Source: a virus (taxonomy: Duplodnaviria > Caudoviricetes). From it: a stretch of DNA of 64,000 bases. The stretch lies in IMG/VR virus record IMGVR_UViG_3300018063_000004, positions 369 to 64,368 of that record, one strand, 5' to 3'. A program made the translations under genes and the position numbers. The notes beneath the pieces were generated by a model, which was given only the letters and a program-made list of their open reading frames with translations, had not been told where the DNA came from and ran no database searches. Of the stretch, positions 1 to 64,000 are shown piece by piece. Numbering within the stretch: position 1 is the stretch's first letter; each line of letters opens with the position of its first letter.

Positions 1-66
1 GATCCCAATCTTGCACGACGTCGCCGTTCAGCCCGCGGCGCTCTTTGGTGACGATCGGCCGTATGG

Positions 67-657
67 TTACGTGGCCGGGACGGCGTTCGCCCTCCTCGTT
101 CTCGAGCCCGCAATTCCGCTGCGCGCGCGTCGCTTCGGGACAGGTGCGACAGTCCCAAGCGGGCTCGTGTGCGACTCGAGCAAAGTGGAGAGCCAGTCGA
201 AAAAACGTGGATCAATCTCCGACTGCGCGGAAATCCGCGCGACGGCGAGCGCCAGCTCATACGACAACACCGGCCAGAACCCGCAGATCATCGAATATTC
301 AAATCCCGTCTTGATCGGGATCTGGCTCGTCGGATCCAAGCCAGGCGGGATGTCTGCGATCAGGCCACGCTTTTTGCAGAGCACCGCCGGCGCCGTCAGA
401 TTGCGGACCGCCGTCACGCCTTCGGCGAAGACCGCGGCGCCGGTCTCGAACGCCTTGATCACGGACTCTTGGACATCCGGCGTCCATGCGCCGCCTTCAG
501 CCAGTCCGTGTGTCGCCACGATGATCGATTTCAGGCGCGCGCGCCCTGGCCCGCCGACGGCGCAGAGATCAAACTCGGTCGGTGCGTCGGTTGTGTCATT
601 GCCTTTGATGCACAGCGGCCGGAAGGTTTCCGTCGTGAATGGAATTGAGGCAGACAT
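67..657 (-). CDS. Tail assembly chaperone (gpG-like), with -1 frameshift extension running off the window start
   Basis: Follows the tail tube gene; ATG at 657 with GAGGAGG upstream; T-TTT-TTC slippery heptamer at 199-205. Confidence 0.8.
   Translation of the reverse strand: MSASIPFTTETFRPLCIKGNDTTDAPTEFDLCAVGGPGRARLKSIIVATHGLAEGGAWTPDVQESVIKAFETGAAVFAEGVTAVRNLTAPAVLCKKRGLIADIPPGLDPTSQIPIKTGFEYSMICGFWPVLSYELALAVARISAQSEIDPRFFDWLSTLLESHTSPLGTVAPVPKRRARSGIAGSRTRRANAVPAT
199..205 (-). other. Programmed -1 ribosomal frameshift site (T TTT TTC)
   Basis: In-frame XXXYYYZ heptamer (CGT TTT TTC); -1 frame is open to position 1 (RLALHFARVAHEPAWDCRTCPEATRAQRNCG...). Confidence 0.8.
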
Positions 658-805
658 GGCGAGAGGTTCCTCCTCTGCAAAACACTGACCGGCGCGAGCA
701 CTCGAGCAGGACGCTCCGAGGCCGGGGCAGCCTCGGTTCCCAGTGCCTCCTCTCGAATAGCTCGGCCGATCAGCGACGTGAACGAATCGCGCCCCTCCGA
801 AATTC

Positions 806-1951
806 TTAATGCTCGCCGAGGAACATCGCCGCATTCCCGAGCCCTGGATCATAGGCGACGCCCTCGATCGTCACGATCTTCGGTCCGCCGGTTGTCGGAA
901 TAGACGGAATCTCGAACTCGACGGACGGCAGGACGCACCCAACCATGAGCCCGTTCGCGTTACCCACGAGCAACCGCAGCACGGCTTTCGTGAAGGTCTC
1001 GGCTTTCGCGATCAGGTTCACGTCCTCGAGGTAGAACTGCACCGAGACGGTCACGTTGCGAAAATCCGTATGGTGAATGATGCCCGAGGCGACCGAGCTG
1101 CCGAGTTCGCGGTTCCGCAGCTCGCTGTTGTTCTCCATCGTGATTTCGGCGGAGATGACGAGAAATGCCGTGCCGTCGACGAACAGATTGCCCACGAGAC
1201 CACTCGCCGGTGTGCCGACGGTCGTGAAGCCAGCCGGCGGATTGAAGCCGGTCCGGAACTTGTCCTTTGACGGGCCCGAGACCGCGATGCCGACTTCGCG
1301 CGAGCCGTCGAAGGTGAGCTGGATTCGATTGACGATCGCGCCGTTGACCGCTTCCTTGAAGGCGCCGGCCGTATGGAATTTGAAGACCCGGAGGCTGCCA
1401 GGATGCAAGCTGGCCAGCTTGTAATTGACGCCAGAGACCGCGGCGCCAGGCACATCAGGCGCCACGCTGAGCGCATCGAACGTGATCGCCAGGCCCGCGA
1501 CTGTTTTGACGCTCGTGATCTCACGCCGCGCGCCGGCGGCCACGGTGAACACGATCGTATCGCCGACAGCCAGCGTGCCCGCGCTGATCAACGTGGCCGA
1601 CGTGGTCGTCGGCGCCGGCGCCGCGTTCACGGTCGTGGCGAGGTTGACAATCGTCCGCGTGCCCATCCCGTTCTTGAGGAACTTCGACAGATAGGACTGC
1701 GTGCCGAGTGTCCCACTCGGTTCCCAGAACGCCGTGCTCAGATCCCAATTGGAATCTGGCCGCCGCGGCAAACTCTGCGAGCGATCCGGCGTGCCGCGCT
1801 TCTCCGGCGATGGTTCTCGATTGTTCTTTTTATCCAGGTCTAGCTCCTGGTGTCGGAAGCCATCGGTCGCCGACGGATCCACGAGGGTCTCGCCGTAGGC
1901 CCCCTCTTCGACAACATAGGCTTGCTCAAGTAAGGTCGATTCCACGGTCAT
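806..1951 (-). CDS. Major tail tube protein
   Basis: 381 aa beta-rich protein; position between the tail terminator region and the chaperone; no sheath gene seen. Confidence 0.8.
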   Translation of the reverse strand: MTVESTLLEQAYVVEEGAYGETLVDPSATDGFRHQELDLDKKNNREPSPEKRGTPDRSQSLPRRPDSNWDLSTAFWEPSGTLGTQSYLSKFLKNGMGTRTIVNLATTVNAAPAPTTTSATLISAGTLAVGDTIVFTVAAGARREITSVKTVAGLAITFDALSVAPDVPGAAVSGVNYKLASLHPGSLRVFKFHTAGAFKEAVNGAIVNRIQLTFDGSREVGIAVSGPSKDKFRTGFNPPAGFTTVGTPASGLVGNLFVDGTAFLVISAEITMENNSELRNRELGSSVASGIIHHTDFRNVTVSVQFYLEDVNLIAKAETFTKAVLRLLVGNANGLMVGCVLPSVEFEIPSIPTTGGPKIVTIEGVAYDPGLGNAAMFLGEH

Positions 1952-1995
1952 GTGCTGTTCCTCAAGAAAACAGATTTGGAGTTACCCTTGCGGGC

Positions 1996-2715
1996 ATGAA
2001 GGTGAACCTGCCCAAGATCGGCGCTCGGTTTGGACGTTGGACAGTCCTCGGACGGCCTCGGGTCTGGAGCTACCGGTGGTCTGTAAATTGTCGGTGTCGA
2101 TGCGGAACGCGCCGCCGCGTGAAGGTCCAGAACCTGACGCGCGGCCTGAGCCGATCCTGCGGCTGCCTGAGCCGAGAGATTCAGCGCCGTCTGAAGACGC
2201 GTTATCGAGTGCCGCGGAAGGGCACGCAGTTTGGCCGACTCGTCATTACAGGCGGCGCGATTCGTGACGCCGGTGATCGGAAGATCCGGGTTCCGTGTCG
2301 TTGCGCCTGCGGCAAGAAGTGCGTCAAGGATATCTACTCGCTGCGCTCTGGCGCGATTCGATCGTGTGGTTGCCGACGAGGCAACATCACACACGGTGAA
2401 TCGAGACGAACCGTCGAATACCGAGCCTGGCGCGGCATGCTGACGAGGTGCTACAACCCAAAAACGCAGTTCTGGCGCTACTACGGCGGCCGACGGCCGC
2501 CAGTTCGCGTCTGTGCCCGCTGGCGCAAGAGCTACGAGGCCTTCCTGGCCGACGTGGGTCGTCGGCCGAGCCGCCGGCACTCCCTCGACCGCAAAGACAA
2601 CGACGGCCATTACGAACCCGGCAATGTGCGCTGGCGAACGGCTACACAGCAGGCCCAGAACCGCCGCCCCATGCGCCGATCGAGAACTGGTCGAACGCTG
2701 CATCGTGCTCCCTAA
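1996..2715 (+). CDS. HNH homing endonuclease inserted antisense in the tail operon
   Basis: Two FGRW/L..CxCxCG..SCGC repeats, THG, MLTRC, YGGR, SLDRKDNDGHYEPGNVRW; TACCCT -10-like box 7 nt before ATG (possibly leaderless). Confidence 0.9.
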   Translation: MKVNLPKIGARFGRWTVLGRPRVWSYRWSVNCRCRCGTRRRVKVQNLTRGLSRSCGCLSREIQRRLKTRYRVPRKGTQFGRLVITGGAIRDAGDRKIRVPCRCACGKKCVKDIYSLRSGAIRSCGCRRGNITHGESRRTVEYRAWRGMLTRCYNPKTQFWRYYGGRRPPVRVCARWRKSYEAFLADVGRRPSRRHSLDRKDNDGHYEPGNVRWRTATQQAQNRRPMRRSRTGRTLHRAP

Positions 2716-2790
2716 AACAAAGAGCGCCCGGGCGGCAATCTCAATTGAGATCGCCGAACCGGGCGCTCGGGTCCTCCGTCACGCCCATGC
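2713..2790 (-). promoter_or_regulatory. Attenuator copy 1: CGGAGGACCCG hairpin overlapping an intrinsic terminator
   Basis: GGGCGT-gaCGGAGGACCCGa-GCGCCC competes with GAGCGCCCGG..CCGGGCGCTC-TTTGTTTT. Confidence 0.8.
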
Positions 2791-2809
2791 GAGATCGTGT
2801 GGCGCCGGC

Positions 2810-3100
2810 TTACGCTGCCGGCTTCGTGAGAGCTTTCTTCTTACCCGCGCCCTCCTCCGGCCCGGGCTCAGTCGGCGCCGGCGGCGCGAGTCGCTCACAC
2901 CGGAAGTGCGGCGCCAGACTACTGTCCCGTTCGATCCCCACGGCAACTTCGGCCGGCACGTCCTGTGGCGAGCCGGGCGCCTCTGGTGTGCCCTCGTCCC
3001 ATTCGAGCGATCGCCCGATGGGATTGAAAAAGATTCGCCAGGATCCGGGCGGGCTCTCCGGCGCGCTCGTGATTCTCGACACGCGATGCGTGTAGCTCAT
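2810..3100 (-). CDS. Small tail-region protein
   Basis: ATGA overlap with upstream gene; 96 aa. Confidence 0.65.
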   Translation of the reverse strand: MSYTHRVSRITSAPESPPGSWRIFFNPIGRSLEWDEGTPEAPGSPQDVPAEVAVGIERDSSLAPHFRCERLAPPAPTEPGPEEGAGKKKALTKPAA

Positions 3101-3588
3101 GGGGCCACCTGTCCGATAAAGCGGCACGTCAGCCGCGCGTAGTGAACGTGATAGAGACTCGCCAAAATCAAATACCCGAAGCGTTCCCATTGCATCGGGT
3201 CCTGGTGCACCACGTCGACGGTCAAGAGTCCGACCTTGTTGAACTCGAGCGCCACGGACCAGCACAACGTCCGGAAGGTTTTCTCGCTGGCCGCAACATC
3301 GTCGATGCCGAAGACTCCTTCAACCGCGACACCGAAATCGGTCAAGACGCGCCCGGCCTGGCCGGACCCGACGGCGCCGAAACCTGGCCCGCGCGTCGAG
3401 CGCGCCGGCGGTTCGGCGAGTGTCACGCTCCAGGCATGGATCCGACCCTGGCCCGTGTGATACCACAGCGCCCGCGCGCCTGGTTCGTCCCGGACCTCGC
3501 GCCGGTAGTCATAGACCAGCCCGACGCCGGCGATCGATTCGAGCTTGATCTTGACGGCCGTGATCAGACCATCCGGCGTGAGCGCCAT
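3097..3588 (-). CDS. Tail terminator / completion protein
   Basis: 163 aa; synteny after gp10-like neck gene. Confidence 0.65.
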   Translation of the reverse strand: MALTPDGLITAVKIKLESIAGVGLVYDYRREVRDEPGARALWYHTGQGRIHAWSVTLAEPPARSTRGPGFGAVGSGQAGRVLTDFGVAVEGVFGIDDVAASEKTFRTLCWSVALEFNKVGLLTVDVVHQDPMQWERFGYLILASLYHVHYARLTCRFIGQVAP

Positions 3589-4178
3589 TAGGCCACGCCG
3601 CCGCCCTGGCCTTCCGGTTCTGTGAGCGCCCGGCCCATCGCATCGGCCATGATCTCAAACACCCCCTCCACGTTCGGGAGCGCGTTCTTCAGTCCACGGT
3701 CCACGAAATGCCGCGCCTCAATGCCTTTTTTCGCGATCGATTTCGCGATCGCCCATGCCGTTTCCTCGAGTTCAAAATCATCACTCTCCGCAATCCCGAG
3801 CACACGTTCGACCCACAACATGATCGCGTCGACCGGAGGCATTCGTTGGCCTGGCGTCCGGCCCTGGTCGATCACGATCGCATACGGGAGCGAGCTGAAT
3901 ACGCGGCCGTGAAGGTCCTCGATCGTCTGCCCGAGCAGCTCGATCCCTCCCGTGACTGCCGCCGGCGACGCGCCGAAGCTCTGCGCCAGGTTGCCCGTCA
4001 CGCCCACGGGCGCCTCGTCGCTGATTCGGCCGGCGATTTCCTGAAGCGCCAAACTCATATACGCCCGACCGATAGTCGCCAACACGCGTCGGGCTCGAAC
4101 CCCTTCGAACAGCGGCACGTCCCGATACCGAATCTCGATCTGGTCGCCGAACTTCCGGACGATCACGCCGCCAGCCAT
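3588..4178 (-). CDS. HK97 gp10-like neck/tail completion protein
   Basis: APVGVTGNLAQS, PYAIVIDQG, RHFVDRG motifs. Confidence 0.75.
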   Translation of the reverse strand: MAGGVIVRKFGDQIEIRYRDVPLFEGVRARRVLATIGRAYMSLALQEIAGRISDEAPVGVTGNLAQSFGASPAAVTGGIELLGQTIEDLHGRVFSSLPYAIVIDQGRTPGQRMPPVDAIMLWVERVLGIAESDDFELEETAWAIAKSIAKKGIEARHFVDRGLKNALPNVEGVFEIMADAMGRALTEPEGQGGGVA

Positions 4179-4180
4179 GA

Positions 4181-4924
4181 CTAGACGTGCCACAGTCGCC
4201 CGCGGCCGTGCCGCGTGGCAATCTCGAACTTCTTGATCACGTGCGCACCCGGGATCTCGCCGGCGTCGCCCTTCCCGACGAGCGCGTTGTAGGCCTTCAT
4301 CAATTCTTTTGCGCGTGAGGCCATGATGTCTGACTGCGTCCGCCGATCGATGGTTTCGTTCTGAAATGTGCTGGTGCCCGTGTTTTGCACGTATCGCCGC
4401 GCCGTCATCTCGCAGAGCTTAACCGCGTCCAGGACGATGAAGGCTTTCACGTCGCCAGCGAGAATCGAGGATTGCGCGATATCTGTCGCGTGAATGACGT
4501 GCGGCCGGACATACTCGAGGCGGAGCACACCAGAGGACGGCGTCAACGACAGCAGTTTCAGAACGACCAGCGCGCTCGGTTCCCGCTGGACGAACCAGTG
4601 ATTGCGATCGAGTGGGTCATTGTCTTGGCTGGTGATGTCGAACGGGTGAAAGACGTCCTCGAGACGTGAGCCGCCATCGATCCATTGATCGAGTCCGCTC
4701 GTCGGCAGGATGGTCCCGGCGCCCGAGAGCACGAACCGGAACGCGGCGCTTGGCACGGTGTAGTGAAAGATGCGGAGATTCGGCCGATCGGTCTTGAAGG
4801 TCTCGAGCGCCTGATCGATGGCGAGGTCGTAGTCCGGATCCGCGAGGAGCAGCTTGGCGCCGCCGCCGGGATCTTGCGCCACTTGTTTGGCTTCGGCCGT
4901 GACGGTTGTGCGTGCGACGGACAA
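4181..4924 (-). CDS. Head-tail adaptor
   Basis: Synteny downstream of capsid and decoration genes; 247 aa. Confidence 0.65.
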   Translation of the reverse strand: MSVARTTVTAEAKQVAQDPGGGAKLLLADPDYDLAIDQALETFKTDRPNLRIFHYTVPSAAFRFVLSGAGTILPTSGLDQWIDGGSRLEDVFHPFDITSQDNDPLDRNHWFVQREPSALVVLKLLSLTPSSGVLRLEYVRPHVIHATDIAQSSILAGDVKAFIVLDAVKLCEMTARRYVQNTGTSTFQNETIDRRTQSDIMASRAKELMKAYNALVGKGDAGEIPGAHVIKKFEIATRHGRGRLWHV

Positions 4925-4945
4925 ATCAACATCTCCAGACCATCA

Positions 4946-5230
4946 TTAGACGTAGACGATGCAGCTCGCGCCGGCGCCCGTGACCGTCACGTGTAACGCC
5001 TTCTTGAAAATGACCGGGATCGTGAGTTCGTCATTGCCGTTCACGACCGCCGCCAGCTCCGCGATGATCGCGCCGGCGCCGTCCACTTCACGAATGACCA
5101 CGGTCGCCGCCGCGGCCGCCGCTACAACGTGCGCCCCGAGCATCACCAGATCGAGGTTGCCTCCGGGGCCCGCGTCAAAGACGATTGCACCAGCGCCGGC
5201 CGCCTGCCGAAATGGTCTGCCTGGTCTCAC
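4946..5230 (-). CDS. Small beta-sandwich virion protein
   Basis: GGAGG RBS; A/V/G-rich beta pattern. Confidence 0.65.
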   Translation of the reverse strand: MRPGRPFRQAAGAGAIVFDAGPGGNLDLVMLGAHVVAAAAAATVVIREVDGAGAIIAELAAVVNGNDELTIPVIFKKALHVTVTGAGASCIVYV

Positions 5231-5249
5231 GTCCGAATCCTCCCGTCGT

Positions 5250-5288
5250 CGAAAACGACCGGAGTGGTGTTATGCCCACCCCGGTCTC
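5250..5288 (-). terminator. Intrinsic terminator-like hairpin
   Basis: GACCGGGGTGG..CCACTCCGGTC followed by GTTTTC. Confidence 0.55.
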
Positions 5289-5330
5289 GCCGCCCGCGCT
5301 ATCTTCCGCGGGCCTCAGCCGCGACGCGCG

Positions 5331-5744
5331 TTAGTCGCCGAGTGACACGTAATCGATCTGGAGCGTGGCATCCGAGTAGGTCGGCGCCGTGCCGCCCGCC
5401 TCAGCCAACACGATCGACAGCACACTGTCCTTCGCCACGGAGGCCGCGCCGCCGGCGAGCGCCGTGCCCTCCTTGTCGACCGGCGTGCCCGCGGTCAGCG
5501 CATCCACGTCAAACACTGCCGCCAGCAGGCTGACGCCATCGTCGAGCACGTCGACTGAGCTGTCCACGTGCGTGCCGCCTTTCACGCCGACATTGAGCGT
5601 CATGCCGATGATCTTGCCTGTTTCGGGCATCCGCACTTTCGCCGTATGCGCCGCAAACGCGACGAGCGGGCCCATCGCCGCCAGCGTGATCGGGCCGATG
5701 GTGTTCACCCTCCCGACCGCCAGACTGAATGCTGGTCTTGCCAT
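5331..5744 (-). CDS. Capsid decoration/cement protein
   Basis: Directly after the major capsid gene; strong AAGGAG RBS; beta-rich 137 aa. Confidence 0.65.
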   Translation of the reverse strand: MARPAFSLAVGRVNTIGPITLAAMGPLVAFAAHTAKVRMPETGKIIGMTLNVGVKGGTHVDSSVDVLDDGVSLLAAVFDVDALTAGTPVDKEGTALAGGAASVAKDSVLSIVLAEAGGTAPTYSDATLQIDYVSLGD

Positions 5745-5765
5745 GTTCTCGATCTCCTTCTGTGA

Positions 5766-5800
5766 GAAAGTTCGCCGGCCGCATCTTCGGGCGGCCGGCG
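5766..5800 (-). terminator. Hairpin after capsid gene
   Basis: CGCCGGCCGC..GCGGCCGGCG then AACTTTCT. Confidence 0.45.
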
Positions 5801-5843
5801 GTGTTTCAAGCGTTCAGCATCGATCAGGTCGCCGCGATCCACC

Positions 5844-8531
5844 TTACGGGACGATCGCGCCGGCGAATGGCCGGAAGTCCATGATCGCGCCGCCGTAGAT
5901 TTGGCGGATCTTATACGTGAGCTGATCGTTCGAGAACATCGACCCCTGGCTCGGCAAATCCTGCACGAACAACTCCGGGGTTTCTTGGCCGTCCAGGAAG
6001 CCGATCTCGAGCATCGGCGCTTGATCGATCGAGGCCGAGACCCAATAGTTGTTCACGTCCGACCAATATTCAACTACGATCGTCGTGAGATTCAGCTTCT
6101 TGACGAAGTTCGGATCATTGTTGTTTGAGCCGAGCACGCGATCCGACGTGGTGAGCTGAAACGCCAGCTCCTCGAGTTCCGATGGCACGATCAGATAGCG
6201 CGCCGCCAGGCCGATGCGCTTCGCGTTCGACATATCGGCTTGCTGTTTGATTCGCAGCCGGAGCGTCGAGACGTTCGCGCCCGAGAGCGCCGTGGTCACG
6301 ATGTTGTTCCCGTGGCCGGCCGCGGCCAGCGCCACGCCGTCATAGATGAGCGCGTTGTTGTTCAGGAAATCCCACGCGAACTCATGCAGCGTTTGCGCGG
6401 CCGCACGCGCGAGCTTGTTCGGGACTCGGCGGACGGCGCCGACATCGTCGTTCTTGATCATCTCAAGCGTGATCTGCTCGGTCCCGCCGCGCTTCGCCGG
6501 CGAGTAGGTCGCCTCTTCGTCCGTCGGGCTCGTCATGGACGGATACGGCCCGCCCTGCGTGACGATCGCGAGGTTCCCGTAGCCGCCGAACCGCATACGC
6601 CGCACGGTCCGGAAGTCGGAGAGTGGGACGACCTCGGCGATGGTGCCGCGCCAATTCGCCAGGCCGCTATCCGCGTAGTCCTTGAGCATCCGGCGCGTGA
6701 TGCTATCGCCGAGGATCTGATCGAAGCTCGACGTCGTGAGCGATTCCGTCAGTCTGATTTCCGACAAGCGCCGCAGAACAGCTTCGCTGATCTTGCCGTT
6801 GACCTTTGTATCGCCCGTGATGTCAACGTAGATTTCCTTGAAGCTCTGGAGCGGCTTCATCGGATCGAAGAAGTTGGCGAGCCGTTCCCGGACTTTGGCC
6901 GTCCCGTCCGTCACGATTTGCACGCGCGGGAGGCCGACGTGTGGCATGACGAGGTTCGCTTCGCGCAGCGCGCCCACGTCCTCGACCGCTTCCTTGATCG
7001 CGAGTGTGACCTCGTCCTCGGTCGGAAGCTGGCCTTTGCCGATTCGCTCCGTGAACTTTTTCCGCAGACGTGTTTTGAACACGTCGGGCAGCGCGCACTC
7101 GAGCAGCGATCGCTCGAGCATCATGCCGGCGAAGTTCCGAGCCCCGGACTGATTGCTCGTCTCGAGTGCCGTGATGCGCTCGAGCAGCGCGGTGCGATCG
7201 GCCGCCTCGGTGATCGTCGCGGTTGCGCCGGCAGCCGGCACGGCGGCCGCGGCAGGCACAACAGCAACGACAGGAACGACAGGTCGAGCGGCGAGCGCCT
7301 CAGTGAGCAGACGAGTCGCCGTGGCCTCGTCGCACCCTTCCGGCACGGTCACGCCGGCCTTTTTCAACGACTCGATCAAATGCTGCAACATGCGAACGTC
7401 CTCCTGAAGCTGTGGATTGGCCGCTTCGGATGCCACGAGACGGAGCACGCGCCCGCCCGCGGACGGATTCAGAACCCAATCGACCGATTCGACTTTGCGG
7501 ATGGCGTTGACGTCGTAGGCCGCGCCGTCGGCGAGCTGCACGACCTGGCTCTCGGCCCGCACGTCATGTGAGAGCCCGAAAAAGTCGGGATGGCCTTCCT
7601 GGTAGGCGTCGAGTAATTCCTCCCGGAAGTGTTTCTTCGTGACAACGGCGGTGCCCGCCAGCGCCAGAAGGCTGGCGCCGCCATCGGCTTCGGTGGTGCT
7701 CGAGAGCACGACCGGCCGGATGTTTTTCGCGAAGCCCATCGCTTCAGCGCCCGAGCGGCCGAACGGCCCGGTCTCGAGCTTGTGATCGAGAAACATCCGC
7801 GCCTTGTCGTAGAGCGGCGCGGCTTCGGCCAGGACCTTCCGGTTGTAGCGGTTGCGGTTCTTGCTCATGCCTTCTTGAATGAGCAGCACGTCCCACAACT
7901 TGCCCGTTGGCGCGCTCCCGGCGGCCTCCGCCACGGGCCCGAGGACCTCGGCCTGGATCCGGATCAGGTTGCCGGCCGCGGTGGTGATGATGGACTCGAG
8001 AAAAGCGCCCTCGCGCACGGGCGCGTATTTTTGAACGACTTCGATCGGTTCGCCCTTGAGTTCAACCGTGCCATCGATCGTCCAGGTGTAATCGATCCGC
8101 CAGAAGCCTGGCTTCCCGACGCCGATGCTTTCCTTCCGGAAGATGACGTAGTCGTCATAGGTCGCGACGGGCCAGACATAGCCCATGCGACCGTTGTCTT
8201 TGGGCAGGAAGCGTTGCCGAAGAGCATCCGACACGCGCGACAGGCGTTCGTCCAGCGAGAGCCCGTTCTTCGCCTCAGCCGTGCGTTGAAGGATCGCTTC
8301 GAGGATCCAACTATTCACACTCGACTCCTTGTTGCGTCGGATGAGGTCACCGATTGGATTGCCAGCACGATCGAGGACCTGCACAGAAACCATGTCGGCG
8401 GCGATGATTTCTTCGGCTTCCGCCTTCGCTTTGATCGCGCCGCAGATCCGACGCGCGCGCTCGGCCGATTTGCCCTGACTGACGTGATCGGCCACGCACG
8501 CATCAAAATCCGTGTAACCGGCAAACGGCAT
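5844..8531 (-). CDS. Prohead protease-scaffold-major capsid polyprotein (Mu gpT-like capsid)
   Basis: Protease-like region (MFLDH, FGLSHD, SVDWVLNPSAGG), helical scaffold, capsid motifs (SDFR, ITLEMIKNDD, YLIVP, GFLDG..PE); likely ATG 8531 just after the terminator U-tract. Confidence 0.9.
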   Translation of the reverse strand: MPFAGYTDFDACVADHVSQGKSAERARRICGAIKAKAEAEEIIAADMVSVQVLDRAGNPIGDLIRRNKESSVNSWILEAILQRTAEAKNGLSLDERLSRVSDALRQRFLPKDNGRMGYVWPVATYDDYVIFRKESIGVGKPGFWRIDYTWTIDGTVELKGEPIEVVQKYAPVREGAFLESIITTAAGNLIRIQAEVLGPVAEAAGSAPTGKLWDVLLIQEGMSKNRNRYNRKVLAEAAPLYDKARMFLDHKLETGPFGRSGAEAMGFAKNIRPVVLSSTTEADGGASLLALAGTAVVTKKHFREELLDAYQEGHPDFFGLSHDVRAESQVVQLADGAAYDVNAIRKVESVDWVLNPSAGGRVLRLVASEAANPQLQEDVRMLQHLIESLKKAGVTVPEGCDEATATRLLTEALAARPVVPVVAVVPAAAAVPAAGATATITEAADRTALLERITALETSNQSGARNFAGMMLERSLLECALPDVFKTRLRKKFTERIGKGQLPTEDEVTLAIKEAVEDVGALREANLVMPHVGLPRVQIVTDGTAKVRERLANFFDPMKPLQSFKEIYVDITGDTKVNGKISEAVLRRLSEIRLTESLTTSSFDQILGDSITRRMLKDYADSGLANWRGTIAEVVPLSDFRTVRRMRFGGYGNLAIVTQGGPYPSMTSPTDEEATYSPAKRGGTEQITLEMIKNDDVGAVRRVPNKLARAAAQTLHEFAWDFLNNNALIYDGVALAAAGHGNNIVTTALSGANVSTLRLRIKQQADMSNAKRIGLAARYLIVPSELEELAFQLTTSDRVLGSNNNDPNFVKKLNLTTIVVEYWSDVNNYWVSASIDQAPMLEIGFLDGQETPELFVQDLPSQGSMFSNDQLTYKIRQIYGGAIMDFRPFAGAIVP

Positions 8532-8610
8532 GGCCAAAAAAAAGAGCGCCCGAAGGGCGAGCTGTGAAGCTCGAGTCCTTCGGGCGCTCGGGTCCTCCGC
8601 CGCGCCCGGC
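8532..8610 (-). promoter_or_regulatory. Attenuator copy 2 upstream of capsid gene
   Basis: CGGGCGC-ggCGGAGGACCCGa-GCGCCCG versus terminator GAGCGCCCGAAGG..CCTTCGGGCGCTC-T8. Confidence 0.85.
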
Positions 8611-8629
8611 GGGATCACGATCGATCGAC

Positions 8630-8830
8630 TTACGCGGCCGGCAGCGTGTAGCGCCCGGTCCGCATCATCTCAACCGCTTGCGGATCCTCCACGGGAAGGC
8701 CGTCGGCCTCCCACGTTTCCTCTCGCTTGACGATCCCGATCTGGCCCTTGCGGAACTGAATATGGATCGTCCCGTAGAAGTCCCGCCGGACGCATTCGAG
8801 TAAGAACTGCACAAGACGCGCGAAATGCAC
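8630..8830 (-). CDS. Small DUF2292/YezD-like protein, candidate RNA-binding regulator
   Basis: 66 aa; FYGTIHIQFRKGQIGIVKREET resembles the YG.V.I..QDG.V.QIE..EK pattern; stop lies about 20 nt before attenuator copy 2. Confidence 0.55.
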   Translation of the reverse strand: MHFARLVQFLLECVRRDFYGTIHIQFRKGQIGIVKREETWEADGLPVEDPQAVEMMRTGRYTLPAA

Positions 8831-8833
8831 CCG

Positions 8834-9244
8834 CTAGACTCCGGCCAAAAAATGCACCCGCGAACACTGACACCCGAAGCCAGGATCTGGTCCGCCAGCG
8901 TCCTCTCTGAACAAAATCTCGCCGCACGCACCCGGGATGTCCTCGGTCATCAACACCTTGACTGTGACCCCAGTCGCCGCGTCGACGACCTCCCGCGGCC
9001 GCTGCCGGCGTTGCTTGCACGCCAGAATGAGCGCGAGGTCTTGTCGATCGAGTTCTTCGGCCAGGCCGACGAACATCCGACGGACTTTCTTGACGAGCAC
9101 AAGGCGCCGGCGGCCGTCCCCATCCCGACCTCCTTCGGCCGCCTTGCCGTCCTCGGTGCCGCCCTCTGGGAGAGCAGCCAGGTGCGCCGGCACAATGAGA
9201 CCGCTGGCACGTTCGGCGAGTTGTCCCGAGAGCGACGCGTTCAT
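8834..9244 (-). CDS. Hypothetical protein with possible Zn site
   Basis: Coupled ORF; C..C..CxC residues. Confidence 0.55.
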   Translation of the reverse strand: MNASLSGQLAERASGLIVPAHLAALPEGGTEDGKAAEGGRDGDGRRRLVLVKKVRRMFVGLAEELDRQDLALILACKQRRQRPREVVDAATGVTVKVLMTEDIPGACGEILFREDAGGPDPGFGCQCSRVHFLAGV

Positions 9245-9753
9245 GTCACACGAGGATCGCGAATGAGATACGCGCGCAACCGTTGCCGGGCCCTCGAGAG
9301 CGCCCGTCGGTCGGTTGCGTCATGTGCTACATAGACCGTGCCGAGCCCCAAACTGTGACAGATCAACGTTTTGTCATGGGATTTCAACCGGTTCAGCGCG
9401 TCCGTGAAGGCCTCGTGCCGACGTGCGTTTCGGAGATGTTCGTCTGGATCGACCACGGCCTCATGGGGATTCGTGAAGGCCGCCAGGCGGTCGCGCGTGC
9501 GCTCAAATCGGGCGCGGTCCGCGTGCGTATCTCGAGCGACAGACACCGTCACGCGGTAGATCCAGGTGCGAATGGCGCCCGGATCCCGAAGGCCGTTCAT
9601 GCTCTGACAGAGCCGGAGGCCGACCTCGGCGACGACGTCGGGCGCTTCATCGTGCCCAACCTCCTGCACGGCAACGGCTTCCACGAAGCCGCGGTGCTGC
9701 GCGAACACGTCGCCGATGCGTTTGCGATCGGCTTCATTCAATCGCACGCGCAT
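9241..9753 (-). CDS. ECF-type sigma-70 factor
   Basis: Region 2 (APDVVAEV..L, TWIYRVTVSVARD) and region 4 end (LSRARQRLR). Confidence 0.75.
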   Translation of the reverse strand: MRVRLNEADRKRIGDVFAQHRGFVEAVAVQEVGHDEAPDVVAEVGLRLCQSMNGLRDPGAIRTWIYRVTVSVARDTHADRARFERTRDRLAAFTNPHEAVVDPDEHLRNARRHEAFTDALNRLKSHDKTLICHSLGLGTVYVAHDATDRRALSRARQRLRAYLIRDPRVT

Positions 9754-9822
9754 GATGATATCTGATCTCTTCGGCCGGAACCCGCACGCGGTCAGCGAGT
9801 TCCGGCCTGTTCGAATCCCGTT

Positions 9823-10449
9823 TTACCGGAGCTTGCCAGCGTCGCGCAGCGCCTTGAGTGTCGCCCGGCGTGCGGTCTCTGCCTTCCCGCCTTCCTTGAG
9901 ATAGCCGGTCCGATATTGATGCTCCGTCGATCGCACGATGCCGTCGACTTGTTCCCGTGGCAACGTGAGATTCTCCGGCAACGGCAGCACGACGCGCGTG
10001 TGCGTTTTCGGGTCCTCCCGGTAACAGTTGTACACGACGCGGAGCCGCTCTTCGGTCTCGTTGTCGATCGGGTAACGGATCTTCACGCCGCCGCCCGTCA
10101 CGATCGACACGCCGGCGGGGATCGCCGGCGTGCCATTCGGATCGCCCTGATCGAACCGATGCGCGAGCAGCTCCCGCGGCTTCACCCGCGGATCCGGATT
10201 GATGCCGAAGACGTAGCAGGCCTCGGCGAGCAGCTCGGCATGCACGGGCGAATCGATGAACACACGATCGGCTTTGAAGGCCTCGCGCACGTCGGGCGGG
10301 AGAATCTTGTCGACGAGCGTTGGTTCGCTTGGCGCCGAGGCCTCACCCTGGCCCTCGCCGGTGTCGCCTTCGTCCTCGCCCGGTTTTCGAAGCTCAGCAT
10401 CCTCGGCCTCGGCGGCCTGGCGCCTGGCTGGTGCTTGACGTGGTGCCAT
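9823..10449 (-). CDS. Hypothetical protein
   Basis: GGAG RBS before ATG 10449; 208 aa. Confidence 0.65.
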   Translation of the reverse strand: MAPRQAPARRQAAEAEDAELRKPGEDEGDTGEGQGEASAPSEPTLVDKILPPDVREAFKADRVFIDSPVHAELLAEACYVFGINPDPRVKPRELLAHRFDQGDPNGTPAIPAGVSIVTGGGVKIRYPIDNETEERLRVVYNCYREDPKTHTRVVLPLPENLTLPREQVDGIVRSTEHQYRTGYLKEGGKAETARRATLKALRDAGKLR

Positions 10450-10568
10450 ATAGAAATCGACTCCTGCCGGCGTGAAGGTGGACTGTCGAGGCCGCGCACA
10501 CGCCAGCGATCGGCAACCTCGAGACGGTCGAGTTGACGTGAACCGGGCCATATCCTACGCTCCGAGGC

Positions 10569-10805
10569 ATGGCCGTGACGATCCAGAATGGCAACGATCA
10601 GGCGACGTTCGATAACAGCCGATGGACCTCGGCCGATCCCCGGCTCGAGGCGTTCCTGAACAGCATCATTCCGATCGATCGGATCTCGCCCTCGGTCGGC
10701 CGGCCTGATGTGTTTGTCGCCAGGGACGCGATCGCGCGTCTCGGCGATGGCGCAAAGATCGTCACGGTCAGCACAGAGACACTCCCTCCGGACGCCATAC
10801 CCTAA
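10569..10805 (+). CDS. Small convergent protein, candidate immunity partner of the MuF peptidase
   Basis: 78 aa globular-looking ORF filling the gap; stop overlaps MuF stop; TATCCT -10-like box upstream. Confidence 0.6.
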   Translation: MAVTIQNGNDQATFDNSRWTSADPRLEAFLNSIIPIDRISPSVGRPDVFVARDAIARLGDGAKIVTVSTETLPPDAIP

Positions 10806-12757
10806 CGGAACTTCCCGCGCAGTAGCTCGAAGATGAAATCGAAATACTCCGGATCCGCTTTGGCGAGCGCCGCCGGATCCGCAAAGAAATATTCGATGCC
10901 CATCGAGACGATCTCCGTAGCCTGCAGACCGTAGTCCTTGCCCATATAGGGATCGAGGAACTTATCCTTCCGCGCGCGCTCGTGCGGTTCATAGCCGTAG
11001 CCTGGCTTGAGCGTCGACAACGGCGTGAGCGCCTCGCCCTTCGTGCGCGCCTCGAGGAACCGGAACGCCGCGGCCTTCACGTCCGGCGCGTTGAACTCGA
11101 GGATATGCCCGATCTCATGCGCGATCGTTCTGGCGGTTTCGTTCATGTTCAGATTGATCGAATTGTTTTGCTGCCTCGCGAATGCCCTCGAGACGAACGT
11201 GCCGGACCCATCCCGCGCGCGATCGACGACGATTGAGCTGATCGTGCCGTGGCCAACGAGCTTTCCGACTTCCTCAAGCGTTTGACGGATCCGCTTTGTG
11301 ACTTCAGCGCCGTTAATTGGCCGGAACCGGATCGTTCGTTTATTGAATGCCTGATCAGTGCCAAACTCGGCGCCGGGCGCGATGTGAAATTCGATCGTCC
11401 GCCGGTCTGTAACCGGAACGGCCAGGCGCCGACGAAGCGCCCTGGTTTCTGCGTCAAGGTTCGCCTTGAGCTGTCGCTGGAGCCGGTTCATTTCTCCGAG
11501 GAATCGATCCACGTCCTCAGCCGCGGCGATATAGCGTGGATCGGCACGAATCACTTCATCGGCGAGCTTCTCGAGGCGCGTGTTGGCCGCCAGCCATTCG
11601 TGTTGCGCGCGTAGATGACTGTCCGCCAGGTTGCGGCGTTGCTGATCAAACCGATCGGCGACCTTCGTGAGCGAGTGACGCACGTCGGCCGCTGACCGCG
11701 GCGGCCGCGGTGGCCGCGGCGCCGGCCTCGGCACGACGGGCGGTTCCCCCACCACAGCGGGCGACGGTTCTGGGGTGACACGGCTCCTCGAGGTCGAGAA
11801 CGCCCGGAGTTCGTCCAGGTTGAAATCGACGAAGGCTCCACAGCGGCACATAATTGTTGCCCCCGCGGCCAGCCGGCCCGCCGGCGTCGCGTCTGGATCT
11901 ATTGGAAAACGCAAGAGCGCCACACCGAGCAGCTTCGGCGGTTTGCCTGGCGCTTCGCTGTGAACATTGATCCGGAACCGATCACGCACCGGGATCCCGT
12001 GCCCGCGCGCGTAGGTCTGCGCGGCCTCCAGATGCCCCTGACGCACCCGCGCATCTCGAGCGGAACGCCAGCCCTTGCGGAGAAAGGGGAACTGATTCGC
12101 CAGGCCGAGCAAGCGATCGAAGGTGGATTCGTTCAGCACGCGACCAAGTTCCGTTCGCACCATTCGCTCGGCCTTGAATTCGGCCGCATCGAAGCCCGCG
12201 TCCCCGATGTTCGCGGCGAGCTTCCGGAGTTCATCGAAACTGGCCTCGCCAGCGATCGCCGCACGCCGCACGCCCTGGACGAGCTGATTCCGGAACCGTT
12301 GCATGGGTTCGGAGAGCAGATCGGCCGTCAAGTCAAACGCGCGTGTGGCCAGCGCGCGATCGAGCTGCGGCGCCCGGCTGAGTGCCACGCGCGCTGCCCG
12401 AAGCGGTTCATCCGCGCTCGAAGCTCCGAGGTCCTGTGCCTGGCCGAAGGCAGCCTTGGTGCCCGCGAGGAGATCGGCTTGCGCTTCGGCAATCAAGCGA
12501 TCGATATCAAGGATCAGACTCGAGGCCGTGAAGCGTCGGAACTGGGAGGCCCCGGCGGAGGCGAGCACGCCCTGCAGCTCGCGCTTGAGTTGCTGAAGGC
12601 GAGCCAGTAGTCGCTGGACGACGTCGCGCTCGAGCCCGAGCGCGGACCGTTGGACCTCACGTCCAGCCGAGGCGCCGGCTGCCGCCCGCCTGGCCGGCGA
12701 GTTCGGATCAGAGGCCTCATAGGCCGGCGCGAGCGCCAGGTTGCCCCGTGTCAACAT
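10802..12757 (-). CDS. MuF/gpF minor head protein with C-terminal zincin metallopeptidase
   Basis: AERMVRTE, KGWRSARDARVR..H, IMCRC; Pro-rich linker; AHEIGH and ATEIVSMG. Confidence 0.85.
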   Translation of the reverse strand: MLTRGNLALAPAYEASDPNSPARRAAAGASAGREVQRSALGLERDVVQRLLARLQQLKRELQGVLASAGASQFRRFTASSLILDIDRLIAEAQADLLAGTKAAFGQAQDLGASSADEPLRAARVALSRAPQLDRALATRAFDLTADLLSEPMQRFRNQLVQGVRRAAIAGEASFDELRKLAANIGDAGFDAAEFKAERMVRTELGRVLNESTFDRLLGLANQFPFLRKGWRSARDARVRQGHLEAAQTYARGHGIPVRDRFRINVHSEAPGKPPKLLGVALLRFPIDPDATPAGRLAAGATIMCRCGAFVDFNLDELRAFSTSRSRVTPEPSPAVVGEPPVVPRPAPRPPRPPRSAADVRHSLTKVADRFDQQRRNLADSHLRAQHEWLAANTRLEKLADEVIRADPRYIAAAEDVDRFLGEMNRLQRQLKANLDAETRALRRRLAVPVTDRRTIEFHIAPGAEFGTDQAFNKRTIRFRPINGAEVTKRIRQTLEEVGKLVGHGTISSIVVDRARDGSGTFVSRAFARQQNNSINLNMNETARTIAHEIGHILEFNAPDVKAAAFRFLEARTKGEALTPLSTLKPGYGYEPHERARKDKFLDPYMGKDYGLQATEIVSMGIEYFFADPAALAKADPEYFDFIFELLRGKFR

Positions 12758-12791
12758 AGGTCTTGAATATCGCGCGCGAGCGCGGTCGATT

Positions 12792-13160
12792 TCATAGCTC
12801 TCCCAGGAGAACGATGATGTCGTCGTCCGCTTTCAGGCTCGCACGACCGCGCACCGGGATCCGTGTGCTCTCGAGCACCACGCCTTCGTCGAGCAGCCAG
12901 CCCTGGAAGGCTTCCACCCGCACGCGGATCGGCACAATCATCGCGAACAGTTCGAGCGCCTCGCCGACGAGCGCGGCCGTGTGGCTGTGAATGCGACGCC
13001 GGACCAGCTCACTTGAGAGCGTGACGGCGTCGGTGTCGAGCTGGCCGAGGAACCGATGGATCGTGAACCGAACACGCGCGATCGGACGCCTGAACAGATC
13101 GCCGGCGCTCTGACCGGCTGAGACGACGACTTCCCACAGCGAACGGAGCCCGAGTAGCAC
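12792..13160 (-). CDS. Hypothetical head-region protein
   Basis: GGAG RBS; in operon. Confidence 0.55.
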   Translation of the reverse strand: MLLGLRSLWEVVVSAGQSAGDLFRRPIARVRFTIHRFLGQLDTDAVTLSSELVRRRIHSHTAALVGEALELFAMIVPIRVRVEAFQGWLLDEGVVLESTRIPVRGRASLKADDDIIVLLGEL

Positions 13161-13171
13161 TATGTCTCCGT

Positions 13172-13759
13172 TCAGATGATCGTCAATTCGATACGCACCG
13201 TCGTTAGGCCCACAGGCGCCAGTGCCGTCGTTTTGACCATGACGCCTTGGCCTTCTCGCAACACGATCGGTTGACCGCCGCTGTTCTGAAACTCGTAACA
13301 GGGTGGCGGGTTCATAATCGCCCGCGCTTCTTCCAGATCCGTCGCACAGCCGCCTACGTCAAAGGTCACCACGGGATCGGTCGTGCAGGTATGGGACGAC
13401 GTGATCTGCGCGGGAACGGCCGGGTTTTGCGAATCCAGCGGCTGGATCGTGATCGCCGTGCAGGTCGTGCCGACCGTAGACGTGACCGAGTAGGTGAAGT
13501 GCGCCGCGATGCCAGTGACTGTGGCCGTATTCGCCGGGCTGATATAAATCCCGACAATGCGGACGATTCGCCCAGACCCACTGTCGTTGAACAGATTTAA
13601 ATAGTCTTTCGACGCCGCCGCCGTCGCGCTGATGATCGTCGTGTTGTAGGTAGGCGCTTGACTCGGGTAGGTCGCTTGACTCTGGCCAGGCTGAACGCCC
13701 TGGGCCACCAGAGCAGCCATGCACACAACGAGCGCGATCATCCGTTGGAGTCTCGTCAT
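13172..13759 (-). CDS. Secreted jelly-roll-like protein A
   Basis: N-terminal signal peptide (GQS|Q); LFNDSGSGRIVR..PIVLREGQG; 4 Cys in mature part. Confidence 0.75.
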   Translation of the reverse strand: MTRLQRMIALVVCMAALVAQGVQPGQSQATYPSQAPTYNTTIISATAAASKDYLNLFNDSGSGRIVRIVGIYISPANTATVTGIAAHFTYSVTSTVGTTCTAITIQPLDSQNPAVPAQITSSHTCTTDPVVTFDVGGCATDLEEARAIMNPPPCYEFQNSGGQPIVLREGQGVMVKTTALAPVGLTTVRIELTII

Positions 13760-14343
13760 CGAATCTCCACCATCATCGTCTTCCGCACGAATCCTGATTC
13801 AGAAGAAAACAAGTTGTGCAACATGGCCCCTTCACCAGGTCGAAGAATAATCGGCGTTTGTCCTTTGACTTTGTAGTCAAAACACCAAAAGGGCGGGGCC
13901 TTTGTCGCAGATTCTTCATTCAACAGGCTGCACCCGCCATAGCGAAAGACCTGTGTTGGGTTCGCGGTGACGCAGTTGCCTCTGCTAAACGTCACCCCGG
14001 TCACGCTCGGATTTGTCGAATCAAGCGCGTTGACTGGAAGCGTGACGCAATCCACTCCGGCAGTGGAAATGTGCGTCAGGGTGTAGACCACCTGGACGCC
14101 AGCATTCACGCCAGTCGGCTGCGTCGCCATGTGAATCCCTAAGAGGCGCACGACCTTTCCGGAACCAGCCGTGTTGAAGATGATCAGGCAGGGAAGGACG
14201 GGACAGCCGACCGTAGACGTAAAGGTGTAGGTAAACGCCTGCTGCCGCGACCAGTCCGGCGTCAGTTGACCGCGCGCAGGCCGGACCAGGGCGATCCCGA
14301 GTCCGACGATGACCAGCGCCGTCGTGAATCGCGTCCAGGTCAT
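13756..14343 (-). CDS. Secreted jelly-roll-like protein B (paralog of A)
   Basis: Signal peptide (ARG|Q); IFNTAGSGKVVR..PIILRPGEG; 6 Cys. Confidence 0.75.
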   Translation of the reverse strand: MTWTRFTTALVIVGLGIALVRPARGQLTPDWSRQQAFTYTFTSTVGCPVLPCLIIFNTAGSGKVVRLLGIHMATQPTGVNAGVQVVYTLTHISTAGVDCVTLPVNALDSTNPSVTGVTFSRGNCVTANPTQVFRYGGCSLLNEESATKAPPFWCFDYKVKGQTPIILRPGEGAMLHNLFSSESGFVRKTMMVEIR

Positions 14344-14999
14344 TGCTTCCCCTTGAATGCGTAGTTGATGACTGACGCGGCACCAGCCTGCACGCGGATC
14401 CCGCCGGTGAAGATTTTCCCGTTCGGGTGCCATTCGATCTGCGAGTTCGGCGGCACGAAAATGCTGTTCACGTAGGTGAACGGCGTGCCGGCATTGTCCT
14501 TGATGATCACGGTCGTCGTCTGCGTGCCGATGTTCGTCACGAACATCCAGTCCAGGCACGTCGCCGTGGCCGTGACCACCGTATCGGTCGAGGGCATCGC
14601 CGCGTTCGTCTCAAAGTTCGTGGACCCACAGCCGGATGGATCGCCGCCGGCTCCCGACAGCACTTCCACTTTGAAGCCCCCCGCCGCACCCAACGCCGTC
14701 GGTAGGGGCACGACTGTGCCGCCGGAAAAGAGTTCCGACGCCAGATTGAAATTCGTAGCCGTTTGCTTAAGTTGTTGCCCTTGCGATCCGAAGACGACAC
14801 CCAACAGCCGCGCCCCCCGATCCGACACATCGCGCGGATCGATGTGCGCCCCGCCAAAGACGATCTTGAACGGCCAGGCGTTCGCGTCCGATGTCGTCGC
14901 CGCTTCGCCTTGACCGACGACTTGCGCGTGAGCGGCTGCGGCGAGCAAGAAGAAGAGTCCGAGCACGATTGCGACCATTCGATAAATCGCGTTCATCAT
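14340..14999 (-). CDS. Secreted fibre-like protein
   Basis: Signal peptide (AHA|Q); AWPFK..IDPRDVSDR fibre-like segment plus beta-sandwich; 2 Cys. Confidence 0.7.
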   Translation of the reverse strand: MMNAIYRMVAIVLGLFFLLAAAAHAQVVGQGEAATTSDANAWPFKIVFGGAHIDPRDVSDRGARLLGVVFGSQGQQLKQTATNFNLASELFSGGTVVPLPTALGAAGGFKVEVLSGAGGDPSGCGSTNFETNAAMPSTDTVVTATATCLDWMFVTNIGTQTTTVIIKDNAGTPFTYVNSIFVPPNSQIEWHPNGKIFTGGIRVQAGAASVINYAFKGKQ

Positions 15000-15475
15000 T
15001 TCTCTCCTACTAATTGCGCGTTGACGGCTGGCGCGCTCCCGGCGTTCCATTTGGCCCCGACCATCGTCGCCCGGCCAAGCAGCTTGAACTCGGTCATGTT
15101 TCGTTGCAGCTCATACTCGTTCAGGTAAAAGCTTCCGGCCGTGTTCGTCAGCGTCACCTTCTGTTTCGTCGTGGTTAGGTTGCAGAGCAAAATCCCAATC
15201 GCTCGGATTGTGTCGGTCGTAATCGCGGTCAGTGCAGCCGGTAGAGTTGTGATCCCGCTGTCGTAGCCTGGCGCCACGTCGCGCACGGCGGCACCAAAAT
15301 CCGTCGGCGCTGGCAGCGCGTTCGAGACTTTCTGGCGTGCGCCGGCTGTTTCTGGATCCCCGACCGAGACGACTTCCCGTTCAACCTCGCCCGCGGCGGT
15401 CGTGAGTCGAACCGTCTCCATTTTCTTGCCGGTCGAATCCGGCGCGACTTGAATGAAGGATTCCGTCACGGCCAT
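14996..15475 (-). CDS. Fibre-like virion protein (no signal peptide)
   Basis: QVAPDSTGKK..VSVGDP; C-terminal domain resembles that of 14340-14999. Confidence 0.65.
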   Translation of the reverse strand: MAVTESFIQVAPDSTGKKMETVRLTTAAGEVEREVVSVGDPETAGARQKVSNALPAPTDFGAAVRDVAPGYDSGITTLPAALTAITTDTIRAIGILLCNLTTTKQKVTLTNTAGSFYLNEYELQRNMTEFKLLGRATMVGAKWNAGSAPAVNAQLVGEK

Positions 15476-15479
15476 GCGC

Positions 15480-15920
15480 TTATCTCTGTGTCAAGACGAT
15501 CGTGATCTTTTCGAGATCGCCGATGTGCTCGACCGTTCGCGGCGCCGGAACTAACAAGCCAGTGGCTTTGTCGAGTGTTGTGAATTGTTCGCCGCCGACC
15601 AGTAGGACCGTATCTTTGGTGACGATGAAATAGCCGGCGATCGGGCGATTCGTTGGACCCTGAAACATGAACACGACTTCCGGGTAACGCGCGATCGCCG
15701 GCCGATTCGAGCGCGCGTCGTCGATCGTCCATTCTCGAGGATCGAGACGGACCGCGGCATAGCCCGGGCCCTGGACTTCGGTATAGCGCGCCGCGGTATC
15801 GGTCGGTTGAGGCGTGCGTTCGTTGGTGAAGAGCTTCAAGATCAATTCTTCCGGCTGCCGGCGCGCGAGCTGCACCTCGAGCCGGTAGGTCGTCCAGGCA
15901 TGCGTCGTCATGCCTGGCAT
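15480..15920 (-). CDS. Virion structural protein
   Basis: LKLFTN..P..YTEV..GY..VF..IAGYFI pattern of phage structural/fibre-base proteins. Confidence 0.6.
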   Translation of the reverse strand: MPGMTTHAWTTYRLEVQLARRQPEELILKLFTNERTPQPTDTAARYTEVQGPGYAAVRLDPREWTIDDARSNRPAIARYPEVVFMFQGPTNRPIAGYFIVTKDTVLLVGGEQFTTLDKATGLLVPAPRTVEHIGDLEKITIVLTQR

Positions 15921-17723
15921 CTACAACTCCTTGACATTCTCGGAGCCAATAATCTGGCCGTTGCTATCCCTCACGACCTTTCTCGGCGGCGACGTGAGAT
16001 CGACATTCACGCGAGCGCCCTCCACGGTGACGGCCGCCGGCGCGACGTTGACGGTAATCGGCGCCGCCTGTGCCGACCGCCGGTCAGCGAGACGGCCCCC
16101 GAGGTCCTCAAGCTGCCGACTGATGGTCTCGAGCCTGCCGTGGCCGTTCCCGCCATGGGGTTCCAGCCGCTCCGCCTCCTCCCGCTGCGCGTCCTCATCC
16201 GGATCCGGCCGGCCGAAGGGGGGATTCGTCGGCCGCCCAGGCCGAGCGGCCGCGGCCGCGGCCATGGCTGCTTGCATCTCGTCCGCGCGCCCCTGGCGTT
16301 CTGCGGCGTCCGCGTCCGCCTCGTCCATGACGTCTTGCGCTTTGAAATCGAAGCCCGATCCGAGATGTTTCGTGAGCGCCAGCGTGATGATGGACGCGAC
16401 ACGCCGGCTGATCGTCTTGTTGTTCATGGCCGTATCCATCGCGGCGACGATCTGCGAGAGTGCGCTGCCCACGCGCGAAATGTCCTTCGCCGCAATCTCC
16501 GGCATGTTCACGCTGAATACGTCGGTCGTCAGATGGCGGAACAAGATCGGATTCAACCCGCGCTGTTGCTCGATCCCGAAGCGGAGGATCTGAGTCAGAA
16601 ACCCGCCGAACTCCTTCTGCCGCGCCGCCGGCGTTTTCATGGCCACGTCGTTCTGTCCTTCGATGGTTGCGCGGTTGCTGTCCTGCCAGCCGAACCAGGC
16701 GATCGGCATGCCGAGCGAGCCGGCAATATGGATGGTCAAGAGGCGCGCGGTTTCTGATCGGTCCGTCGCGTTCAAGGCGGGCGAGAGTGCGGTGAGCTTC
16801 TCGTGCTGATTGCGGCCGAACACCGAGCCGGCTGATGGCGTGCCGATCTCGGCCATGCGCTCGGCGATCTGCACTTTCGTGGCGTCCTTGATCTCGAGAT
16901 CCCACACGAAGGCGGAGAGCAACCGGACGCGCTCCACCTCCGCAAACATATATTGATCGAAGAGATCCAGCCAATCGGCCAACGGGAGGTAGTCCGAGCG
17001 CCCGCGGCTCGAGTTCGGCAGATTGTTGATCGCGAAGTAAAAACACTCGCCCTCGAGGCGGCCGGTCAGCGGATTCTCCTGGATGATCGTGATCCGCCGC
17101 GACTCGGCCTCATGCGGTTGTCGTTTGAGCCGGACGAACTCTGGGACGAGGACGTTATCCGGGCGCGTCTCGACTTCCTCAATCTGATAGGGATCGATGA
17201 ACCCGATCGTCGGCACACCCGTCACGTCGTTGACCGCCACGGGCAGGACCAGTTCGCCGTTCAACATCAGCGCATTCGAGAGCTTGCGCGCGCGTTCGCC
17301 GAGCCGATTGATGGGATGGTTCCAGACCTTGCCGACCGCCTCCGCGATCTTCGGGTCTTGCGCGTCAAAGCTGAGGCCTTCGCCCACGACCAGGTCGGTC
17401 TGAGCGGTGATCAGGCGGCGCGCGAAGGGATTCGTTTCGTAGAGAAACCAGGCGATTTCCAGCATCCGATCTTGTTGCATGGGCTGGAGATCGCGCTTTT
17501 TGAACTTCGTCCCGCTCGAGAGCCGGCGGAATTGATAGTCGTCGCTATCGATCATGCCGGCGATGGGTGAGAGCGTGAGCGCCTCGGCGCGCCTGGCGGC
17601 CGCGGCCTCTGACGCCTCCGACCGCCGGAGCGGCAGATCGAGGAACGGTTCCTCCACGGTGGCCACCGCGGTGACGAAGATGGGCGGATGCATAAACGCG
17701 CGGACGCGATCGCGAAAGCTCAT
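15921..17723 (-). CDS. Portal protein
   Basis: Downstream of terminase; NPFARR, NGE, RGRSD motifs; 600 aa. Confidence 0.88.
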   Translation of the reverse strand: MSFRDRVRAFMHPPIFVTAVATVEEPFLDLPLRRSEASEAAAARRAEALTLSPIAGMIDSDDYQFRRLSSGTKFKKRDLQPMQQDRMLEIAWFLYETNPFARRLITAQTDLVVGEGLSFDAQDPKIAEAVGKVWNHPINRLGERARKLSNALMLNGELVLPVAVNDVTGVPTIGFIDPYQIEEVETRPDNVLVPEFVRLKRQPHEAESRRITIIQENPLTGRLEGECFYFAINNLPNSSRGRSDYLPLADWLDLFDQYMFAEVERVRLLSAFVWDLEIKDATKVQIAERMAEIGTPSAGSVFGRNQHEKLTALSPALNATDRSETARLLTIHIAGSLGMPIAWFGWQDSNRATIEGQNDVAMKTPAARQKEFGGFLTQILRFGIEQQRGLNPILFRHLTTDVFSVNMPEIAAKDISRVGSALSQIVAAMDTAMNNKTISRRVASIITLALTKHLGSGFDFKAQDVMDEADADAAERQGRADEMQAAMAAAAAARPGRPTNPPFGRPDPDEDAQREEAERLEPHGGNGHGRLETISRQLEDLGGRLADRRSAQAAPITVNVAPAAVTVEGARVNVDLTSPPRKVVRDSNGQIIGSENVKEL

Positions 17724-18079
17724 GAAGCCCTCTCCAGTGTCAAGACCGCGATCGCTTTTCGGCGCGCGGATTTCTCAAGTTTCGAGACGGTGACAATCGA
17801 GAGCTGAAGACGTCGCACGATTTGCGCCTGTGTGACTGGCACATCTGACCCAATACCGAGCCGCAGCTCGAGCACGCGCGCTTCGTTCGCCGTGAGGCGT
17901 GTCTTGATCGTCGGCCAGTGCGGCTTGAGGAAGGCGCGCCAGCGCCGACGGGAGGCTTCGCGAGCCGCGGTAGTCAAACGCTCCCCCCTGGTCAGAGAAG
18001 GTCCGACGCCCGCGCGAGGTTCTTCCTGTGGCGCGTTCGTGGAAGGATGTCGGCTGAGTGTAGCAGAGCTGTCTCGCAT
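17720..18079 (-). CDS. Sigma-70 region-4-like HTH protein
   Basis: LTANEARVLELRLGI..TQAQIVRRLQLSIVTVSKLEKSARRK. Confidence 0.7.
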   Translation of the reverse strand: MRDSSATLSRHPSTNAPQEEPRAGVGPSLTRGERLTTAAREASRRRWRAFLKPHWPTIKTRLTANEARVLELRLGIGSDVPVTQAQIVRRLQLSIVTVSKLEKSARRKAIAVLTLERAS

Positions 18080-18083
18080 GGGC

Positions 18084-19658
18084 CTATCGCCGGCGATTAC
18101 CGAAGATGAATCCGGACAGCCGTCGATAGTTCTGATCCGCACGTGGCGCCGGCGCCGGCGGCGCAAACGATCCGACGGCCAGCGTGGCGCCCGTCGATGC
18201 GTGATACGCAATCACAACGGCGTGCGCGCGATCTGGTGAGGCCTTCAGCCCCTTCGGCATATCGGCCGCGGCAATACTCGGATCATCCGGATCCTTGATC
18301 GCGAGCTGGCCCTTCGGCATGTGCCGCGTCCGGAGGTTCGAGAGCTGGCCCTTCAGGCGATCGTCGTCGCAGAGCCCGAACGTCCCGACCTCGCCGCGCT
18401 CCCGAGCCCGGAAGTTGTCCTCGAGCGCCATGCGGAACTTCCAGCAGAGCCAGGCTTTGTTATTCTGGAAATGTTCCTTCCGATCGTCGGTATCGAGCGC
18501 GGACTTCGATCCAAAAATCACGGGCATCGTCGGGATCTGGTGCAGTTTCATGAGCATATCGGTCACGCCGCCGCCGAGGCCTGTGTCATCCACGCCGATC
18601 GTTTGCGCGCCGAGCGCCTCGCCCTCATACAAATCGACGAGCCGCTGCGTGGTCGTGACCAGGTCCGTCTTCGTCCACGTTTTGATCCAATCGATCCGCG
18701 TGCTCGAGCCGAAGGCCGTGGCCGTTTCGTCCACACCGAAGCGCGCCACGTCGCACCCGAGGACCTTGCGCGAGGCGTGCTTGATCGCCGGCTCGAGCGT
18801 CTCGTGCTCGCACTCGCCCTCGAGCTTGCCGCACGTCGCGCAGCGTTGCGCCTGGCCGGCCAGCTCGGCGGCGAGGATCCAATCGAGCCGGATCAGAATG
18901 TCATCGCCTTCGTTCGGGAACTCGCCGAGGACTTTTGCCTGGTAGATCGGCGACGTGACGCCCCATTCCTCGGCTTTTTGCGCCAGCCACTTCCGATCGA
19001 CGCGCGGCGCATCCTCGCCGTTGATATGAATCTGCCGAAAGAACTTCGCGATGCGGCCGAAATGTGATTCATAGAACTTGCCCTGGCGGGATCCCGGCGT
19101 CGACGTATAGAGCCGCTGGCCGCCGGTGGTGAGCGCGCCATCGATGGCGTCATAGATCGGATTCGACACGCCCTTCGCTTCGTCCACAATGAACAACACG
19201 AACGGCGCGTGGAAGCCTTCCATGTTTTGCGGCTTGTTCGACGCGATCCCGATCGCGTGCCAATCGGCTTCATGGCCGCGCACGCTCATTTTCGTTTTCG
19301 AGAGCACGAGATGCTCCTTGAGGCGAAAGCCTTGATGCCATTTCGCGATCTCGGCCCACAGAATGTCTTTGACCTGGCGGAGCGTCGGCGCCGTCGTCGG
19401 CACTTTCGAAAACGGCCGCGTCAGGAGATACCAATAGACAATGAAGGCATCGACGGTCGTTTTCCCCACGCCGTGTCCGCTCCGGACCGTGACGTCGTCG
19501 CCCGCGGCGATCCCCTCCATGATCGCCGCCTGATAGTCCTCGAGTTCGACCGGTTGGCCGTTCTTGTCGCGGAAGAGATCGTGGACAAACGCCCGCGGAT
19601 TCGCGTGATAGCTCTTCCACTTGGCGACCGCAAAGTCGCGGACCTCCGCCGTCAACAT
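18084..19658 (-). CDS. terL: Terminase large subunit
   Basis: SGHGVGKTT Walker A, IVDEA Walker B, STP motif, GCDVARFGVDET, SPDRA. Confidence 0.95.
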   Translation of the reverse strand: MLTAEVRDFAVAKWKSYHANPRAFVHDLFRDKNGQPVELEDYQAAIMEGIAAGDDVTVRSGHGVGKTTVDAFIVYWYLLTRPFSKVPTTAPTLRQVKDILWAEIAKWHQGFRLKEHLVLSKTKMSVRGHEADWHAIGIASNKPQNMEGFHAPFVLFIVDEAKGVSNPIYDAIDGALTTGGQRLYTSTPGSRQGKFYESHFGRIAKFFRQIHINGEDAPRVDRKWLAQKAEEWGVTSPIYQAKVLGEFPNEGDDILIRLDWILAAELAGQAQRCATCGKLEGECEHETLEPAIKHASRKVLGCDVARFGVDETATAFGSSTRIDWIKTWTKTDLVTTTQRLVDLYEGEALGAQTIGVDDTGLGGGVTDMLMKLHQIPTMPVIFGSKSALDTDDRKEHFQNNKAWLCWKFRMALEDNFRARERGEVGTFGLCDDDRLKGQLSNLRTRHMPKGQLAIKDPDDPSIAAADMPKGLKASPDRAHAVVIAYHASTGATLAVGSFAPPAPAPRADQNYRRLSGFIFGNRRR

Positions 19659-19664
19659 AAAAAA

Positions 19665-20663
19665 TCAGTGTGTCCTCGGCGGCGGGTGAGTCATGGCCAT
19701 CGCGTGAAGAGGGAGATTGCGCCATTGCAGCGTGTGCCAGACCGGATCGGTCCGGGACGTGCGGGCATCGTAGAGACCCCATCCGTTCTGCCCATCGGGC
19801 CCCTGGTCCGCCTCGAGCACGAAGTGCCGCGCCCCGAGCTGCCCGGCCTGTGTGTAGGCCTCCAGGATCCAGCGCCGGCGGATGCTGCGCGTGAGGCACT
19901 CGGAGGCCTGAACGGCGTCTGAGCGGCCGGCCCACGCCAGACGCGCCCATTCCTGGATCCGCGGCCAGGTGGCCAAGCGTTCCTCGAGTTGCCAGCCGAT
20001 GCGGGTGAACGTGATCGGGAGATTGAGCCGCTTGCCGACCATGTAGCGGACCGCGGCGAACAGCCGCCGGCGGAACGGTCGGCCGGGTGTCACGGCATGG
20101 CAGGACAGGCCGTGACAGCGCGTCACGAAGTCCCGGACGACGCCGGCCGTCGCGTGCGCGCGCGCGCAGCGCAAGAGCCCTATCAGCCAAGCCGAGGCCG
20201 CGGGCGATCCGTCAAACCCGGCGCCGAGCAGGATCGGCCGGTTCACCGTAAAGGCGCGAACGGTCGGGATCTGCGGATCATGCGCGAAGGCGAGCAGCTC
20301 GAGGACGGCGGAGGCCTGGTCGACAAAGGCGAGTGGCGAGAGGTGTCGCCACGGCACGCAACCGATCTCGAGCCCGGCTGTCACGCCAAGGCCATGTGTC
20401 GCAATCAGTCTGGCGGCCAGGCGTGCGCCGGCGACACCGATGCACTCCACGGGTAAGCACCAGAGCACATTGAGCTGGTGCGTGTCGGCATGGCGGATCC
20501 AGGTGAGGGTATTCGGGGGATCGCACAGCACGTGCCGGACGATCGTCGGACGGAGGCCGAGGACCGCGGATCGATCGAATCCGATCCCGAGCCTCGGCGC
20601 ATGGGCGAAATTCACACCGAGCTGCATGGATGACCTTTGTTGTGGAACCAGCCGGATGTCCAC
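19665..20663 (-). CDS. Clan GH-A TIM-barrel-like protein, apparently catalytically dead (alternative start 20627)
   Basis: GVNF, LEIGCVPW (for EIGNEP), LSCH, ITFTRIGW (for ITExGW), WGLYD. Confidence 0.55.
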   Translation of the reverse strand: MDIRLVPQQRSSMQLGVNFAHAPRLGIGFDRSAVLGLRPTIVRHVLCDPPNTLTWIRHADTHQLNVLWCLPVECIGVAGARLAARLIATHGLGVTAGLEIGCVPWRHLSPLAFVDQASAVLELLAFAHDPQIPTVRAFTVNRPILLGAGFDGSPAASAWLIGLLRCARAHATAGVVRDFVTRCHGLSCHAVTPGRPFRRRLFAAVRYMVGKRLNLPITFTRIGWQLEERLATWPRIQEWARLAWAGRSDAVQASECLTRSIRRRWILEAYTQAGQLGARHFVLEADQGPDGQNGWGLYDARTSRTDPVWHTLQWRNLPLHAMAMTHPPPRTH

Positions 20664-20697
20664 GAGAGACGGCCGATCGCCGACCCCGGGTCGAACG

Positions 20698-20895
20698 TCA
20701 CGCGCGGGTCACGTGTGTCGCGCGTGGACCCTTCGGGCTCTTTTCGGTCTCGAAGGACACGCGCTCGCCTTCCTTCAATTGATCGAACAGCGTGCCCGTG
20801 CAACCGGACTGATGAAAGAAATACTCCGTGCCGTTCTCGGCGGCGATGAACCCGAATCCTTTGTCTGTCAGCAATCGTTTAATCGTGCCTGTCAT
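20698..20895 (-). CDS. csp: Cold-shock domain protein
   Basis: KGFGFI (RNP1), YFFH (RNP2), KGPRA; AAGGAG RBS. Confidence 0.95.
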   Translation of the reverse strand: MTGTIKRLLTDKGFGFIAAENGTEYFFHQSGCTGTLFDQLKEGERVSFETEKSPKGPRATHVTRA

Positions 20896-20958
20896 CGATC
20901 GTCGCTCCTTTGGATGATCGTCACAGCTATCACAGCGCCTAACCGCCAGGCCGAACAG

Positions 20959-21030
20959 TGGAGCGGACGGAGAGGTTCGAACTCCCCTCTGCGCTTGGAA
21001 GCGCCGCAACGCCTTCTTTGCTTCGCCCGC
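20959..21030 (-). tRNA. tRNA-Gly(TCC)-like gene with aberrant anticodon arm
   Basis: Acceptor GCGGGCG/CGTCCGC-T-CCA, D stem GCAA/TTGC, T arm GGGAG-TTCGAAC-CTCTC; anticodon arm GCGC-TTCCAA-GCGC is short. Confidence 0.7.
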
Positions 21031-21060
21031 CTGCACGGTCTCTTGTCTTTCATGCCCGCG

Positions 21061-21273
21061 TCAATCGCTGGTCGGTTCCACTTGTGAGACGGTCCGCTTC
21101 ACGTAGGACGGCAAGGCCGGTTCGCCCTTCGCTTGGCGCGTTTTGTTTTCGCTGATCACGCGATCCTCGGCTTGCTGTTCGAGCGTCTCCACGTGGCGTT
21201 CAGCCTCGGCCTGGTTTGGCGCGTTGATGTCGAGCGTTGAATCATCGGAGAGTGTTGCGCGAAACTTTGGCAT
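21061..21273 (-). CDS. Hypothetical protein
   Basis: AGGAG RBS; 70 aa. Confidence 0.65.
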   Translation of the reverse strand: MPKFRATLSDDSTLDINAPNQAEAERHVETLEQQAEDRVISENKTRQAKGEPALPSYVKRTVSQVEPTSD

Positions 21274-21284
21274 GTTGGCTCCTG

Positions 21285-21584
21285 TCAGAATAATCGGCGG
21301 AGAAGTTCCGCGATTAGAAGTGGCACGACGATCGCTCGTAGGCAATAGACACACAGACAGCGGCCTGGATCCCCGCAGTTCACGCACGGCCGGTTCCACC
21401 AGCGGGGCGCGATCGCCCCATAGGCATCCCGCACGGCAATCACATCTTTTTTCCACTGTTCGTTTGCGAACCACAGCCAGTCCCGAATGTGCGCCGCGCG
21501 CGAGAGTTTCCAGATCCCGAGGATGATGAAGCCGCCGGCGGCGCCGCCGAGCACGTTGATCGCGAGCAGCTCGGGCCAGGTCAT
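21285..21584 (-). CDS. Small membrane protein carrying a tape-measure-identical peptide
   Basis: Two hydrophobic segments, Cys cluster, NEQWKKDVIAVRDAY. Confidence 0.7.
   Translation of the reverse strand: MTWPELLAINVLGGAAGGFIILGIWKLSRAAHIRDWLWFANEQWKKDVIAVRDAYGAIAPRWWNRPCVNCGDPGRCLCVYCLRAIVVPLLIAELLRRLF
21420..21464. repeat. 45-bp direct repeat, copy 1 (copy 2 at 60735-60779)
   Basis: 43/45 identical, both mismatches synonymous Lys codons. Confidence 0.95.
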
Positions 21585-21799
21585 TCGAACCCTACTGTCC
21601 GCGCGTCCTGGAACTCTCGTTCGAGGATCTGTCGGAGTGTGTCCGCAAACAGCCGCGCCGCTTCGAGACGTTCAATCGTCAGCACGCCGAGCGGTTCGAT
21701 TTCGATTTCCGCTCGTGCCTTGATCCTTCGACCGAATGCTTGATCGCTCTCTAATTCAATCGTGAACGTCGCGCCCTGTTGTTTTACGAAGATCGCCAT
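21581..21799 (-). CDS. Hypothetical protein
   Basis: GGAGG RBS; coupled to next gene. Confidence 0.6.
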   Translation of the reverse strand: MAIFVKQQGATFTIELESDQAFGRRIKARAEIEIEPLGVLTIERLEAARLFADTLRQILEREFQDARTVGFE

Positions 21800-21822
21800 A
21801 TGCCAGCCTCCTGAAGCCACGG

Positions 21823-24800
21823 CTATCGACGGCCAAGTGCAGCAACTTGACGCCGGCGCGCTCGAGCCTCGAGGATCTCGAACGCCTGGCGGTCCGCCAG
21901 TTCGTAGATCCCGCGGATCGTCTCAGCCGCCATCTGGTCGTCGAGTTTGATCTCCACACAGACGTGAACTTCCTCCGTCGCAATCCCGGTCGGTGTCGCG
22001 CCGCCGACGATTCGCTGTTCGTGTCTCATGCCGTGGTCGAGCCTCGAACGCAAGTCATGTGCAACGTGGTGAGCCTGCCGGCACAAATAGCATGCCTTCA
22101 GCCCAGATTTCCTTCCGAACCGGCACAGAGAGGGTTAGGTTGATCAACTTGATGCCAGCGTCCCAATCGGTCGGACGTTTCACGAGCGGGAAGCCTCGAT
22201 AGCTCTCGGCCTCATATCCAGCCGTCTTGAGTTCCGTGATCACTAACTCAGTCCAAGCTTTGAGAGTCATCGGCGCGTTGTCGCTTTCCGGATGAAGGTG
22301 ATGCGTCATGCGGTCGGCCTTTCGAGTAGTCGTCGCGCTTTTCCGATCGCCAGACGGACACTGTCTCGTTGCGCCGCCTCGTTCGTGTGAGGTCCAAAGA
22401 GACCAGCGGTCGTCATCGCTTCGCAGAGCTGATTGAGCTGCGCGCGCCCGGCGTCGGTCACGTCCTGGGCCATACTCGGCGCGCCCTGCCAGGCTTCCGG
22501 ATGCTTGAGCAGCCAGGCAATCCGGTCGTCATGTTTTCCCCACTTCGACCTCGAGGCCATCGAAGAGATCCTTTTTTGGTGTGCGTGGCGTCTCGACCAC
22601 GCGCACGCCGGCGCCGAGACCGATCAGGGTCTCGGGATCTTTGTTCTTGAAATAGACCGTGGCTTCTTCGCCCTGGCCGAGCGCAAGGCGGAGGCCGTCG
22701 ATCTCCACAAACGACGGCGCCAGCAACGTATTGAGCGCCGTCAATTCGCCGTTGCTGAAGTCCTTCGCCCGAAACGTATACGCGATTGGTTTCCCGCGGA
22801 TGGCATAGTCGAGAAACCGTTCGATCTGCGATTTCACCTCAGCCGGCCAAACTTCGGATGCCTACCGAAGATCGCCTGCAGCCGGATCTTTTCTATGATG
22901 GTCGCTTTCAACCAACGTGCGAACCGTCGGTTCCATTTTCGATTACTGGAACGACCCATCGTTCAACACCCTTTCGCCAACATGAACCCGAGCAGCATCG
23001 CGATGAAGGGCAGCGCAAGCAGCTCGCCGCCGGCGCCTCCTTCGCGCATTTCGCGATTCGGTGGAAACTCTGGCCGCCGCGGGCCACGCCAGCCTGGAGG
23101 CGGAGGCGGAGCCGGAGGCCTCCTCCCGGGCGGAGGCGGAGCCGAAGGCCTCCTCCCCATCAGAGCATCAGCCGCGTCGGAATGACGGCGGCCAGCTCTG
23201 GTCGCAGCGGCGCCGTTTCCTGGAGCGCGATCTCGAACTCGCTGCTGTCCTCTGTGCGCTCGACGCCGATCCGCGTGATGTAGGCGTGACACGGGATCCC
23301 GTGCTCAGTCGTGCCCTGCCAGATCCGCGCGGGCACGCCGTTCAAGGTCACCGTCCGATCCGTGGGTTCCAGCGTGACTTTCATCGCTGATCGCTCCTTT
23401 CCGATTCATCTTGTTTAGGCGGCGCGTTGCCATACGAACCGCCGCGGTGTGTTCAGAATCGGGCCCGCGGCCCGTGTGTAGATCCGACGTGCCTCAGCGC
23501 CGGCGTCGTGACCCTCACGCCAGAACCGTTGCCAGGCGCGCGAATACGTGACGCCCCGCCGATTGTTGGTTCGATAGTCTCGATACGGATTCGCCGCGTT
23601 GACCTTGAACCATCCGACGACGAAGGCCTTGTGGAAGGCGACAAAGAATGGCGACGCGCCGAGGCGCCGAGACGGCATGAGCTTCGTCCAGGCCTCTCGC
23701 TCGGCCAGATTCGCCGCGGAACATTCCGTGCAGACCATCTGATTGGAGCCGGCCGCCCAATCGCAACCTTCCGGACAGGGATCGAAATGGGAACAGCCGC
23801 AGAATCGACACACGCCTTTCGTCATGGAATCCTCCTTTGTCGCTGAGCTGTGAGACCGTTGGCCTCAATCCAGACGCGCTGGCCTTTCTGACGAAGCATG
23901 ATGGCAATCGAGAACATCTCCTGGCGATACCCGAAGGGTCCGAGTGCCAGCGTGCCTCGTGTGGCACCAGGCTCGAGGCGCATGATCAGAAACAGGCCGG
24001 GCCCACAGAGAAGCCCGTGCGTGCCGCGGCGGATGCGCTTCACGATCACTTCACCTCAGTGTCAGGAACCGGCACGCACCCGGCCGTCTCACACAAAAAG
24101 GTTCGCGGATGCGGATTGAACCGATCGCCCTCCACGCCGATTTCATACATGAGCGGCGGCTCATCGACACGCTCGAGCGCCGACGCCGTGACTTCGCGAA
24201 CGTCGTCCGGATGCGCGCCGGCGAGCGCCCCTACGGTTGCCAGATTCGCTTCGATGAGTGCCCGCTCGAGCTGCGTGAGGAACTCGACGCACGCGATCCC
24301 ATCATCGGTATAGCCCATCAGCTCATGCGAGAACCGACGGACCACGGCAGCCGCCATCGTTCGCGGAATGCTGATCGTGACGTGAAGCTCAATTGCTGGC
24401 TGACGGCCCTCGTGTGCCACGGTTGCCTCCTTACGGTTTCACGAACGGCCGAACCGCATCGCAGAGCAGACAGCGCGGCTGTTCGTGCGGCGACCACCAT
24501 TCGGCGCATTCATGGCCGGCGCCCTGACTCACGGCTTGCCGGAGTTTCGCGATCTGCGTCAACGGGATCGACGTGTCATCACGCCGAATCGTGAGTCGGC
24601 CATCCTCGCCGCGCCGGCGGCCGGTCAGAAGATGTCGCGTCCAGCCATCAGGTTCCCCCTCGCCGTTCCAGGTATTCATGTCCTCGAGCGCCGCCGCCCT
24701 GGAGGCGTAATCCCACACGTCGTTGTAGCCGCTGTTGAAACTCTCTGCGGATGTATCGCCGGGGAGCTGTGAAAGGGCGAGACGCGCACGCTTGAACGTC

Positions 24801-25331
24801 TGCGGTTCCACGGCCAGCCAGAATCCGGTTGCGTTGCCGGCGTCGAGCTGGCGCGTGCCATAGAACCCGAGGTCGTCGACAGGCCCCTCGAGGCCGAAGG
24901 TCTCGGGATCAGCCGCGGCGAGTTGCTCGAGATGGTCCTTCAACGCTTGATCAGACACGGACTTCTCTCGTCAGCAATTGGAACGCGGTCTTGGCGTGCG
25001 CGATCGCTTCGGGTGTCGAGCCGGCGAATGTGGCGATGCTGTGCAGCCAGGCCAGGACATCGCCGCGTCTAGTTACGTCCTCCACCAGGCGATCGGTCTC
25101 GTTCATGAATTCCTGAACCGGATCGCGGCCGGCCTGGAGATCCTCCCATCGGCGTTGCGCGCCTTTTGCGGCGCCGCCGATCATCTCGCCGATATTGAGC
25201 GTGAGGCAGACGACGACGCCGTCCGGGAATTCGAGCCGGAGATACGGCTTGCCGGTTCCCGGATCGGATTCGGTGAGATCCATCTGACAGACACCATGAA
25301 TGATCGGCATGTGTGCTCCTTTTACCGTCAC
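21823..25331 (-). other. Chain of about 12 small, mostly translationally coupled hypothetical genes (e.g. 22055-22309, 22306-22560, 22529-22837, 22963-23160, 23160-23384, 23415-23825, 23822-24049, 24046-24420, 24431-24958, 24951-25331)
   Basis: Abutting or overlapping stop-start junctions and RBSs; no family recognised. Confidence 0.6.
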
Positions 25332-25897
25332 CTCGATTGCGGTCCCGGCTGTTGTTTGTCCGCCTGTGCGAGTTCGTAGGCTTCCTGGATCAGACTCACG
25401 AGATCAGAGCCCATGCCGCCGCCGCCCTCCGCGTGAATATGCGGCCACAGATGCGCGATCGCCGCACGAATCTGCACCCGTTCATCTTTGGAATCGAGCA
25501 GTCGACCGAGCACGCGCGCCGCGTGCGCTTTGTTCTTGTCGAGCACTTCGATCGCGGATCGATTCGCCTCATGAATCGCCCGCTGGAATTTGGCGGCATT
25601 GATCCGCACATTGACGGCCTCACGACCGAGCCCAACGATTTGGCCGATCTGCTCCTGCGTGAGTTGTGGCTGTTGCAGAAGCAATCCGAGGATCGTCGCG
25701 TCGACATGATCGAGTTCGAACGCCGCCCTGGCGATCGAGGCCTGGCGGCGCGCTTCAAAATCCGCCCGTTGTTTCTCGAAAAGCCCTTTCGCGGTCTGCT
25801 CCGGAGTCTGCGGCCCTCGTGCCACGATCCGGAGCGTGCGTCGTCTCCGGGATCTGTGGCGTTGTGTGGTTTTGCGTGACCCGCGTTTCTTGCTCAC
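25328..25897 (-). CDS. HTH protein, probable terminase small subunit
   Basis: AsnC-like HTH (LTQEQIGQIVGLGREAVNVRI) then AARVL..LL.S.DERVQIRAA helical region; start uncertain. Confidence 0.55.
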   Translation of the reverse strand: MSKKRGSRKTTQRHRSRRRRTLRIVARGPQTPEQTAKGLFEKQRADFEARRQASIARAAFELDHVDATILGLLLQQPQLTQEQIGQIVGLGREAVNVRINAAKFQRAIHEANRSAIEVLDKNKAHAARVLGRLLDSKDERVQIRAAIAHLWPHIHAEGGGGMGSDLVSLIQEAYELAQADKQQPGPQSR

Positions 25898-26081
25898 GTG
25901 AGCGCTTTCCGCTTCCGTGGTGTCCAGATCGGATCCCGCGAACGCTTTTTCCCTGGCGTCGGTTGCGCCACGAGTTTTGCCTGGCGGGCCCGTGTCCACG
26001 TGGGTTGCGGCAACTTCGCCACGCGCTGACAGAGATCGCACTTCGGATCATGGCAAGTGCCGAGCGCGCAGCAGCCCATCG

Positions 26082-26276
26082 CTACGTCGTCATCGCTAGC
26101 CGCTGAATCTCTGCATCGATCAGCCGTTGGCGATCCTTAGACAGTGCGAGCACAACCAGAATCAGTGCTTCCTCATGTGTGGCGTGCCCACTCTCCACCA
26201 GCGTGATTGCGTGATGTAGGAATGGACAGCGCAACGCAGCAACCTGAACATCTAGCCAAGCGTTCTTCTCGGTCAT
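26082..26276 (-). CDS. Hypothetical protein
   Basis: Short ORF in operon. Confidence 0.45.
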   Translation of the reverse strand: MTEKNAWLDVQVAALRCPFLHHAITLVESGHATHEEALILVVLALSKDRQRLIDAEIQRLAMTT

Positions 26277-26318
26277 AAGGCCCCGCAACCGTTCGAGCGC
26301 GCCGCGGCCGATAGCTGA

Positions 26319-26570
26319 TTACGGTTCGCCGTCGACGTAGTCGGGGATCTTGCTGCCGTGCGTCGCTTGCCAGGCGCGCATGTCCTCCGCAATCTGCCGA
26401 GCCCGCGCGACTTTCTTTGGATTCACGTTCGCCACTTCCGCGTGGTTACACCAATCGTCGACGCGGCCTGGCGCGAGCACGTCATGGCCGGCGAGCAGGA
26501 ACACGGGTTCTTCGTCCTGACACCGATTGATCGTGCTGTCCAGCCGTCCGAGTTCCTCGCGTTTCGTCAT
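26319..26570 (-). CDS. Hypothetical phage protein (DEEPVFLL type)
   Basis: GGAGG RBS; DEEPVFLLAGHD..AP motif. Confidence 0.65.
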   Translation of the reverse strand: MTKREELGRLDSTINRCQDEEPVFLLAGHDVLAPGRVDDWCNHAEVANVNPKKVARARQIAEDMRAWQATHGSKIPDYVDGEP

Positions 26571-26615
26571 GCCCCTACCTCCTACATTCATCGCCCGGTT
26601 TCGCTCAGGTGCGAC

Positions 26616-26662
26616 TAGCCTTGCGGCACGGTCAGTATGCGGCGTCACGAATCCTCCAGCAA
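26616..26662 (-). promoter_or_regulatory. Sigma70-like promoter with downstream operator
   Basis: TTGCTG-N17-CATACT followed by CCTTG-CGG-CACGG quasi-palindrome (26619-26631). Confidence 0.6.
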
Positions 26663-27905
26663 GCTCAGTTGCGTCACCGTTGGCAATTCGGCCTGCGATT
26701 CGAGCCCTTCACATAAAGCCAACATGGCCGGCCGTTCGGTGGCCGCGATGCGGCGGCGCGCAATCTCGAGATACTCCGCCTCGCGCTCGATCCCGACAAA
26801 CTCGAGACACTCCAGCTTGGCGGCCATGCCCGTGGTGCCAGAGGTGTTCCGGTATTGCGCGAAGGCGACCGCCGACGAGCTCGGCGACAGGACAGCCCGG
26901 CACGCATTGCCAGGCCTGGACGCTTTCGCCGTCGGCCGAACGCGACGTGAGCCCATCCTGGCCAGGATGGCCGCCATACACGCCGGCGCCGCCTCCGCTT
27001 GGCGGCCGTTTCGTCGGCCAATGGCCCGAGACCGTGACCGAGACATTCCAATCCAGCGGCCGGCAGTCTGGCATGTGCGACAACAGCACATTGGGCGGCC
27101 AGCGGCCGATCTCTGATTTCACCAGGCTATCGCCTCGAGGTTCGATCCAGCTTCGGAGGCCTTCAGCCCCAAGCCGGCAGGCGTCCACCTGAAGCCCGCC
27201 GGTGCCTGAGCGCAGCAAGTTGGCGCCGAGCGTCCCGCTGAAGGGTTTGCGCGCGACGACAATCGGTTCATGCGCCGGCTTGAGCCCAGAACCGACGCCG
27301 TCGAATTGTTCCGACTCGGGTGACGGTTTACACACGTGATCGCCCGGCTGCAGCATATGCTCCGCCGGCAGCTTCCGGAGGAAATGCCGACCAGTGTCCT
27401 CGCAGAGACAGCGCGCCGCCTCGCGTTCGCCGTCGATCGATTTCGGAAAGCCCGTGCCATAAATCCAATCGATCGAATCACGGATCTCAAATCCCGCGTC
27501 CTCGATCGCACAGACCATCCGGTGATACGTGCGTGCCCCCCCAAACGCCAGAAGATGCGCGCCAGGTTTAAGGACGCGCAACACAGCTCTCGCCCATTGT
27601 TCACACCACACCTGGAAAGCCTGATTCCCTACAAATGAGAAATCATACGATCCAGCTTGGCTCGCGCGATTACCAAACGCCGATGAACTGCGCGGCGCCG
27701 TCCGGCCAGCGCGTGAACTCGAATGTGGCCCTAGTGAACAGCGCCGTTCGACATCTTTTAGAGCCGCTTCGTCGATCAATTTGCCATCCCATGCTTTTCC
27801 CATAAATCTGATCCCGTAGGGCGGATCGGTCACGCAGGCATCGAACGTCTCAGCCTCGAACGTTTCGAGGACCTGAAGACAATCGCCGAGCAGAATCGTT
27901 GACAT
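26645..27905 (-). pseudogene. N4/N6 DNA methyltransferase disrupted by deletion, inversion and frameshift
   Basis: GDC, TDPPY, LKPAHEP in one frame; SGTTG..GIE..Y.EIA..RI in another; FRYCAKA on the opposite strand; HPTxKP and LDPF missing. Confidence 0.8.
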
Positions 27906-28182
27906 CCGGTTTGTCCGTCTGATGTTTCGGGCAATGATCGCGATCGTCGCCGACGCGCGTGCGATGTCGTTCACACATCGGCGCGTCGCAGGTTGACGCC
28001 TTGCCGCCGCGAAGGTGCCCGACGACGAAATCGCAGAGATACGGTGCCATTCGCCCGCAACGTTCACCGACTTCGAGATTGTCGCCCTCGAGCGCCGGCG
28101 ACATACACGACGCCGGCGAGCCCTTGCCGCGAATCAGCAAGTGCATCGTGCCCGAGCCGTCCTCAGTCCGATACCAGGGCAT
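27850..28182 (-). CDS. Cys-rich Zn-binding protein
   Basis: LCDF..TCDAPMC..H..DHCPKH. Confidence 0.6.
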   Translation of the reverse strand: MPWYRTEDGSGTMHLLIRGKGSPASCMSPALEGDNLEVGERCGRMAPYLCDFVVGHLRGGKASTCDAPMCERHRTRVGDDRDHCPKHQTDKPDVNDSARRLSSGPRNVRG

Positions 28183-28884
28183 CAACGATCCTCTTCCGTG
28201 GCCGGCGTCGTCAGGCGCGCCTTCCACACGTCCGCCGGCGGCGCCGTGTGTTCCTCCTCGAGGATCTCGCTCTCGGCGTTTCGCCAGCGAATCAACACCG
28301 TCTCGCCGACGTGCGCCTTCACAGCCCGAACGATTGTCTGTGTCATCGTTGGAATCGTCAGAGCGTCCGAATCCCGCACAGATTCTCAACGAGATCGGTG
28401 AGTTGTGAGATCGCCCGATAGAGATGCGCTGTCGGATCGAGGCGCGTCCGGACGTATCCGAGGTCCTCGGCACGCTCGAGCGCCCGCAACGTCTCAACGC
28501 CGAGCGCGCCTTTCGCCAGTTCGAGCTGCTCGCGCACGCGCGTCAGGTATTCCTGTTGAACCATGTCGCCTCCGTCGTCCTTTCGATGAATGGCGCACGG
28601 GACCGGTAACTGATGCGCCGCGCACCAAACGTAGATGCAGCTCACTGTCCCGTCATCTTTTCGGCGACCAGACTGGCCGCGTCAACGTAACGTGAGACGG
28701 TTTGGATTCGGCCGCCGATACGAGAGAAGTCGAGCGTCAACCGCACACGGGTCCGCGTCGGTGAGTGTCCGATCACGATTCCTTCGATCCGGCCATCAGC
28801 GCCGAGCACGTCCTCATAGCCGAATGTGCCGGATCCAGGCTTGTAGCGGACCGCCTGCCCGACAGGTAATCGTCGCGCGCTCAT
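28182..28884 (-). other. Three small hypothetical genes (28182-28379, 28358-28645, 28642-28884)
   Basis: Coupled ORFs. Confidence 0.5.
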
Positions 28885-29138
28885 GCGCGGGCCTCGGCCA
28901 GCCGACGATCGAGATAGCTCCGCACGTCGCCGACCGTGTAGAGCGTCCATCCTTCGATCTCTTGATCCGAAATCTCGATCCCGAATTCCGCTTCGAGCGC
29001 CATCCCGATTTCGACCATATCGAGTGAATCCGCGCCGAGGTCCTCGACGAGCGTCGCCGTCGCCGTGAGCGCATCAGCTTCCACGCCGAGCGCATCGATC
29101 AAGACTCTCCGAATGCCCGCCTCGCGATCGATCGTCAT
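28881..29138 (-). CDS. acpP: Acyl carrier protein
   Basis: EDLGADSLDMVEIGMALEAEFGIEISD..TVGD; phosphopantetheine Ser intact. Confidence 0.92.
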   Translation of the reverse strand: MTIDREAGIRRVLIDALGVEADALTATATLVEDLGADSLDMVEIGMALEAEFGIEISDQEIEGWTLYTVGDVRSYLDRRLAEARA

Positions 29139-30490
29139 CGTCGCACCGCCTTTCTCGGCCGCTCATGCGGCCGGATTCGCCGGGCCCCATGCACATGTGT
29201 AGAGGTCTGGCCTTGTCCTTCTTCGAGTTTGTCGGCTTGCTTCCCGGTGAACGTTTGCCAGCGTTCGACGCACACTTGCGCGAAATAGGGCGATAGCTCC
29301 ATCGCGTAACACGTCCGGCCAACCTGTTCACACGCGATGATCGTGGAGCCGGAGCCAGCAAACGGATCGGCGACAATTCGCGCCATGCCGGTCACGTCGA
29401 GGATCGTTTTGAGTAGCTCGACTGGTTTCTCCGTCGGGTGATGTTCGTTCCCCGATCGATCGCATCGGACGACGTTCCCCTTCGCTTCCTTGTGGGTGAA
29501 TGGCGCCTTGACGCGCGTGCCGCACGCGACCAGCTCATGTTGTGAGCGCCAGCCGATCCCCATGCCCGGTGTGCCTTTGTCCCAGACCACCATCGCGCGA
29601 ATCCCGTAACCCTGGCTCTCCATGAGGTCGGTGAGGTTCGTCCACATCCGCCAGTCGGTGAAGATGTAGGCGAGTTTCGCGTTCCAGGTATCGAGGACCG
29701 ACTTGATCAGCTCTTTATAGCCGCGCGTGCTGAGCACGTCATTCGCGATCGAGACCGTCTGGCCCGTGAAGTCTTTTTTTGTGGTCCCGATCGATCCCTG
29801 AATCCGGTCCGCTTCCTGGAACCCGCCGGAGCAATAGGGCGGATCGGTCAGCAGCGCGTCGATCTTTTCCCCTTGCGTGAGGAGTCGCACATCGAATCGT
29901 TGCGTGGAATTACCGCAGAGTAATCGATGGTTGCCGAGGCCGAACAGATCGCCGACCTTCACCCACGGGTCGATCGGCATCGGCGGCGCCATGGCGCTGC
30001 CTCGCTGTGTTTCGAGATTCGCGATCAAGTCTTGGACGTCGTTGGAATCGAACCCGACGCCGGCGAGGCCTGCGGCCGTGCCCTGAAGCGAGACCAGCAC
30101 GTCCTTCAGGATCGGATCGATGAACCCGCCGGCAATCACGGCCTGATTACTCGCGACGAGATAGGCCTCGTGCTCGCCGTCATCCTGGAACGCGACGCCC
30201 CGCACGACTGGAATCATCCACTCGCCATCCTCGCGCACTTGAATGTGCTCGGGCGCCTCTTCGCTGGAGAGTTTCATGGCGTTGAGTGTTTTGAGGCGGC
30301 CGTGGCCCGCGGCCAGGCGCCCGGATCGTTCGTCCACGAGGATCGGCTCCACGAACCCGAACCGCTTGAAGCTCGAGTTCAGGAGGCCGAGATCGTGATC
30401 CTTCGGATTGCGAGGCCATTCCAACACATCGGCGAGCGGCCAATATTCGATCTGGAGCGCCTCGCCCGTTGCCGGCCGTTTATTGCTCAC
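29135..30490 (-). CDS. ParB-like domain plus N4/N6 DNA methyltransferase
   Basis: NPK.H, FGFVEPI, AGHGR; HRLLCG, TDPPY, HPTEKP, DPFAGSGST. Confidence 0.9.
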   Translation of the reverse strand: MSNKRPATGEALQIEYWPLADVLEWPRNPKDHDLGLLNSSFKRFGFVEPILVDERSGRLAAGHGRLKTLNAMKLSSEEAPEHIQVREDGEWMIPVVRGVAFQDDGEHEAYLVASNQAVIAGGFIDPILKDVLVSLQGTAAGLAGVGFDSNDVQDLIANLETQRGSAMAPPMPIDPWVKVGDLFGLGNHRLLCGNSTQRFDVRLLTQGEKIDALLTDPPYCSGGFQEADRIQGSIGTTKKDFTGQTVSIANDVLSTRGYKELIKSVLDTWNAKLAYIFTDWRMWTNLTDLMESQGYGIRAMVVWDKGTPGMGIGWRSQHELVACGTRVKAPFTHKEAKGNVVRCDRSGNEHHPTEKPVELLKTILDVTGMARIVADPFAGSGSTIIACEQVGRTCYAMELSPYFAQVCVERWQTFTGKQADKLEEGQGQTSTHVHGARRIRPHERPRKAVRR

Positions 30491-31071
30491 GGATGCGCCC
30501 TTCGACCACTTCAGCACCCGTCGCTTCGACCAGCCGAGCGCGGTGAACGACATCGCCAGGGCAGAGCCAGACGATCATCGATCCCGTGCGGAAGCGTTGC
30601 CAGCCCGCAGCGAATGCGAGATCGACGGTCTCGAATATTTCTTCCTTCAAACAATGCCAGCAGCGTGTTCCAATCGTCATGTGGCATCCTCCGCGGCGAA
30701 CCCGCGCCGTGCGTTCGATCTCACGATCCCTCCCGTTGAAGTTGGCCGCACGCCGGCCAGAAGGCGCGCCAATCGCTGCCTTCATACCCGTTCACGTTGT
30801 AGAGTTCGCACTTCAGAAATGTCTTGCCGTGGAGGACCTGGCCGGCCCGTTCCGCTGATCGTTGCGACATGCCCCCATGCGCGGCCTTGCGAATCAGGTG
30901 CGCGCATTCCTTACACGTGACGCCTTCGGGCCCATGTCCATGTTTGGCGTGCATCGATCCGAGGCGACGGAGCTGGCCCTGGCGATCCGCCTCGGTGCGT
31001 TTCGAGACCTTGCCCGGGAGAAACCGGATCAAGGATCCGCCGGTCTCGAACAGGCGCGGCTCGTCGCTCAT
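30480..31071 (-). other. Two small Cys-containing genes (30480-30680, 30721-31071)
   Basis: CxxC motifs; operon position. Confidence 0.5.
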
Positions 31072-33047
31072 TGGAAAAACGTCTCGGCCGCGCGAAGGCC
31101 GCCGCCGCCACTATCTTCAAGCCAGCCGAGCTTGAGAAACTTCGCAATCGCCGTAGACGTGTCGCCGCTCTGTTTGTAACCGGCGTCCTCATGCGCTTGC
31201 TTGCGGCCAACGACATGCGGATAGGCGTTGAACCAGACGCCGAGAAGCCGACGTTCAGCTTTGTTGAGTTTGCCGGCGCCATCCAGGAGATGTTCCCGGA
31301 GCGCGGCGCCGGTCGGTAACGGCTCATACGGCCCGAGCACGTCGAGGCCAACTGCGGAGATCGCCAGAGTGAACCCGCCGCTGAGCACGATCCAGCCACA
31401 CTCCAGCATGGCGGCGATCGCCGTGGACGTGTCGCCACTCGGTTGATAACCGGCCAGGATCAAGAGCTGCGTCCGCGTGAGCCCCTTGCCGTGTTGTGCG
31501 AGCGCCGTGAGCATCGCTCGCGCGTGGCGCTTCAAGTCCCCACTGCGACTGTAGACCGCCGCGCCACCTTCGCTGGCCTCTCGAGGAACACTCGGCCGCG
31601 GCGCCGACGGCGGCGGAGGTACTGGTGCAACATCACGCTTCATCGGCGGACCAGGCCGGCGAAGAAACGGCGCGCCAGGCTCGGCGATCGCCGGCGTCGG
31701 CACGTGTGCGAGCGCCCGCTTGACGCTGGCGCGATCGAGGACCGTCTCAATCGTCTTGCGTGCTCGATCAGTTTCGGCCGTGATGTTCGTGTTGATTTCC
31801 TGTAGGCTGCCGTGAACCGCGTTCTGCGTGCTGACGAGCACGTTCTGTGTGCCGGCAAGTAGATCAACCAAATTTTGATGAAATAACATCCGGACTTCCT
31901 CGATTCGGATCGTGAAGTCTTTAAGGACTTCACGATCGCGATCGGTCAAGGCCGGCGCCGGCGGCTTCGCTTTCTGTTGTGAGACGCCGAGTTCGAGGTG
32001 TGCCGCGTGAATCTGAAGATCGGCGTGTTGTTTTTCAAGCTGCGCGATCCGCTTACTGGCGAGTGTGCGTTCTTGCTCGAGCTGCGCACGAAGCTTCCGT
32101 GGATCGGAGGCCTCGGCCTTTTGAATCGTGTCGGCCATCCGAGCCCGGTAATGATCGAGGTCCGGCTTTTTCGCGCGGCCAGCCAGGCGTTGTTCGGTGC
32201 CTGTCGGCGTTTTTGAGCTGTCAAAGGTCTGACGGAGGCGGATGCTGGCGACGCCTTCGTAGTGCAGCCAGCCCGGCGAGACGACAAGCGCCTGACCGCG
32301 CGGCAGTTTCCGGAGCTGTTCGATCAGTGCCTTCCAGCGGCCTTTCTCGACATGTTCGCCGAACCAGTCCAAGATCGCCTCGACCGAGTTTGGGCCGATC
32401 GTCCGAAAGGCAATCATCAGCTCGGCCAGCTCGGACACGCTTTTCGCCATCCGCGCCGATCGCTGCGTGATCAATGTGACGCCGACACCGACGTTCCGGC
32501 CCTCTTCCACCAGGACCTCGAGCGCGCCGAGGCAACGCGCCTGGTCGACGGCGCCGTGCGGAATCGTTTGTGGCGCGAACCTGGCCGCCTCGTCGATCAG
32601 TTGCATGAGCGGCCGCCGGCGTTCGCCCTGGCGTTCCATGAGACGCGCCAGGTAATCGGCCACGAATCGGATTTTCTCGCCGATACTCCATCGGCGGCCG
32701 TCGGCCCGGGAGCTGATATCCACCAGGACATTCTCGGATTCATCGACGACAAAGTCGGCCACGACCGCGCCCGCCGTCGGCTCGATCGGCAGATCGCCGT
32801 GCCGGCCGCCGAGAATCAAAATCTTGAGGCCTTCGCCCTTGCCGTCCGCCGAATGCCGGAGGCCCCATGACACGCCGACGGGATCAAGGAGCGCGAACCG
32901 GAAGCCGGCCGCGGCGAGTTCCTCGCAGAGCACGGCCGCCAGATTCGTCTTCCCCATGCCCTTGCCGCCGTAGACGACGATCGTCTGCGTCACGGCCTCG
33001 AGCGCCGGCGGTGTGATTTCCGCGGAGAGTTGGAGTCGCTTCGCCAT
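31068..33047 (-). CDS. HerA/FtsK-like ATPase with coiled coil and two C-terminal wHTH-like repeats
   Basis: GGKGMGKT, LLDPVG, IDEAARFAPQ, ITQR; repeated AGY..SGDTSTAIA. Confidence 0.8.
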   Translation of the reverse strand: MAKRLQLSAEITPPALEAVTQTIVVYGGKGMGKTNLAAVLCEELAAAGFRFALLDPVGVSWGLRHSADGKGEGLKILILGGRHGDLPIEPTAGAVVADFVVDESENVLVDISSRADGRRWSIGEKIRFVADYLARLMERQGERRRPLMQLIDEAARFAPQTIPHGAVDQARCLGALEVLVEEGRNVGVGVTLITQRSARMAKSVSELAELMIAFRTIGPNSVEAILDWFGEHVEKGRWKALIEQLRKLPRGQALVVSPGWLHYEGVASIRLRQTFDSSKTPTGTEQRLAGRAKKPDLDHYRARMADTIQKAEASDPRKLRAQLEQERTLASKRIAQLEKQHADLQIHAAHLELGVSQQKAKPPAPALTDRDREVLKDFTIRIEEVRMLFHQNLVDLLAGTQNVLVSTQNAVHGSLQEINTNITAETDRARKTIETVLDRASVKRALAHVPTPAIAEPGAPFLRRPGPPMKRDVAPVPPPPSAPRPSVPREASEGGAAVYSRSGDLKRHARAMLTALAQHGKGLTRTQLLILAGYQPSGDTSTAIAAMLECGWIVLSGGFTLAISAVGLDVLGPYEPLPTGAALREHLLDGAGKLNKAERRLLGVWFNAYPHVVGRKQAHEDAGYKQSGDTSTAIAKFLKLGWLEDSGGGGLRAAETFFQ

Positions 33048-33056
33048 AGCTGGTCC

Positions 33057-33678
33057 TCAGTGCTGGCGCACGTTCGTGAGCATGTCCTGGATGATGCCCG
33101 CTTCTTCCGTATAGAGCACGGACGCCAGGACGATCGCTATGTACTGAAGTCGAATTCCATCACCATCGAATGTCGCCATGTGATCCACGATCTCTTCGGC
33201 CATCGTCAGCGCCCGGAGGTATTCCTGCGGCGTGAGTTTCGCGCGGAGCGCGGCCAGGAATGTCTCGGCATTCGCCGACATCATCAGTTCCGATAGGCGC
33301 CCTGCGCGAGCGCCAGGCGCCCTGGCACCGGGCAGCGTGATTCGTGCCCAAGGCCAAGCGTGACCCGACCAAGCCATCGATTGTGCGGATCGACTGGCGA
33401 CGTGTAATACGCGCCACACATGAGGCACGTGATCTCGAGTCGATCGACGCCGCCGTCCTCGGTCGTCGGCCAGACTTTCACGGCGAGCCACGGCGTTCGG
33501 TTCACCATGGCATTCGCTCAAGGCGACGCCGCCGCGATCGCGCCTCAGCCCGGCCGAGACCGTAGCGGCGCAGCTCGCGCCCGAGCTGCCAGCGCCGCAG
33601 CATTCGCACACATAGGTGCCGCGCCAGGAGCAGCCCGATCAAGAGCATGATGGCTGTGATAATCCACAATGCGGTCAT
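33057..33678 (-). other. Small hypothetical genes (33057-33284, 33284-33508, membrane protein 33502-33678)
   Basis: Coupled ORFs; 33502-33678 reads MTALWIITAIMLLIGLLLAR... Confidence 0.5.
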
Positions 33679-33782
33679 CAGCGTTCCTTGCTGGTGAGTT
33701 CGAAGCCGCCGCCGAGAAATGATCGCCGCGTCGCCACATGCGCGCGACAGCGTTCATGCGCCACGTTCGCCTCCTCGCCGGC

Positions 33783-34727
33783 TCATCCGGCCCTCTCCGT
33801 CTGACTCCTGGTGCGCAGCGCGAGCGCGATCTGTTTCAGGCACTCGTCCGTCGTCGAGCACGCCGGGCCATGCGGACACCGCCCGACGTAAACCCGTCGC
33901 CGATAGCGGCCGGCTTCCTTGAGTTCGGTCTGGCTCACCGGCGCGACATCATCGGTCGCATCGGTCCAGCGGCGGTCCTTCAGCCAACGCCACAAATGCG
34001 GGATGAATCGCGGTTCGCAGCCGCCCCAGACCGTGCGCTTCTGGTGCTCCACGGCGGCGACCATTTGGTCGACCTGGGCGTCAGTCGGCTTGAGGCTGAG
34101 GAATACTCGCCAGGCCCGATCGAAGGCGGCCCCACGCGGGTAAATGGCGGTCAGGCGGTCGAACCGGACGCGAAGCCCGTGCTCGACGTCCCCTTGGGCG
34201 GCGTCGGTGGCTTCTCCGGGGATCAGCGTGAACGCGGGCGCGTCAGCGCCACGTTCTTGTTTAACTGACGGATCAGATGACGGATCTTCCTTTAGAGCGA
34301 TACGTGTTTTTTCACTATTTAGTGAAAAATCCTGCACGATCGGTGTCGCCGTTTTCACTGTTTGTGAAATCTTTTCACTCGCCGACCGTGAAATCTTTTC
34401 CCTTCGTGGGAAATCTTTTCCCTCTGGCGGAACATCTTTTCCCTTCACACACCGCACATGGATAAAGGTTTTGGGCACATACCCGCCTTGGACTTCCTTC
34501 CGATCGACGTTGGGCTCGATGGTAATTTCGCCAGTCGCCTCGAGCTGCTTCAGGATGAACCGGATCGCCCGCGTGGTCATCCGGCTCTTGGCGGCGAGGG
34601 TATTGATGGTCGGCCAGGCGTTGCGTCCATCGTCATGGGCATAGTCAGCAATCGCGAGCAGCACCAGGAGCGGCCCGCCTTTGGCCTTCGAGGATTTCCA
34701 CACCTGACTGATGGCTGCCACACTCAC
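33783..34727 (-). CDS. Replication initiator (HTH_36 / lambda O-like)
   Basis: LVLLAIADYAHDDG..WPTINTLA..S; C-terminal FD....YPR..A..F and FIPH..RWL...RW.D. Confidence 0.85.
   Translation of the reverse strand: MSVAAISQVWKSSKAKGGPLLVLLAIADYAHDDGRNAWPTINTLAAKSRMTTRAIRFILKQLEATGEITIEPNVDRKEVQGGYVPKTFIHVRCVKGKDVPPEGKDFPRREKISRSASEKISQTVKTATPIVQDFSLNSEKTRIALKEDPSSDPSVKQERGADAPAFTLIPGEATDAAQGDVEHGLRVRFDRLTAIYPRGAAFDRAWRVFLSLKPTDAQVDQMVAAVEHQKRTVWGGCEPRFIPHLWRWLKDRRWTDATDDVAPVSQTELKEAGRYRRRVYVGRCPHGPACSTTDECLKQIALALRTRSQTERAG
34305..34448. repeat. Probable replication origin: iterons inside initiator gene
   Basis: Four GAA(A/CA)TCTTTTC(A/C)CT repeats at 34366-34446 next to an AT-rich TTTTTCACT..AGTGAAAAA palindrome. 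Confidence 0.75.
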
Positions 34728-35074
34728 GGCGATCGGCTCCCTTTCCCTCTCACGTTCGAACGGGAGGGTTCCGCTGCCCCGTGGGTGTGGCGATCCGCCT
34801 GATCGGTCGCGGGAACGCCGCCTGGGTGCGGCGTGTGTCCTGTGCGAATCGATCCGGATGACTGCCCGTCGTGCTCACGGAGGACCGCGCGCCATTGCCT
34901 CGTGCTCGGTTTCGGATAGCGCCCGGCTTTTGCGGGACCGGATACTAGCGAGTGAACCCCGGTCTCCCGTCCTCTGACGTCTCTACCTGTGACTCGTTGT
35001 CCTACCTGTGTCGCTCGATCAACATGCCTCGTCTTTCGTCATGATCCCGGCCACGACCCCGGCGCCTCTGTTCG

Positions 35075-37045
35075 TTACGCTGTCACGGTGGCCAGCGCCG
35101 AGGCCACAACCGTGACGTCGTCGCGCAGCTCGAGCCGATACATGGCCACGCCCGCCGGAAGCTCCGCCGGCATTTCGTAGTCGGGATCCTTCGTCGCCGC
35201 CAGAATGATCTGTCCGGGCCAGCCGTCGATCACGTCGGCGAGAATCGTGCGCCGTTTACTATCCAGCATATCGACGGCATCGATCGCGACGAGCCAGGTT
35301 CCGGTGATTTCCGCGATCGCGAGCTGTAACGCCACGCCCGCCCGGAGCCGCTCCGAGACGGCGAGCTGGTTGGCTTTGCGGCCGTTGACGCGCACGGTCC
35401 ACGGATCGATTTGAAATTCGAGATGGTATCCCCATTTGTCGAGCGCCTGATTGACTGTCTGTTCAAACATCACGCGCGCCTGTTCGAGCACGTCCACGAT
35501 CACGCCTTTCGGTCCGAGCTGATCGCACAGATGTTCACACCGCGCCACGCGCTGTTCAAGCTTCAGGCGTCGTGCAGAGGCCTCGCGCCAGGCGCCCGCG
35601 GCCGTCTGATAAACCTCCACGTCGCGAATCAATTGCTCGCCGCGGAGAATCCTGTCCCGGATGGCAACGATCCCTGACGGGAGTTGCACGTCGCCGATGG
35701 TCGCCAGGTCGCTGTCGATTCTGGCGAGCTGTGCCCGAAGGTCGGTGAGCCGTGCCGTGTCGTCCTGGAGGCGCGTGAGCGTTGACCGGAGAGTGCTGGC
35801 CTTCAGTTCGAGCCCGCGGCGATCGCTGTGGGCTTGCTGGCGCTTGCGCGCGGCTTCCCGATCGGCGGCGATTTGCATGTCTAACTCAGCCTCGATCTCG
35901 GCGATTCTGGTTTCGGCGGCCTTGATCGACTTCTGAAGTTCGCGCCGATCTTTTTTCGAGTCGGTCAGGTAATCCTTGAAGTCCTTCGCCGGCGTTTTGC
36001 AGGGAATCCCACCCTGAAGGACACACCCTTTGGCCGGATCGTGTTCCTCCACACGCCCGATTAAACTTTCGAGCATCCGGAGGCGTCCGCGTTCGTCGGC
36101 GAGCCCACTCTTCGTGTGCTCATGTTCATGCTCGATCGGATTCTCAGCCGGCGCCGCCTCGTCATCGATCAGGCTGCCCTGTTCTGGCGTCGCGCCATCG
36201 GTCATCAGTGCCAGGCGTTCGTCGAGTTCGTCGAGTTGTGTATGGATGTCGTGTTCGCTGTAGGTCGGGAGTCGGCGTTGAATGTCCGCGATCGAGGCCT
36301 GCACGTCGTCTTTGTTGAGCACCAAGGCCTCACGCCGACCGCGCGTCTCGGCGTTGTCGGAGAACAGCGCCCGTTCTTCGCCTCGGACTCCCTCGAGCTG
36401 CCGGCGGAGGTCCTCCACGGGCGGAGGTTCGTCGCCGCCGAAGGCCTGAAGCGACGGCTCGGCCGGCATGAGCTGTTGCGCCAGCGTCGCTTTTGCCCCA
36501 CGCCGATCGGCCATGACCGATTGATACCGCGCGTCAAGTTCGTCCGGAGAGAGCGGGCCGGCCACGCCGAGCGGCTCGAGCGCCGCGGCCGGAATCCGGA
36601 CGTTCAACACACCCATGATCAATCGCTTGGCGTCGGCATGATGCAAATTCAGGAAGGCGGCGTTATCGAGACACGCCTGCAGGACCGCTTCGGTTGTCGC
36701 GAGTTTCTCGTAGAGCGCCTCCTGTTGTTTGGCGTTCGGTCCTTCCCATTCCTTCACTTTCAGGAATACTTCGCGCCCGTTTGTTTGCCGTTGCACGCTG
36801 CCGAAGTCCGCGAGCGTCACACGCACGCCGAGGCCGGTCTGCTGCCCTTCCCGGACCAGTTCGGCCATATCTCGATTCGATCCGTCCAGGCCGCGGCACC
36901 GGCCGGTCAGCGCCCACAGGAGCGCGTCGATCGCGGTGCTTTTGCCGGCGTTGTTTTCGCCGACGATATACGTCTGTTGTTTCAGCGTGAATGTCGCGCG
37001 TGCATAGCTCCGAAAATTCACCAGCTCAAGTGTGTCAATCCTCAT
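35075..37045 (-). CDS. Rad50/SbcC-like ABC ATPase
   Basis: NFRSY, GENNAGKST, coiled coil with Cys hook, degenerate signature, AIDAVDMLD. Confidence 0.85.
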   Translation of the reverse strand: MRIDTLELVNFRSYARATFTLKQQTYIVGENNAGKSTAIDALLWALTGRCRGLDGSNRDMAELVREGQQTGLGVRVTLADFGSVQRQTNGREVFLKVKEWEGPNAKQQEALYEKLATTEAVLQACLDNAAFLNLHHADAKRLIMGVLNVRIPAAALEPLGVAGPLSPDELDARYQSVMADRRGAKATLAQQLMPAEPSLQAFGGDEPPPVEDLRRQLEGVRGEERALFSDNAETRGRREALVLNKDDVQASIADIQRRLPTYSEHDIHTQLDELDERLALMTDGATPEQGSLIDDEAAPAENPIEHEHEHTKSGLADERGRLRMLESLIGRVEEHDPAKGCVLQGGIPCKTPAKDFKDYLTDSKKDRRELQKSIKAAETRIAEIEAELDMQIAADREAARKRQQAHSDRRGLELKASTLRSTLTRLQDDTARLTDLRAQLARIDSDLATIGDVQLPSGIVAIRDRILRGEQLIRDVEVYQTAAGAWREASARRLKLEQRVARCEHLCDQLGPKGVIVDVLEQARVMFEQTVNQALDKWGYHLEFQIDPWTVRVNGRKANQLAVSERLRAGVALQLAIAEITGTWLVAIDAVDMLDSKRRTILADVIDGWPGQIILAATKDPDYEMPAELPAGVAMYRLELRDDVTVVASALATVTA

Positions 37046-38189
37046 GATCGCCGCCTTCCTCCTCGCCGTTCTCGTCGTCCGGAGCCATGTTGCCGAGTTT
37101 CTTCGCTGAAAACTTCGTCTTGCTCTCTGAGCGCGCCGCCGCACGTAGGATGGTCACCAGCTCGGGATTCGATCGTTCCATGCGCTTGGTCCCGATCAGC
37201 GGTCGGAGGATCGTTTTACCGCATTCAAACCGCGGAGGGGTAATCTCCGCTTTCGCACATTCCGCCAGGACGAGCGGAACCGGCCAGCGGAGCCGGTCGC
37301 TCGGCCGGTGTGCAAACTCCATCGCGCCGGCGCGTGCCGGTCCTTCAGTCATCGTCCAGGTTCGCAGCGTCGTCTCGTCCGACTTGAGCATCCGCCGGAG
37401 CACGAGCACGCGGCCGGCCACAATACTGGCCTCCTCAGCACTCAGGATCCGCCGATCGAGCACGCGCGGATCGTCGGCCACGTCACACTCCAGGCGACAG
37501 AACCCGCAATGTTCACCCGGTTGTGCCGGCCAGTCGCCGGTCTGTCGCGCATCCTCGATCGTCGCAAGCGTGGCCTTGACGCGGCGTTCGAGACTTTCAA
37601 GATCCTCTGGCGTGTATTCCACCGGCACGGTCACCCCGTAGCGAACGAAGGTCATCGCAAATTCATACACGTCGAAACCAGGCCAGGCCTGCATGGCGCG
37701 CCAGATATAAAATTGCCCCTGAAACTCGCGCCGGACGGCGTCCTCGTCCAGGATGGCCCAATAGGTTTTCAGGTCCTCCACGCGCAGCACGGAGCCGCGC
37801 GGTGTGAATTGGTGCGCGAACGTGAGATCCGGCTTCCACGTATACCCGTCGCCGCGTTGCCGCTGTTCGGCAGCCATGAAGGCCTCCAGGTCCAGGCGGA
37901 AGTTGATCCCCCATCGAAAGACGATGTCTTCCACTTCCCGGATCAAGTGCGCCGGCGTGTGACTCGCCACGATCCCACGTTGGAAGGCCTTGCTCAGTTC
38001 GTCCGCATCCTGCTCTCGTTCGAGCTGCACGAGCCGCGGGATATATTCTTCGAGCGCGATCCGATGAAAGGCCGAACCGCGGCGCGCTTCGTCGCTGTTT
38101 TCCTCGAGGCCGAGTTCATAAATCTCGTGATAGCGTTTCAGACAAGATGCGGCTGCGATCGCGCTCTGCCGGAGTTCGATCGTCTCCAT
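37035..38189 (-). CDS. PD-(D/E)xK Cas4/RecE-like exonuclease
   Basis: RGSAFH, KPD, EDLKT, Q..FY, PGEHCGFC..C. Confidence 0.85.
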   Translation of the reverse strand: METIELRQSAIAAASCLKRYHEIYELGLEENSDEARRGSAFHRIALEEYIPRLVQLEREQDADELSKAFQRGIVASHTPAHLIREVEDIVFRWGINFRLDLEAFMAAEQRQRGDGYTWKPDLTFAHQFTPRGSVLRVEDLKTYWAILDEDAVRREFQGQFYIWRAMQAWPGFDVYEFAMTFVRYGVTVPVEYTPEDLESLERRVKATLATIEDARQTGDWPAQPGEHCGFCRLECDVADDPRVLDRRILSAEEASIVAGRVLVLRRMLKSDETTLRTWTMTEGPARAGAMEFAHRPSDRLRWPVPLVLAECAKAEITPPRFECGKTILRPLIGTKRMERSNPELVTILRAAARSESKTKFSAKKLGNMAPDDENGEEEGGDHED

Positions 38190-38605
38190 AGAGCCCTCCT
38201 TCGATAGCCGGCATCGCGCCGGCGTTTACAGGTTCGACAGATTCGTTTCCGCTTCCAGCGGTAAGTATTCTCGCGCGTGAATGGATGCCCGGCGAGACAG
38301 CCCTTCAACCCCTGATAGGGTGTGCGGATTCTCCGGCCATTCTCGATCGCGTCGCGCGCGTTCCTGCTCTGTGTGGCGTCATACACATGTCGCGCCGAGA
38401 TTCGGACGCACGCCGGCGTATTGCATTTGTGGCAGCCGTTGAATCGCGGCCAATGTCCACGGATGAGCTTGTAGGCGTAGCGGTGAGCCCGAATGCGCCG
38501 GCCCTTAACGACCACAAGGCCATAACCATGAGATTTGGCACCGAGCCAGAGCCAGCACGAGCGCGTCCGCCGAACCTTCGACCAGAACGTCGCCGGAGTC
38601 ATCAT
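38138..38605 (-). CDS. HNH homing endonuclease
   Basis: FWSKV..CWLW.G..GYG..AHRYAY..CHKCNTPACV; C-terminal C..GH..NTY..CRTC. Confidence 0.85.
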   Translation of the reverse strand: MMTPATFWSKVRRTRSCWLWLGAKSHGYGLVVVKGRRIRAHRYAYKLIRGHWPRFNGCHKCNTPACVRISARHVYDATQSRNARDAIENGRRIRTPYQGLKGCLAGHPFTRENTYRWKRKRICRTCKRRRDAGYRRRALWRRSNSGRARSQPHLV

Positions 38606-39819
38606 CAGATCCGGAAGCGGCCCTGGCCGCCTGACGTGTGAGTTTTTCCGCCTTTCGTCTCTGGATTTGGCGCTTTCTGTTCAGGCTCCGAGGTTTTTGT
38701 TCCAGGATCCGCGGTTTTCGTCTCAGTTGCCGCTGGTTCGCTGGTCCCGGATCCGGCCGGCTTCGCGCGCTTCGCTTGTTCGGCCTGGAGCCAGTCGGCC
38801 AGCTCCGGCAGCCGGCCGCGAAATTCCTGCATCTTGACCGTGCGTTCCGCCTGTTTGAATCCGAGCGCGAGGAACAACCCATCGAGTTTCTTCACCAGCT
38901 CGGGATCGCTTGGCTCGCTCTGACCGTTGCCTTCCGGTTCGTCCTCGTCAGTCGCATCGAATGACATCCCGAGACTTTCCGCGGCCAGGATCCCGAGGTT
39001 CTGTGACTTGCCGGCGATCGCGCGTTCCTCGAGCGAGACGGCCATCTGAAGCTCGATCGAAAATGGCAACAGCTTCGAGCCGCGGCGAATCGCGGTCTTG
39101 GTCCGCATGGCGTCCGGATGCTCGATCCAGGTGCCGGTGATTTCGCCCTCCTGTGTTCGTGACTTCGTGAACTGTTTGGCCTTGTCCAGCTCTGGCCGAG
39201 CCATCACGTGAAACTGAAAGTCTCGGCCCGTCGGTGCGCCTGAATAGAACGCGATCATGTAGGCCGCGATCGTTTCCGGTTCGGCGCCGTTCTTCGTGAC
39301 CATCGGCACATAGATCCCGGTTTTCTCATCGAGTTTCATCCCCATCGCCGGCTTGTGTTTGAGGAATTGCCCGGATCCGTATTCGTAATCAAAGAGGTCG
39401 CCTTCCTTCACGACGCGCGCATCGAATGCTTTGATCTCCTTCGATCGCCGCGCAAGCATCATCAGCCCGCGATAGCCCGGGATCAGATTGCACTCCATTC
39501 GATTGTTTTTGGTATTCCAGAACGGCACGAGATAGGCCTGGCCCGTGATGTTGTCGGGCTCGAGACCGAGCTGCGCGCTCTGCATGATGGCGCCGACGAC
39601 CGTGACCGGGTGACAGGTCAAGAGTTTCGGCACGCGCTGCACGGTGGTGACGGCCACGCGGATCATGCGGTCCGCCGTGATGAATTTCGGCAGCGCCGCT
39701 TCGAGCTGCTTTTGCATTTTCTGGAGCATGTCTTTGAGGGTGACGAGATTCTGCTGTTGCGCCGCGGCGCGCGCGTCCTGACCGCCCCGCGGGCGTTCTT
39801 GCTGTTGTGGTTGAGCCAT
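38605..39819 (-). CDS. recT: RecT single-strand annealing protein
   Basis: AQLGLEPD..GQAYLVPF, GYRGL..LARRS, M..KTAIRR..K.LP.SIE. Confidence 0.95.
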   Translation of the reverse strand: MAQPQQQERPRGGQDARAAAQQQNLVTLKDMLQKMQKQLEAALPKFITADRMIRVAVTTVQRVPKLLTCHPVTVVGAIMQSAQLGLEPDNITGQAYLVPFWNTKNNRMECNLIPGYRGLMMLARRSKEIKAFDARVVKEGDLFDYEYGSGQFLKHKPAMGMKLDEKTGIYVPMVTKNGAEPETIAAYMIAFYSGAPTGRDFQFHVMARPELDKAKQFTKSRTQEGEITGTWIEHPDAMRTKTAIRRGSKLLPFSIELQMAVSLEERAIAGKSQNLGILAAESLGMSFDATDEDEPEGNGQSEPSDPELVKKLDGLFLALGFKQAERTVKMQEFRGRLPELADWLQAEQAKRAKPAGSGTSEPAATETKTADPGTKTSEPEQKAPNPETKGGKTHTSGGQGRFRI

Positions 39820-39915
39820 CGCTGATCCTTTCGGATGTTTACGCCGCTCGTTCGATGTCCTTGACGACTGCCTGGTCCTCGGCGAGCGCGCCGCCGCCGC
39901 GCAACGTCAGCGTGA

Positions 39916-40236
39916 TCACGTGGGCTTCGTCCAGGTAGCTGCCGGCGTGCTTGATAAGGAGGCGAGATTCAATTTACGCTCCCCGTCCTGAGCGCCTGGC
40001 GCCTGCGGGACGTGTCTCTTCGCCAGCTCGAGGGCCCGATCGAGATCGTCCTGGTGGAACCGAAGCTGCCGCCCGCCGCGGAGGCGGTAGGGAATGATCC
40101 CCATCCGGGGATAGGCGAGGTAGAACGCGTGGAGTGTGCCGTTCCCGGACTCGAACCGGAGGTAGGCCGCGGCTTCCTCTGCCGTGAACCACGGCGATTG
40201 GATGGCCTTGCCGCTGACGGTGGCGACGGCCCTCAC
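39916..40236 (-). CDS. Excisionase-like HTH
   Basis: WFTAEEAAAYLR..LRF..DDLD. Confidence 0.75.
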   Translation of the reverse strand: MRAVATVSGKAIQSPWFTAEEAAAYLRFESGNGTLHAFYLAYPRMGIIPYRLRGGRQLRFHQDDLDRALELAKRHVPQAPGAQDGERKLNLASLSSTPAATWTKPT

Positions 40237-40529
40237 CGTGCGGCCCCCGATGATCGCGACGTTGTCTTGGGTTCTTGATCGCGGACTGTTCGCGCGCGGC
40301 CCTGCGGCAATCGGCTAGCCTCACGCTGATGGGCGAGAAAGCGACGGATGCGATGCAGGCCAATTTCGTGGTGGAAGTTCTTGTTTCGGATGGCGGTGTG
40401 AAGCGTCCGCATCGGGACCGGAAAGCCGGCGGCCGCCATCTCAGCCGCCAATCGTCGGAACGTCAGGCCGCGATCGAGCCGATACGTTGCGAGTTCCTGC
40501 AGCTCGGGGAGTGGAAGTTCTGGCAACAT
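40233..40529 (-). CDS. Cro-like HTH regulator
   Basis: YRLDRGLTFRRLAAEM; divergent from repressor. Confidence 0.7.
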   Translation of the reverse strand: MLPELPLPELQELATYRLDRGLTFRRLAAEMAAAGFPVPMRTLHTAIRNKNFHHEIGLHRIRRFLAHQREASRLPQGRARTVRDQEPKTTSRSSGAAR

Positions 40530-40556
40530 TGAGAAACCACCTGTTCAGCAAGTGAT

Positions 40557-40602
40557 TAGCCTTGCCGCACGGATAGTGCCATGGCATCGGCCAGCACGTC
40601 AA
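40557..40602 (-). promoter_or_regulatory. Lytic promoter with operator
   Basis: TTGACG-N18-CACTAT (TG extension) directly followed by operator CCTTG-CCG-CACGG (40560-40572 on +). Confidence 0.6.
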
Positions 40603-40727
40603 GCGCCCCCTACACTAGCGGCACAGACACGCGTGGCATTACAAGATGGCGGCCCGGGTGTGGAGCCGCCGCCGGCCTGATTGTGGGAACACCTGAGCGG
40701 AAGGAAGACGCTCAGCCGGGACACGCG

Positions 40728-41117
40728 ATGAACCGAACCACACACACGGAACTGATCCAGCTCCTCAAGGCGGAGATCGACAAGCGCGGCAGCGCGCGCG
40801 CCCTGGCCAAACTGATCGGCCTGACCGAAGGCCGACTCGGGCGCGCGCTGCGCGGCGAATTTTCCTTGAGCGTGGAGAAATGTCTGCGGGTCTCGAAGAT
40901 CGCGGGGGAGCCGCCCTCGCGCGTGCTCCGGGCGGCCGGCAAGGGCGGGATTGCCGACCTGATCGAGGACCTCTATGCCGTCGGCGACGATCTGATCAGC
41001 CCGTCGGAGCGCGATCTGCTCGCGCGGTTCCGCGTGCTCGGCCCGAAGGCGCAGCGCACGTTGCGTGATCTCCTTGACGAACTGCCGGACACCGGCTCAC
41101 GTCAGAAGCGCGCGTAA
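40728..41117 (+). CDS. CI-like repressor (HTH plus short helical C-terminal domain, no S24 peptidase)
   Basis: SARALAKLIGLTEGRLGRALRG; C-terminal ERDLLARFRVLGPKAQRTLRDLLDEL. Confidence 0.8.
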   Translation: MNRTTHTELIQLLKAEIDKRGSARALAKLIGLTEGRLGRALRGEFSLSVEKCLRVSKIAGEPPSRVLRAAGKGGIADLIEDLYAVGDDLISPSERDLLARFRVLGPKAQRTLRDLLDELPDTGSRQKRA

Positions 41118-41375
41118 CACGATGACGATCGATGAGGCGAGTTGCGAGATGAGGGAGCGCACGATCCGCTTCACGCGGGGAGAGAGTCGCGCGAAGTCTC
41201 GAAGGGTGTCTCGATCCTCGCGCGTGGCGACGCCAGTATTCTGGCTCGATTTGAACGGCACGATCGTCAGAGGCGCGCGGCGTCGCTGAGAGCGATCGGG
41301 TTCGACGTTCACGGGCGCGGCAATAAGGCCCATAGACAGATTCTCGGCGCCGGGGGCTCGCATATGTATACTCAA
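41097..41375 (-). CDS. Small protein resembling repressor C-terminal domain
   Basis: DRDTLRDFARLSPRVKRIVRSLISQL; upstream TTGAAA-N18-TATACA; start uncertain (perhaps 41333). Confidence 0.55.
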   Translation of the reverse strand: MSIHMRAPGAENLSMGLIAAPVNVEPDRSQRRRAPLTIVPFKSSQNTGVATREDRDTLRDFARLSPRVKRIVRSLISQLASSIVIVLRALLT

Positions 41376-41465
41376 GACAAGCCCGGCTTTTCAACCCACG
41401 GTTCTGTAATCCGATTGTCGATCTTCGTGAACCACGTTCACACTCGTGTAAGATTCTCTCTGGCA

Positions 41466-41500
41466 GCGCGCGGAGGACCCGCGCCCGTATGGGCGTTTTT
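41466..41500 (+). promoter_or_regulatory. Attenuator-like copy at the integrase start
   Basis: GCGCGG-AGGAC-CCGCGC hairpin overlapping GCGCCC-GTAT-GGGCGT-TTTT. Confidence 0.6.
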
Positions 41501-42592
41501 ACTCGCCACGATTCGCCGTTCTACTGGATCTGGCTCGAGCGGCCTGGCCGCAAGGGCAAATCCGAAAGCACGAAAGTGCCGATCGGCGCGCCCACGCCAG
41601 GCCAGCGTCGCGATCAGCGGTTCCTCGCCGCGCAAATCTATCGCGCGCGCATGACGGACCTCGCGCGGCAACGCCATCGGATCCAGGCCGGCGAGCGCGT
41701 GACGATCGGCTTTACCGCCTACGCCGAGTGGTATCAGGCACACTTTACGGTCCACAAGCGCACGGCCGCGCGCGAACGGTCCGCGATCAAGAACCTCATC
41801 GCGCACTTTAAGCCCTACGATCTCGACGAGATCGATAAGGGGACCGTCATCGAATGGCGCACCTTCCGGAAGCGCCACGTCAAGGCCTCGACGGTCAACC
41901 GTGAGCTGGACGTGCTGAAGCACATGCTCAAGGAGGCCGTCCCGACCTATCTCGACCACTCGCCGATCGCCGGCCTCAATCGACTACGCTCCGCGAAGGC
42001 CGCGATCCGCATTTTCACGACCGAGGAGGAAGTGCGATTTTTCGCCGCGACGAAGGACCTCGAGGAAGCGGCGATCATGTTGATTGCGCGGGACACGCTC
42101 ATGCGGTTGTCAGACGTGAAGAGTCTGCAATGGGCGAACTGCCGCGGCGACTACATCATGGTCATCGATCCAAAAATCGAGGCCTATACCGCGCCGGTCT
42201 CGCCACGGCTGCGCGAAGTCCTCGAGGCGCTCCCGCGGCGCGGCCGGTTCCTCTTCCCGAGCCGGCAGTCCGGCCCCGGCTCGCTGTCGGCGAACACCGT
42301 CCATCGGTTGTTTGTGGAGATTTGTCAGCGGGCAGAGATCCCGCAAGGACGGAAACGCAATGGCGTGACGTTTCATTCGCTCCGCCACACGGGGACGACG
42401 CGCGCGCTCGAGCGCGCGGTGCCCGTCCGCGGCGTGCAAGCGGCCGGCGGCTGGCAGAGCATCAAACAGCTCGAGCGATACGGTCACGTGACTGATGAGA
42501 ACGTGCGCCTGTTTCGTGAGCGCATCGGCCAGGGCGACGATCTGACGCAGATTCTGCGCGATCGGATTGACGGCAAGACCTCGATTCACTGA
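41489..42592 (+). CDS. int: Tyrosine integrase
   Basis: STVNREL, TLMRLSD (R), PK, HSLRH, GW, ERY catalytic set. Confidence 0.95.
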   Translation: MGVFTRHDSPFYWIWLERPGRKGKSESTKVPIGAPTPGQRRDQRFLAAQIYRARMTDLARQRHRIQAGERVTIGFTAYAEWYQAHFTVHKRTAARERSAIKNLIAHFKPYDLDEIDKGTVIEWRTFRKRHVKASTVNRELDVLKHMLKEAVPTYLDHSPIAGLNRLRSAKAAIRIFTTEEEVRFFAATKDLEEAAIMLIARDTLMRLSDVKSLQWANCRGDYIMVIDPKIEAYTAPVSPRLREVLEALPRRGRFLFPSRQSGPGSLSANTVHRLFVEICQRAEIPQGRKRNGVTFHSLRHTGTTRALERAVPVRGVQAAGGWQSIKQLERYGHVTDENVRLFRERIGQGDDLTQILRDRIDGKTSIH

Positions 42593-42890
42593 GCGCGGCG
42601 CTGCGGCCTACGTCCCACCTACGCGGTCCGTCGCCCGTGGCGAAAAGGCCAGAAAACCCACTCGATTTCTGTGGTTGATTGTGCGTTGGGGACGCCAGCC
42701 TTCCCCCGTCGCTCACCTACGGATTGTCCGAACGAATCCGCGCGATCGTCAATAGAATCTCTGGGAAACTCGGCGATCGCGAGTGCTCGGGAGTGTGGGC
42801 GTTCTTCTCAGGAGTTCTCTGGAGTCGCCTACGCCGCGCCTACGCCGGAATGATTATGGGTTGTGATTATTATTATTAATGCGCCGCTCG
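42593..42890. mobile_element. Probable attP region
   Basis: Non-coding, downstream of int; CCTACG at 42607, 42618, 42716, 42828, 42839; AT-rich patch 42850-42880. Confidence 0.6.
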
Positions 42891-42969
42891 ATTTGGCCGA
42901 CCTTGCGTAGTCGGCCGCTCCGGTGCCACCGGAGACGCCTCGCAGGCCCAGAGGCGGGCGTGGCGAAGA

Positions 42970-43272
42970 TCAGACGTGCCCGTGCGAGGGCAGCACCCGG
43001 ACCAATTGCGGGCGCTCACCTTCTGCACGCGGAGCGGGCACGACAATCAACTGATACCGCTGCGGGCTCGGACCTCGATAGCGCAACGCACGAGCGCCAG
43101 CGGTGTTGATTGGGACGGGCTGGCGGCCGCTCGCGATCGTCGTCTCCGCCATCGCGATCAGCGCCTCGCTCGCGCGATCGAAAATCGGTCCCTGGGTCAC
43201 GTCGGGCTGGCCCGTCAGCGCCAAGTAGTCGCGGACGGCACGCACCGAGATATACCAGGGACCGCGCATCAT
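42970..43272 (-). CDS. Hypothetical protein (possibly RNase/toxin-like fold)
   Basis: WYISVRAVRDY..LRYRG..YQLIV..QLVRV. Confidence 0.45.
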   Translation of the reverse strand: MMRGPWYISVRAVRDYLALTGQPDVTQGPIFDRASEALIAMAETTIASGRQPVPINTAGARALRYRGPSPQRYQLIVVPAPRAEGERPQLVRVLPSHGHV

Positions 43273-43423
43273 GATAGGCTCGTCCTTGCTCCGCGCGCCA
43301 TTTCCGAGGCGTGATCGGGCCGCGCGCCTCGGCCCCATTAAAGCGCTGTGTTTGCCCGTTTCAAGCTTTCTCGTCGCACGTGATTTCCGGGGCACCGATC
43401 GTCAGGTGCCCCGGCCCTATTCC

Positions 43424-44462
43424 TCACACCCAATATTCCCCGCACGTCGGACACTGCACGTCGCGCTGAGGGTCGTCTGTCTGCCAGCGGTGCCCATTGT
43501 CGCACTCGCATATCTCTAGGAGCTGGGCTGGCGTCTCGCTTCGCTTCGGCGCAGACCGCACGAGCAGGACACGGTCGGCGTGCCGCCGCATGTAGGTGAC
43601 GGTCGAGTCCCCGATGTCGGCCGGCACGAAGGTCAGCTCCGCGTGCTGCATCGGGTGCATCGAGCCCGGCTCATCGTAGCGGACATACCCATCCCTCAGC
43701 CTGCCTCGCGCGTCGACGCTGATACACACGAGGCCGTGGCAGTGATCGACCCACGCCTGAGCGGCATCAGGGAGGATTCTTGTCTCGGTGGCATGTATGT
43801 AAGGATTTGCGAGGTCGAGACCATCATGAGCCAGCGCCTCCAGGATGCGCCACATATCGGTCGTCTCAATCCGGGAGCGCCGTCCTACGATGCGACGCAC
43901 GGTGTCGAGTGTGCTTGTCCGATTTCTCATTTGATCCTCCTGTCGGCTGGCGGGCCGACTCAATAACCCATCTCCGCTTCCCCGCGCTCGTCACGGTAGC
44001 ACGGACAGCGGATAGTCGGCGCCCTCATCGATCCCAATCACCTTCCGGTGCTCCGTTCAGCGCGTCGTAGCGGCGTGCCCATCGCTCGCGTGCTTGCTGC
44101 CCGCGCCGGCTCTCTGTCCATTCCACCGCTGGCCGGCATTCCTGCGGCCCGAGGTCAAGTGCTAGTTCGCCCCTGAGTGGCCGCCCGGCCGCGTGTGCAG
44201 CTTGGCGCGCCTTTCGCCGTTCGCCCTTCGTCATCATCATCACTTAGCTCCTCGAGAGCGCCCATGCGGTCATGTTGATTTCGATCGCGAAGTCACAGGA
44301 CGAACAGAGTGCCGCCGGCGCCCGTCTCGAGTGCCGCGGTAGTTCGGCGCCGATCACGTGAGAGCTAGAGCCGGCAGCGTAGGTCTCGGACACTTTGCAG
44401 CGCGTGACGACCTCGAGCCGGCCTCCACACTTCGGACACGGGAACGGCGCCGCCGTCGTCAC
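43424..44462 (-). other. Early hypothetical genes (43424-43930, 44025-44243, 44244-44462)
   Basis: RBSs; Zn-ribbon CxxC motifs. Confidence 0.55.
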
Positions 44463-44779
44463 TTGGCCTCCGCCGATCGCTCGAATGCGAGATACGCCTC
44501 GAGGATCAGATCGCGGATCCGTTCTTGCGCCGCGACGTCCACGATCGGGCGGAGGAGCGCGAATGATCGCCGCTCGCCATTGACCGAATACTGGCGCGCT
44601 GGAAAGGTGACGTTGCGACTGCTGCCGCGGCGCTCCCAAACGGCGAAGCCGATCAGCTTGAGGCCGGCAAGGGCGGAGCGCGCGATGTCGAGTGAGTCCT
44701 CTTCGAAGTGCAGCTCCACATCGGCGAGTTTGCCGGGCGGATTGCCGCGATCGTTCGGCGTGATCTTGATGGTCATCAT
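44459..44779 (-). CDS. SpoVG-like nucleic-acid-binding protein
   Basis: KLADVELHF..GLKLIGFAVWERR..NVTFPARQY..IRDLILEAY; GGAGG RBS. Confidence 0.7.
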   Translation of the reverse strand: MMTIKITPNDRGNPPGKLADVELHFEEDSLDIARSALAGLKLIGFAVWERRGSSRNVTFPARQYSVNGERRSFALLRPIVDVAAQERIRDLILEAYLAFERSAEAK

Positions 44780-44805
44780 GCTGTCCTCCTTTTTTCTGAT
44801 CTGGT

Positions 44806-45057
44806 TCACTGGCCGGCGCCTTTTACCTGGATGCCGCGGTCTTGGCCGTTGACGACGAGGCGGTAAGAGGTTCCGTCAACGTAGGGCATAAGCGCGCGCC
44901 AGAGCGCGGACTTCTGCGGTCCGCAGACGTTTGATCCGAAGCCGCCGCCTTGCGGGTTCGTCACGAACCAATACCAAGTCGCGCGCTCCTTTCGTAGACT
45001 CACAACCGGCACACCCGCGTCATTCGCGATCCGTTCTGTTTCTCTTGATGTCATCAT
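44806..45057 (-). CDS. Hypothetical early protein
   Basis: Begins at the duplicated promoter block. Confidence 0.55.
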   Translation of the reverse strand: MMTSRETERIANDAGVPVVSLRKERATWYWFVTNPQGGGFGSNVCGPQKSALWRALMPYVDGTSYRLVVNGQDRGIQVKGAGQ

Positions 45058-45188
45058 GCCTAACCTTGCTGCAAGGCACAGTCCAGGCCTGCCGAACGCC
45101 GATTGCGGCCGAAATAGAGGCCATTCGCAAGGCAATCGCCTACTTGGCGTGTGCAGAAATCGGTCGAGGAATCACGAACTCGGCATCG
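45050..45188. repeat. About 140-bp duplicated promoter/operator block, copy 1
   Basis: Aligns with 47798-47936; contains CCTTG-CTG-CAAGG (45064-45076) and GGCGTGTGCAGAAATCGGTCG. Confidence 0.85.
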
Positions 45189-45193
45189 CGGAT

Positions 45194-45760
45194 TTATTCG
45201 CCCGCCCGGTCCTTATCGCGCAGCCGGCGCTCCACATGTTCGGCCTGTCTGAGATCGCCGCCGGCAATCTGAAACCGGCAATGATCACAGAGCCCGTCGT
45301 CGCCCGTTGCCAGATTCGAGCAGGAATCCGAGGCGTTCCGACAGACGCGATGGCCACACGTCGGACAATTCATCGTGGGCGAACCATCCATAAACACGCG
45401 CCGCGAATCGAGGCAGTTCAAACAGTCGATGTGCAGCGTCGTCCGGATTGCATCCAGTGACAGGCGGAGCTGCTCGGGATCGAGCGTCCAGGGTGCGTCA
45501 CCAGGAAGATGCGCAAGGACATCGAACTTGAACGCCTGATAGACGGCCGCCGGCGGATCGAAGCCGAGGAAATCCGCCAGGAGCGAGCGCGCCAGGTCCG
45601 CGGGCCCACTCCCGCCGTAGCCCCAATTGAAACCCGTCGGGGAATGCCGCACGAGATGTTTCAACGGCCGCTCGACGCCGGCGATCGATGTCCGACAGAC
45701 AAGCGCCGTGCCATCTTGTGCCCGTTCGCCGCGGTAATGCTTCGCTGCATAGATTGTCAC
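45194..45760 (-). CDS. DUF6166-like protein with Cys-rich tail
   Basis: HSPTGFNWGYGGSGPADLARSLLAD. Confidence 0.7.
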   Translation of the reverse strand: MTIYAAKHYRGERAQDGTALVCRTSIAGVERPLKHLVRHSPTGFNWGYGGSGPADLARSLLADFLGFDPPAAVYQAFKFDVLAHLPGDAPWTLDPEQLRLSLDAIRTTLHIDCLNCLDSRRVFMDGSPTMNCPTCGHRVCRNASDSCSNLATGDDGLCDHCRFQIAGGDLRQAEHVERRLRDKDRAGE

Positions 45761-45852
45761 TGGTCCTCCTTCGCGCCTGGAGAGTGTCGGCCTCGCCGGC
45801 GCCGGTTCTTGCCGCGACGCGCGGCGCGCTGGTGGATCCGGAGCCCACACGA

Positions 45853-47775
45853 TCACAGTTCAAACGGGAGCGCGATCGACCGTTGCTTTGGTCGGCGCTT
45901 CCGCTCCTGCGTGTGCAGTTTCCGGTCGGTAATTTTGTGCGGGTCATCGTCCGGGAGCTGCTCGAACAGCTCGCGCGGCGCGTCGGCCGAGAGCCGTCCC
46001 TTGCCATGCAGGGCGCCGCCACAGCGACAACGGCAACGCGGATGCTCTGCGTTCTCGCAACGGCGCGCCTGTCCCTCAGTCAATCGTTTCATCGTGCTCT
46101 CTCAGCTCACGGCGGCGCTCAGCCTGTTCTTCGTCATCATCCGGAACAAGGTCGCGCGAGTCTTCGTAAGCGTTCGCGTGCTCGGTCTCGGCCCATCCGG
46201 TATGCGGATCGGCGTAAAAGCTGAGCGCCTTCCGGAGCCGAATCACGACCGCGCGGAGTTCCGCGATCGTCGTTGTGTCATTGGCTGACATTTGCAACCT
46301 TCTTTGGCGCCTCGAGTGTCGCGAATATTTCCTCCCACGTGTCGCCGTAAGCCTTCGGCCTGGAGATCCTCAAGCCGCCCATGGCATCGGTTGTCCCGAC
46401 TTCAAAGCGCCAATAGGCAACCCGGCCAGATTTGCGGAGATGCTCGCGCGCGTCGTGATTTGTTTTGTATTCCGCCTTGATCGCCTGATAGTCGGCGTCG
46501 GCTGCCAGGACAGTCTCGCGCCGCACTTTCATGCGCTCCTCGATGTCAACCTGTGCCGCTCGTAATTCCTTCCCTTTCGTGCTGGCGGCCTCTCGATCCT
46601 CCGGCCGACTAAGCCGCTCGCCGATGCGCCAGTAAACGTTCGGCCCGATGATCTTCCGAAGTTTCTTGATCGCTTGTTCGCGCGTCATGCCGAGGCCGCC
46701 TCCTCGATCGGCTCGAATGTCGTGCCGACGCTCGGCGCCTTTCCAGGCGGACAACTAAAGCCCATCTTGCCGTGCTCATGCTTCGGCCGCCGGCAATGCC
46801 GGCAGATAGCGTCGTCGGCCGCTTCGCTCGCCCGCTGGAATCTCGTGTTCATGCGCTCGCCCTCAGTTGCTCGACGTGATCGAGTTGCCGATTGAGAAGA
46901 ACCAGGCACTCTGCACAAATCCCGTGCGACAGGTGGCCATCGCGCGGGCCTTCCGTGATCACGACGGCCGTCACGTTCCGGAGTGTCGGACAATACGCGC
47001 ACACGGTCAGCATGACTCGCCCCTCGCGCGTGCCTGGCGCGCGGCCTCGGCCTCCAGGTCCGCTGCATTGATGACAAGCTGCGGCGCCGCGGTCCATTTC
47101 AGATTGCCAAAATACGGCCATTGTGAGCCGAACTGAAAACTCGCCATGAGTTCGCCGCGCGGCTCAAAGACACGGACCGTGCCGGACTCCACGCCGGCGT
47201 CACAGAGGTCCTGACACGCCAGCCAGATCGCACTGGTTAAACTCCGCGTCTGGACAATTTCCCCATCGCCAAACATCCGCCCATCAATCGTGCGCGCGAA
47301 ATAACCGGCGCCGTGTGTCGCGCCGCCATAAAGGCAAATATCCGCAACCGGCGCCCTCTGTGTTTTGGTCCTGGCCATCGCTGTGCTCCTGGTCTCGAGT
47401 TCCGTGTTACTTGGATGCTTCGGCGCGCAACCGATCCGCCAGGTCTCGCAGCAACGTGCGCGCGAAGGCCTCGGCGGCCGGTTTGCCGGTGAACATGCCG
47501 GCGACGTCGTCGCCCTTGAGTCCGCCGCGGAATTGCAGTTCGAGCCGTTGCGCGTTCGCCTCAAAATACAGATCCTCAAGCGTGGAATAAGGCGTCGGCT
47601 TCGTCACGATCCACAGCGACGAAATCCGGAGGCCTTCCGCGATCGCCTCGAGCACGGGATCGCTGCTCTCGGGAACCGTCACGCTCACCATGCGGCCGTG
47701 GCGATTCGCCACCTTGTAACGTCGCGCGTCGACCTTCGCTGCCTTGATCCCTTGGTCGCCTGGTGTCATGGCCAT
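45853..47775 (-). other. Chain of small early genes (45853-46092, 46076-46297, 46278-46688, 46685-46852, 46849-47013, 47007-47378, 47407-47775)
   Basis: Coupled ORFs with RBSs. Confidence 0.55.
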
Positions 47776-47797
47776 CGTCTCGCTGCCTTTCCTTTGC

Positions 47798-47936
47798 GTC
47801 ATCATGGTCTATCCTTGTCGCAAGGCACGATCCAGGCCGCCGAACGGCAAGTTCCTTCGGAATACAGGGTCATTCGCAGCCCAATCGCCTCTCGGCGTGT
47901 GCAGAAATCGGTCGTTCGATAACGGAGTCGGAATCG
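47798..47936. repeat. Duplicated promoter/operator block, copy 2
   Basis: Contains CCTTG-TCG-CAAGG (47813-47825). Confidence 0.85.
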
Positions 47937-48094
47937 GCTTCCCGGGGTGTCGTCGGTTGGAGCTGTTCGAGGATCTTGAGGACTACACGTTGCGCGCGCG
48001 GGTTCAGCACCCGGAACAGTTGCAGGATCAGCGCGGGATCGATCGAGCTTGGCGCCTGGCGTTCAACCGGCCAGGGCAGGACGCGGGCGGGCAT
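47870..48094 (-). CDS. Second repressor-C-terminal-domain mimic, candidate antirepressor
   Basis: AGGAGG 7 nt before ATG; LILQLFRVLNPRAQRVVLKILEQL versus CI DLLARFRVLGPKAQRTLRDLLDEL. Confidence 0.7.
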   Translation of the reverse strand: MPARVLPWPVERQAPSSIDPALILQLFRVLNPRAQRVVLKILEQLQPTTPREADSDSVIERPISAHAERRLGCE

Positions 48095-48342
48095 CTTGAG
48101 GCCTCCTGGCGCGCGGAAATCGCGCCAAAGGCCGGCGGGCCTGCGCTATAGTGCCGGCCAGGTCCGCCGGCAGGTAGCTGCTACCGGCTGGCTCAGGACC
48201 GTTCGGCGCGTCCCCGCGCGCCGGCGGTCCGACTTTCTGCCAGAGAGACCAATTGACTCTCTCGTTATCGCTCGGAAGTCAAGCCTAAACAGCACAGGCG
48301 GCATGACCGATAACCCCTTCGTCCCCGCGAAAGGAGGTTCTG

Positions 48343-48711
48343 ATGGTCAGCCGCGTCTCTCTCATCGTCGCGTGCTCGGTCTTGCTCGGCGCGTGTTTTC
48401 ATTCCTCGCCGACCTCGCCGTCCTCAGCAACGGCCAGCGTGGAATATCGGATTACCGGATCCGCCGTGTCACGTGTCTCGATCACGTATGAGAACGCGAC
48501 AGGCGGCACGTCGCAGATTTCGAGCGCAGCCCTGCCCTGGTCCTTTTCCCGATCAGCGAAAACGGGTGATTTTCTCTATGTGTCGGGTCAAATCGCTGAG
48601 GGGACTGGGACGATGACGGTGTCGGTTTACGTAAATGGATCGGTGTTCAAGACCTCGACCAGCTCGGGGTTTGCCGCAATTGCCACGGCCTCTGGATCGT
48701 GCTGCTCCTAA
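48343..48711 (+). CDS. Lipoprotein with MmpS-like Ig fold (moron; possible superinfection exclusion)
   Basis: AAGGAGG RBS; lipobox LGAC; VEYRITG..ITY..LPWS..V.VNG. Confidence 0.75.
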   Translation: MVSRVSLIVACSVLLGACFHSSPTSPSSATASVEYRITGSAVSRVSITYENATGGTSQISSAALPWSFSRSAKTGDFLYVSGQIAEGTGTMTVSVYVNGSVFKTSTSSGFAAIATASGSCCS

Positions 48712-49071
48712 CCGACGCCACAGGCGGACCGGCGCCACAATAACGGCGCCCGCTCGCACGTGTTGACGCCTTGGGTCGATCGCTGACGTGGGTGAAGGAT
48801 GGGACACGTCCGCCAGCCGCGCGCGTTCCTGGAGCCGCTGAGCGGTCCGGCTGCACAAACGGCACAACTTCCCATTCGCCGCACAGTCCCCGCCGGCACA
48901 TCTCGAGCTGAAAATCGAGCGACGCGATCAGCTTCTCGAGCCTCGCCAGACGCGCGCGCAGCTCGGCAATGCAATCGTGCGGCCCCTGGACCTCGAGGCC
49001 GCACGCCTCGCATGTCATCGCCACGGCTACGGCGTTCGCACGATTCGGAGCACGGCCGGGATCACGAAATG

Positions 49072-49419
49072 CTAGGGCGGTGTCACGGTCACGTTGCGTC
49101 GGAGACCGGTGGACCCGACGCAACTATCCTCGTCGAGGGCGGACACGACCAGGTTGTGTGTGCCCGCCACACGGGGGAAGTAGCGGATGCCCGCGATGAC
49201 GGCGTCTTCGTCGTGCGTTTCAATGGTCCAGCCGGCTCGACCATCGCCGATCAAATCTGCGGTGACGCTCTGAATCCGTGTCCCCGTCGGGGATGTCACC
49301 TGGAACACGACACGCCCTGATTGTCCCATCAGGACCGTGGGCGTGTAGCTTTCGACGGTGATTACCGGACCCGCGTGTTCACAGGGACAGGCGGCGGCGT
49401 CAGGGCACGATCGAAAGGG
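49072..49419 (-). CDS. Ig-like domain probably appended by -1 frameshift to the upstream secreted protein
   Basis: C CCT TTC heptamer at 49413-49419; -1 frame open to 49072. Confidence 0.6.
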   Translation of the reverse strand, partial: PFRSCPDAAACPCEHAGPVITVESYTPTVLMGQSGRVVFQVTSPTGTRIQSVTADLIGDGRAGWTIETHDEDAVIAGIRYFPRVAGTHNLVVSALDEDSCVGSTGLRRNVTVTPP

Positions 49420-49817
49420 TTGCTGAGCGTACTCCAGGCGCTCGTCACGGTCGCCCCATTGGCTCTGCTAGCCGCTCGATAAGCCGTTCCAATCGGTAAT
49501 GCCGTGACCTGTGGAGCTATCGTAAACCGGCAGTCCAACGTTGCGTTTGATGGATCGTCAAATCGCGCCTCTGTTGGGTTGCTGATCGTCACGGGAGGCA
49601 CGATCTTGGGCTGGCCGCACGTCACCTGTGCGACCGGATAGACGACAGGCGCAGCGACCGGCGGACCGACGTTCGGATCGGTCACGGTTGACGCAAAGAT
49701 GCCGAGCGAATACGAGACGGTTGGTTCGACCTGGGCGGCGGCGGGCGTGACCGAGAGGAAGAGCAGAACAAGCATGGTGATCAGACGCAGAGCGATCGCG
49801 AGCATGCGGATCCTCAT
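49362..49817 (-). CDS. Secreted FN3/Ig-like protein
   Basis: Signal peptide (AAA|Q); SAWSTLSNPF; 2 Cys. Confidence 0.75.
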   Translation of the reverse strand: MRIRMLAIALRLITMLVLLFLSVTPAAAQVEPTVSYSLGIFASTVTDPNVGPPVAAPVVYPVAQVTCGQPKIVPPVTISNPTEARFDDPSNATLDCRFTIAPQVTALPIGTAYRAASRANGATVTSAWSTLSNPFDRALTPPPVPVNTRVR

Positions 49818-49877
49818 CGACGTGTTCTCCTTGACATTATTGCGGCCGGCCTATCCGGCGCACAGGCAGTCGTGGCC

Positions 49878-50069
49878 TTAGACGCCGGCGCCGTGTTCGG
49901 CTTCGCGCGCAGCGATCGCCGAGGTCAGCCGTGCGTCCAGGTCGGCGAGCTGCTCGTCGGTGGCGCCGGCGGACACGAACCAGGCGCGGATGGTCGATCC
50001 GATCACCTGACCCGAGTTGACGAGCGCGGCCAGGAGCAGCATGTAGGTTTGAAATTCCTGTACGTTCAT
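49878..50069 (-). CDS. Small lysis-module protein
   Basis: AAGGAG RBS; amphipathic helices. Confidence 0.6.
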   Translation of the reverse strand: MNVQEFQTYMLLLAALVNSGQVIGSTIRAWFVSAGATDEQLADLDARLTSAIAAREAEHGAGV

Positions 50070-50136
50070 CGGTCTCTCCTTTGAAATACGCGCGCCTCGA
50101 GTGAGCGGAGCGCGAGCACACAACGATCGCCTGGCG

Positions 50137-50862
50137 TCAGACGATCGCCGCAGTCAGATCCTCGAGCCTCGGACGCACAGAGGCTCCGATCCACGTTGTG
50201 ATCGCGGCTCGCACCGTCGCAATGGCTTTCAGTAATGGATCACGGACACCGTCAATCGCCGGGAGCGCCTTCGTCAGATCGTCCAGCGCCGCCAGGACGG
50301 CCACTTCGGCGACCGTCAAGGCCTCGGTGCGCGTGTTCACGCCTTCAGATATGGCGGCCGCGGCCCGTTCAAACGCGCGCGCCGCATAGAGCACGCGCAA
50401 GACGATCGCGCCGATCCGATCATGATCGGCTTTTGTGTAGCCCGTGAGTCCGGCTGCATAGACCTGACGCTCAACCTGATCGATCGCCAGCGCGGTTTCA
50501 CCGATCGACATGGCCGCGACGCGGATCTGTGCGCGAGGTCCTCGAGCGGCGCACGCTGCGAAGCTCGAGGCCGACAACGTTAGAATGACGAAGGGAATGA
50601 CGACCCGACTCGCCGGCCCAGAGCTGCTGATTTCATCTTCTGGTGTGCCCGGACTCGCGTCGAGCGCATTCAAGAACTTGATGCGGCTCTTGTATTTGTC
50701 CCACAAAGACCAGCCGACGCCGAGGATCCCGAGCGAGAGGGCCATGATGTAGTCGTTTGCCTCGGCTGTCGTCCAGATCCCCTTCGAGACAAAATAGCCG
50801 GCGCCGGTCGTCAGCACGTGGCGCACGATCGATCCGAGGGCCTTTTGAAGTGTCGCGTTCAT
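50137..50862 (-). CDS. Holin-like N-terminus fused to lipoprotein-like helical domain
   Basis: SIVRHVLT..G.F..KG..GWS..DK; internal hydrophobic stretch ending FAAC. Confidence 0.65.
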   Translation of the reverse strand: MNATLQKALGSIVRHVLTTGAGYFVSKGIWTTAEANDYIMALSLGILGVGWSLWDKYKSRIKFLNALDASPGTPEDEISSSGPASRVVIPFVILTLSASSFAACAARGPRAQIRVAAMSIGETALAIDQVERQVYAAGLTGYTKADHDRIGAIVLRVLYAARAFERAAAAISEGVNTRTEALTVAEVAVLAALDDLTKALPAIDGVRDPLLKAIATVRAAITTWIGASVRPRLEDLTAAIV

Positions 50863-50907
50863 CGGTTCTCTCCTTGTGTGTGTTTTAGTGGTCCTTGTCT
50901 GTCCAGC

Positions 50908-52545
50908 TCATCGCTGTTGTCCTTTCAACAGCACCGCGGTCGGAACGCCCTCGAGCGTGAACTCCTGGCCGGCTGCCAGCTCGAGATGGCGGAGGACTTC
51001 GCCGGTTAACGGATGGATCACGTCGAACGCGATGGCCGCGCGAGGCCTCGCCGTCACGGGCGCGCGGATCCCGAACACCGCGACAACGAAATCGGATCCG
51101 CGCGTGGCCGCATAGGCGCGCACGATGCGGTTCTCGTCAACCGCGCGGTCGAATCCGCTGAAGGGAAATGAGCCCCACTGCGCGTTATGCCTGGCCCAAT
51201 TCGCCACGCCAGGCGGAAGCGCGGCCGTCATCGCACGGAACCCGCCGGCGATTTCGGACCAGCCCGGCAGCTCCCAAAAGTTCGCGTGTCGTGGCGGAGC
51301 ACGCGCCAGGTCCGCGGCGCCGCCGCCGCGGATCCCGGGCCCGGCATGGAACACATAGCCGCCGTTTTGAGCGATGAAGGTGACGAGATAGGCCGTGACG
51401 AGATCGATCGGTTGATCGTCGGCGTTGATCGAGGCCTCCGGCCCGATCGGTTCGTTGTTCAGGACGACCGGCGGAAGCTGGCCGTTGCAGCTCGCGTCGT
51501 ATTCATCCGGATAGCCCCACGGCTGCCGGACCGGACGAAATTGATATCGCTGCCCGTTGAGCGTGAAGCTATCGCTTCGATCATCCCGCTCATAGTGCAT
51601 CGTCGCCGCTCGAGCGCCGGCACCGGCATAGGTGTCGCACGCATCGGCGGCATTTTGCGGAGCCGTGAGCGCGACGATATTCGGGACACGATCCTGAAGG
51701 CGTCGGCCGAGCGCGCGCAATTCGGCGTGTCCGGGGCCGCCGGCGAACCCGTTCTGCCAGCCTTCGTTCGCGACTTCATAGGCGAAAATCTTGTGTTCCC
51801 GGCCGGCCGTCATCGCGGCGAAACGATCGACGACTTGCTGGCGAATCAGTCCGCTCGGCGTGTGTTCCGATCCGCCGAAGATCGTCCATTGCACGCGGAG
51901 GCCGAAACGGTCATACGCATAATCGGTGAAGCCGGCGATCGTCTCGTTGTAATCCGGCCAATTGATATCCGTCGTCCGGTCAGCCCATCCGCCGACGGGC
52001 CCGACGGATCCGAGCACCCGGAGATACGCAACGCCGGCATCCTTTAAGGTGGAGAGATTCAGATCGAGGCGATCGCGATCGAACTTGTAACCCCATGCGC
52101 CCCAAAACACCGTGGCGCCGAGCGGATTGAAACAGCCATCGTCATCGCACGCCGCGTGCGCTTCGCGACGGACGAGCCCGCGGCGTGCCGACGCCGCCGG
52201 AGGTCCGCGCGGTTCGATCCCAATCGGCACGTCCATGTTCGCGACGAAGGGATCCGCCGAGACTGTCCGTTCGATGTAGCCATCGCGCGTGATCGTGACG
52301 CCCCGGCCGCCGATCTCGAGTTCCCATGCGAGATAGCCGTCGCCGTTTGTCGTGCCGGTCTCGCCCGTATGCAAGGCCACCGCGGCGCCCTCGAGCGGAC
52401 GGCCGCTCCGCGCATCCGTGACGATCACGGCAAGCGTTGCGCGTGCGGGTTCTGGCGGAAGAGGAGGCGGGCGCGGCCCGGGATTGATGGCGCAGCTTAG
52501 CGTGACGCTCAGAATGGCAAGCGGACATGAGACACGACGGAGCAT
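50908..52545 (-). CDS. Lipoprotein with beta-sandwich and GH5-like glycoside hydrolase domain
   Basis: Lipobox TLSC; YLRV, YEVANEG, MHYER, NNEPIG. Confidence 0.7.
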   Translation of the reverse strand: MLRRVSCPLAILSVTLSCAINPGPRPPPLPPEPARATLAVIVTDARSGRPLEGAAVALHTGETGTTNGDGYLAWELEIGGRGVTITRDGYIERTVSADPFVANMDVPIGIEPRGPPAASARRGLVRREAHAACDDDGCFNPLGATVFWGAWGYKFDRDRLDLNLSTLKDAGVAYLRVLGSVGPVGGWADRTTDINWPDYNETIAGFTDYAYDRFGLRVQWTIFGGSEHTPSGLIRQQVVDRFAAMTAGREHKIFAYEVANEGWQNGFAGGPGHAELRALGRRLQDRVPNIVALTAPQNAADACDTYAGAGARAATMHYERDDRSDSFTLNGQRYQFRPVRQPWGYPDEYDASCNGQLPPVVLNNEPIGPEASINADDQPIDLVTAYLVTFIAQNGGYVFHAGPGIRGGGAADLARAPPRHANFWELPGWSEIAGGFRAMTAALPPGVANWARHNAQWGSFPFSGFDRAVDENRIVRAYAATRGSDFVVAVFGIRAPVTARPRAAIAFDVIHPLTGEVLRHLELAAGQEFTLEGVPTAVLLKGQQR

Positions 52546-52590
52546 GGGATCCTCCTCCCAATGCCCGCGTCGGGTCCTCCGTGCGCGGCG
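52546..52590 (-). promoter_or_regulatory. CGGAGGACCCG hairpin copy without U-tract
   Basis: CCGCG-caCGGAGGACCCGa-CGCGG followed by TGGGA-GGAGGA-TCCCA hairpin over RBS and start. Confidence 0.7.
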
Positions 52591-52617
52591 GCTGAACGAA
52601 AACGAGTGTGGCCTATG

Positions 52618-53145
52618 TTACGGCACTTCGAGCAGCGAAAAAGTTAATGCCCGATTTTCTAAGCCTTCCTCAAATTTCTTGTCGACGCTCCCGCCTGGAT
52701 TGGTGCTCATGTCGATCATTTGAAGACGCGCGCCGATCAGCGCCTGGTTGACAAGCCACTGGTCCGCGTTCGTGAGCGCCGCGATGGTCGGCGCGTCCAT
52801 CTTACTCGAGCGCGCCACGCGGAGCACGCGCTGCAGCCAGCGGATCGCGAGGCCTTCACCGGAGTTGTAAGCCATATCGATCGCCTGCAATCGCAGCGGC
52901 TCGAACGTGATTCGATCAAGGCCGGCCCGGTTGGCGAGCTGGCTGAGCTTCCACCGAACGATCGGCCGAGCTGTGTCGACAGCGAGTGCCTTGAGTTCGG
53001 CGAGGGTCGCAGGCCGCCCGAGATATTCCGAGAGCGTCGGCAAGATGATTCCTCCAGCTCCGGTGGGTTGGTCGATTTCCGGCGGTTCTGCGTAGCGATC
53101 CCCTTCCTTCCGGAACACGTCATCGATCACTTGCTCGATCGTCAC
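52618..53145 (-). CDS. Endolysin, GH108-like
   Basis: EG..Y..P..D..T..GI; DMAYNSG..AIRWLQRVL; KF..G..NR. Confidence 0.8.
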   Translation of the reverse strand: MTIEQVIDDVFRKEGDRYAEPPEIDQPTGAGGIILPTLSEYLGRPATLAELKALAVDTARPIVRWKLSQLANRAGLDRITFEPLRLQAIDMAYNSGEGLAIRWLQRVLRVARSSKMDAPTIAALTNADQWLVNQALIGARLQMIDMSTNPGGSVDKKFEEGLENRALTFSLLEVP

Positions 53146-53381
53146 TTCGATTTCCTGTTTGATCGAATACTGATGATATGCGCGATGAGATTACTCACGA
53201 GCGCCACGATCGTGGCCGTCTGATAGTTGTCGATCCGATCGAGTCGCAGCGTGATACCCGCCATGCGTTCCACGAGCGTCGCGTTGATGGCCTCCTGGCT
53301 TTGACCGGCCAACACGACGGTCAGGATAAAGACTAAAGCGAATCCCACGAGCCAGAGCTGCGCGCGATCGCTGTTCGTCAT
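53142..53381 (-). CDS. Small two-TM protein, holin-like
   Basis: Hydrophobic ends, basic C-terminus, overlaps endolysin start. Confidence 0.55.
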   Translation of the reverse strand: MTNSDRAQLWLVGFALVFILTVVLAGQSQEAINATLVERMAGITLRLDRIDNYQTATIVALVSNLIAHIISIRSNRKSK

Positions 53382-53416
53382 AGGGGGATCCTTTGTCACG
53401 AGTCGCCCTCCAGGAA

Positions 53417-53704
53417 TCAGAGGCCGAGCGCCCGATCGAGCGCCCGACGATCGGCGTCCGCTCGCTCGACGTATTCGAGCCACTGTTCAAACGGCCGGCA
53501 CGTCAGCGTCCGCGTCATTTCCTCTCCGCAGCGATTACAGATCGGCGCGTTGCAGCGACCGCAATAGCTGCCGGCGTCCGTCGGGTCCTCCTTCGGCCGG
53601 ATCGAATAATGCCGGCCACAATGCGCGCATTGGACCGTGTCTTTTTCGATCGTCGTGGCCCGATCGCCCGACGTGGAAATGATGTAGCCGTGCGGTTTCA
53701 ACAT
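53417..53704 (-). CDS. Zn-finger protein
   Basis: CAHC..CGRC..IC..C..C. Confidence 0.6.
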   Translation of the reverse strand: MLKPHGYIISTSGDRATTIEKDTVQCAHCGRHYSIRPKEDPTDAGSYCGRCNAPICNRCGEEMTRTLTCRPFEQWLEYVERADADRRALDRALGL

Positions 53705-53707
53705 TTC

Positions 53708-54139
53708 TTAGAGGCCGCTCTTTCCTTTCAACGCCACAGTCTCGAACGTATTGATCCCGGCCGCGGCGGTAAATTCAATCGTCATGGCTGTCGCCGGTGA
53801 CCCGACGAGAGTCAAGCCGCACAATTGAATCGGCGGCGCCGAGCCGCCAGCCGAGACCGTGAGTGCCATCGTGCCTTGCCAGATGATCGTGCCGGCGCCG
53901 CTCGCGCCATCACGCACGACGAACGTCACCTGGACAGCGACCGGCGCGACCGCCCCTGCCGTAAGCGTCACCAGGATACATTCGCTGATATGGCGAACGC
54001 CGGTTGCGCCGGCCGCTTTTGTGGCCGTGGCCTGTGTATTCGCCGCCGGCGCGTGAGAGATCGTCCAGGCTCCTTCTTGCGCGCCGGCAACCGAAGTGTA
54101 GAGCAGACACAGCCAGACGAAACACGCGATCCGTTTCAT
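53708..54139 (-). CDS. Secreted beta-sandwich virion-like protein
   Basis: Signal peptide (AGA|Q); 2 Cys in mature part; VVRDGASGAGTIIW. Confidence 0.7.
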   Translation of the reverse strand: MKRIACFVWLCLLYTSVAGAQEGAWTISHAPAANTQATATKAAGATGVRHISECILVTLTAGAVAPVAVQVTFVVRDGASGAGTIIWQGTMALTVSAGGSAPPIQLCGLTLVGSPATAMTIEFTAAAGINTFETVALKGKSGL

Positions 54140-54140
54140 G

Positions 54141-54590
54141 TCAATGCTCCCGGATATACGCGTTGTACACGACGCTCGACGCCGGCCCGACCGGCGTTTC
54201 ATAGACGAGTCCATTGGCGCCCGTCGCCGGCGTGAGGATCTCCCGCCCGGGAACCGCCGTCCAGCGGAAGGAATTCCGTTGATGCGTCGGTTCGTCAATC
54301 ATTTCGCTGTTCGCCGTGATCGTCGGATTGACGGTGTGATTCTCGCCAGCGTCGAACTCGGTCTGGAACTCGGCATCGTCGATCCGTCGAGGCGTTGTGG
54401 CGGTCGACGTGCCGGCGGTCGTGCAACGTCGGACGCGCGCGCGGAACATGTTATCGGCGGGCGAGGCATCGCAGCCAAACATGAGATCCCACAGCTCGAG
54501 GCGCCGGGCCCGTGTGGCATCGGCGATCGTATTCCCGACAATCAACGTATTGTCGGCCGTGCGTCGCATCGGAACGTGAAAGTCTGACAT
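54141..54590 (-). CDS. Jelly-roll-like virion protein (no signal peptide)
   Basis: AAGGAGG RBS; RCTTAGTSTATTPRRIDD resembles proteins at 13172 and 13756. Confidence 0.65.
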   Translation of the reverse strand: MSDFHVPMRRTADNTLIVGNTIADATRARRLELWDLMFGCDASPADNMFRARVRRCTTAGTSTATTPRRIDDAEFQTEFDAGENHTVNPTITANSEMIDEPTHQRNSFRWTAVPGREILTPATGANGLVYETPVGPASSVVYNAYIREH

Positions 54591-54604
54591 GACAGCCCTC
54601 CTTT

Positions 54605-57600
54605 TTAGGCTTCAAGCATCGGCGAGGACGCGGACGCCGCGGCCATGCCGGCAGTGAACGGCCGCGCTGCGCGCTGGACGTTGAACGTCCATTCAGGCAA
54701 CCGCGGCATCGGATGCGGTGTGCGATCGATAAATTGCAAGAGCGCCGGCGGCAGACCGATCGAGGCCTGCGCGGCGCCGCGTGACATCGACGGCACGGTC
54801 CGCTGCATCCGTGCCCGAGCGTTGACCGTCACCGTGGTCGAGCTGCCGGCAAGCAGCCCAAAACTCCAGGTATCGCCGGCCTGACCTGTGCCCTTGGTGA
54901 TGAGGAAGTCCACGAACCGTTGCATGTCGTAGGCTTCGAGATACACCGACCAGGTCTCGAGGTCCAGCTCATGCCGGAACAATCGCGCCGCGTGATTCGT
55001 CCAGCCGATCGAGCTGACGCCGCCATAGTGAGTCAAGAGCAGATTCTGTCCAAGCTCGAGATTCGATCCGGAGAGCGGCATCCGGAATTTGATCAGCCGC
55101 GGCGGATTGAGCGATCGCGCGAGCCGGCGCGTGATGATATCGGTTGCGACGCCAGGCGCGCGCACCATGAAGAATTCGAGCACGTCGGCGATCTTTTCCT
55201 CACCGAGTTCCTCCGCCGCGGCTTCATTGAACATTTCATCTTCGTGTTCCCATCCCTTCTGGCCCCTCGTCACCTTCACCTTCACCGGTTGACCAGGGAT
55301 CGGAAAGACTAATCCGCCAGACGGAAGAAAGTGCATCGTCAGCTCTGACGACGCGCCAGGTCCGGCTTCGACCGTGACCGGCTCGGTATAGTCCTGACCG
55401 AAACGATAGGACACTCGATTGAATTGCTCCTCGATTTCATCAGTAATGTCGAACTCGCCGCCGACGATGTCGAGCACGTCGAAGATCGGCACGCCGGCCG
55501 TCAACGCGGCCACGGTCTCATCGATCATGGAGACCATCCACTGACATTTCCGATTGAAGCCGCCATCCACATCGAAACTCACGTTGAACCGCGCGAGCAG
55601 ATCGCGGGCGCCGAGGCGTTCCCCGTCATTGCCGACGATGAAGGCGCCCACATAGCCGCCAGACACGCGCGCTTGGCCGATCGTTTTCGCTGCCGCAAAA
55701 CTCGTCTCGTCGATGAGTTTGACTTCGGCATCATCTGCAAAGCGTGGCGTCGACAGCCAGGCGCCAGCGTCATAGTTCTGGAGCACGAAGTTTTGCAAAC
55801 AATGAAGATATTGATCGAGGCCATCCGCGATGAGCGTGCCGGTGCCATTCCCGACCGTCTCGATCCCGCGAAAGTTGACGGTCAGCGTTTTCTCGCCCGA
55901 CGCGATCTCGTCACCCTTCGAGTCTTTTTTGAGGTAGAGCAACGTGTAGCGTCGGCCGTTGAAGTCGCGATACGTCGTGCCGAAGATCGCCGTCCAGCCA
56001 GGAAAGCCCGGAATCAGATAGTCGGCGCCGCTGTCGGCTGTCGAATCCTGTTCTCGGACGCCGTCCAGATACCAGCTTGTGATTGGCTTCGTGCCCTGTC
56101 CGGCATGGCCGCAGATCACACACTCGTGGTAGTCAGTGCCATTGATACGTCGGAGGCCCGTAGAAATGACCGGGACCAGTCCGTGGCCCGTATCTATTTT
56201 GATCGTGGAGTTTGGCGTGCCTGGATCTCCAGATACCACGGTCTGATTGGTCGCCGGCGGATGCGAATCGGTTTTCTCGACATCGATCTCGGTCCGCGTC
56301 GGCGCCGGCGTGCCGCCAGGCCCGCCTTGCGGTCCGGCGCCGTCCCGATAGCGTTCCTCGTTGCCGGCCAACGCCGCGTTCGCCGAGTCGAGCAGGTTGA
56401 GGTTCGTGGTCCCACCAGGCGCGCGGCCGTAGATCCGATAGTGATGCGCGCCCGGCACGCTGTTCCAGTCGAGCTGGACGTAGCGCGAGACACTCGCCTG
56501 ACTGGCGCTTGGCGCGTTCGTGACGGTCACATAGGCCGCGTCCGTCTCGCCTGCATGATCGGCGCGTTTGGCAAACTGATTCCATTGGTCGTGGCGGTTA
56601 TCGAGCGCCGTGACGCCGTAGGTGTAGGTCGAGGTCCCGGCGGCGCCGACGACGACCGCGGTCAAGTTTTGCGGCTTGTTGAGACCGACAGATGCCGGCG
56701 TGCCGGAATCTCCTGGCACGACGATGTCGTGTTCGTTCCGATCGGAGAGTTCGCCATAGATGAACGGCACGGCGAGCGAGTCCTGGCCCTTGCCGGCAAT
56801 CGTCTCCGGCGCGTTCGGGAAATCATCATGCGTGAACACGCGCTGCGGAATCTGATCTTTTTTGTTCGCGGATTCAAACCGCACCGCGAGCGTATCGCGC
56901 CCGGAGAACTCAAACGCCAGCTCGGATTCGATCGCATAGCCGCGAACGAGGCCTCGCGCCACGGTGCGCGGGGTGAGCAACGCGCGGCGATCCTTGTCAG
57001 GAATGGCCCGCACGACGGCCGGCCGATTGATAAATGTTTTTGTGGCCGTCAGCCCGAGGAGGCCGCGGAATTTGCGGTCCACGTCGCTGGCGCGCCAGCC
57101 GAAGGTGAGCCCTTCAAATTGACCGAAACGATCCGAGAGCGCACGCCGGACCGGGTGCCAGCGCGTGACGCGATCCTCTTTGTAACCGCCAAAATAGGTC
57201 GCCGGATCCGGGAGCGTGACTTTCGACATGAGATGGAGCGCGCCCGCACGATCGGTGAACTCGGCCCACGCGAGACCTATTTGGGTTTCGGCGACGCCTC
57301 CCGGTCCAGGCGGCGTCGGACCGCTACTGAAGGTGACTTCGCCTTCCGCCGGTCCACCGAGCACTTCGAGCAGAATGTTCTTGATCGTGAGCGTGCTGCC
57401 GCCCGTGCCGACCTTCCCGCCGAACTCGAGCGCCGCAAAAGCGGCCGCAGACAGCGGCGCTTCCTGATAGGACTTGTCCGCGCGGTTCGTCGACGCGTCG
57501 GAGTCCCCAGTAAAGGCGTTGAAGTTGAACGACGATTCCTGAGCCCCGATCACAATCTTGTGCTGATTGCCGTTGCTGGTCGCATTCATGTAGCAACGCA

Positions 57601-58798
57601 CGTGATAGACCAGATCGCTCGCATTGGCGAGCGACGCGTGTCGGTAGGTGGTCGCCTCGCCGAGCACGCTCTCTGAGACGCTCGCAACGTTGTCTCTCGG
57701 AATCTCCGCCACATTCGCAAACGCACCTGCTGGACTGAATTGATCGAACGCGCCTTGGCCGGTGACGGGGAAGGGATACACACGAACAAACGTCGGAATG
57801 TGGGCTAACGCCGCATCTGCGCCGGTGCCGAGATCCCAGATCACGTCATCGTAATTAATCTCACGGTTGCAGGACGGACCGGCGCCGACCTGGCCGCACC
57901 TAACGACGTCCGGCATCGTAAACGAGCTGCTGTTGTGAAACTTCTCGAGCGCGATGCCTTGCACGGTTCCGAGTTCTCTGAAATGCACGTCCTCGCCGCT
58001 TGCTGTCTGAGTCGTGCAACCGAGAGTTTTAATCATGGAATGAAGAGGGAACGTATCGACGGTCCATCCCCCTCCATTCGCCAGGGACAAATTCACCGAG
58101 TCGAGCAAATTAATGTCATATCCGCTGACCATCGCCGCGATTTTATCGAACTCGAATGTGCCGCTCGGTGGAGTCAATCTGGCAGCATTGGTCGGCTCGC
58201 TACCGGGGGGAGGACACCCTGGTGCAATTGAGACTGAGTTCAGGTCGGCGAAAATTGATTCGTTCGCTTCACTGGTAAAGCCGACCACGAGAGCCGGGCT
58301 TGCGAGACCGTTCGTTCCCACGTCATACACATCGATCGTTCCGCGAATCCGGAACTCGTTGTCTGTGCCGGCTGTCCGCAAGCCGTGAATCCGAAAATCT
58401 GCGTAATACCATCGGCCAAGAGAGGTCGATCCCTGATAGGCGGATGGCGGCGAGAACCCGCCCGATCCGTTCCTGCGGAGCGCGCCGGTTGTATTCATTT
58501 CCAGGCGCAGTTCTGGCACGCCGGAGAATACGCCCACGTGAAAATCGGTCACGCTTGGGAACGTGATCGGCTGAAAACAGATACGGGCCCGGAGGTCGAA
58601 CAGCTCGCTGGCGTTCAGTGTCAACGCGGCGAGGTTCACGTTGACGCCTCCATTGACGGTCGGCGTCGTGATCTTTCCGTTGTAGCGCCAGTTCCCAGAA
58701 CGCGCCAACGCGGCATCATTGATGAGGCTGCCGCCGAACATGGCGACCCCTGATTGATCGCCGGCCTCCGCGCCCCAAATACCTCGGACTCTCGCCAT
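54605..58798 (-). CDS. Tail tip / hub protein with fibre and Ig-like domains
   Basis: 1397 aa after Dit; VPFIYG, FN3-like segment (WNSVPGAHHYRIYGR), LELGQ. Confidence 0.8.
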   Translation of the reverse strand: MARVRGIWGAEAGDQSGVAMFGGSLINDAALARSGNWRYNGKITTPTVNGGVNVNLAALTLNASELFDLRARICFQPITFPSVTDFHVGVFSGVPELRLEMNTTGALRRNGSGGFSPPSAYQGSTSLGRWYYADFRIHGLRTAGTDNEFRIRGTIDVYDVGTNGLASPALVVGFTSEANESIFADLNSVSIAPGCPPPGSEPTNAARLTPPSGTFEFDKIAAMVSGYDINLLDSVNLSLANGGGWTVDTFPLHSMIKTLGCTTQTASGEDVHFRELGTVQGIALEKFHNSSSFTMPDVVRCGQVGAGPSCNREINYDDVIWDLGTGADAALAHIPTFVRVYPFPVTGQGAFDQFSPAGAFANVAEIPRDNVASVSESVLGEATTYRHASLANASDLVYHVRCYMNATSNGNQHKIVIGAQESSFNFNAFTGDSDASTNRADKSYQEAPLSAAAFAALEFGGKVGTGGSTLTIKNILLEVLGGPAEGEVTFSSGPTPPGPGGVAETQIGLAWAEFTDRAGALHLMSKVTLPDPATYFGGYKEDRVTRWHPVRRALSDRFGQFEGLTFGWRASDVDRKFRGLLGLTATKTFINRPAVVRAIPDKDRRALLTPRTVARGLVRGYAIESELAFEFSGRDTLAVRFESANKKDQIPQRVFTHDDFPNAPETIAGKGQDSLAVPFIYGELSDRNEHDIVVPGDSGTPASVGLNKPQNLTAVVVGAAGTSTYTYGVTALDNRHDQWNQFAKRADHAGETDAAYVTVTNAPSASQASVSRYVQLDWNSVPGAHHYRIYGRAPGGTTNLNLLDSANAALAGNEERYRDGAGPQGGPGGTPAPTRTEIDVEKTDSHPPATNQTVVSGDPGTPNSTIKIDTGHGLVPVISTGLRRINGTDYHECVICGHAGQGTKPITSWYLDGVREQDSTADSGADYLIPGFPGWTAIFGTTYRDFNGRRYTLLYLKKDSKGDEIASGEKTLTVNFRGIETVGNGTGTLIADGLDQYLHCLQNFVLQNYDAGAWLSTPRFADDAEVKLIDETSFAAAKTIGQARVSGGYVGAFIVGNDGERLGARDLLARFNVSFDVDGGFNRKCQWMVSMIDETVAALTAGVPIFDVLDIVGGEFDITDEIEEQFNRVSYRFGQDYTEPVTVEAGPGASSELTMHFLPSGGLVFPIPGQPVKVKVTRGQKGWEHEDEMFNEAAAEELGEEKIADVLEFFMVRAPGVATDIITRRLARSLNPPRLIKFRMPLSGSNLELGQNLLLTHYGGVSSIGWTNHAARLFRHELDLETWSVYLEAYDMQRFVDFLITKGTGQAGDTWSFGLLAGSSTTVTVNARARMQRTVPSMSRGAAQASIGLPPALLQFIDRTPHPMPRLPEWTFNVQRAARPFTAGMAAASASSPMLEA

Positions 58799-58801
58799 AG
58801 G

Positions 58802-59608
58802 TCAGACCGCGCTCGGTGTCGGTTTCAAGCCGCGACTGATTTCTTCAAAAAGAAACGGCAGCGTGTTCCGATCGAGAAAGACGTAGGTTCTGGTTTGTTT
58901 CGGATCGATCAACCGCCCGAACCAGGCGTCGTTCTTCGCCGGATCCGGCACAGCCAGGAACCCGAGGCCTCGGCCGAACGCCCCGCGGCGCAACGAGAGA
59001 AAGTCATTGGCGCCTGCGTCCGTCGTGTCGATTTCGCCGCGGAAGTTCCGCATCTTCGTGCCAAAGCTGTAAATCGTTGAGACACCGTAATCGGTTCGAT
59101 GCTCAATGTGCGGATGATCTTCTTCGTCCTCTGCGCCCCAGATCACGTTATGCACGAGCGTGCGCTTCGTGCCGAGGATGATGATCTCGCCAAGCGCGCA
59201 GATCACCGGATTCGTGCCGACGACGACCAGCCGCCAGAAGCGGAACGTTCTCGAACCGATGCCCGTCAGGTCCAGAAACGGATTCACCGGGAACCCGTCC
59301 TCGTGATAGGCGGGAATCGTGAAAGCTTGATCGATGGTCGGCGCGCCCCAGGAGTCCGTCGCGTTCCCTTGCCAGCGCACGTTGAGACCGGCCTGGAAAT
59401 TGTGATGAATCAGGGCGACGACGTCGACCTGTTTGGCCGTCGTGAAATCGAACACCCAATTACCAGTCGGCGTCGTGAGTTTTGCCGGTTTGGCCGGATT
59501 GAGATCGATGAGATTCGTCGCCGGATAGGCGGCATCGGCCGCGCTTGCGACAATCGTGGCTGTTGCCGCGATATTGTCCGTCGTCCGGCCATAGATCAAT
59601 GTCGCCAT
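58802..59608 (-). CDS. Distal tail protein
   Basis: Directly after tape measure; YPATNL..P, ALIHHN. Confidence 0.7.
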   Translation of the reverse strand: MATLIYGRTTDNIAATATIVASAADAAYPATNLIDLNPAKPAKLTTPTGNWVFDFTTAKQVDVVALIHHNFQAGLNVRWQGNATDSWGAPTIDQAFTIPAYHEDGFPVNPFLDLTGIGSRTFRFWRLVVVGTNPVICALGEIIILGTKRTLVHNVIWGAEDEEDHPHIEHRTDYGVSTIYSFGTKMRNFRGEIDTTDAGANDFLSLRRGAFGRGLGFLAVPDPAKNDAWFGRLIDPKQTRTYVFLDRNTLPFLFEEISRGLKPTPSAV

Positions 59609-59609
59609 C

Positions 59610-62600
59610 TCAGCGGACTCCCAGTGCCTTCTGTGATCGCGTCAGGATTTGATCCCGGTTCGTTTCGAGCGCCTCGAGATAAATCGGAATGCCGCGCCGG
59701 AGGAACCAGCTTTCGAAATTGTCTACGTCGATCGCCTGGACGTTGAAGTTGACGACGGACGGTCCGCCGGCGCCGCCGCCTTGCTGACCGCCGATCCCGA
59801 GCGAGCTGAAGATGTCCTTGAAGAACCGTTGCGGTCCGCCCACTTCGGCCTCGCCGCCTTCGCCGAACCAGGTCAACGTCGGTCTGTTCGCAAAGATCCC
59901 GTGTTGCGCGCCTGGAGGCGGCTCACCGTTCCCATTCGGCGGAGGCGTGAGATCAGGCAAGGGAGGGATATCCCAATTGATCTCCACGTCGATCGGTGGA
60001 ATGTCGATATTCTCAAAGGCGTCAGCGATTTGCCCGGCAGATTGCAACGCGTCGTTCGCTAGGAGATCAAACTGTTTACCGAACGGGCCCACGATCCCGC
60101 CACGTCGGATCCATTCTTGAATTGTCCTAGAAATCGTCTCGGTGAGTTTCTCGCCGCCGGCCTCGCCAGCTTCCTTGAACGTCACCTCGCCAAGTTCAGT
60201 AACGTGTGTGCCCGTGTCCTCGATCGCTAAACTGATCTGCTCGAACCCTGTGAGAATAGGATCGAGCCCGGCCGGCGCGGACTCGCCCACGGCGGCAATC
60301 TGTTGTTCGAGATCCATCAGACTCTTATTGAGCAGCGCGATTTGTGCCAGCGTGCGTGCCTCGATCACGCCCATTTCGCCGGGCAACGTGATGATCCCGC
60401 CCTTGCCGGATCCGGTGTGACGTTGAAGAACGCGGGCCTGTTCTGGCGCTTCATTGGCAAGGCTCTCTATGAGTTTTTGCCGTTCAGCAGCCACGCCGGC
60501 CAATTGCGTCGAGAGTTCATCGAGCCGCGCGGTGCGCGCGGTATCGGCCTCCAATTCCACGTGCGCCGATTGGTCAACGATCGCGGCCATGTCGATCTGC
60601 TTCTGTTTGGCCGCGTCGATCGCCGCGGCCAGCGGTGCAAAGGCGGCGGCGACGGCCTCCGGCCCTTGTTTCGAGGCCGCCCAAAACTGTTGAACATCTG
60701 CCAACGCTTGCTGTTCGGATTTGCCCGTGGCGAGATAGGCATCCCGCACGGCAATCACATCCTTCTTCCACTGTTCGTTCCCGGCTTCGGCGCGCTGTTG
60801 CGCTGTGAGCGTGGAGTCGATCTGTTCTCGGATTTCATCCACGGCGAGGCGGCCGGCTTTTTCTTTTTTGCCGGCGCCGAACAATCCGCCGATCACGCCA
60901 GACAGGCCGCCGATCAGTGCGCCGACCGCCGTGCCGATGCCTGGCACGATTGAGCCGATCAACGCTCCTGTGGCCGCCCCGCTCAATCCGCCGCCAACGG
61001 TGCCCGCCGTCTTGCCAAACTTCGAGCCCAGAAAGGTGCCGAGACCGAAACCAGCGCCGCCGGCGGCCGCGCCGCCAAGGAGTCCTGAGACCGCAATGCC
61101 GCCGAGTGATCCAAGCCCGCCGGCGGCGCCGCCTCCGCCGGCCCCGGTCACGGTCGCCGCGCCAGGCAAGGCTCCCGTGCCAAGCGTCGGAATGGCCAAG
61201 CCCGCGCCGCCCCCGCCGCCGAGCCCCGGGATCCCCCCTTTCAGGATGTCACCGAGGCCTCCGGTGATCCCGGCTTTGCCGCCCGTGATCGCGCCGAGGA
61301 TCCGGTTCAGGCCGAACTTGATGAAATCGTTTGCGATGTCGTTGAAGATGTTCAACAGCGAGGCCTTGATCGATTTCCAGATATCGACGAAGCCTTCCTG
61401 GAAGCCCTTCGCGCCAATCAGCATTTGCGCAAAACTGCCCTCGATGGCGGTTTCGAGATTCTTGAGGCTCGACACGACACCAGGCACGACTTGCGTTTGC
61501 CAAAAACTTGGGATCTCGCCGTTCGCCGCGTTGATCGCATCCTTCGCTTTCTTGAAGGCCTCTTTGATCTGCGCGGGTGTCGCCTCGCCAGACGCGCGGA
61601 TGATCTCGTAATTCCGGACGGCCGCGTCGGCCGTGTCCTGCAATTCCTTCCGCGTCGAAATGCCGAAGGCTTTGAAGGCGCCTGAGAGCTGCGCCGTCTG
61701 TAACTCCGCTTTCATCATTTCCGGCGTGATCATTTGAATCCCGGCGAACACGCTCGGATCGAAGGCGCGCGTCGCGTTGCGCTCCCACTCGGCGATGTCA
61801 TCGATCATCGGGTTCATCGTGCGCCGCGCGGTTTCGAGTGCCGCGGTCGCCAGATCGACGCCGACGCCGGAGAGCTTCGCCGCCTTCGCGAGCGCCTCGT
61901 ATTCCGGCCAGAGCGCCCGCACGACGAGTGTCACGTCCGCGCCTTCGATCCGGGCCCGTTCGACGAGCGTGTTCAGTTCCTTCAGCCTGGCCTGCACGCC
62001 AGGCAGCGTGACGATGCCGAGCTGTTCGAGGGCGTCGCGTTGCTTCTGAATTTCCGCCGCGTATTCCTCGGCCGATTTCTTGCCGGCCTTTTGCGTTTCG
62101 CCGAGTTCCTTCGATTTCTTCTCGAGGAACGTCGTTGCCTCGGCCGAGAGGTTCAGGCTTTTCGGTAGTTCGATCCCCGCTTCCTTGTATTCATTGAACT
62201 TCTGGATGAGGTCTGGTAGCGCGAGGCCGGTCGCGCCAATCTCTCGCGCGACGCGGTTTTGCGTTTCGGCCAGGGTTGTATTCACCAGCGCTCGGTTCTG
62301 CGCGACGGTGAACATAATTTTTTCGTCCTCGAGCGCAATCCGCCGGCGGATGGCTTCATCGGCGGAAATCTTGCCGGACCGCTCAAGAATGTTGATCTCG
62401 GCGGCCTTTTGCAGAATCGTGCGGCCCGCCTCGTTGTTATATTTCTGCGTCTCGAGGGTGACAAACGCGATCGCGTCCGCATACTCGATATGTTTGCCAG
62501 CGCCGAGCGAGATCGCGCGATTGATCACGTCCTGGACGGCGCCAGCCGTTTCGGCGGCCACACGCGCATCCGCCTGTGCCTGTTTCCAGGACACCAACGC

Positions 62601-63773
62601 CACGGCGCCGGCGATCGCGACGGCGCTCACGCCAAGAAAGGCCAGGCGGAGCGCGCCCAGACTGGTGATGAAGCCTGCCGAGGAAGTCGCCGCGGTCCGG
62701 AAATTCGCCCCCAGACCGACGAGTGATCCCGTGAATAATTGGATGACGCTGCCCACATTGAGCAACGCGAGCGCCTTCATGTGCGTGGCCACACCGCCGA
62801 TCACGCCGCCCAATCCAGTGAGGCTCGGAATCCCCAGCGCGGCCGCGGCCCGCATGGCGACCAGCGGCCCAACCAGCGCGCCGACGGCAATCCCGGCCGG
62901 CACGAGCACGGGCGCCAATGCGCCGACGCCTTGCACAAATGGGGTGAGGACCGTGAGCACGGCGCCGAGCACGGGCTGCAGGCCTTTCCCGATCTGTTGC
63001 TGTGCGATCGTGACTTGACTGCTGAATTGGGCTTGCGCGCCGGCGGCCGTTTTCAACAAGCGTTCGGTATCGCCGAGCTGTGGATTCGTTTCCTTGAGGA
63101 TCCCGTTGAACAGCGCCTGCCGCACGCCGGCGTCGGTCGTCGCGCGCGAGAGGTCCTGTGCGGAGAAGCCGGCCTCCGTCAAAATGATCGACAGGTTTTT
63201 CGTGACGCCGGCGTTGTCCACCAGGATCGAATTCCCGTTCTTGATCCCTTCTGTGGCGCTCACAATGGCCTGGCCGAAGTCGAGCGAGCCCTGCCGACCG
63301 AACGCCGCCGAATCCTTAAACCGATCCATCAGCACGATCGCTTGATCGAGCCCGAAGCCCGCGGCGAGGAGATTCTTGAGGCCGGAGGCCGCTTCCCCGA
63401 CGTTGAGCAAGCCATCCGAGGCCAGGCGTTTGGCCGCGTCCTGTGCCAGACCAGCGTCCTGGCTGAAGGCCCTGGCGACGCTCGACAGGCCGATCAGGCC
63501 CGCGTCCAGGCGGTTCGCTTCCACGATCGAGGACTTGAAGGCGCCGACGAGGCCGCGCCCGACCCGTTCGGCGAGCACACCGAGGGCCACGCCGGCGGCC
63601 GTGGACGCGACGCCAGTTCCTCGGATGCCTTTTTCCGTATCGGCAAGTTTCGGCGCCGCCTTCCCGGCCTCGCTGCCGACTTTGCCGAGCCCGCCAGAGA
63701 ACAGATCAATGCTCTGCTGGCCAGCGGCCCTCATGTTGAGCAGAACTTGGACTTCGGTTTGCGAAACAGCCAT
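59610..63773 (-). CDS. Tape measure protein
   Basis: 1387 aa helical A/G-rich; LVDNAGVTKN; Gly-rich hydrophobic segments. Confidence 0.95.
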   Translation of the reverse strand: MAVSQTEVQVLLNMRAAGQQSIDLFSGGLGKVGSEAGKAAPKLADTEKGIRGTGVASTAAGVALGVLAERVGRGLVGAFKSSIVEANRLDAGLIGLSSVARAFSQDAGLAQDAAKRLASDGLLNVGEAASGLKNLLAAGFGLDQAIVLMDRFKDSAAFGRQGSLDFGQAIVSATEGIKNGNSILVDNAGVTKNLSIILTEAGFSAQDLSRATTDAGVRQALFNGILKETNPQLGDTERLLKTAAGAQAQFSSQVTIAQQQIGKGLQPVLGAVLTVLTPFVQGVGALAPVLVPAGIAVGALVGPLVAMRAAAALGIPSLTGLGGVIGGVATHMKALALLNVGSVIQLFTGSLVGLGANFRTAATSSAGFITSLGALRLAFLGVSAVAIAGAVALVSWKQAQADARVAAETAGAVQDVINRAISLGAGKHIEYADAIAFVTLETQKYNNEAGRTILQKAAEINILERSGKISADEAIRRRIALEDEKIMFTVAQNRALVNTTLAETQNRVAREIGATGLALPDLIQKFNEYKEAGIELPKSLNLSAEATTFLEKKSKELGETQKAGKKSAEEYAAEIQKQRDALEQLGIVTLPGVQARLKELNTLVERARIEGADVTLVVRALWPEYEALAKAAKLSGVGVDLATAALETARRTMNPMIDDIAEWERNATRAFDPSVFAGIQMITPEMMKAELQTAQLSGAFKAFGISTRKELQDTADAAVRNYEIIRASGEATPAQIKEAFKKAKDAINAANGEIPSFWQTQVVPGVVSSLKNLETAIEGSFAQMLIGAKGFQEGFVDIWKSIKASLLNIFNDIANDFIKFGLNRILGAITGGKAGITGGLGDILKGGIPGLGGGGGAGLAIPTLGTGALPGAATVTGAGGGGAAGGLGSLGGIAVSGLLGGAAAGGAGFGLGTFLGSKFGKTAGTVGGGLSGAATGALIGSIVPGIGTAVGALIGGLSGVIGGLFGAGKKEKAGRLAVDEIREQIDSTLTAQQRAEAGNEQWKKDVIAVRDAYLATGKSEQQALADVQQFWAASKQGPEAVAAAFAPLAAAIDAAKQKQIDMAAIVDQSAHVELEADTARTARLDELSTQLAGVAAERQKLIESLANEAPEQARVLQRHTGSGKGGIITLPGEMGVIEARTLAQIALLNKSLMDLEQQIAAVGESAPAGLDPILTGFEQISLAIEDTGTHVTELGEVTFKEAGEAGGEKLTETISRTIQEWIRRGGIVGPFGKQFDLLANDALQSAGQIADAFENIDIPPIDVEINWDIPPLPDLTPPPNGNGEPPPGAQHGIFANRPTLTWFGEGGEAEVGGPQRFFKDIFSSLGIGGQQGGGAGGPSVVNFNVQAIDVDNFESWFLRRGIPIYLEALETNRDQILTRSQKALGVR

Positions 63774-63866
63774 AAAAAAAGCGCCCGGCGCGAGTTACCG
63801 ATTGGCAACAGATTGTTGCCACTGGTAAGTTCACGCCGGGCGCTCGGGTCCTCCGTGACGCCGGCG
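63774..63866 (-). promoter_or_regulatory. Attenuator copy upstream of tape measure
   Basis: GGCGT-caCGGAGGACCCGa-GCGCC versus long terminator AGCGCCCGGCG..CGCCGGGCGCT plus T-run, directly followed by ATG. Confidence 0.85.
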
Positions 63867-63904
63867 AATAACTTCCTACGTGAGAAGCGCCGCTTACGAC
63901 TTCA

Positions 63905-64000
63905 TCATCGTTTCTTGCCTGGCATTCGCACCAGCGGGATACTCGACAGCAAGGTCGCGATCATCGTGAGCTGGCCGGCCTGATCTCGTTCCCGATCGAT
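63905..64000 (-). CDS. Probable C-terminus of the frameshifted chaperone (partial)
   Basis: Open frame IDRERDQAGQLTMIATLLSSIPLVRMPGKKR*; expected position before tape measure; frame not certain. Confidence 0.45.
   Translation of the reverse strand: MDRERDQAGQLTMIATLLSSIPLVRMPGKKR

Follow-up and report, generated by a model that had tools for sequence, protein, structure and literature searches.

Late-gene control in tailed phages is known mainly from a few examples, namely lambda Q and N, T4 gp55 and gp33, and activators such as Mu C and P2 Ogr. Several described systems resemble, each in part, the phage leaders analysed here. In the BglG/SacY/LicT systems of bacterial sugar operons, with their RAT sites, as in these leaders, some bases of a leader hairpin also belong to the 5' arm of a terminator, which is the stabler of the two structures. 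The ANTAR regulators (AmiR, NasR, EutV) offer a comparable arrangement in that a protein-stabilised antiterminator overlaps a terminator; their targets are two tandem hairpins with hexaloops. Lambda N and its boxB site provide another parallel, namely a short GC stem with a 5-nt loop that is specific to the phage type and found at several sites per genome. The loops of boxB begin with G and fold like GNRA. At the level of titles and abstracts, Xp10 p7 and P23-45 gp39 are described as small phage proteins letting RNA polymerase pass intrinsic terminators, which is the role that we consider for a small protein encoded next to the first of our leaders. That protein is similar in size to members of the DUF2292/YezD family (PF10055) and has in common with them a central strand-turn-strand, FYG..I.....G.I. 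In the same kind of source DUF2292/YezD is mentioned in passing, and no function is described for it.

Here we describe a hairpin repeated in leaders of phage genes, which in front of structural genes overlaps intrinsic terminators and probably constitutes a terminator/antiterminator switch.

Gene organisation around the capsid leader

The window, which is the whole stretch of 64,000 nucleotides that was analysed, represents nearly the whole of a virus record of 64,368 bases. About 120 bases at the start of the record recur, as judged by eye, at the end of the window, and the genome is therefore circular or terminally redundant. The minus strand carries nearly all structural genes. Genes relevant to this work are the following:

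18084-19658, minus strand: terminase
15921-17723, minus strand: portal
10802-12757, minus strand: MuF-like minor head protein
9241-9753, minus strand: ECF-type sigma factor gene (Sigma70_r2, 3.1e-7), a short way upstream of the 66-aa gene
8834-9244, minus strand: 136-aa gene between the sigma factor gene and the 66-aa gene, no family match
8630-8830, minus strand: gene of the 66-aa protein, candidate hairpin reader, putatively a remote DUF2292-like protein
5844-8531, minus strand: capsid gene, encoding a long fusion protein with a C-terminal Phage_capsid_4 domain
59610-63773, minus strand: tape-measure gene, reached across the record ends

The capsid gene (ATG 8531-8529) is the first gene behind the putative switch, and neck and tail genes come after it. 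One of the further leaders had been ascribed to a tail tube gene. It does contain the repeated 11-mer described below, but the adjoining ORF (1948-2703, 251 aa) had no family match and no counterpart at the same place in the relative; the conserved gene is the next one (806-1951, 381 aa), a tail gene with a homologue in a related phage. We refer to this leader as the tail leader.

A hairpin repeated in gene leaders

Five exact copies of the 11-mer CGGAGGACCCG were found, four on the minus strand (2768-2778, 8589-8599, 52571-52581 and 63845-63855) and one on the plus strand (41471-41481). This compares with 0.08 copies expected, and none of 100 shuffled sequences reached five. All five copies were intergenic, each in sense orientation to the gene that follows, in agreement with the preliminary description, which had placed them in five gene leaders. 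When up to one mismatch was allowed, eight matches were obtained (3.23 expected); of the three sites with one mismatch, those at 10009 and 53582 were located within ORFs and had no hairpin or terminator (the third is at 49107).

An ungapped alignment of the four minus-strand copies showed two unpaired bases 5' of the 11-mer, an A 3' of it and a lower stem of five to seven pairs. The copies are located as follows:

8581-8608, minus strand: capsid-leader hairpin, putative antiterminator (38.5 bits; dG -20.1 alone)
2760-2787, minus strand: tail-leader hairpin, putative antiterminator (40.4 bits; dG -16.7)
63837-63864, minus strand: tape-measure-leader hairpin, putative antiterminator (39.8 bits; dG -18.4)
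52565-52588, minus strand: glycosidase-leader copy with a 5-bp lower stem, CCGCG/CGCGG (35.2 bits)
41468-41499, plus strand: integrase-leader copy (29.2 bits)

In the capsid leader, the hairpin consists of a 7-bp lower stem, a 2-nt/1-nt internal loop, a CGG/CCG upper stem and an AGGAC pentaloop. The lower stem of the tail-leader hairpin has a G-U pair at each end. The glycosidase-leader copy lies 5' of the ribosome site of a 545-aa gene (ATG 52545). The integrase copy forms a continuous 6-bp stem with an AGGAC loop (41468-41484) and contains GGAGGA, the only Shine-Dalgarno (SD)-like sequence of its leader; the stem overlaps a short hairpin and a T-run that includes the int ATG (41489). Neither the glycosidase nor the integrase copy was associated with a canonical terminator, and the leader-fold z-scores were +0.6 and +0.1, respectively.

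Two details of the initial account need to be amended. The lower stems had been said to change in sequence while keeping their pairing. Pairing was indeed seen in all four minus-strand copies, but three of the stems are nearly identical (GGGCGY/GCGCCC), and true covariation of the lower stem inside the window genome is confined to the glycosidase copy. The 66-aa gene had been placed about 20 nt from the capsid copy, which holds for the distance to the lower stem (21 nt); the 11-mer is about 30 nt away.

Overlap of the hairpins with intrinsic terminators

Eleven terminator candidates were detected on the minus strand, eight of which are foldings of 64-110 nt within ORFs. The other three are compact (46, 47 and 63 nt), are followed by 7-8 T and coincide with the capsid, tail and tape-measure leaders:

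8536-8589, minus strand: capsid-leader intrinsic terminator (hairpin 8544-8589, 8-T run 8536-8543; dG -36.0, z -4.30)
2714-2768, minus strand: tail-leader terminator (hairpin 2722-2768 and T-run; dG -39.4, z -3.56)
63774-63843, minus strand: tape-measure-leader terminator (hairpin 63781-63843 and 7-T run; dG -44.5, z -5.59)

The z-scores are those of the entire leaders, whose folding was much more stable than that of shuffled sequences. Downstream of the tail-leader terminator come an AGGGAG ribosome site and ATG 2703, and the tape-measure ATG (63773) directly abuts the terminator of its leader. All three compact strong terminators use the 3' strand of the motif hairpin's lower stem as the base of their own 5' arm. 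The GC-rich hairpin and U-run that characterise intrinsic terminators were found in the three window leaders as well as in two related phages, L003 and L004 (see below). The sharing of bases that characterises attenuators was found in six of six terminator-bearing copies and amounts to 5-7 nt of the terminator base.

Minimum-energy folds of the full leaders included the terminator and were better by 1.4 to 15.8 kcal/mol than folds in which the first hairpin was forced; the first hairpin alone was worth -12.4 to -20.5 kcal/mol. For the three window leaders, the corresponding values were -16.7 to -20.1 kcal/mol for the hairpin alone and 6.5 to 15.8 kcal/mol by which the forced folds were worse. 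Because the arm is shared and the forced folds are worse, the two structures are mutually exclusive, with the terminator as the ground state. The mutual exclusion proposed for the capsid, tail and tape-measure leaders was thus confirmed by arm overlap and by folding, and it is kept in two further lineages.

Conservation of the element in related phages

Relatives were collected by capsid homology, which yielded 80 viral, 74 metagenome and 60 genome loci (214 in total). The viral contigs L002 and L003 turned out to be two contigs of one phage (hereafter the L003 phage), and only three independent lineages, including the window and L004, are represented in what follows.

The L003 phage, whose capsid protein is 64% identical to that of the window, is the nearest relative among the 80 viral loci. 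Its module consists, in this order, of a sigma factor gene, a 140-aa gene, the small-protein homologue and a leader with hairpin and terminator. The capsid leader has the lower stem, the CGG/CCG upper stem and the overlapping terminator, and the pentaloop is AAGAA. A second AAGAA hairpin with an overlapping terminator precedes the homologue of the 381-aa tail gene of the window; here, a change of the outer pair is matched in the 5' arm, in the shared arm and in the 3' arm of the terminator. No hairpin copy was found before the tape-measure gene of this phage.

Two observations were made on the primary sequence. The 11-mer of the window acts as ribosome site of a GTG-started gene in the L003 phage. 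The single exact 18-mer match in viral contigs, in L001, is located within a coding region and has no hairpin context; it was taken as a chance match. Two DNA runs returned the same phage only, with no variation at the leaders.

The capsid protein of L004 is 40% identical to that of the window. Its capsid leader contains a hairpin whose loop is AACCA. The lower stem (CACGC/GCGTG) is unrelated, the CGG/CCG top is kept, and the hairpin overlaps a terminator immediately before the capsid gene. Upstream lies a sigma-like ORF of 115 aa comprising region 2 only; the gene of the small-protein homologue (78 aa) comes directly after it, and the hairpin begins 3 bases further on. The 136-aa gene is present in the L003 phage and absent in L004. 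Hence, the stem design has been retained in two further lineages with compensatory stem changes, as had been anticipated for relatives, and the pentaloop differs among the three lineages (AGGAC, AAGAA, AACCA) and is constant within each genome.

Covariation was evaluated with eight copies, which are related rows in an alignment fitted to the structure. Of 80 cells, 90% were paired, as compared to 29-41% when the partner was slid. Six of ten pairs were changed on both sides, and the covariation score was not reached by any of 500 shuffles. The three CGG/CCG pairs were invariant in all eight copies over the three lineages while the lower stem varied freely. In three copies the lower stem is topped by G-U pairs, which points to a structure of the sense-strand RNA rather than to a DNA cruciform. 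A covariance model scored the eight training copies, which match it by construction, at 29-40 bits; the rest of the window and the loci L003, L004 and L087 gave at most 18.7 bits.

Both strands of 2.28 Mb were then searched for the composite element, defined as CGG-N5-CCG with a lower stem of five or more pairs and a terminator that overlaps it. Combined with a compact strong terminator, it was found in the window, L002/L003 and L004 lineages only. Seven other rows (five distinct sequences), from loci without the small protein, were folds of 60-96 nt with dG values of -15 to -37 kcal/mol, energies that overlap those of the true copies. A DNA pattern shaped after the structure matched at least 118 stretches in viral contigs; among the stretches listed, a strong terminator and both proteins were present only at the two copies of the L003 contig. 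A search of Rfam gave no match at the gathering score; at E values up to 1, the sole hit of the capsid leader was to ctRNA_pGA1 (25.2 bits as compared to a gathering score of 45; E 0.91). Two other explanations of the element were discarded. A pseudoknot formed by loop pairing in cis is contradicted by the absence of the loop complement within 130 nt in seven of the eight copies, and a coupling to upstream translation by the distance from stop codon to hairpin, which varies between 3 and about 31 nt.

The small protein and the sigma factor

A profile of the small protein matched the window, the L002/L003 contigs and L004 only when the 214 capsid-relative loci were searched. A profile of the sigma-like protein matched in the same lineages only, at the same loci, and the 74 metagenome and 60 genome capsid loci contained neither small protein nor sigma factor nor the element. 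The predicted co-occurrence of small protein and element was thus observed, both being confined to the same three lineages among the 214 loci. Since the sigma factor has precisely the distribution of the small protein, association cannot separate the two. In all three lineages, between 3 and 30 nt separate the end of the small gene from the hairpin.

In an exhaustive profile search, 48 representatives of the small-protein family were found at E ≤0.001, ten of them at ≤1e-10. Their shared features are a helix at the N-terminus, the strand-turn-strand FYG..I.F..G.I and the motif LPV.D. Support for the likeness to DUF2292 suggested previously is weak: the window protein itself had no Pfam match even at E 10, and 13 of 35 aligned family members matched PF10055 at E below 1, weakly (best value 1.2e-4). 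Judged from sequence comparison, a remote relationship to DUF2292 is plausible. The AlphaFold model of the 66-aa protein, a confident one (pLDDT 89.5), predicts a helix, a beta-hairpin and a helix. Foldseek gave no matches in the PDB at E ≤0.001, the best VIA-align Z was 2.6, and neither search indicated a recognisable RNA-binding fold; comparison of the profile with PDB sequences returned nothing meaningful. The window protein is near neutral (pI 6.7; 5.5 to 9.7 in the family).

The nearest protein-atlas clusters of the small protein are mostly viral, which we take as a lead only. Searches for further relatives in viral contigs gave the L003/L002 contigs or none, and searches of metagenome and genome contigs gave no match. 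In Planctomycetota, 5 of 401 genomes matched the profile weakly; these matches are short DUF2292-like host genes without a CGG-N5-CCG hairpin and were dismissed.

The sigma factor gene (9241-9753) is absent from the preliminary description, and the small protein is not the sole candidate reader of the hairpin. Over residues 8-167, the sigma protein aligns with ECF models of NCBIfam, with scores below the curated cut-offs. Sigma-70 regions 2 and 4, which characterise ECF sigma factors, were both found in the sigma protein of the window (Sigma70_r2 at 3.1e-7, above cut-off), and region 2 only in L004. Besides Sigma70_r2, no Pfam family was detected in the 66-aa, 136-aa and sigma-like proteins.

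Proposed switch and alternative explanations

Our leading reading, to which we assign slightly less than an even chance, is a factor-dependent antiterminator switch before structural genes that is most likely read by the adjacent 66-aa protein, whose binding we infer. When a leader is transcribed, the 28-nt hairpin, with its GC-rich lower stem, would fold first and occupy the base of the stronger terminator downstream. Unaided, the terminator would win, and transcription would halt before the structural gene. A phage-encoded factor, most likely the 66-aa DUF2292-like protein, may bind upper stem and loop and keep the first hairpin closed; the terminator base would then be blocked, and RNA polymerase would read on. 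Late transcription is probably initiated by the sigma factor, and the first transcripts would yield sigma factor and small protein and then stop. As the small protein accumulates, the capsid, tail and tape-measure terminators would be opened one after another, with a built-in delay. The terminator-less copies at the 545-aa gene and at the integrase gene might serve as extra binding sites that affect translation or stability.

It is fairly likely that the element is read by a factor encoded by the phage, with binding and an effect on read-through as the presumed mode of action. The 11-mer is the same within a genome despite differing flanks and different between genomes, so a genome-specific reader is to be expected; the invariant CGG/CCG top combined with genome-specific loops indicates that such a reader would recognise the top of the hairpin. 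Among the candidates, the small protein ranks first because its gene abuts the first switch in the three lineages, because it remains complete in L004 despite the truncation of the sigma-like ORF there, and because it is absent from the other capsid relatives.

The same RNA switch might have another reader, such as the sigma-like protein, another phage protein or a host factor, and the small protein might then be a partner of the sigma factor, an anti-sigma factor or a protein involved in head assembly. We regard this as rather unlikely, even if the sigma gene is found together with the element in precisely the three lineages and the small protein is without a known RNA-binding fold. Moreover, the contigs cover only 20 kb of L003 and 6.7 kb of L004, and further shared genes may be out of view. 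A host factor, however, would not account for loops that differ between phages yet are fixed within each of them, and the reduction of the L004 sigma-like ORF to region 2, next to a whole small protein, speaks against the sigma factor. Binding to RNA hairpins is not known for sigma factors. The position of the small gene next to the first switch in three of three lineages likewise argues against another reader.

An unlikely alternative is that no factor is involved, and that the leaders are attenuators or insulators which permit a fixed fraction of read-through or protect mRNA ends by a hairpin, with recombination keeping the 11-mers alike. The stability of the first hairpin alone (-12 to -20 kcal/mol), which forms first, fits with this explanation, and in the tail leader of the L003 phage the two states are nearly iso-energetic, only 1.4 kcal/mol apart. 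Given such a stable first hairpin and such a narrow gap, a certain amount of read-through may occur without a factor. The three terminator-bearing window copies also have an identical block of 19 nt in common, which recombination between copies could have kept as well. On the other hand, the 11-mer is letter-perfect in the glycosidase and integrase copies despite other flanks and lower stems, and CGG/CCG is invariant in eight of eight copies while the lower stem varies. In addition, a permanent lowering of capsid and tail expression below that of the upstream minor genes would oppose the stoichiometry presumably needed.

It is quite improbable that the motif is instead the -35 element (GGAAC-like) of ECF sigma promoters nested in the terminators, such that sigma-dependent transcripts start in the terminator loop, lack the 5' arm and escape termination. 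Such promoters would go along with the neighbouring ECF-type sigma gene and its co-occurrence with the element. The motifs contain GGAAC (L004), GAAC (L003) and GGAC (window), sequences similar to the consensus -35 element of ECF promoters. The start codons of the capsid and tape-measure genes, moreover, come after the T-runs, and hardly any ribosome site, if one at all, precedes them. Inspection by eye of the three window copies and the two L003 copies, however, did not reveal a shared -10-like element 15-18 nt downstream, and nested promoters leave the covarying 5' lower arm and the G-U pairs unexplained. A start some 30 nt downstream would lose the strong ribosome site of the glycosidase gene and, at the integrase, would fall within the gene. 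Region 4 of sigma factors reads -35 elements, and the L004 sigma-like ORF is without it.

Very improbable, finally, is control by a host GGA-loop binder such as CsrA, as considered in the initial account, or by ribosomes, with GGAGGA as CsrA or SD-like site: AGGAC plus stem does give GGAGGA, the sole SD-like sequence before the integrase ATG, and the 11-mer is used as a ribosome site in the L003 phage, but the loops of the relatives (AAGAA, AACCA) lack GGA and SD likeness, GGA in the loop being confined to the AGGAC of the window, and the three main copies are located 60-80 nt upstream of the start codon, before the terminator.

If the factor-dependent switch read by the small protein is correct, a hairpin for each terminator and a phage-specific loop would make up a distributed switch and thus a different solution to late-gene control. 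It would also provide a testable function for a widespread family of small proteins without a known role. The three natural loop variants and their cognate proteins might then be used as orthogonal antitermination parts, and swaps of specificity would be possible. More speculatively, and with somewhat less confidence, the small proteins may represent a new class of late-gene regulators, in which a DUF2292-like protein of about 65 aa binds a phage-specific pentaloop, opens terminators singly, acts downstream of an ECF sigma factor and has a specificity that co-evolves with the loop. Such co-evolution would parallel that of N and boxB, and, by extension, the uncharacterised DUF2292/YezD superfamily would gain a first function, as RNA-hairpin-binding antiterminators.

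Comparison with known systems

As in BglG, SacY and LicT, a small protein domain would, in the proposed model, hold the hairpin shut, terminator by terminator. In contrast to BglG and LicT, the neighbouring proteins are without a CAT or PRD domain (Pfam), the hairpin is shorter (3-bp top and pentaloop), and it is located in front of phage structural operons, with no apparent control by sugars or phosphotransfer. The targets of ANTAR regulators differ from the present element, which is a single hairpin with a pentaloop, and the Pfam scan of proteins from neighbouring genes revealed no ANTAR domain.

The resemblance to boxB does not extend to the loops, since AGGAC, AAGAA and AACCA all begin with A. 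A boxA-like element was not seen upstream of the hairpins (three main copies of the window, L003 and L004), and an arginine-rich N-terminal peptide is not evident in the small protein. Unlike lambda N, which acts processively from sites near promoters, the present arrangement provides each terminator with an overlapping hairpin of its own. Each terminator having a covarying hairpin also sets the element apart from Xp10 p7 and P23-45 gp39, which, according to titles and abstracts, act on the polymerase and have no RNA site; the two proteins were not returned by structure searches with the small protein. The likeness to DUF2292/YezD has its limit in that the window protein itself misses the Pfam model.

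The arrangement was not found described in titles and abstracts of the literature on phage antitermination and sigma factors. Together with the absence of an Rfam family at the gathering score, this upholds, at the level of these sources, the earlier view that it does not belong to a described system. The comparison suggests that the principle, factor-dependent antitermination by alternative hairpins, is a known one, and that the RNA motif, the candidate protein family and the setting are new.

Leaders carrying the motif hairpin

The integrase leader contains two competing structures:

41468-41499, plus strand: integrase leader, with the motif hairpin opposed to a short hairpin followed by a T-run

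The start codon of the integrase gene lies in the loop of the short hairpin, while its ribosome site is contained in the motif hairpin, with which the short hairpin competes. Integrase could be controlled in the opposite sense by the same putative reader.

The leader designated 'tail' is followed by this ORF:

1948-2703, minus strand: 251-aa ORF, directly 3' of the 'tail' leader

No match to this ORF was obtained in a family search, and its GC at third codon positions falls below 0.72. The L003 phage, a relative with a 64% identical capsid, lacks a counterpart: there, a homologue of window 806-1951 (57% identical) comes directly after the leader. The 251-aa ORF is possibly an inserted gene.

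The L003 phage carries further 11-mer sites at L003 2248-2258 and 6510-6520, one of its own type (loop AAGAA) and one of the window type (CGG-AGGAC-CCG). The third L003-type 11-mer is coding, being located within a 140-aa gene, and no lower stem was noted there; the single window-type copy in this phage provides the ribosome site for a gene that starts with GTG. Given this coding copy and this ribosome-site copy, a bare 11-mer without its context is not diagnostic.

Other repeats and the genome ends

Three further elements were recorded in the capsid and sigma gene regions:

5771-5800, minus strand: GC hairpin of 9 bp followed by a poor T-run, just 3' of the capsid gene
8822-8861, plus-strand coordinates: direct repeat (AATGCACCCGC) about 12 nt long, present twice at a distance of 27 nt
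9773-9807, minus strand: 9-bp inverted repeat (GGCCGGAAC ... GTTCCGGCC) that lacks a T-run

The post-capsid hairpin is kept in the L003 phage (L003 5933-6001) and looks like an ordinary weak terminator behind a highly expressed gene. The direct repeat spans the junction where the 136-aa gene ends and the 66-aa gene begins. The inverted repeat lies in the 70-nt gap 5' of the sigma gene; the corresponding gap is absent in the L003 phage.

By visual inspection, the first approximately 120 bases of the virus record G000 (bases 1-122) repeat the last bases of the window (63879-64000). The genome is either terminally redundant or circular, with the tape-measure leader continuing from the tail genes at the low end of the window.

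DUF2292-like loci in Planctomycetota

The following host loci were inspected:

L344-L347: short DUF2292-like genes (about 50 aa) in Planctomycetota genomes G271, G007, G047 and G074

The CGG-N5-CCG hairpin was absent at these loci. In all four, a terminator-like strong hairpin followed by a T-run was seen by eye ahead of the next same-strand gene, 25-150 nt 3' of the DUF2292-like gene; folding confirmed it in three (L344, L345 and L346). In the spacer 3' of the DUF2292-like gene, L346 and L347 share a conserved sequence.

Follow-up and report, generated by a model that had tools for sequence, protein, structure and literature searches.

The head operon of this phage encodes small beta-sandwich proteins that look like phage fibre or decoration parts. 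Judged from their sequences, their probable destination is the envelope or the exterior of the cell, and not assembly in the cytoplasm. Their export signals and paired Cys residues together point to this destination. Tailed phages are taken to assemble every virion part in the reducing cytoplasm, and phage proteins with signal peptides are usually classed as lysis proteins or as unrelated morons. Our analysis covered a window of 64,000 nucleotides (the whole stretch of DNA analysed) from a virus record that is complete (64,368 bp, with direct terminal repeats). The GC content of this genome is 62.5%, and nearly all of its genes are on the minus strand.

The genes at the locus are ordered TerL, portal, E, D, C, B, A, orf122 and MuF-like. 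The portal gene (15921-17723, minus strand), whose product has 33.5% identity to a protein of Microcystis phage Mae-JY22, is the upstream border. The downstream border is the gene for the MuF-like minor head protein (10802-12757, minus strand), which has a C-terminal HEIGH domain (residue 547) and matches phrog_2468 (head morphogenesis, 2.3e-7) and phrog_19443 (minor head protein, 6.8e-16). By comparison with related loci, the six-gene cassette in between (E, D, C, B, A and orf122) is accessory cargo inserted at the portal-MuF junction. Portal homologs were identified in 50 of the 61 loci searched (60 MCP-related prophage loci and L064), and in 24 of the 25 related prophage loci that have both genes the portal-MuF distance is at most 579 nt. 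The exception, L117, has a diversity-generating retroelement (DGR) at this site.

All cassette genes are on the minus strand. E (15480-15920; 146 aa) comes first, its ORF beginning immediately past the portal stop; it has neither a signal peptide nor Cys, and its one homolog lies near an A-family gene in contig L016. D (14996-15475; 159 aa) is signal-less and consists of an N-terminal motif, FIQVAPDSTGKKMET, followed by a beta domain of about 95 aa. C (14340-14999; 219 aa) combines a signal peptide, a fibre-type motif region and a D-like beta domain, while B (13756-14343; 195 aa; 6 Cys) and A (13172-13759; 195 aa; 4 Cys) each have a signal peptide and a jelly-roll domain. The last gene, orf122 (12792-13160), matched no family. 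Its N-terminus resembles, by eye, that of a 157-aa ORF at the same position in L064, and tblastn gave no match.

The ATG starts of C, B and A each overlap the preceding stop as ATGA (C on D, B on C, A on B), and a GGAG-type motif lies 6-11 nt upstream of each of them. The hydrophobic leaders of the three proteins are therefore translated, the overlaps placing the starts upstream of them. Intergenic gaps in the cassette range from -4 to 34 nt. Promoter-like sites numbered 1 against 0.9 expected in shuffles, by a sigma-70 consensus that may not fit the host, and terminator-like sites numbered 6 against 4.9.

The initial annotation had described three consecutive leader-bearing genes between portal and MuF with cleavage before Gln, and similar leaders in two genes elsewhere, F and G; gene order and translations agree with this. 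The leader of A reads MTRLQR/MIALVVCMAALVA/QGVQPGQS↓Q (predicted cleavage at the arrow), that of B MTWTR/FTTALVIVGLGIALV/RPARG↓Q, that of C MMNAIYR/MVAIVLGLFFLLAAAA/HA↓Q, that of F MKR/IACFVWLCLLYTSV/AGA↓Q and that of G MRIRMLAIALR/LITMLVLLFLSV/TPAAA↓Q. The predicted signal peptides thus comprise residues 1-27 of A (GQS↓Q; nt 13679-13759) or, at an alternative site, 1-19 (LVA↓Q), residues 1-25 of B (ARG↓Q; nt 14269-14343), 1-25 of C (AHA↓Q; nt 14925-14999), 1-20 of F (AGA↓Q; nt 54080-54139) and 1-28 of G (AAA↓Q; nt 49734-49817). Signal peptides were assigned by sequence rules and comparative evidence, a Sec/signal peptidase I leader being defined by a positive n-region, 7-16 uncharged hydrophobic residues and small residues at -3 and -1. 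As translated, A, B, C, F and G each show this anatomy: the n-region is positive, the hydrophobic stretch runs to 12-16 uncharged residues, and Gln comes directly after a small-x-small site.

This +1 Gln, present in 5 of 5 leaders of the window, recurs in related exported proteins of L003, L004, L064 and P0002, and in 28 of 46 exported members of the A/B family when sites are placed by the -3/-1 rule. PMC5837995 documents such a preference, the Q-rule, for substrates of signal peptidase I, and PMC10367356 notes genes that obey it in Porphyromonas phages. Other export routes left no trace in the five proteins: their leaders have Gln at +1 and no lipobox with Cys there, none of the n-regions has the RR pair of Tat signals, and Pfam Por_Secre_tail of type IX secretion gave no match at E≤1. 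A lipobox-like sequence, LSVTLSC, is seen only in a 545-aa protein encoded at 50908-52545. The sole hint of type IX cargo is that the Atlas model of D compares with a Por_Secre_tail cluster at TM 0.43.

The mature proteins contain 4 (A), 6 (B), 2 (C), 2 (F) and 2 (G) Cys residues, and all four of A align with four of those of B; the counts and the alignment given in the initial annotation were reproduced in full. Across homologs, signal peptide and Cys content, whose co-variation the same annotation had raised, go together. Among 149 labelled representatives of the A/B domain family, counting Cys in the domain, 38 of the 48 exported members have an even number of at least 2 and none (0/48) an odd number, whereas the 101 non-exported members divide into 26 with even, 33 with odd and 42 with zero Cys (Fisher p 4.8e-10, kinship ignored). 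A kinship-aware test of export against Cys had just 5 independent pairs on supported branches, and hence no power, so a single large clade contributes much of the Cys signal. The residues C100 and C125 occur together in 30 proteins, the second alone in 1 and the first alone in 0; 26 of these 30 have a signal peptide and 2 an N-terminal membrane anchor, while 1 is fragment-like and 1 unclear. The shaft motif VxCxxGC was present in 16 of 48 exported proteins versus 3 of 103 others, and among these three one gains a signal peptide when read from an internal Met, while another is apparently 5'-truncated. Export and predicted disulfide bonding of the window proteins are well supported by this comparative evidence.

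The paralogs A and B share 32% identity over 157 aa (E 3e-24; hhalign of B to the A family, E 8.5e-40) and belong to an unannotated jelly-roll domain family of 2518 clusters at E≤0.001, whose domain is usually the C-terminal end of fibre-like phage proteins. About 48 of the 151 top members carry export signals, and A and B group in a clade with SH-like support 97 where 28 of the 30 rows are exported. The long members among the exported ones, at 500-1165 aa, resemble whole fibres; P0031, P0062 and P0138 have an internal membrane anchor instead of a leader. Signal-less relatives sit in head modules, following the MCP gene in L007 and L009, and like the signal-less relatives of F they belong to other phages. 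A and B lack the N-terminal arm present in these signal-less relatives, which argues against attachment to the capsid in the usual way.

The AF2 model of A (pLDDT 86.5) has a helix at 3-19 and a beta sandwich from residue 37. Structural matches at Z 6-7.9 were a nanovirus capsid, the HFTV1 turret (Z 7.5), YomS (Z 7.4), XepA (Z 7.1), the fibre tip of phage 7-7-1 and TNF/C1q, and the model matched the KHP40 cement protein at Z 6.7; no structural match reached Z 8, and Foldseek against the PDB gave none at E≤0.001. Neither Pfam nor PHROGs gave a match for any of the proteins A to I, E and G included. A PDB sequence search with the A/B-family profile found nothing, and none of C, D, E, F, G, H and I matched the A family significantly on hhalign. 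On tblastn against cultured phages, a 206-aa signal-less member had no match and the 174-aa type had one, the uncultured "Virus Rctr197k". One long member of the family matched Phage_cement_2 below threshold (21.6 bits, cut-off 24).

C is a distant paralog of D. On hhalign it matched the D family at E 1.8e-4 over 106 columns, against 0.06-0.58 for 7 other window proteins and 0.023 for the best of 30 shuffles. It retains a D-like N-terminal motif and has a motif in common with the fibre-like proteins P0031-P0033 and the L064 fibre, and a model named "virion structural protein" from a Microcystis phage matches its domain. The model of C has a helix at 2-29 and a confident beta domain at 125-219; its Cys pair is Cys124/Cys148, which the D family lacks. 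D has one unpaired Cys, its beta domain lies at residues 65-159 in the Atlas model, and its N-terminal motif is shared with signal-less A-family members. We identified 12 homologs of D, with identities of 47-65%. A search of genome contigs gave no member of the D family, and HMMER gave D itself only, in the genome of the window. A complex prediction for D (with alignment) and mature C scored 0.00 and weighs neither way.

F (53708-54139, minus strand; 143 aa) has a signal peptide and a knob domain with Cys54/Cys107. Signal-less fibre-like proteins in L125-L127 carry this domain as their last ~120 aa (41-56% identity), and F begins at the domain boundary, without a shaft. Cys107 is Ser in all three fibre homologs, which have one Cys or none. 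G (49362-49817, minus strand; 151 aa; 2 Cys) has a signal peptide and a Pro-rich C-terminus, lies beyond the holin gene, and has no relatives in the viral contigs. H (54141-54590, minus strand; 149 aa) is signal-less and lies directly upstream of F; BLAST and profile comparison detected no relation of H to F, A or D, and hhalign was not significant for H against the F family or for the F family against the A family. The likeness to signal-less proteins of the same genome that the initial annotation proposed is thus supported for D, which resembles C, and not for H or for I (4946-5230; signal-less in that annotation), neither of which gave a significant BLAST or profile match. Its "virion-like" label likewise suits A and B (a jelly roll with relatives in head modules), C (a D-like domain) and F (a fibre knob).

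Our tentative preference, which we would put a little short of an even chance, is that C, B, A, F and probably G are late exported, disulfide-stabilised binding modules set free at lysis. C, B and A share the head-operon transcript, to judge by the ATGA overlaps and the lack of room for promoters, and their translation is coupled to that of D. Their leaders, with n/h/c anatomy and +1 Gln, would direct the proteins through Sec, and signal peptidase I would cleave before Gln. By the published Q-rule, a host glutaminyl cyclase would then probably turn the new N-terminal Gln into pyroglutamate. In the oxidising compartment, 1-3 disulfides would form, as suggested by the strictly even, co-occurring Cys residues that signal-less relatives lack. 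The products would be binding modules with a compact jelly-roll or beta-sandwich fold, such as in other phages end fibre-like proteins or sit in head modules. These would gather outside the cytoplasm and be freed with the progeny upon the action of holin and endolysin. Shiga toxin subunits likewise fold and form disulfides in the periplasm and exit the cell at phage lysis.

What the freed proteins do is the least certain step. As soluble knobs that are not part of the particle, they might bind host-surface structures on debris and neighbouring cells, and so mask receptors and cut both progeny loss and superinfection. Soluble periplasmic proteins cannot reach the outer face of the outer membrane before lysis, so masking could occur only at or after it. 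Receptor masking is also the mechanism of T5 Llp and Cor-type proteins, exported lipoproteins that spare the progeny from debris and the cell from superinfection. Those lipoproteins are unrelated to receptor-binding or decoration domains; the window proteins have Gln instead of Cys at +1 and no lipobox.

An unlikely reading is a two-compartment assembly, in which the exported proteins fold outside and attach to finished particles at lysis with D, perhaps also H, as the dock. Its fuller form, in which fibre or knob proteins are Sec-exported, pyroGlu-capped and disulfide-bonded before docking at lysis, and do so widely in the exported subfamily, appears slightly less probable still. Docking would fit the position of C, B and A in the head operon, translationally coupled to D, and the order in L064, where a D homolog and then a 727-aa signal-peptide fibre stand between portal and MuF. 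In L003 and L004, too, the signal-peptide fibres come after small signal-less proteins, and that of L004 and C have the motif TDANAWPVKV in common. The D-like motif and domain of C, the fibre-like long exported members and the signal-less relatives in head modules point the same way. However, A, B and F begin at the domain boundary and lack a shaft or arm, the phage encodes a large tail-tip protein of its own at 54605-58798, which is signal-less, and a limited search of the literature on tailed phages gave no case of periplasmic proteins being added to a particle or of virion proteins with signal peptides. A structural complex in general would also fit the coupling to D, the D-then-fibre order in L064 and the D-like motif of C.

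It is improbable that the proteins are envelope-acting lysis or release accessories, working on wall or membranes late in infection. The model for such a role is XepA of the Bacillus subtilis prophage PBSX, which according to PMC6834076 is made late, has a jelly-roll fold, leaves the cytoplasm and does not occur in particles; YomS of SPbeta is likewise a B. subtilis prophage lytic-cassette protein. Both are among the structural matches of A, the distant feature neighbours of D in Atlas include an XepA cluster (score 0.77), and F and G adjoin the endolysin (52618-53145) and holin (50137-50862) genes. However, Z values below 8 are generic among jelly rolls, Pfam XepA gave no match at E≤1, and the window proteins have no sequence relation to XepA, a pentameric dumbbell from a Gram-positive lysis cassette. 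They differ from it also in their cleavable leaders, +1 Gln, predicted disulfide pairs and head-operon site. C, B and A are distant from the lysis genes, and the mechanism of XepA itself is unsettled.

We consider it a long shot that these are lysogenic-conversion morons, which a lysogen would produce to change its surface or keep other phages out. The classic exported morons inside late regions are lambda lom and bor, and Lom, Bor and Shiga toxin are, as here, signal-peptide proteins whose genes lie in a late or structural operon or next to one. The phage is temperate (integrase at 41489-42592, family match 1.1e-17), its cassette is inserted at a cargo hot spot, and Q-rule genes of Porphyromonas phages are proposed to modify the host envelope (PMC10367356). 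The short gaps and the promoter- and terminator-like sites at shuffle level count against morons, weakly given the sigma-70 consensus used. Lom and Bor have their own promoters, and neither they nor Shiga toxin are paralogous to fibre or decoration domains of virions. The window proteins show no sign of a toxin.

Least probable, and very much so, is that the proteins are not exported at all, being uncleaved membrane anchors or propeptides cut by a prohead protease with an incidental Cys pattern: a paper on Porphyromonas phages warns that leaders of capsid proteins may be mistaken for signal peptides (PMC10367356) and P0031, P0062 and P0138 have only their internal anchor, but five of five leaders here have full n/h/c anatomy and +1 Gln, even-only Cys counts are confined to leader-bearing members, and anchored relatives would put the domain outside the cytoplasm as well.

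Two published cases come close to the favoured reading of released binding modules. Tailed phages of Porphyromonas gingivalis (Matrishin et al. 2023, PMC10367356) have genes of unknown function whose predicted cleavage sites for signal peptidase I likewise expose Gln, and which are read as an adaptation to the host secretion system; in the accessible text that work gives no fold or Cys analysis and no link to a virion domain family, and it concerns P. gingivalis phages, whereas the host here is probably not of the Bacteroidota. For DGR variable proteins, PMC6199706 describes the same fold as signal-less on particles and with a signal peptide on cell surfaces; theirs is a C-type lectin fold, however, and the window has no retroelement, the DGR at the portal-MuF site being that of L117.

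Domains placed elsewhere at fibre tips or in head modules recur with export signals and conserved Cys pairs; at least 30 family clusters show this, as do four phage contigs. Should they be released modules, they would represent a new and common phage means of masking receptors or conditioning surfaces at lysis; if they dock on particles, they would be an exception to the rule of cytoplasmic assembly. On either reading, an unannotated family of ~2500 clusters would gain a testable function.

The +1 Gln habit also offers a handle on host identity. The MCP has relatives in prophages of many phyla (31-47% identity), no tRNA genes were found in the genome, and searches of 3 and of 301 genomes gave no A domain in any of them. 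Bacteroidota, the Q-rule phylum, make low use of Shine-Dalgarno sequences. In this genome, Shine-Dalgarno-like motifs precede 30 of 57 gene starts against a background of 0.154, and this frequency, together with the GC content, fits Bacteroidota poorly. From these sequence features, the host is probably outside that phylum.

The window covers nearly the entire 64,368-bp virus record, which has direct terminal repeats and is rated complete; with few exceptions its genes are on the minus strand. Family searches gave the order large terminase (18084–19658), portal (15921–17723), five small genes plus orf122 (12792–13160), a 651-aa MuF-like minor head protein (10802–12757, minus strand), a 924-aa protease-capsid fusion (5844–8618, minus strand; phrog_29592, 1.1e-152) and Neck1 (3588–4193), with the tape measure (59610–63773) next across the record ends. 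A gene for a 170-aa sigma-70 region-2 protein (9241–9753, minus strand) separates MuF from the fusion within the head operon. After the tape measure come a 1397-aa tail protein, the signal-less protein H (54141–54590), the leader-bearing protein F (53708–54139), endolysin (52618–53145), a 545-aa protein (50908–52545, minus strand), holin (50137–50862) and the leader-bearing protein G (49362–49817). An integrase gene (41489–42592) indicates that the phage is temperate. The closest cultured relative of the fusion is from Microcystis phage Mae-JY22 (33% identity), and the holin family bears a cyanophage's name.

Portal–MuF spacing was compared across 60 prophage loci whose capsid gene is related: 48 had a same-strand portal, and 25 of those also had a MuF match. 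In 24 of the 25 the two matches were separated by 42–579 nt, which means that the genes are adjacent; in the other one, L117, the distance was 3,839 nt and the junction contained a diversity-generating retroelement (DGR) with a variable protein. In the window, this junction holds six genes in about 3.2 kb. Judged from gene order, this cassette is cargo inserted at the portal–MuF junction. Promoter-like or terminator-like sites between 12400 and 18400 did not exceed chance, as scored with a sigma-70 type consensus that may not be the host's. The DGR of L117, a prophage in a Hydrogenophilales MAG, spans 4546–7710 and encodes a 341-aa variable protein, a 133-aa accessory protein and a 579-aa reverse transcriptase.

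Within the cassette, the signal-less gene D (14996–15475) and the leader-bearing genes C (14340–14999), B (13756–14343) and A (13172–13759) are joined by ATGA overlaps, each start overlapping the preceding stop, and a GGAG-type motif stands 6–11 nt upstream of each start. C, B and A are therefore translated with their hydrophobic leaders, which contradicts the possibility, raised in the initial annotation, that the real starts lie downstream. The leaders of A, B, C, F and G are built alike: 1–3 Arg/Lys, then 12–16 uncharged hydrophobic residues and a small-x-small site with Gln directly after it. The Cys counts proposed earlier were also correct, and A's four mature Cys align with four of the six in B. 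Scanned crudely, about 70 called genes yielded a single additional strong N-terminal leader, which is lipobox-like and belongs to the 545-aa protein.

A and B had no match in Pfam, PHROG or PDB sequence searches. The confident AF2 model of A (pLDDT 86.5) has a helix at residues 3–19 and, beyond a loose linker, a beta sandwich that begins at residue 37. All hits of an exhaustive structural comparison were generic single jelly rolls (Z 6–7.9, none reaching 8): nanovirus capsid, HFTV1 turret, YomS, XepA, phage 7-7-1 fibre tip and TNF/C1q. At E≤0.001, 39 predicted viral structures also matched, all of them uncharacterised phage proteins. The A/B profile matched 2518 clusters at E≤0.001 (1415 at 1e-10) among 1.84 billion representatives; the domain nearly always sits at the C-terminus, and the proteins are 160–2200 aa long. 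In IMG/VR the family occurs at 61 loci, one of which (L035) has three tandem copies. At two others, L007 and L009, a signal-less 206-aa form follows the capsid gene and precedes adaptor or tail genes. In the stretches L007:4992–8489 and L009:7140–8489, these two members lie in the head module directly after glycosyltransferase genes, and 3 nt past each is a 544–614-aa protein of unknown family.

The top 151 family members were labelled for export: 43 were leader-bearing by rule, and visual inspection added three more leaders and two internal membrane anchors. Leaving out the unclear P0003 and P0083, 149 rows remained, 48 exported and 101 not. Domain Cys were even and at least two in 38 of the 48 exported but 26 of the 101 non-exported rows, and absent in 10 and 42, respectively. 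Odd counts occurred in 0/48 exported versus 33/101 non-exported proteins (Fisher p 4.8e-10, uncorrected for kinship); export and Cys content are associated. The equivalents of A's C100 and C125 were both present in 30 proteins, the second alone in one and the first alone in none. In the FastTree phylogeny, A and B fall within a 30-row clade (SH-like support 97) of 28 exported and two unlabelled rows, and on supported branches export state changed at least six times. A kinship-aware pair test had only five pairs and no power, so much of the Cys signal comes from a single old exported clade that selection has maintained. The shaft motif VxCxxGC was found in 16/48 exported versus 3/103 other members, and Gln at +1 in 28 of 46 exported members (−3/−1 rule). 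Three fibre-like relatives (P0031, P0062 and P0138) carry exported-type Cys and, in place of a leader, a conserved N-terminal GDG(S/T)(M/V)I(A/G)ILK ahead of a single transmembrane segment; they resemble type II anchored proteins.

The suggestion that leader-bearing domains resemble signal-less proteins of the same genome held for C and D only. Over 106 columns, C's C-terminal domain gave E 1.8e-4 against the profile of the D family, compared with 0.06–0.58 for seven other window proteins, 0.023 for the best of 30 shuffles and 0.58 for the reversed sequence. MAFFT aligned D's N-terminal motif with C's 'LLGVVFGSQGQQLKQT', which is repeated in the fibre-like proteins P0031–P0033. Neither of the two Cys of C is matched in D, nor is D's single Cys in C. 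The model of C has a confident beta domain (residues 125–219) matching 119 viral models, including a Microcystis phage 'virion structural protein'. H and I (4946–5230) showed no relation to A, B, C, D, F or G in BLAST/profile comparisons, and the signal-less counterparts of A/B and F are in other phages. F corresponds to the knob at the C-terminus of fibre-like proteins that lack a signal peptide, encoded in three viral contigs (41–56% identity); F's leader takes the shaft's place exactly at the domain border, and its Cys107 is Ser in all three homologs. No relatives of G were found in viral contigs.

In the related contig L064 the order is portal, a 120-aa gene, a D homolog (62% identity), a 727-aa leader protein (ICA|Q) with C-like N-terminal repeats and two VNCTGGC motifs, a 157-aa ORF and MuF. 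This ORF, at orf122's place, has an N-terminus similar by eye, without a tblastn match. Fibres with leaders (GWS|QQ and LQA|QS) and all four Cys are encoded in L003 and L004, with a small signal-less gene ahead of each; the L004 fibre is followed by another leader protein (LYA|QQ) and then terminase. Two small leader proteins with +1 Gln and two mature Cys (L126:1837–2316, AHA|Q; L004:8540–8917, LYA|QQ) adjoin fibre genes in unrelated viral contigs.

Beyond the translated leaders, fold, family membership, Cys pattern and insertion, which could be demonstrated, we propose that the leader-bearing proteins would be exported by Sec and cleaved before Gln, that this Gln would become pyroglutamate (as indicated in PMC5837995 and PMC10653852), and that disulfides would form. 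The proteins would accumulate outside the cytoplasm until release at lysis. They could then dock on particles, which is possible mainly because the order of D and then an exported fibre is conserved and C's N-terminus is D-like. Over particle parts we favour free binding modules that would cover surface structures of the host, both on debris and on nearby cells, because A, B and F have no shaft or arm, because the phage encodes its own large tail-tip protein, and because of the precedent of PBSX XepA. XepA is reported as a late, exported jelly-roll protein absent from particles (PMC6834076).

The +1 Gln in five of five leaders points to a host lineage with a high Q-value. Bacteroidota make low use of Shine-Dalgarno motifs, and the GC content of about 62.5% and the frequent Shine-Dalgarno-like motifs (30/57 crude gene starts versus a background of 0.154) argue against a host from this phylum. 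The Q-rule has been described for Bacteroidetes, with scattered high Q-values elsewhere (PMC5837995).

Morons, toxins and spanins are known exported phage proteins, and so is XepA. Q-rule genes of Porphyromonas phages are another reported case (PMC10367356). In the literature searched, we found no description of a virion-type knob domain with a large subfamily, located in head operons, that is exported and bears disulfides.

[quoted passage not shown] This domain matches phrog_33618 (1.7e-24), with a weak match to a metallo-protease PHROG, and may be an effector fused to MuF. The 545-aa protein begins with its lipobox-like leader (LSVTLSC), continues with a Pro-rich stretch and has a sub-threshold CarboxypepD_reg domain (27.3 bits; cut-off 32.3); its length exceeds that of a typical outer-membrane spanin. 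Between F and the endolysin, a 95-aa protein (53417–53704, minus strand) contains seven Cys with CxxC pairs and is zinc-ribbon-like.

Follow-up and report, generated by a model that had tools for sequence, protein, structure and literature searches.

A short segment of a phage tape measure gene recurs in frame in the gene for a small putative membrane protein

Results

A gene for a small putative membrane protein in a freshwater-sediment phage carries within its coding sequence a 45-nucleotide (nt) copy of a segment of the phage's own tape measure protein (TMP) gene, and on balance we regard this patch as a recent ectopic copy, now integrated and tolerated, in an accessory membrane protein of the lytic cycle. 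The DNA analysed here, a stretch of 64,000 nt hereafter called the window, corresponds to bases 369–64368 of a 64,368-bp contig whose first and last 123 bases are identical; the contig stems from a freshwater sediment metagenome and is entered in IMG/VR as a virus record; the entry gives direct terminal repeats and rates completeness at 100 (CheckV). Matches to PHROG and Pfam families place a protease/major-capsid fusion at 5844–8618, the portal at 15921–17723, the large terminase at 18084–19658, a replication initiator at 33783–34727, an SbcC-like protein at 35075–37144, a RecT-like annealing protein at 38605–39819 and, on the plus strand, a tyrosine integrase at 41489–42592. A fusion of a ParB-like nuclease domain with a DNA methyltransferase (phrog_498, E 4e-81) is encoded at 29135–30553 on the minus strand, and PHROG/Pfam matches place a second DNA methyltransferase at 26709–28067. 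Because of the terminal repeat, the CheckV value and the presence of an integrase together with structural genes, the genome is read as complete, temperate and siphophage-like. Nearly all of its genes lie on the minus strand, and the TMP gene is reached from the packaging and capsid genes across the circular junction.

The two copies of the segment lie on the minus strand at 21420–21464, within the small gene, and at 60735–60779, within the TMP gene. They are identical at 43 of 45 positions (45 nt and 96% in a repeat listing), both begin and end at codon boundaries, and both encode, in frame, the 15 residues NEQWKKDVIAVRDAY; the sole differences between them, AAA AAA in the small gene versus AAG AAG in the TMP gene, fall in synonymous Lys codons. 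When the 45-mer was searched for with up to three mismatches, exactly two places in the window were returned (0 and 2 mismatches), against a mean of 0.00 matches in 100 dinucleotide-preserving shuffles. The bases flanking the patch differ immediately on either side, and a BLASTP match between the two proteins reaches 16/18 residues and no further. Hydropathy reveals a Gly-rich hydrophobic segment ahead of the peptide in both proteins, at residues 6–25 of the small protein (14 residues ahead of the patch) and at residues 932–968 of TMP (30 residues ahead). The original prediction had described just such a 43/45 match over 15 in-frame codons, with two synonymous differences, abrupt ends and a preceding Gly-rich hydrophobic segment in both proteins, and each of these descriptions is borne out.

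Given the codon usage of this genome, the probability that at least 13 of 15 codons for one same peptide would be identical is P = 0.003, which argues that DNA was copied and not that the peptide converged. The identical 15-mer occurs in none of 65 TMP relatives (best 13/15), so that the donor was the phage's own TMP lineage, and the earlier claim of a DNA-level copy of the phage's own TMP is upheld by both results. An older origin, in which the N-terminal half of the small protein would descend from a TMP fragment whose core peptide stayed conserved, or in which the peptides converged, could draw on the Gly-rich segment common to the two proteins. It is, however, hard to reconcile with third-codon positions identical at 13/15 codons, with similarity that ends at 16/18 residues, and with three relatives of the small protein (P0006, P0041 and P0042) that have the N-terminal helix but an unrelated linker, and we consider it very improbable. 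A chimeric join or a sequencing artefact might instead have placed TMP sequence inside the small gene: the contig is metagenome-assembled, and the comparison was made against contigs, at contig level. Against such an artefact, the patch has unique sequence on either side, differs from the TMP copy at two positions and leaves the ORF open. For run X1, Logan has a contig (22,635 nt) that spans window positions 14000–24971 in one piece with 0 differences; since X1 is probably the source sample, this contig is to be read as a second assembly of the same reads and not as an independent sample. The identical 99-residue protein is on record from three sources (JGI/IMG, Logan and ENA), and identical pieces of the phage also occur in run X2, which belongs to another freshwater-sediment study; among the pieces listed there, none crosses the patch. 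Misassembly at the small-gene patch is unlikely, and to an artefact as the whole explanation we attach very little weight. The X2 pieces fall within window positions 14000–30000 at about 3x depth, and because they match with 0 differences the phage is present in more than one data set.

The donor gene (59610–63773, minus strand) encodes a protein of 1387 residues that matches four PHROG tape-measure families, phrog_12706 (E 4e-11), phrog_1535, phrog_23574 and phrog_167. Pfam returned no match for the window's own protein at E ≤ 0.1; PF10145 is present in its homologs P0029 and P0034, one of which its source calls a TP901-family tape measure. Along with the curated family match, the protein is very long, has hydrophobic Gly-rich regions at residues 265–398 and 886–968 and is encoded in the tail module, and the earlier assignment of this long ORF as a TMP stands on the PHROG families and the homologs. 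The TMP gene is followed by a 268-residue ORF (phrog_8610, a family of unknown function) and then by an ORF of 1397 residues; from their position we infer that these encode tail-tip proteins. A search with TMP residues 940–1387 returned 32 other proteins, 20 of which align over a 95-residue segment around the peptide at E < 1e-10. In the resulting 21-sequence alignment (A3) the whole protein has 12 invariant columns, 11 of them within residues 975–1023, and the source copy of the patch (residues 999–1013) accounts for five (W1002, R1010, D1011, A1012 and Y1013), I1007 being nearly invariant. An AlphaFold2 (AF2) prediction on alignment A4 folds the conserved block (residues 960–1045, encoded at 60639–60896, minus strand) into a compact five-helix domain (pLDDT 88.3, pTM 0.71), in which the patch occupies domain residues 40–54 and would thus be essentially helix 3 (42–56); a Foldseek search of the PDB with this model gave no match at E ≤ 0.001. 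Scanning IMG/VR with the TMP-domain alignment recovered 33 loci, and in every one the motif lies within a long TMP-like ORF (683–1546 residues, apart from one of 426 that is cut by the contig end); in none of the 33 does it lie in a small protein. Because the motif is the most conserved block of the family and always lies inside long TMP ORFs at these loci, the peptide is native to TMP and ancient there. The same conservation, together with the absence of the block from all 11 relatives of the small protein described below, argues that copying went from TMP to the small gene.

The recipient gene (21285–21584, minus strand) encodes 99 residues. Its ATG overlaps by 4 nt, as ATGA, the TGA of a 79-residue ORF at 21581–21820 on the same strand, to which it appears translationally coupled and which has no family matches; its codon-usage score (+18.1) and its GC content by codon position (0.62/0.49/0.75) both resemble those of its neighbours. 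A downstream ORF of 69 residues (21061–21270, minus strand, internal ATG taken), with no significant family matches, begins 14 nt past the stop codon and is preceded by AGGAG. Internal GTG starts within the patch were considered and rejected, because the ATGA coupling and the existence of relatives with two helices favour the full ORF. The AF2 model (pLDDT 80.9) predicts one long helix over residues 3–56, in which a Gly-rich transmembrane helix at residues 6–25 (21510–21569, minus strand; Kyte-Doolittle 1.75–1.92) runs on through the linker and the patch (residues 40–54), followed by a knuckle at 65–78 and a hydrophobic helix at 79–98 (pLDDT 90–96). The C-terminal hydrophobic stretch as such covers residues 84–99 (21288–21335, minus strand), with hydropathy of up to 2.41, and between linker and C-terminal helix lie the five Cys residues of the knuckle (C67, C70, C76, C78 and C81; 21342–21386, minus strand), which form the core of the family in alignments A1, A2 and A5. 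Since the basic residues K26, R29, H32 and R34 come directly after the first helix, the positive-inside rule predicts a cytoplasmic linker, and in this model the linker, the patch and the Cys knuckle most likely lie on the cytoplasmic face of the inner membrane. No lipobox or signal peptide was found in the protein. Overall, the proposal that this small ORF is a membrane-protein gene looks plausible in light of the ATGA overlap, the positive coding score, the two hydrophobic helices and a mean pLDDT of about 81, and these two helices, predicted by hydropathy and AF2, would give it the membrane location expected of a superinfection-exclusion protein.

The small gene sits in a tightly packed operon of lytic direction, outside both the lysogeny module and the tail operon and just upstream of the packaging genes and of a cold-shock-domain gene (20698–21036, minus strand; PF00313, E 5e-19), which lies two genes downstream of it. 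A scan for sigma-70-type sites detected no sigma-70-like promoter on the coding strand near the gene, and the count of terminator-like structures there was not above that of shuffled sequences; the small gene accordingly lacks, in these scans, the promoter and terminator of its own that mark moron-like independent expression from a prophage. Among the sequencing runs listed as containing this region, none is an RNA run.

Neither Pfam nor PHROG returned a family match for the small protein, and it appears to belong to no named protein family. In a word-seeded search of 5.8 billion proteins the sole hit was the protein itself, tblastn against 50,697 phage records gave no match, and a search of the ESM Atlas gave no usable match. 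An exhaustive phmmer search over 1.84 billion representatives returned six relatives, and a profile search brought the family to ten members, the window's own protein included (the others being P0002–P0007 and P0041–P0043). Six of the relatives are proteins of 36–55 residues that consist of just the Cys knuckle and the C-terminal helix, while P0006, P0041 and P0042 are 102–103 residues long and join an N-terminal hydrophobic helix to the knuckle through a linker that is Pro-rich; two further versions of the family come from contigs L042/L043 and L044. The protein of the window shares the family signature, C-x-N-C ... G-x-C-x-C-x-x-C-x-R followed by a hydrophobic helix, and C67, N69, C70, G74, C76, C78, C81 and R83 are invariant in A1, A2 and A5. 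By contrast, the patch is found in 0/11 relatives, and its position is the part that differs completely among them, the variable linker. Pattern scans identified true relatives among 0/11 hits in viral contigs, 1/14 in genome contigs and 2/28 in metagenome contigs, and the contigs bearing them measure 1.2–2.1 kb, which leaves their gene context thin. The combination of Cys knuckle and hydrophobic helix would thus define a tiny, very rare and undescribed family.

In L042/L043, a relative of 45 residues lies between a 40-residue membrane protein and an ORF with a CHAP domain (E 3.8e-9), directly upstream of the latter, an order akin to that of a lysis cassette, whereas the relative in L044 has no such context. 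By analogy with this one relative, a role for the small protein in lysis timing is suggested, but no more than suggested. Pfam and PHROG found no lysin domain in the neighbours of the small gene (19665–22837), and Pfam recognised no endolysin in some 30 further ORFs, about 50 having been scanned in all. The low-GC contig of this relative is filed under a Nanoarchaeota MAG; over 1277–2111 of L042 it encodes a Ser-rich repeat protein, the 40-residue membrane protein, the 45-residue Cys-knuckle protein and the CHAP-domain ORF. Because this content recalls the tail-fibre and lysis genes of a phage, the contig probably belongs to a virus and not to an archaeal chromosome.

Recurrence of the arrangement was assessed in ten other whole viral records that contain the TMP domain. 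All ten contain the domain exactly once and none contains a member of the small-protein family. As positive controls, the two profiles were also applied to the genome of the window, where one scored 148 bits at TMP and 20.7 bits (E 1.8e-5) at the patch of the small gene, and the other scored 77.6 bits at the small gene as a whole. A single-protein scan of viral contigs with TMP retrieved no close relatives of the phage. A scan with the large terminase (TerL) yielded 41 loci of 25–49% identity, and no relative of the small protein was present in them by six-frame HMM search (best E 0.012) or by motif search. As far as could be tested, the copy of the TMP helix in the small gene therefore appears to be a singleton that does not recur.

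Discussion

In the history that we favour, the TMP gene would have served as template in an event that was either non-homologous or primed by microhomology, for instance a template switch or a patch repair, and the segment encoding helix 3 of its conserved domain would thereby have come to lie, as an ectopic copy, in the variable linker of the gene for a small membrane protein. The patch may have survived because its length is a multiple of three and the reading frame was kept intact, and it would have been easily tolerable because the encoded helix simply lengthens the juxtamembrane helix. It would now be an integral, though not demonstrably adaptive, part of a protein that is probably an accessory inner-membrane protein of the lytic cycle. 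This history gains weight from another short ectopic copy in the same genome: 37 nt in the interior of the integrase gene (41759–41795) recur in inverted orientation at 40270–40306 with 35/37 identical positions, and because no peptide is preserved there, such patches can evidently arise in this lineage without peptide mimicry. The 40270–40306 arm of this repeat lies in a divergent region beside a putative regulator (40581–41117), and a transcript containing both arms could fold into a long-range stem that covers the integrase start.

Several observations sit less comfortably with a merely tolerated copy. In a protein of 1387 residues, it is precisely the helix of highest conservation that was copied. 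The ends of the piece coincide with codon boundaries, the frame and orientation of the donor are kept, and in both proteins the piece is similarly placed behind a Gly-rich membrane segment; such a combination of helix, boundaries, frame and placement would seldom come with a random patch. The two synonymous differences are also what peptide constraint would leave, if weakly so: by our own estimate P is about 0.15 for a neutral copy in the small gene and a constrained one in TMP, and two differences are too few to show selection, since any functional gene would look alike. No microhomology is visible at the junctions of the patch, so that the mechanism stays a proposal, and the hint of a lysis function comes from one distinct context of three (L042/L043, as opposed to L044 and the window), with no endolysin domain next to the gene in the window. 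The choice of helix, the frame and the placement would be expected, too, of an adaptive self-mimic, in which a membrane-tethered TMP helix 3 either competes with or intercalates into the helical domain of the TMP of an incoming sibling phage during the lytic cycle, and so excludes it, or occupies as a decoy a host protein that recognises the conserved TMP region, be it an immune sensor or a factor used for entry. In its favour, no helix of the TMP family is more conserved than the one copied, boundaries and frame are exact with both differences synonymous, and the two proteins share a layout of hydrophobic segment, basic residues and helix. The premise that TMPs can be targeted has precedents among defence proteins: during injection, TMPs are bound by the DUF4041 nuclease SNIPE (PMC13190303), and a helical segment of about 130 residues, the most conserved in TMP, activates Avs18 (PMC13581612). 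A small inner-membrane protein, HK97 gp15, is in turn able to exclude superinfecting phages (PMC3594210). Against mimicry, the patch is a singleton, present in 0/11 relatives and without a second copy in any of the ten other TMP-domain records, and its 15 residues fall well short of the roughly 130 that trigger Avs18. The predicted TMP domain is a compact bundle of five helices, one of which is the patch, and the invariant residues of that helix may pack into the core and not form a surface epitope; and the gene lies outside the lysogeny module with no promoter of its own. A complex prediction of the TMP domain with linker residues 24–66 of the small protein gave no verdict (score 0.01) and speaks neither for nor against mimicry. 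The original prediction had taken the small protein for a membrane-anchored mimic that jams incoming TMP or decoys a sensor, and had named homologs with and without the peptide as the place to look; the homologs speak against this functional inference, and comparison across the ten records gives it no support either. We regard mimicry as a possible but minority explanation, to which we would give roughly one chance in a handful.

Two more specific mechanisms for the origin of the patch were also weighed. RecT-type short-patch capture, which the original prediction had put forward, requires flanking homology for annealing, and since none exists at the patch it is unsupported and was rejected; the phage does encode a RecT-like protein, but its presence alone is no evidence for such a capture. 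The two sites at which the small-gene copy has A and the TMP copy has G might further recall the template and variable repeats of a diversity-generating retroelement. The repeat is, however, just 45 nt long, most of its adenines are unchanged, and a search for reverse transcriptase (PF00078) gave 0 matches in the complete genome, while control genomes matched; unless the enzyme were supplied in trans, a retroelement is rejected, and of all the explanations considered here it strikes us as the most far-fetched.

A recent, tolerated ectopic copy thus being our preferred reading, we compared both the event and the small protein with known systems. Small inner-membrane exclusion systems are linked to DNA entry and to TMP. 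The 99-residue protein resembles HK97 gp15 in that it would be a small phage-encoded inner-membrane protein. It differs in having no sequence similarity (no Pfam or PHROG match) and in that its gene is no moron equipped with a separate promoter and terminator, and lies outside the tail operon and the lysogeny module; to our knowledge gp15 carries no piece of TMP. The Ltp lipoprotein of phage TP-J34, which Bebeacua and colleagues reportedly found in 2013 to target the tape measure protein, is likewise a phage protein at the membrane whose proposed counterpart is TMP. Ltp is, however, a surface-exposed lipoprotein expressed from the prophage, whereas the linker described here is predicted to be cytoplasmic, and Ltp binds TMP through a dedicated fold, whereas the 99-residue protein resembles TMP. 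With SNIPE and Avs18, conserved helical TMP regions do act as recognition surfaces, which is what the decoy hypothesis presupposes, but both are host defence proteins and not phage-encoded, and the Avs18 trigger spans some 130 residues against 15 in the patch. A titles-level search of the literature on tape measure decoys and mimicry found no phage-encoded TMP decoy or mimic.

Classical phage mosaic joints fall between genes or domains and have other phages as donors. With sub-genic mosaicism and short ectopic gene conversion, the present case shares a short tract in an unrelated gene, abrupt edges and a second such tract in the genome; it differs in having its donor within the genome itself and in a tract that amounts to one helix, kept in frame. 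We read the case as a short intragenomic copy, ectopically placed within an ORFan membrane protein of a phage, and as a further form of a kind of event already known. Two-component and class II holins offer a further comparison, being small proteins with two hydrophobic helices, and the 45-residue relative lies beside a 40-residue membrane protein and a CHAP-domain enzyme. The small protein nonetheless matches no holin family, no endolysin is recognised beside its gene in the window, and we know of no holin with a cytoplasmic Cys knuckle. The window has, in addition, a separate match to Phage_holin_10: an ORF of 241 residues at 50137–50862 on the minus strand, whose first 58 residues match the Pam3 gp28 holin family (PF23987, 37.1 bits). 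The remainder of this ORF is a long, unexplained C-terminal extension beyond the holin-like residues.

If the patch is only tolerated, it would represent a clean and datable case of a phage gene gaining a segment, in which a 45-nt piece of the same genome was inserted in frame and donor, recipient and direction are known. If it is functional, no smaller route to an exclusion or decoy protein directed at TMP would be known, and helix 3 of a widespread TMP domain, one without structural relatives in the PDB, would stand out as an interaction surface. In both cases, two undescribed modules are defined, a predicted five-helix TMP domain present at 33 or more IMG/VR loci and a very rare family of Cys-knuckle membrane proteins.

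Two further repeats were noted in the window. An intergenic element of about 90 nt occurs in three copies on the minus strand (approximately 2700–2790, 8515–8610 and 63773–63865) and consists of a conserved 27-nt box with GGAGGA, a long GC-rich hairpin (MFE −53 to −58 kcal/mol, z −4.5 to −6.2) and then 7–8 U; the ATG of a late gene follows 0–15 nt on, the genes concerned being a 251-residue ORF (1948–2703), the protease/capsid fusion and TMP. The elements could act as strong terminators, which would call for antitermination, or their hairpins could draw the upstream Shine-Dalgarno sequence to the start codon. Because of the position of the element before it, the capsid gene probably starts near 8517 and not at the GTG at 8618. 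Given the late-gene hairpins, one might conjecture that the cold-shock-domain protein could act as an RNA-melting antiterminator. The other repeat, a direct one of 46 nt (45143–45188 and 47891–47936), has 80% identity with its first 24 nt nearly identical and lies in the small-ORF region between the tail genes and the integrase.

Follow-up and report, generated by a model that had tools for sequence, protein, structure and literature searches.

Why should the start codon of a phage integrase gene be enclosed by two hairpins that cannot coexist, and is it by chance that the first of them recalls sequences at the terminators ahead of structural genes? The phage in question is known from an IMG/VR record of 64,368 bp, almost all of which is covered by the window, that is, by the whole 64-kb stretch of DNA that was analysed; from a 123-bp terminal overlap of the record the genome is taken to be a circle of 64,245 bp, and its G+C content is 62.7%. 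Its host is probably an acidobacterium, since relatives of the integrase sit in genomes of Vicinamibacterales and other Acidobacteriota. The reading that we favour, with a probability of roughly 0.4, is that the leader of the integrase gene (int) is the fifth, and miniature, member of a family of RNA switches, specific to the phage and acting in cis, which would be read by a putative factor. The features on which the argument turns are collected in Table 1.

Table 1. Motif copies (E1 to E5), int with its surroundings, and candidate factors, in window coordinates
Feature	Position	Strand	Details
E1	2714-2792	-	motif 2768-2778; terminator 2722-2768; TTTGTTTT 2714-2721
E2	8536-8613	-	hairpin-A flank; motif 8589-8599; terminator stem-loop 8544-8589; T8 8536-8543
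66-aa protein	8630-8830	-	no Pfam or PHROG match; 2 homologues
136-aa protein	8834-9244	-	invariant C76, C107, C125, C127, H131; DGRRR motif
ECF-like sigma factor	9241-9753	-	just upstream of E2; PF04542 3.1e-7; phrog_1740
HTH_17 protein	39916-40236	-	near int
178-aa protein	40581-41117	+	XRE-type HTH matches sub-threshold only (E about 0.01)
Non-coding int upstream region	41118-41467	+	lower G+C
E4 hairpin A	41468-41484	+	GCGCGG 41468-41473; loop AGGAC 41474-41478; CCGCGC 41479-41484
E4 core motif CGGAGGACCCG	41471-41481	+	in int leader
E4 mini-terminator	41481-41500	+	GCGCCC 41481-41486; loop GTAT; GGGCGT 41491-41496; T5 to 41500
Tyrosine integrase (int), 367 aa	41489-42592	+	PF00589 1.1e-17; phrog_1 4.5e-44
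E5	52535-52595	-	motif 52571-52581; hairpin A; without terminator; second hairpin 52535-52572
E3	63774-63869	-	motif 63845-63855; terminator 63779-63845; T-run

What the first-pass annotation had described at int was confirmed on reading the sequence: there are two overlapping hairpins, a GGAGG (41472-41476) that stands 12 nt before ATG 41489 and is the sole Shine-Dalgarno (SD)-like sequence of the gene, with no other GGAG or GAGG within 40 nt before the start, and a start codon that falls in the loop and 3' arm of the second hairpin. Homologue N-termini fix ATG 41489 as the true start, 19 of 20 aligned homologues beginning at that column with MG[VI][YF].R, and there is no canonical start between the in-frame TAA at 41408 and this ATG. 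Hairpin A, the one that contains the GGAGG, has an energy of about -11 to -12 kcal/mol (-11.8 in isolation) and is the ground state of the leader. The other has the form of an intrinsic terminator, with six pairs, five of them G-C, a 4-nt loop and TTTTT directly after, and is weak, at about -10 to -11 kcal/mol (-10.9 in isolation). Because both use GCGC 41481-41484 they are mutually exclusive, and they are balanced to within about 1 kcal/mol.

Taken alone, these structures are unremarkable for G+C-rich DNA. The local fold of 41420-41540 has a z of -1.26, the terminator scan at int gives one site against 2.4 expected in shuffles, weak patterns of a hairpin followed by T are no commoner in the phage than in shuffles, and 10% of random genomic flanks placed around the motif fold as well as E4 does. 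The int TIR ranks tenth among 64 phage genes (-19.4 kcal/mol against a mean of -13.5, sd 5.0), and it is more structured than those of 34 of the 35 related integrases compared among the matches listed (mean -12.1, sd 4.3). It is the core shared with other sites of the genome that lifts the leader above chance.

That core is the 11-mer CGGAGGACCCG, present in five exact copies in the phage where 0.08 are expected, a number reached by none of 100 shuffles; with one mismatch allowed there are eight matches against 3.2 expected. Each of the five is intergenic, judged by the predicted genes, and is on the same strand as the gene that comes next, and the distance from motif to start is 64 nt at E1, 57 (or 51) at E2, 71 at E3, 7 at E4 and 25 at E5. 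The earlier suggestion that int carries the same hairpin as the late genes thus holds for the core and not for the hairpin in full, the 17-nt int version of which has no second copy (four matches at no more than three mismatches, 2.6 expected; the pattern GCGCGG-N3-9-CCGCGC matches twice, 1.16 expected). Nothing but the 11-mer is common to all five; subsets of the copies share more. E1-E3 have 19 bases in common, CGGAGGACCCGAGCGCCCG, made up of the motif and eight identical following bases, after which come a variable inner stem-loop, CGGGCGCT(C) and then 7-8 T; E4 and E5 have CACACTCGT in common, at different distances. E4 reads CGGAGGACCCG-CGCCCG-TAT-GGGCG-TTTTT, so that flank, stem base and U-run of the late-operon copies are kept and their interior is absent. 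By this comparison E4 is a miniature paralogue of the late-operon copies and not a chance look-alike.

What do the other copies precede? E1-E3 are the three strongest sites of hairpin plus U-run in a scan of the circular genome, at -48 to -50 kcal/mol. E1 follows a 96-aa gene, whose stop is at 2810, and precedes a gene of 251 aa that starts at ATG 2703, has an SD of its own (AGGGAG) and stands two genes upstream of that for the tail-tube protein (PF18906, 6.9e-9). E2 is between the TAA (8630) of the 66-aa gene and a gene for an 895-aa protease/major-capsid fusion (phrog_29592, 1e-152; phrog_4523, 1e-42), which begins at ATG 8531 or at TTG 8537, the latter overlapping the U-run of E2. The T-run of E3 abuts ATG 63773 of a 1387-aa tape-measure-like gene. 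As neither the capsid nor the tape-measure-like gene has an SD, and no more than 4 nt separate the U-run from their first possible start, both need read-through or re-initiation. E5 lies between an endolysin gene and a 545-aa gene, and its second hairpin presents the SD GGAGGA of the next gene in the loop with ATG 52545 paired; the genes downstream of E1 and E5 have their own SD beside the start. A second GGA-loop hairpin is found 19 nt downstream at E5. No copy is found before the putative packaging/portal-side genes at 15.9-20.7 kb, which no search annotates, or in the early region. The link between int leader and structural operon that had been drawn in the first-pass annotation accordingly gains substance, in that a specific element is common to both and the late sites are very strong terminators. 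Since the motif is the only sequence common to the sites where read-through or restart is needed, the family very likely serves late-gene expression.

The sequences on either side of the motif, which differ between copies, are not without order. In all five, bases flanking the motif allow hairpin A to form, with CGG-AGGAC-CCG as its apex; in E1, E2, E3 and E5 it consists of an apical and a lower stem with a 2x1 internal loop between them, in which the 3' base is invariably A, and in E4 it is a continuous 6-bp stem without that internal loop. Scored on the same five sequences, from one genome, from which the structure was derived, an ungapped alignment (A2) has 86% of its cells paired, compared with 69.4 +/- 5.0 in shuffles (0/500), and a covariation score of 0.48 compared with 0.21 (1/500), and controls in which it was slid are 28-46% paired. 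At five pairs both partners differ between copies, as with GGCG/CGCC in E1-E3 versus CGCG/CGCG in E5, though there are only about three independent versions of the lower stem, E1-E3 being paralogues. When the energy of hairpin A is set against that obtained with random genomic flanks, E2 (p = 0.004), E3 (p = 0.018) and E1 (p = 0.028) stand out, and E4 (p = 0.10) and E5 (p = 0.17) are not individually unusual.

In every copy one arm serves two hairpins, being the 3' arm in hairpin A and the 5' arm in the second hairpin, which starts at the final G of the motif in E1-E4 or at its penultimate C in E5, with the consequence that hairpin A competes with the terminator in E1-E4 and with the start-codon hairpin in E5. 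Forcing hairpin A to form costs 6.1 kcal/mol at E1, 14.2 at E2, 9.0 at E3 and 7.8 at E5; at E4 it costs nothing, hairpin A being the minimum free energy structure only at int. With hairpin A enforced at E5 an 8-bp hairpin is still present over the ATG, and the switch logic is for that reason incomplete there. The pairing pattern and the compensatory changes favour an RNA mechanism.

An antiterminator hairpin of this general kind is familiar. At the RAT hairpins of LicT/SacY/BglG-type antitermination (PMC5393181), a short conserved hairpin overlaps the 5' arm of a terminator, and the terminator is the more stable of the two, so that bound protein is needed to hold the antiterminator. In the phage, hairpin A shares bases with the terminator 5' arm in E1-E4, and the terminator is the thermodynamic default in E1-E3 but not in E4. 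There are differences, however: the phage is without a CAT_RBD/PRD protein, the loop sequence is unrelated, and several copies are present in one long late operon, with one on a translation start. Local antitermination, as at RAT hairpins, would fit the late copies.

How might the five elements work? From the pairing we infer that they act as RNA. Acting in trans, a factor produced together with the late genes or ahead of them would bind the conserved AGGAC loop and lock hairpin A. At E1-E3 the locked hairpin would remove the base of the terminator stem and so let transcription proceed into the structural genes. At int the factor on hairpin A would bury the ribosome binding site (RBS) and so turn int translation off in late growth, with termination little changed, and without the factor the near-isoenergetic pair of hairpin A and terminator would hold int expression low. 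Control of opposite sign for int and the late genes, as envisaged in the earlier annotation, is what the energetics favour, in that the hairpin that holds the SD is the ground state only at int; the sign itself we infer.

Which protein could be the factor? The sigma factor and the 136-aa and 66-aa proteins, which are encoded within 8630-9753, are candidates by position only, and among these neighbours of E2 there is no recognisable RNA-binding or antiterminator domain. Six-frame searching of the phage gave no matches to CsrA, CAT_RBD, ANTAR or Phage_antitermQ, and CsrA is present in one of five host-lineage genomes. The 136-aa protein has five homologues, and its invariant Cys and His residues and DGRRR make it a reasonable candidate for a nucleic-acid-binding or anti-sigma protein; its AlphaFold model, with a mean pLDDT of 52, is too poor for use. 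The product of 8630-8830 had been nominated as the factor at the outset, and nothing identifies it as such: beyond its two homologues there are a 0.81-0.89 feature lead to small viral proteins and a weak one to DUF2292, found in 18% of one cluster. That a late regulator, perhaps the 136-aa or the 66-aa protein, both antiterminates at the three terminators and shuts int translation through one 11-nt motif is doubtful, even if one factor could serve both int and the capsid and tail genes; the evidence for this comes from one genome.

It is to related phages that one would turn for conservation of such a device. The first-pass annotation had looked to related integrases for conservation of both stems, and none of the 35 non-redundant related leaders among the matches listed carries the motif or either stem; the set reaches at most 47% protein identity and lies outside the 55-72% homologues (P0002-P0008). 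It had also reasoned that relatives which keep only the GGAGG would mark it as an ordinary RBS. This survives only as a weak indication of lineage specificity, given that just eight of the 35 leaders among the matches listed have GGAG or GAGG, at 4-18 nt. In the same 35, among the matches listed, TTTT occurs early in the gene in one, and many of the related int genes are abutted by an upstream stop triplet. Two contigs whose capsid protein is 64% identical contain a single 11-mer, which is an ordinary RBS 1 nt ahead of a GTG, and lack a terminator before the capsid gene. Across IMG/VR the exact 18-mer has one unrelated coding match, with no other contig in a comparable context; a looser pattern has 87 single matches, none of the 87 with a matching terminator; and a single-protein scan returned the phage's own record only. 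In the phage collection searched there is no nucleotide match to the phage. Rfam gave no matches at gathering over the window, none at E<=1 around int, and around E2 sub-threshold hairpin look-alikes only, the best being ctRNA_pGA1 with 25 bits against a cut-off of 45 bits. Among the viral contigs and leaders searched, the motif family thus appears confined to one genome.

The surroundings of int deserve some comment. A RecT gene and an SbcC-like gene are nearby on the minus strand, and the 178-aa protein encoded upstream has no PDB relative. From 41118 to 41488, where coding potential was examined, there is no convincing ORF. The non-coding upstream region contains a palindrome, GTGAAC-CAC-GTTCAC, at 41427-41441 and a second ACGTTCAC at 41305-41312, and 41118-41467 may be an operator or promoter area; a promoter scan of the plus strand upstream of int found no sigma-70-like site. 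Of two DNA sequencing runs compared with the phage, the second has identical fragments, including 41351-41545, with no differences, and is uninformative about variation or junctions. It was also considered whether the int leader might be attP or host-derived. Comparison of 41455-41495 and of the region downstream of int with 5 + 301 host-order genomes gave chance-level attB matches only, the three match loci that were inspected read as unrelated coding sequence, and repeats typical of arm sites are downstream of int, not in the leader.

Need the 11-mer be read as RNA at all? It could be a signal in DNA, either a stoperator-like site or a promoter element, for instance for the phage's ECF-like sigma factor. 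As a promoter it would have transcription begin anew a few nucleotides past the motif, within the terminator's 5' arm, so that transcripts escape termination, and at int, where the motif ends so close to the ATG, the start would be at or next to the A of that codon, giving a leaderless int mRNA that is on together with the late genes. The location of the sigma factor gene just upstream of E2, the orientation of all five motifs towards a start codon 7-71 nt ahead and the fact that no promoter of their own would fit between the terminators and the genes for the capsid and tape-measure-like proteins are all in keeping with this. In mycobacteriophages, asymmetric and oriented repressor sites are reportedly spread over the genomes (PMC9283540), which is a known parallel. 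For int itself there is the precedent of staphylococcal prophages, where a conserved 40-bp region upstream of int is a sigma-H promoter (PMC2869324). Against a DNA signal are the flanks, which differ between copies yet remain complementary, as fits RNA pairing and not a protein half-site, and the fact that 60-nt flanks, compared by eye, show no other conserved block at a constant -35/-10 spacing, the distances of CACACTCGT being different. ECF-type sigma factors normally require two promoter elements. Nor would one expect such a signal to be missing before the putative packaging/portal-side genes and from the early region. On balance we regard a DNA-level role as unlikely. It is similarly improbable that CGGAGGACCCG is simply this lineage's favoured SD with its spacer, bridged by a hairpin at E2 and E3, and at int a plain, somewhat distant SD with hairpins that are GC-rich background. 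The identical 11-mer is after all an RBS in the relatives with the 64% identical capsid protein, the capsid and tape-measure-like genes are without another SD, and closure of the hairpin leaves about 9-10 unpaired nt between GGAGGA and the start (TTG 8537 at E2, ATG 63773 at E3), which is near the 12 of int; the frequency of weak hairpin and T patterns in shuffles and the z of the int fold also suit it. T4 genes 38 and 25, with their hairpin-bridged SD, offer a parallel to E2 and E3, where an SD-like sequence lies on one side of the foot of a stable hairpin and the start codon on the other, but the phage hairpin is a complete terminator that includes the U-run. Two of the five copies, E1 and E5, moreover have an SD apart from the motif, which is not needed there as an RBS. 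An RBS cassette also leaves unexplained the complementarity and covariation of hairpin A and the eight identical post-motif bases of E1-E3, and is silent on the passage of RNA polymerase through three terminators of about -50 kcal/mol; at int the 12 nt exceed both the 4-9 nt of an ordinary SD and the 4-8 nt at which all other GGAGG or AGGAGG sites of the phage precede their starts.

There is also the less eventful prospect that E4 is inert, a duplicated or recombined late-operon terminator with no regulatory role beyond keeping int expression low. Its absence from all 35 related leaders among the matches listed and from the other viral contigs searched, a hairpin energy usual for the motif in this genome, and a stem that lacks the 2x1 internal loop seen in the rest of the family would all be expected of such a relic. 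What speaks against it is that E4 keeps the exact 11-mer along with the CGCCCG...GGGCG arms and the T-run despite a conserved N-terminus and three rare codons, and that the two hairpins are so closely balanced. The codons merit a word. The T-run of the mini-terminator is also int codons 3-5, GTT TTT ACT, which are rare in the phage (GTT is used for 9% of Val, TTT for 27% of Phe and ACT for 4% of Thr), and a relative, L178, encodes the identical MGVFT with GTC TTC ACC. Such a run is not decisive, because 17 of 64 phage genes likewise have at least three A/T-ending codons among codons 2-6, and as a sign that E4 is maintained it is suggestive only. We judge an inert E4 to have little likelihood, and return to the reading of the int leader as a member of an RNA switch family.

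How does such a family compare with what is known from other phages? Lambda N and Q modify polymerase once and act processively. The proposed phage switches resemble N-boxB (nut) and Q in providing terminator read-through for late genes, with a small conserved hairpin as RNA handle, but the handle is repeated at, and overlaps, every terminator, which suggests local, structure-based action, and there is no match to the Q family. In the MS2 and PP7 coat protein-operator pairs and with T4 RegA a late protein on a hairpin at the SD or start represses translation, as is proposed for E4; those are systems of RNA phages and of T4, and the hairpin there is not known to double as an antiterminator. CsrA/RsmE sites have GGA in a hairpin loop, often over the SD, and the motif likewise shows AGGA in a short hairpin loop, which at int overlaps an SD; but the phage is without CsrA, whose sites are far less specific than an 11-mer conserved to the letter. 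Known controls of int include activation of lambda pI by CII and sib retroregulation. To our knowledge neither these nor the staphylococcal sigma-H case has a terminator-like hairpin over the int start or an element shared with late terminators. What they have in common with E4 is a dedicated element by int that ties its expression to the developmental state, as the sigma-H promoter of staphylococcal prophages illustrates (PMC2869324).

The logic is known in both of its halves, the overlap of an antiterminator hairpin with a terminator and the covering of an SD by an operator hairpin. What appear to be new are the motif, its repetition at each terminator of the structural operon, its reuse on an integrase start and the host group. 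In the portions of the literature on int leaders, antitermination and stoperators that were available, no such arrangement is described. Within that same literature the regulation of Acidobacteriota phages is, as far as we know, essentially unstudied, none of these phages having been the subject of bench work.

Should the family work as proposed, its parts would lend themselves to testing for synthetic control, among them the 11-nt loop, the trio of strong terminators and a single translational operator. If the motif should turn out to be a promoter, int would be leaderless and under a late-type signal, which would also be unusual, and on either reading the element accounts for a capsid gene directly behind a terminator. 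If the elements are the RNA switches that we favour, they would constitute a compact and local form of late-gene antitermination distinct from the N and Q paradigms and a rare case of one RNA handle also repressing an integrase; on the more doubtful view that one late regulator acts at both, a single RNA code would couple the late switch to the lysis-lysogeny machinery.

The gene preceded by E2, one of five exact copies (E1-E5) of an 11-nt motif, encodes a prohead protease fused to the major capsid protein (895 aa; phrog_29592, 1e-152). Calling its first start, at 8618, is wrong because the reading frame is open upstream through the terminator, and translation probably begins at ATG 8531 or TTG 8537, neither with an adjacent Shine-Dalgarno (SD) sequence. 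Further afield, a distantly related viral contig has at 6960-7010 (locus L005) GGGAGGACCCG, then a CCCGG...CCGGG hairpin with an ATG about 30 nt on, and this order of SD, hairpin and start is reminiscent of the layout at E2 and at E3, the copy before the tape-measure-like gene. At the 545-aa gene adjoining E5 the start region is the fifth most structured of 64, its ATG being paired and its SD lying in a hexaloop; the protein has, judged by eye, a lipoprotein-like N-terminus, and its CarboxypepD_reg match is sub-threshold (27.3 bits vs a cut-off of 32.3 bits).

All five motif copies have (C/T)GTAA(G/C) 20-41 nt on their 5' side. At E1, E2 and E5 it serves the preceding gene as stop codon, a role it lacks at E3 and at E4, the copy in the leader of the tyrosine integrase gene, int. 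A 123-bp terminal overlap identifies the record as a circular assembly, of which 245 bases, including part of a 118-aa gene upstream of E3, lie outside the window.

Coordinates of features in the window
Feature	Position	Strand	Remark
Capsid-protease fusion gene	5844-8537	-	
ECF-like sigma factor and 136-aa protein genes	8834-9753	-	
545-aa protein gene	50908-52545	-	between endolysin and holin genes
(C/T)GTAA(G/C) sites	2810-2812, 8630-8632, 63894-63896, 52618-52620, 41449-41451		
Palindrome GTGAAC-CAC-GTTCAC	41425-41441 region		27 nt 5' of int hairpin
Second ACGTTCAC	41296-41312 region		129 nt farther upstream
attP-like region	42593-42970		downstream of int
CCTACG, five copies	42607-42845		
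TCTCTGG	42758, 42816		downstream of int
TCTCTGG	41457		int leader
AT-rich run	42850-42880		downstream of int
Terminal overlap	63878-64000		record bases 1-123

Upstream of int, the palindrome and the second ACGTTCAC may serve a putative int promoter as its operator or as an activator site; the leader of a related Vicinamibacterales int (L082) has a similar TTCCTCTCTCTGG immediately before the start. Downstream, the region looks like an attP, with its CCTACG repeats (three of the window's seven copies of CCTACGC fall among them), two of the three TCTCTGG copies and the AT-rich run; a search of 5 + 301 genomes of the host order gave no attB.

The phage also encodes an ECF-like sigma factor (Sigma70_r2 match, 3.1e-7), with the gene for a 136-aa protein directly 3' of it. 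This neighbour has invariant Cys76, Cys107, Cys125, Cys127 and His131, together with DGRRR. The two may form a sigma/anti-sigma pair within the structural gene cluster; alternatively, a zinc-binding regulator may be encoded there.
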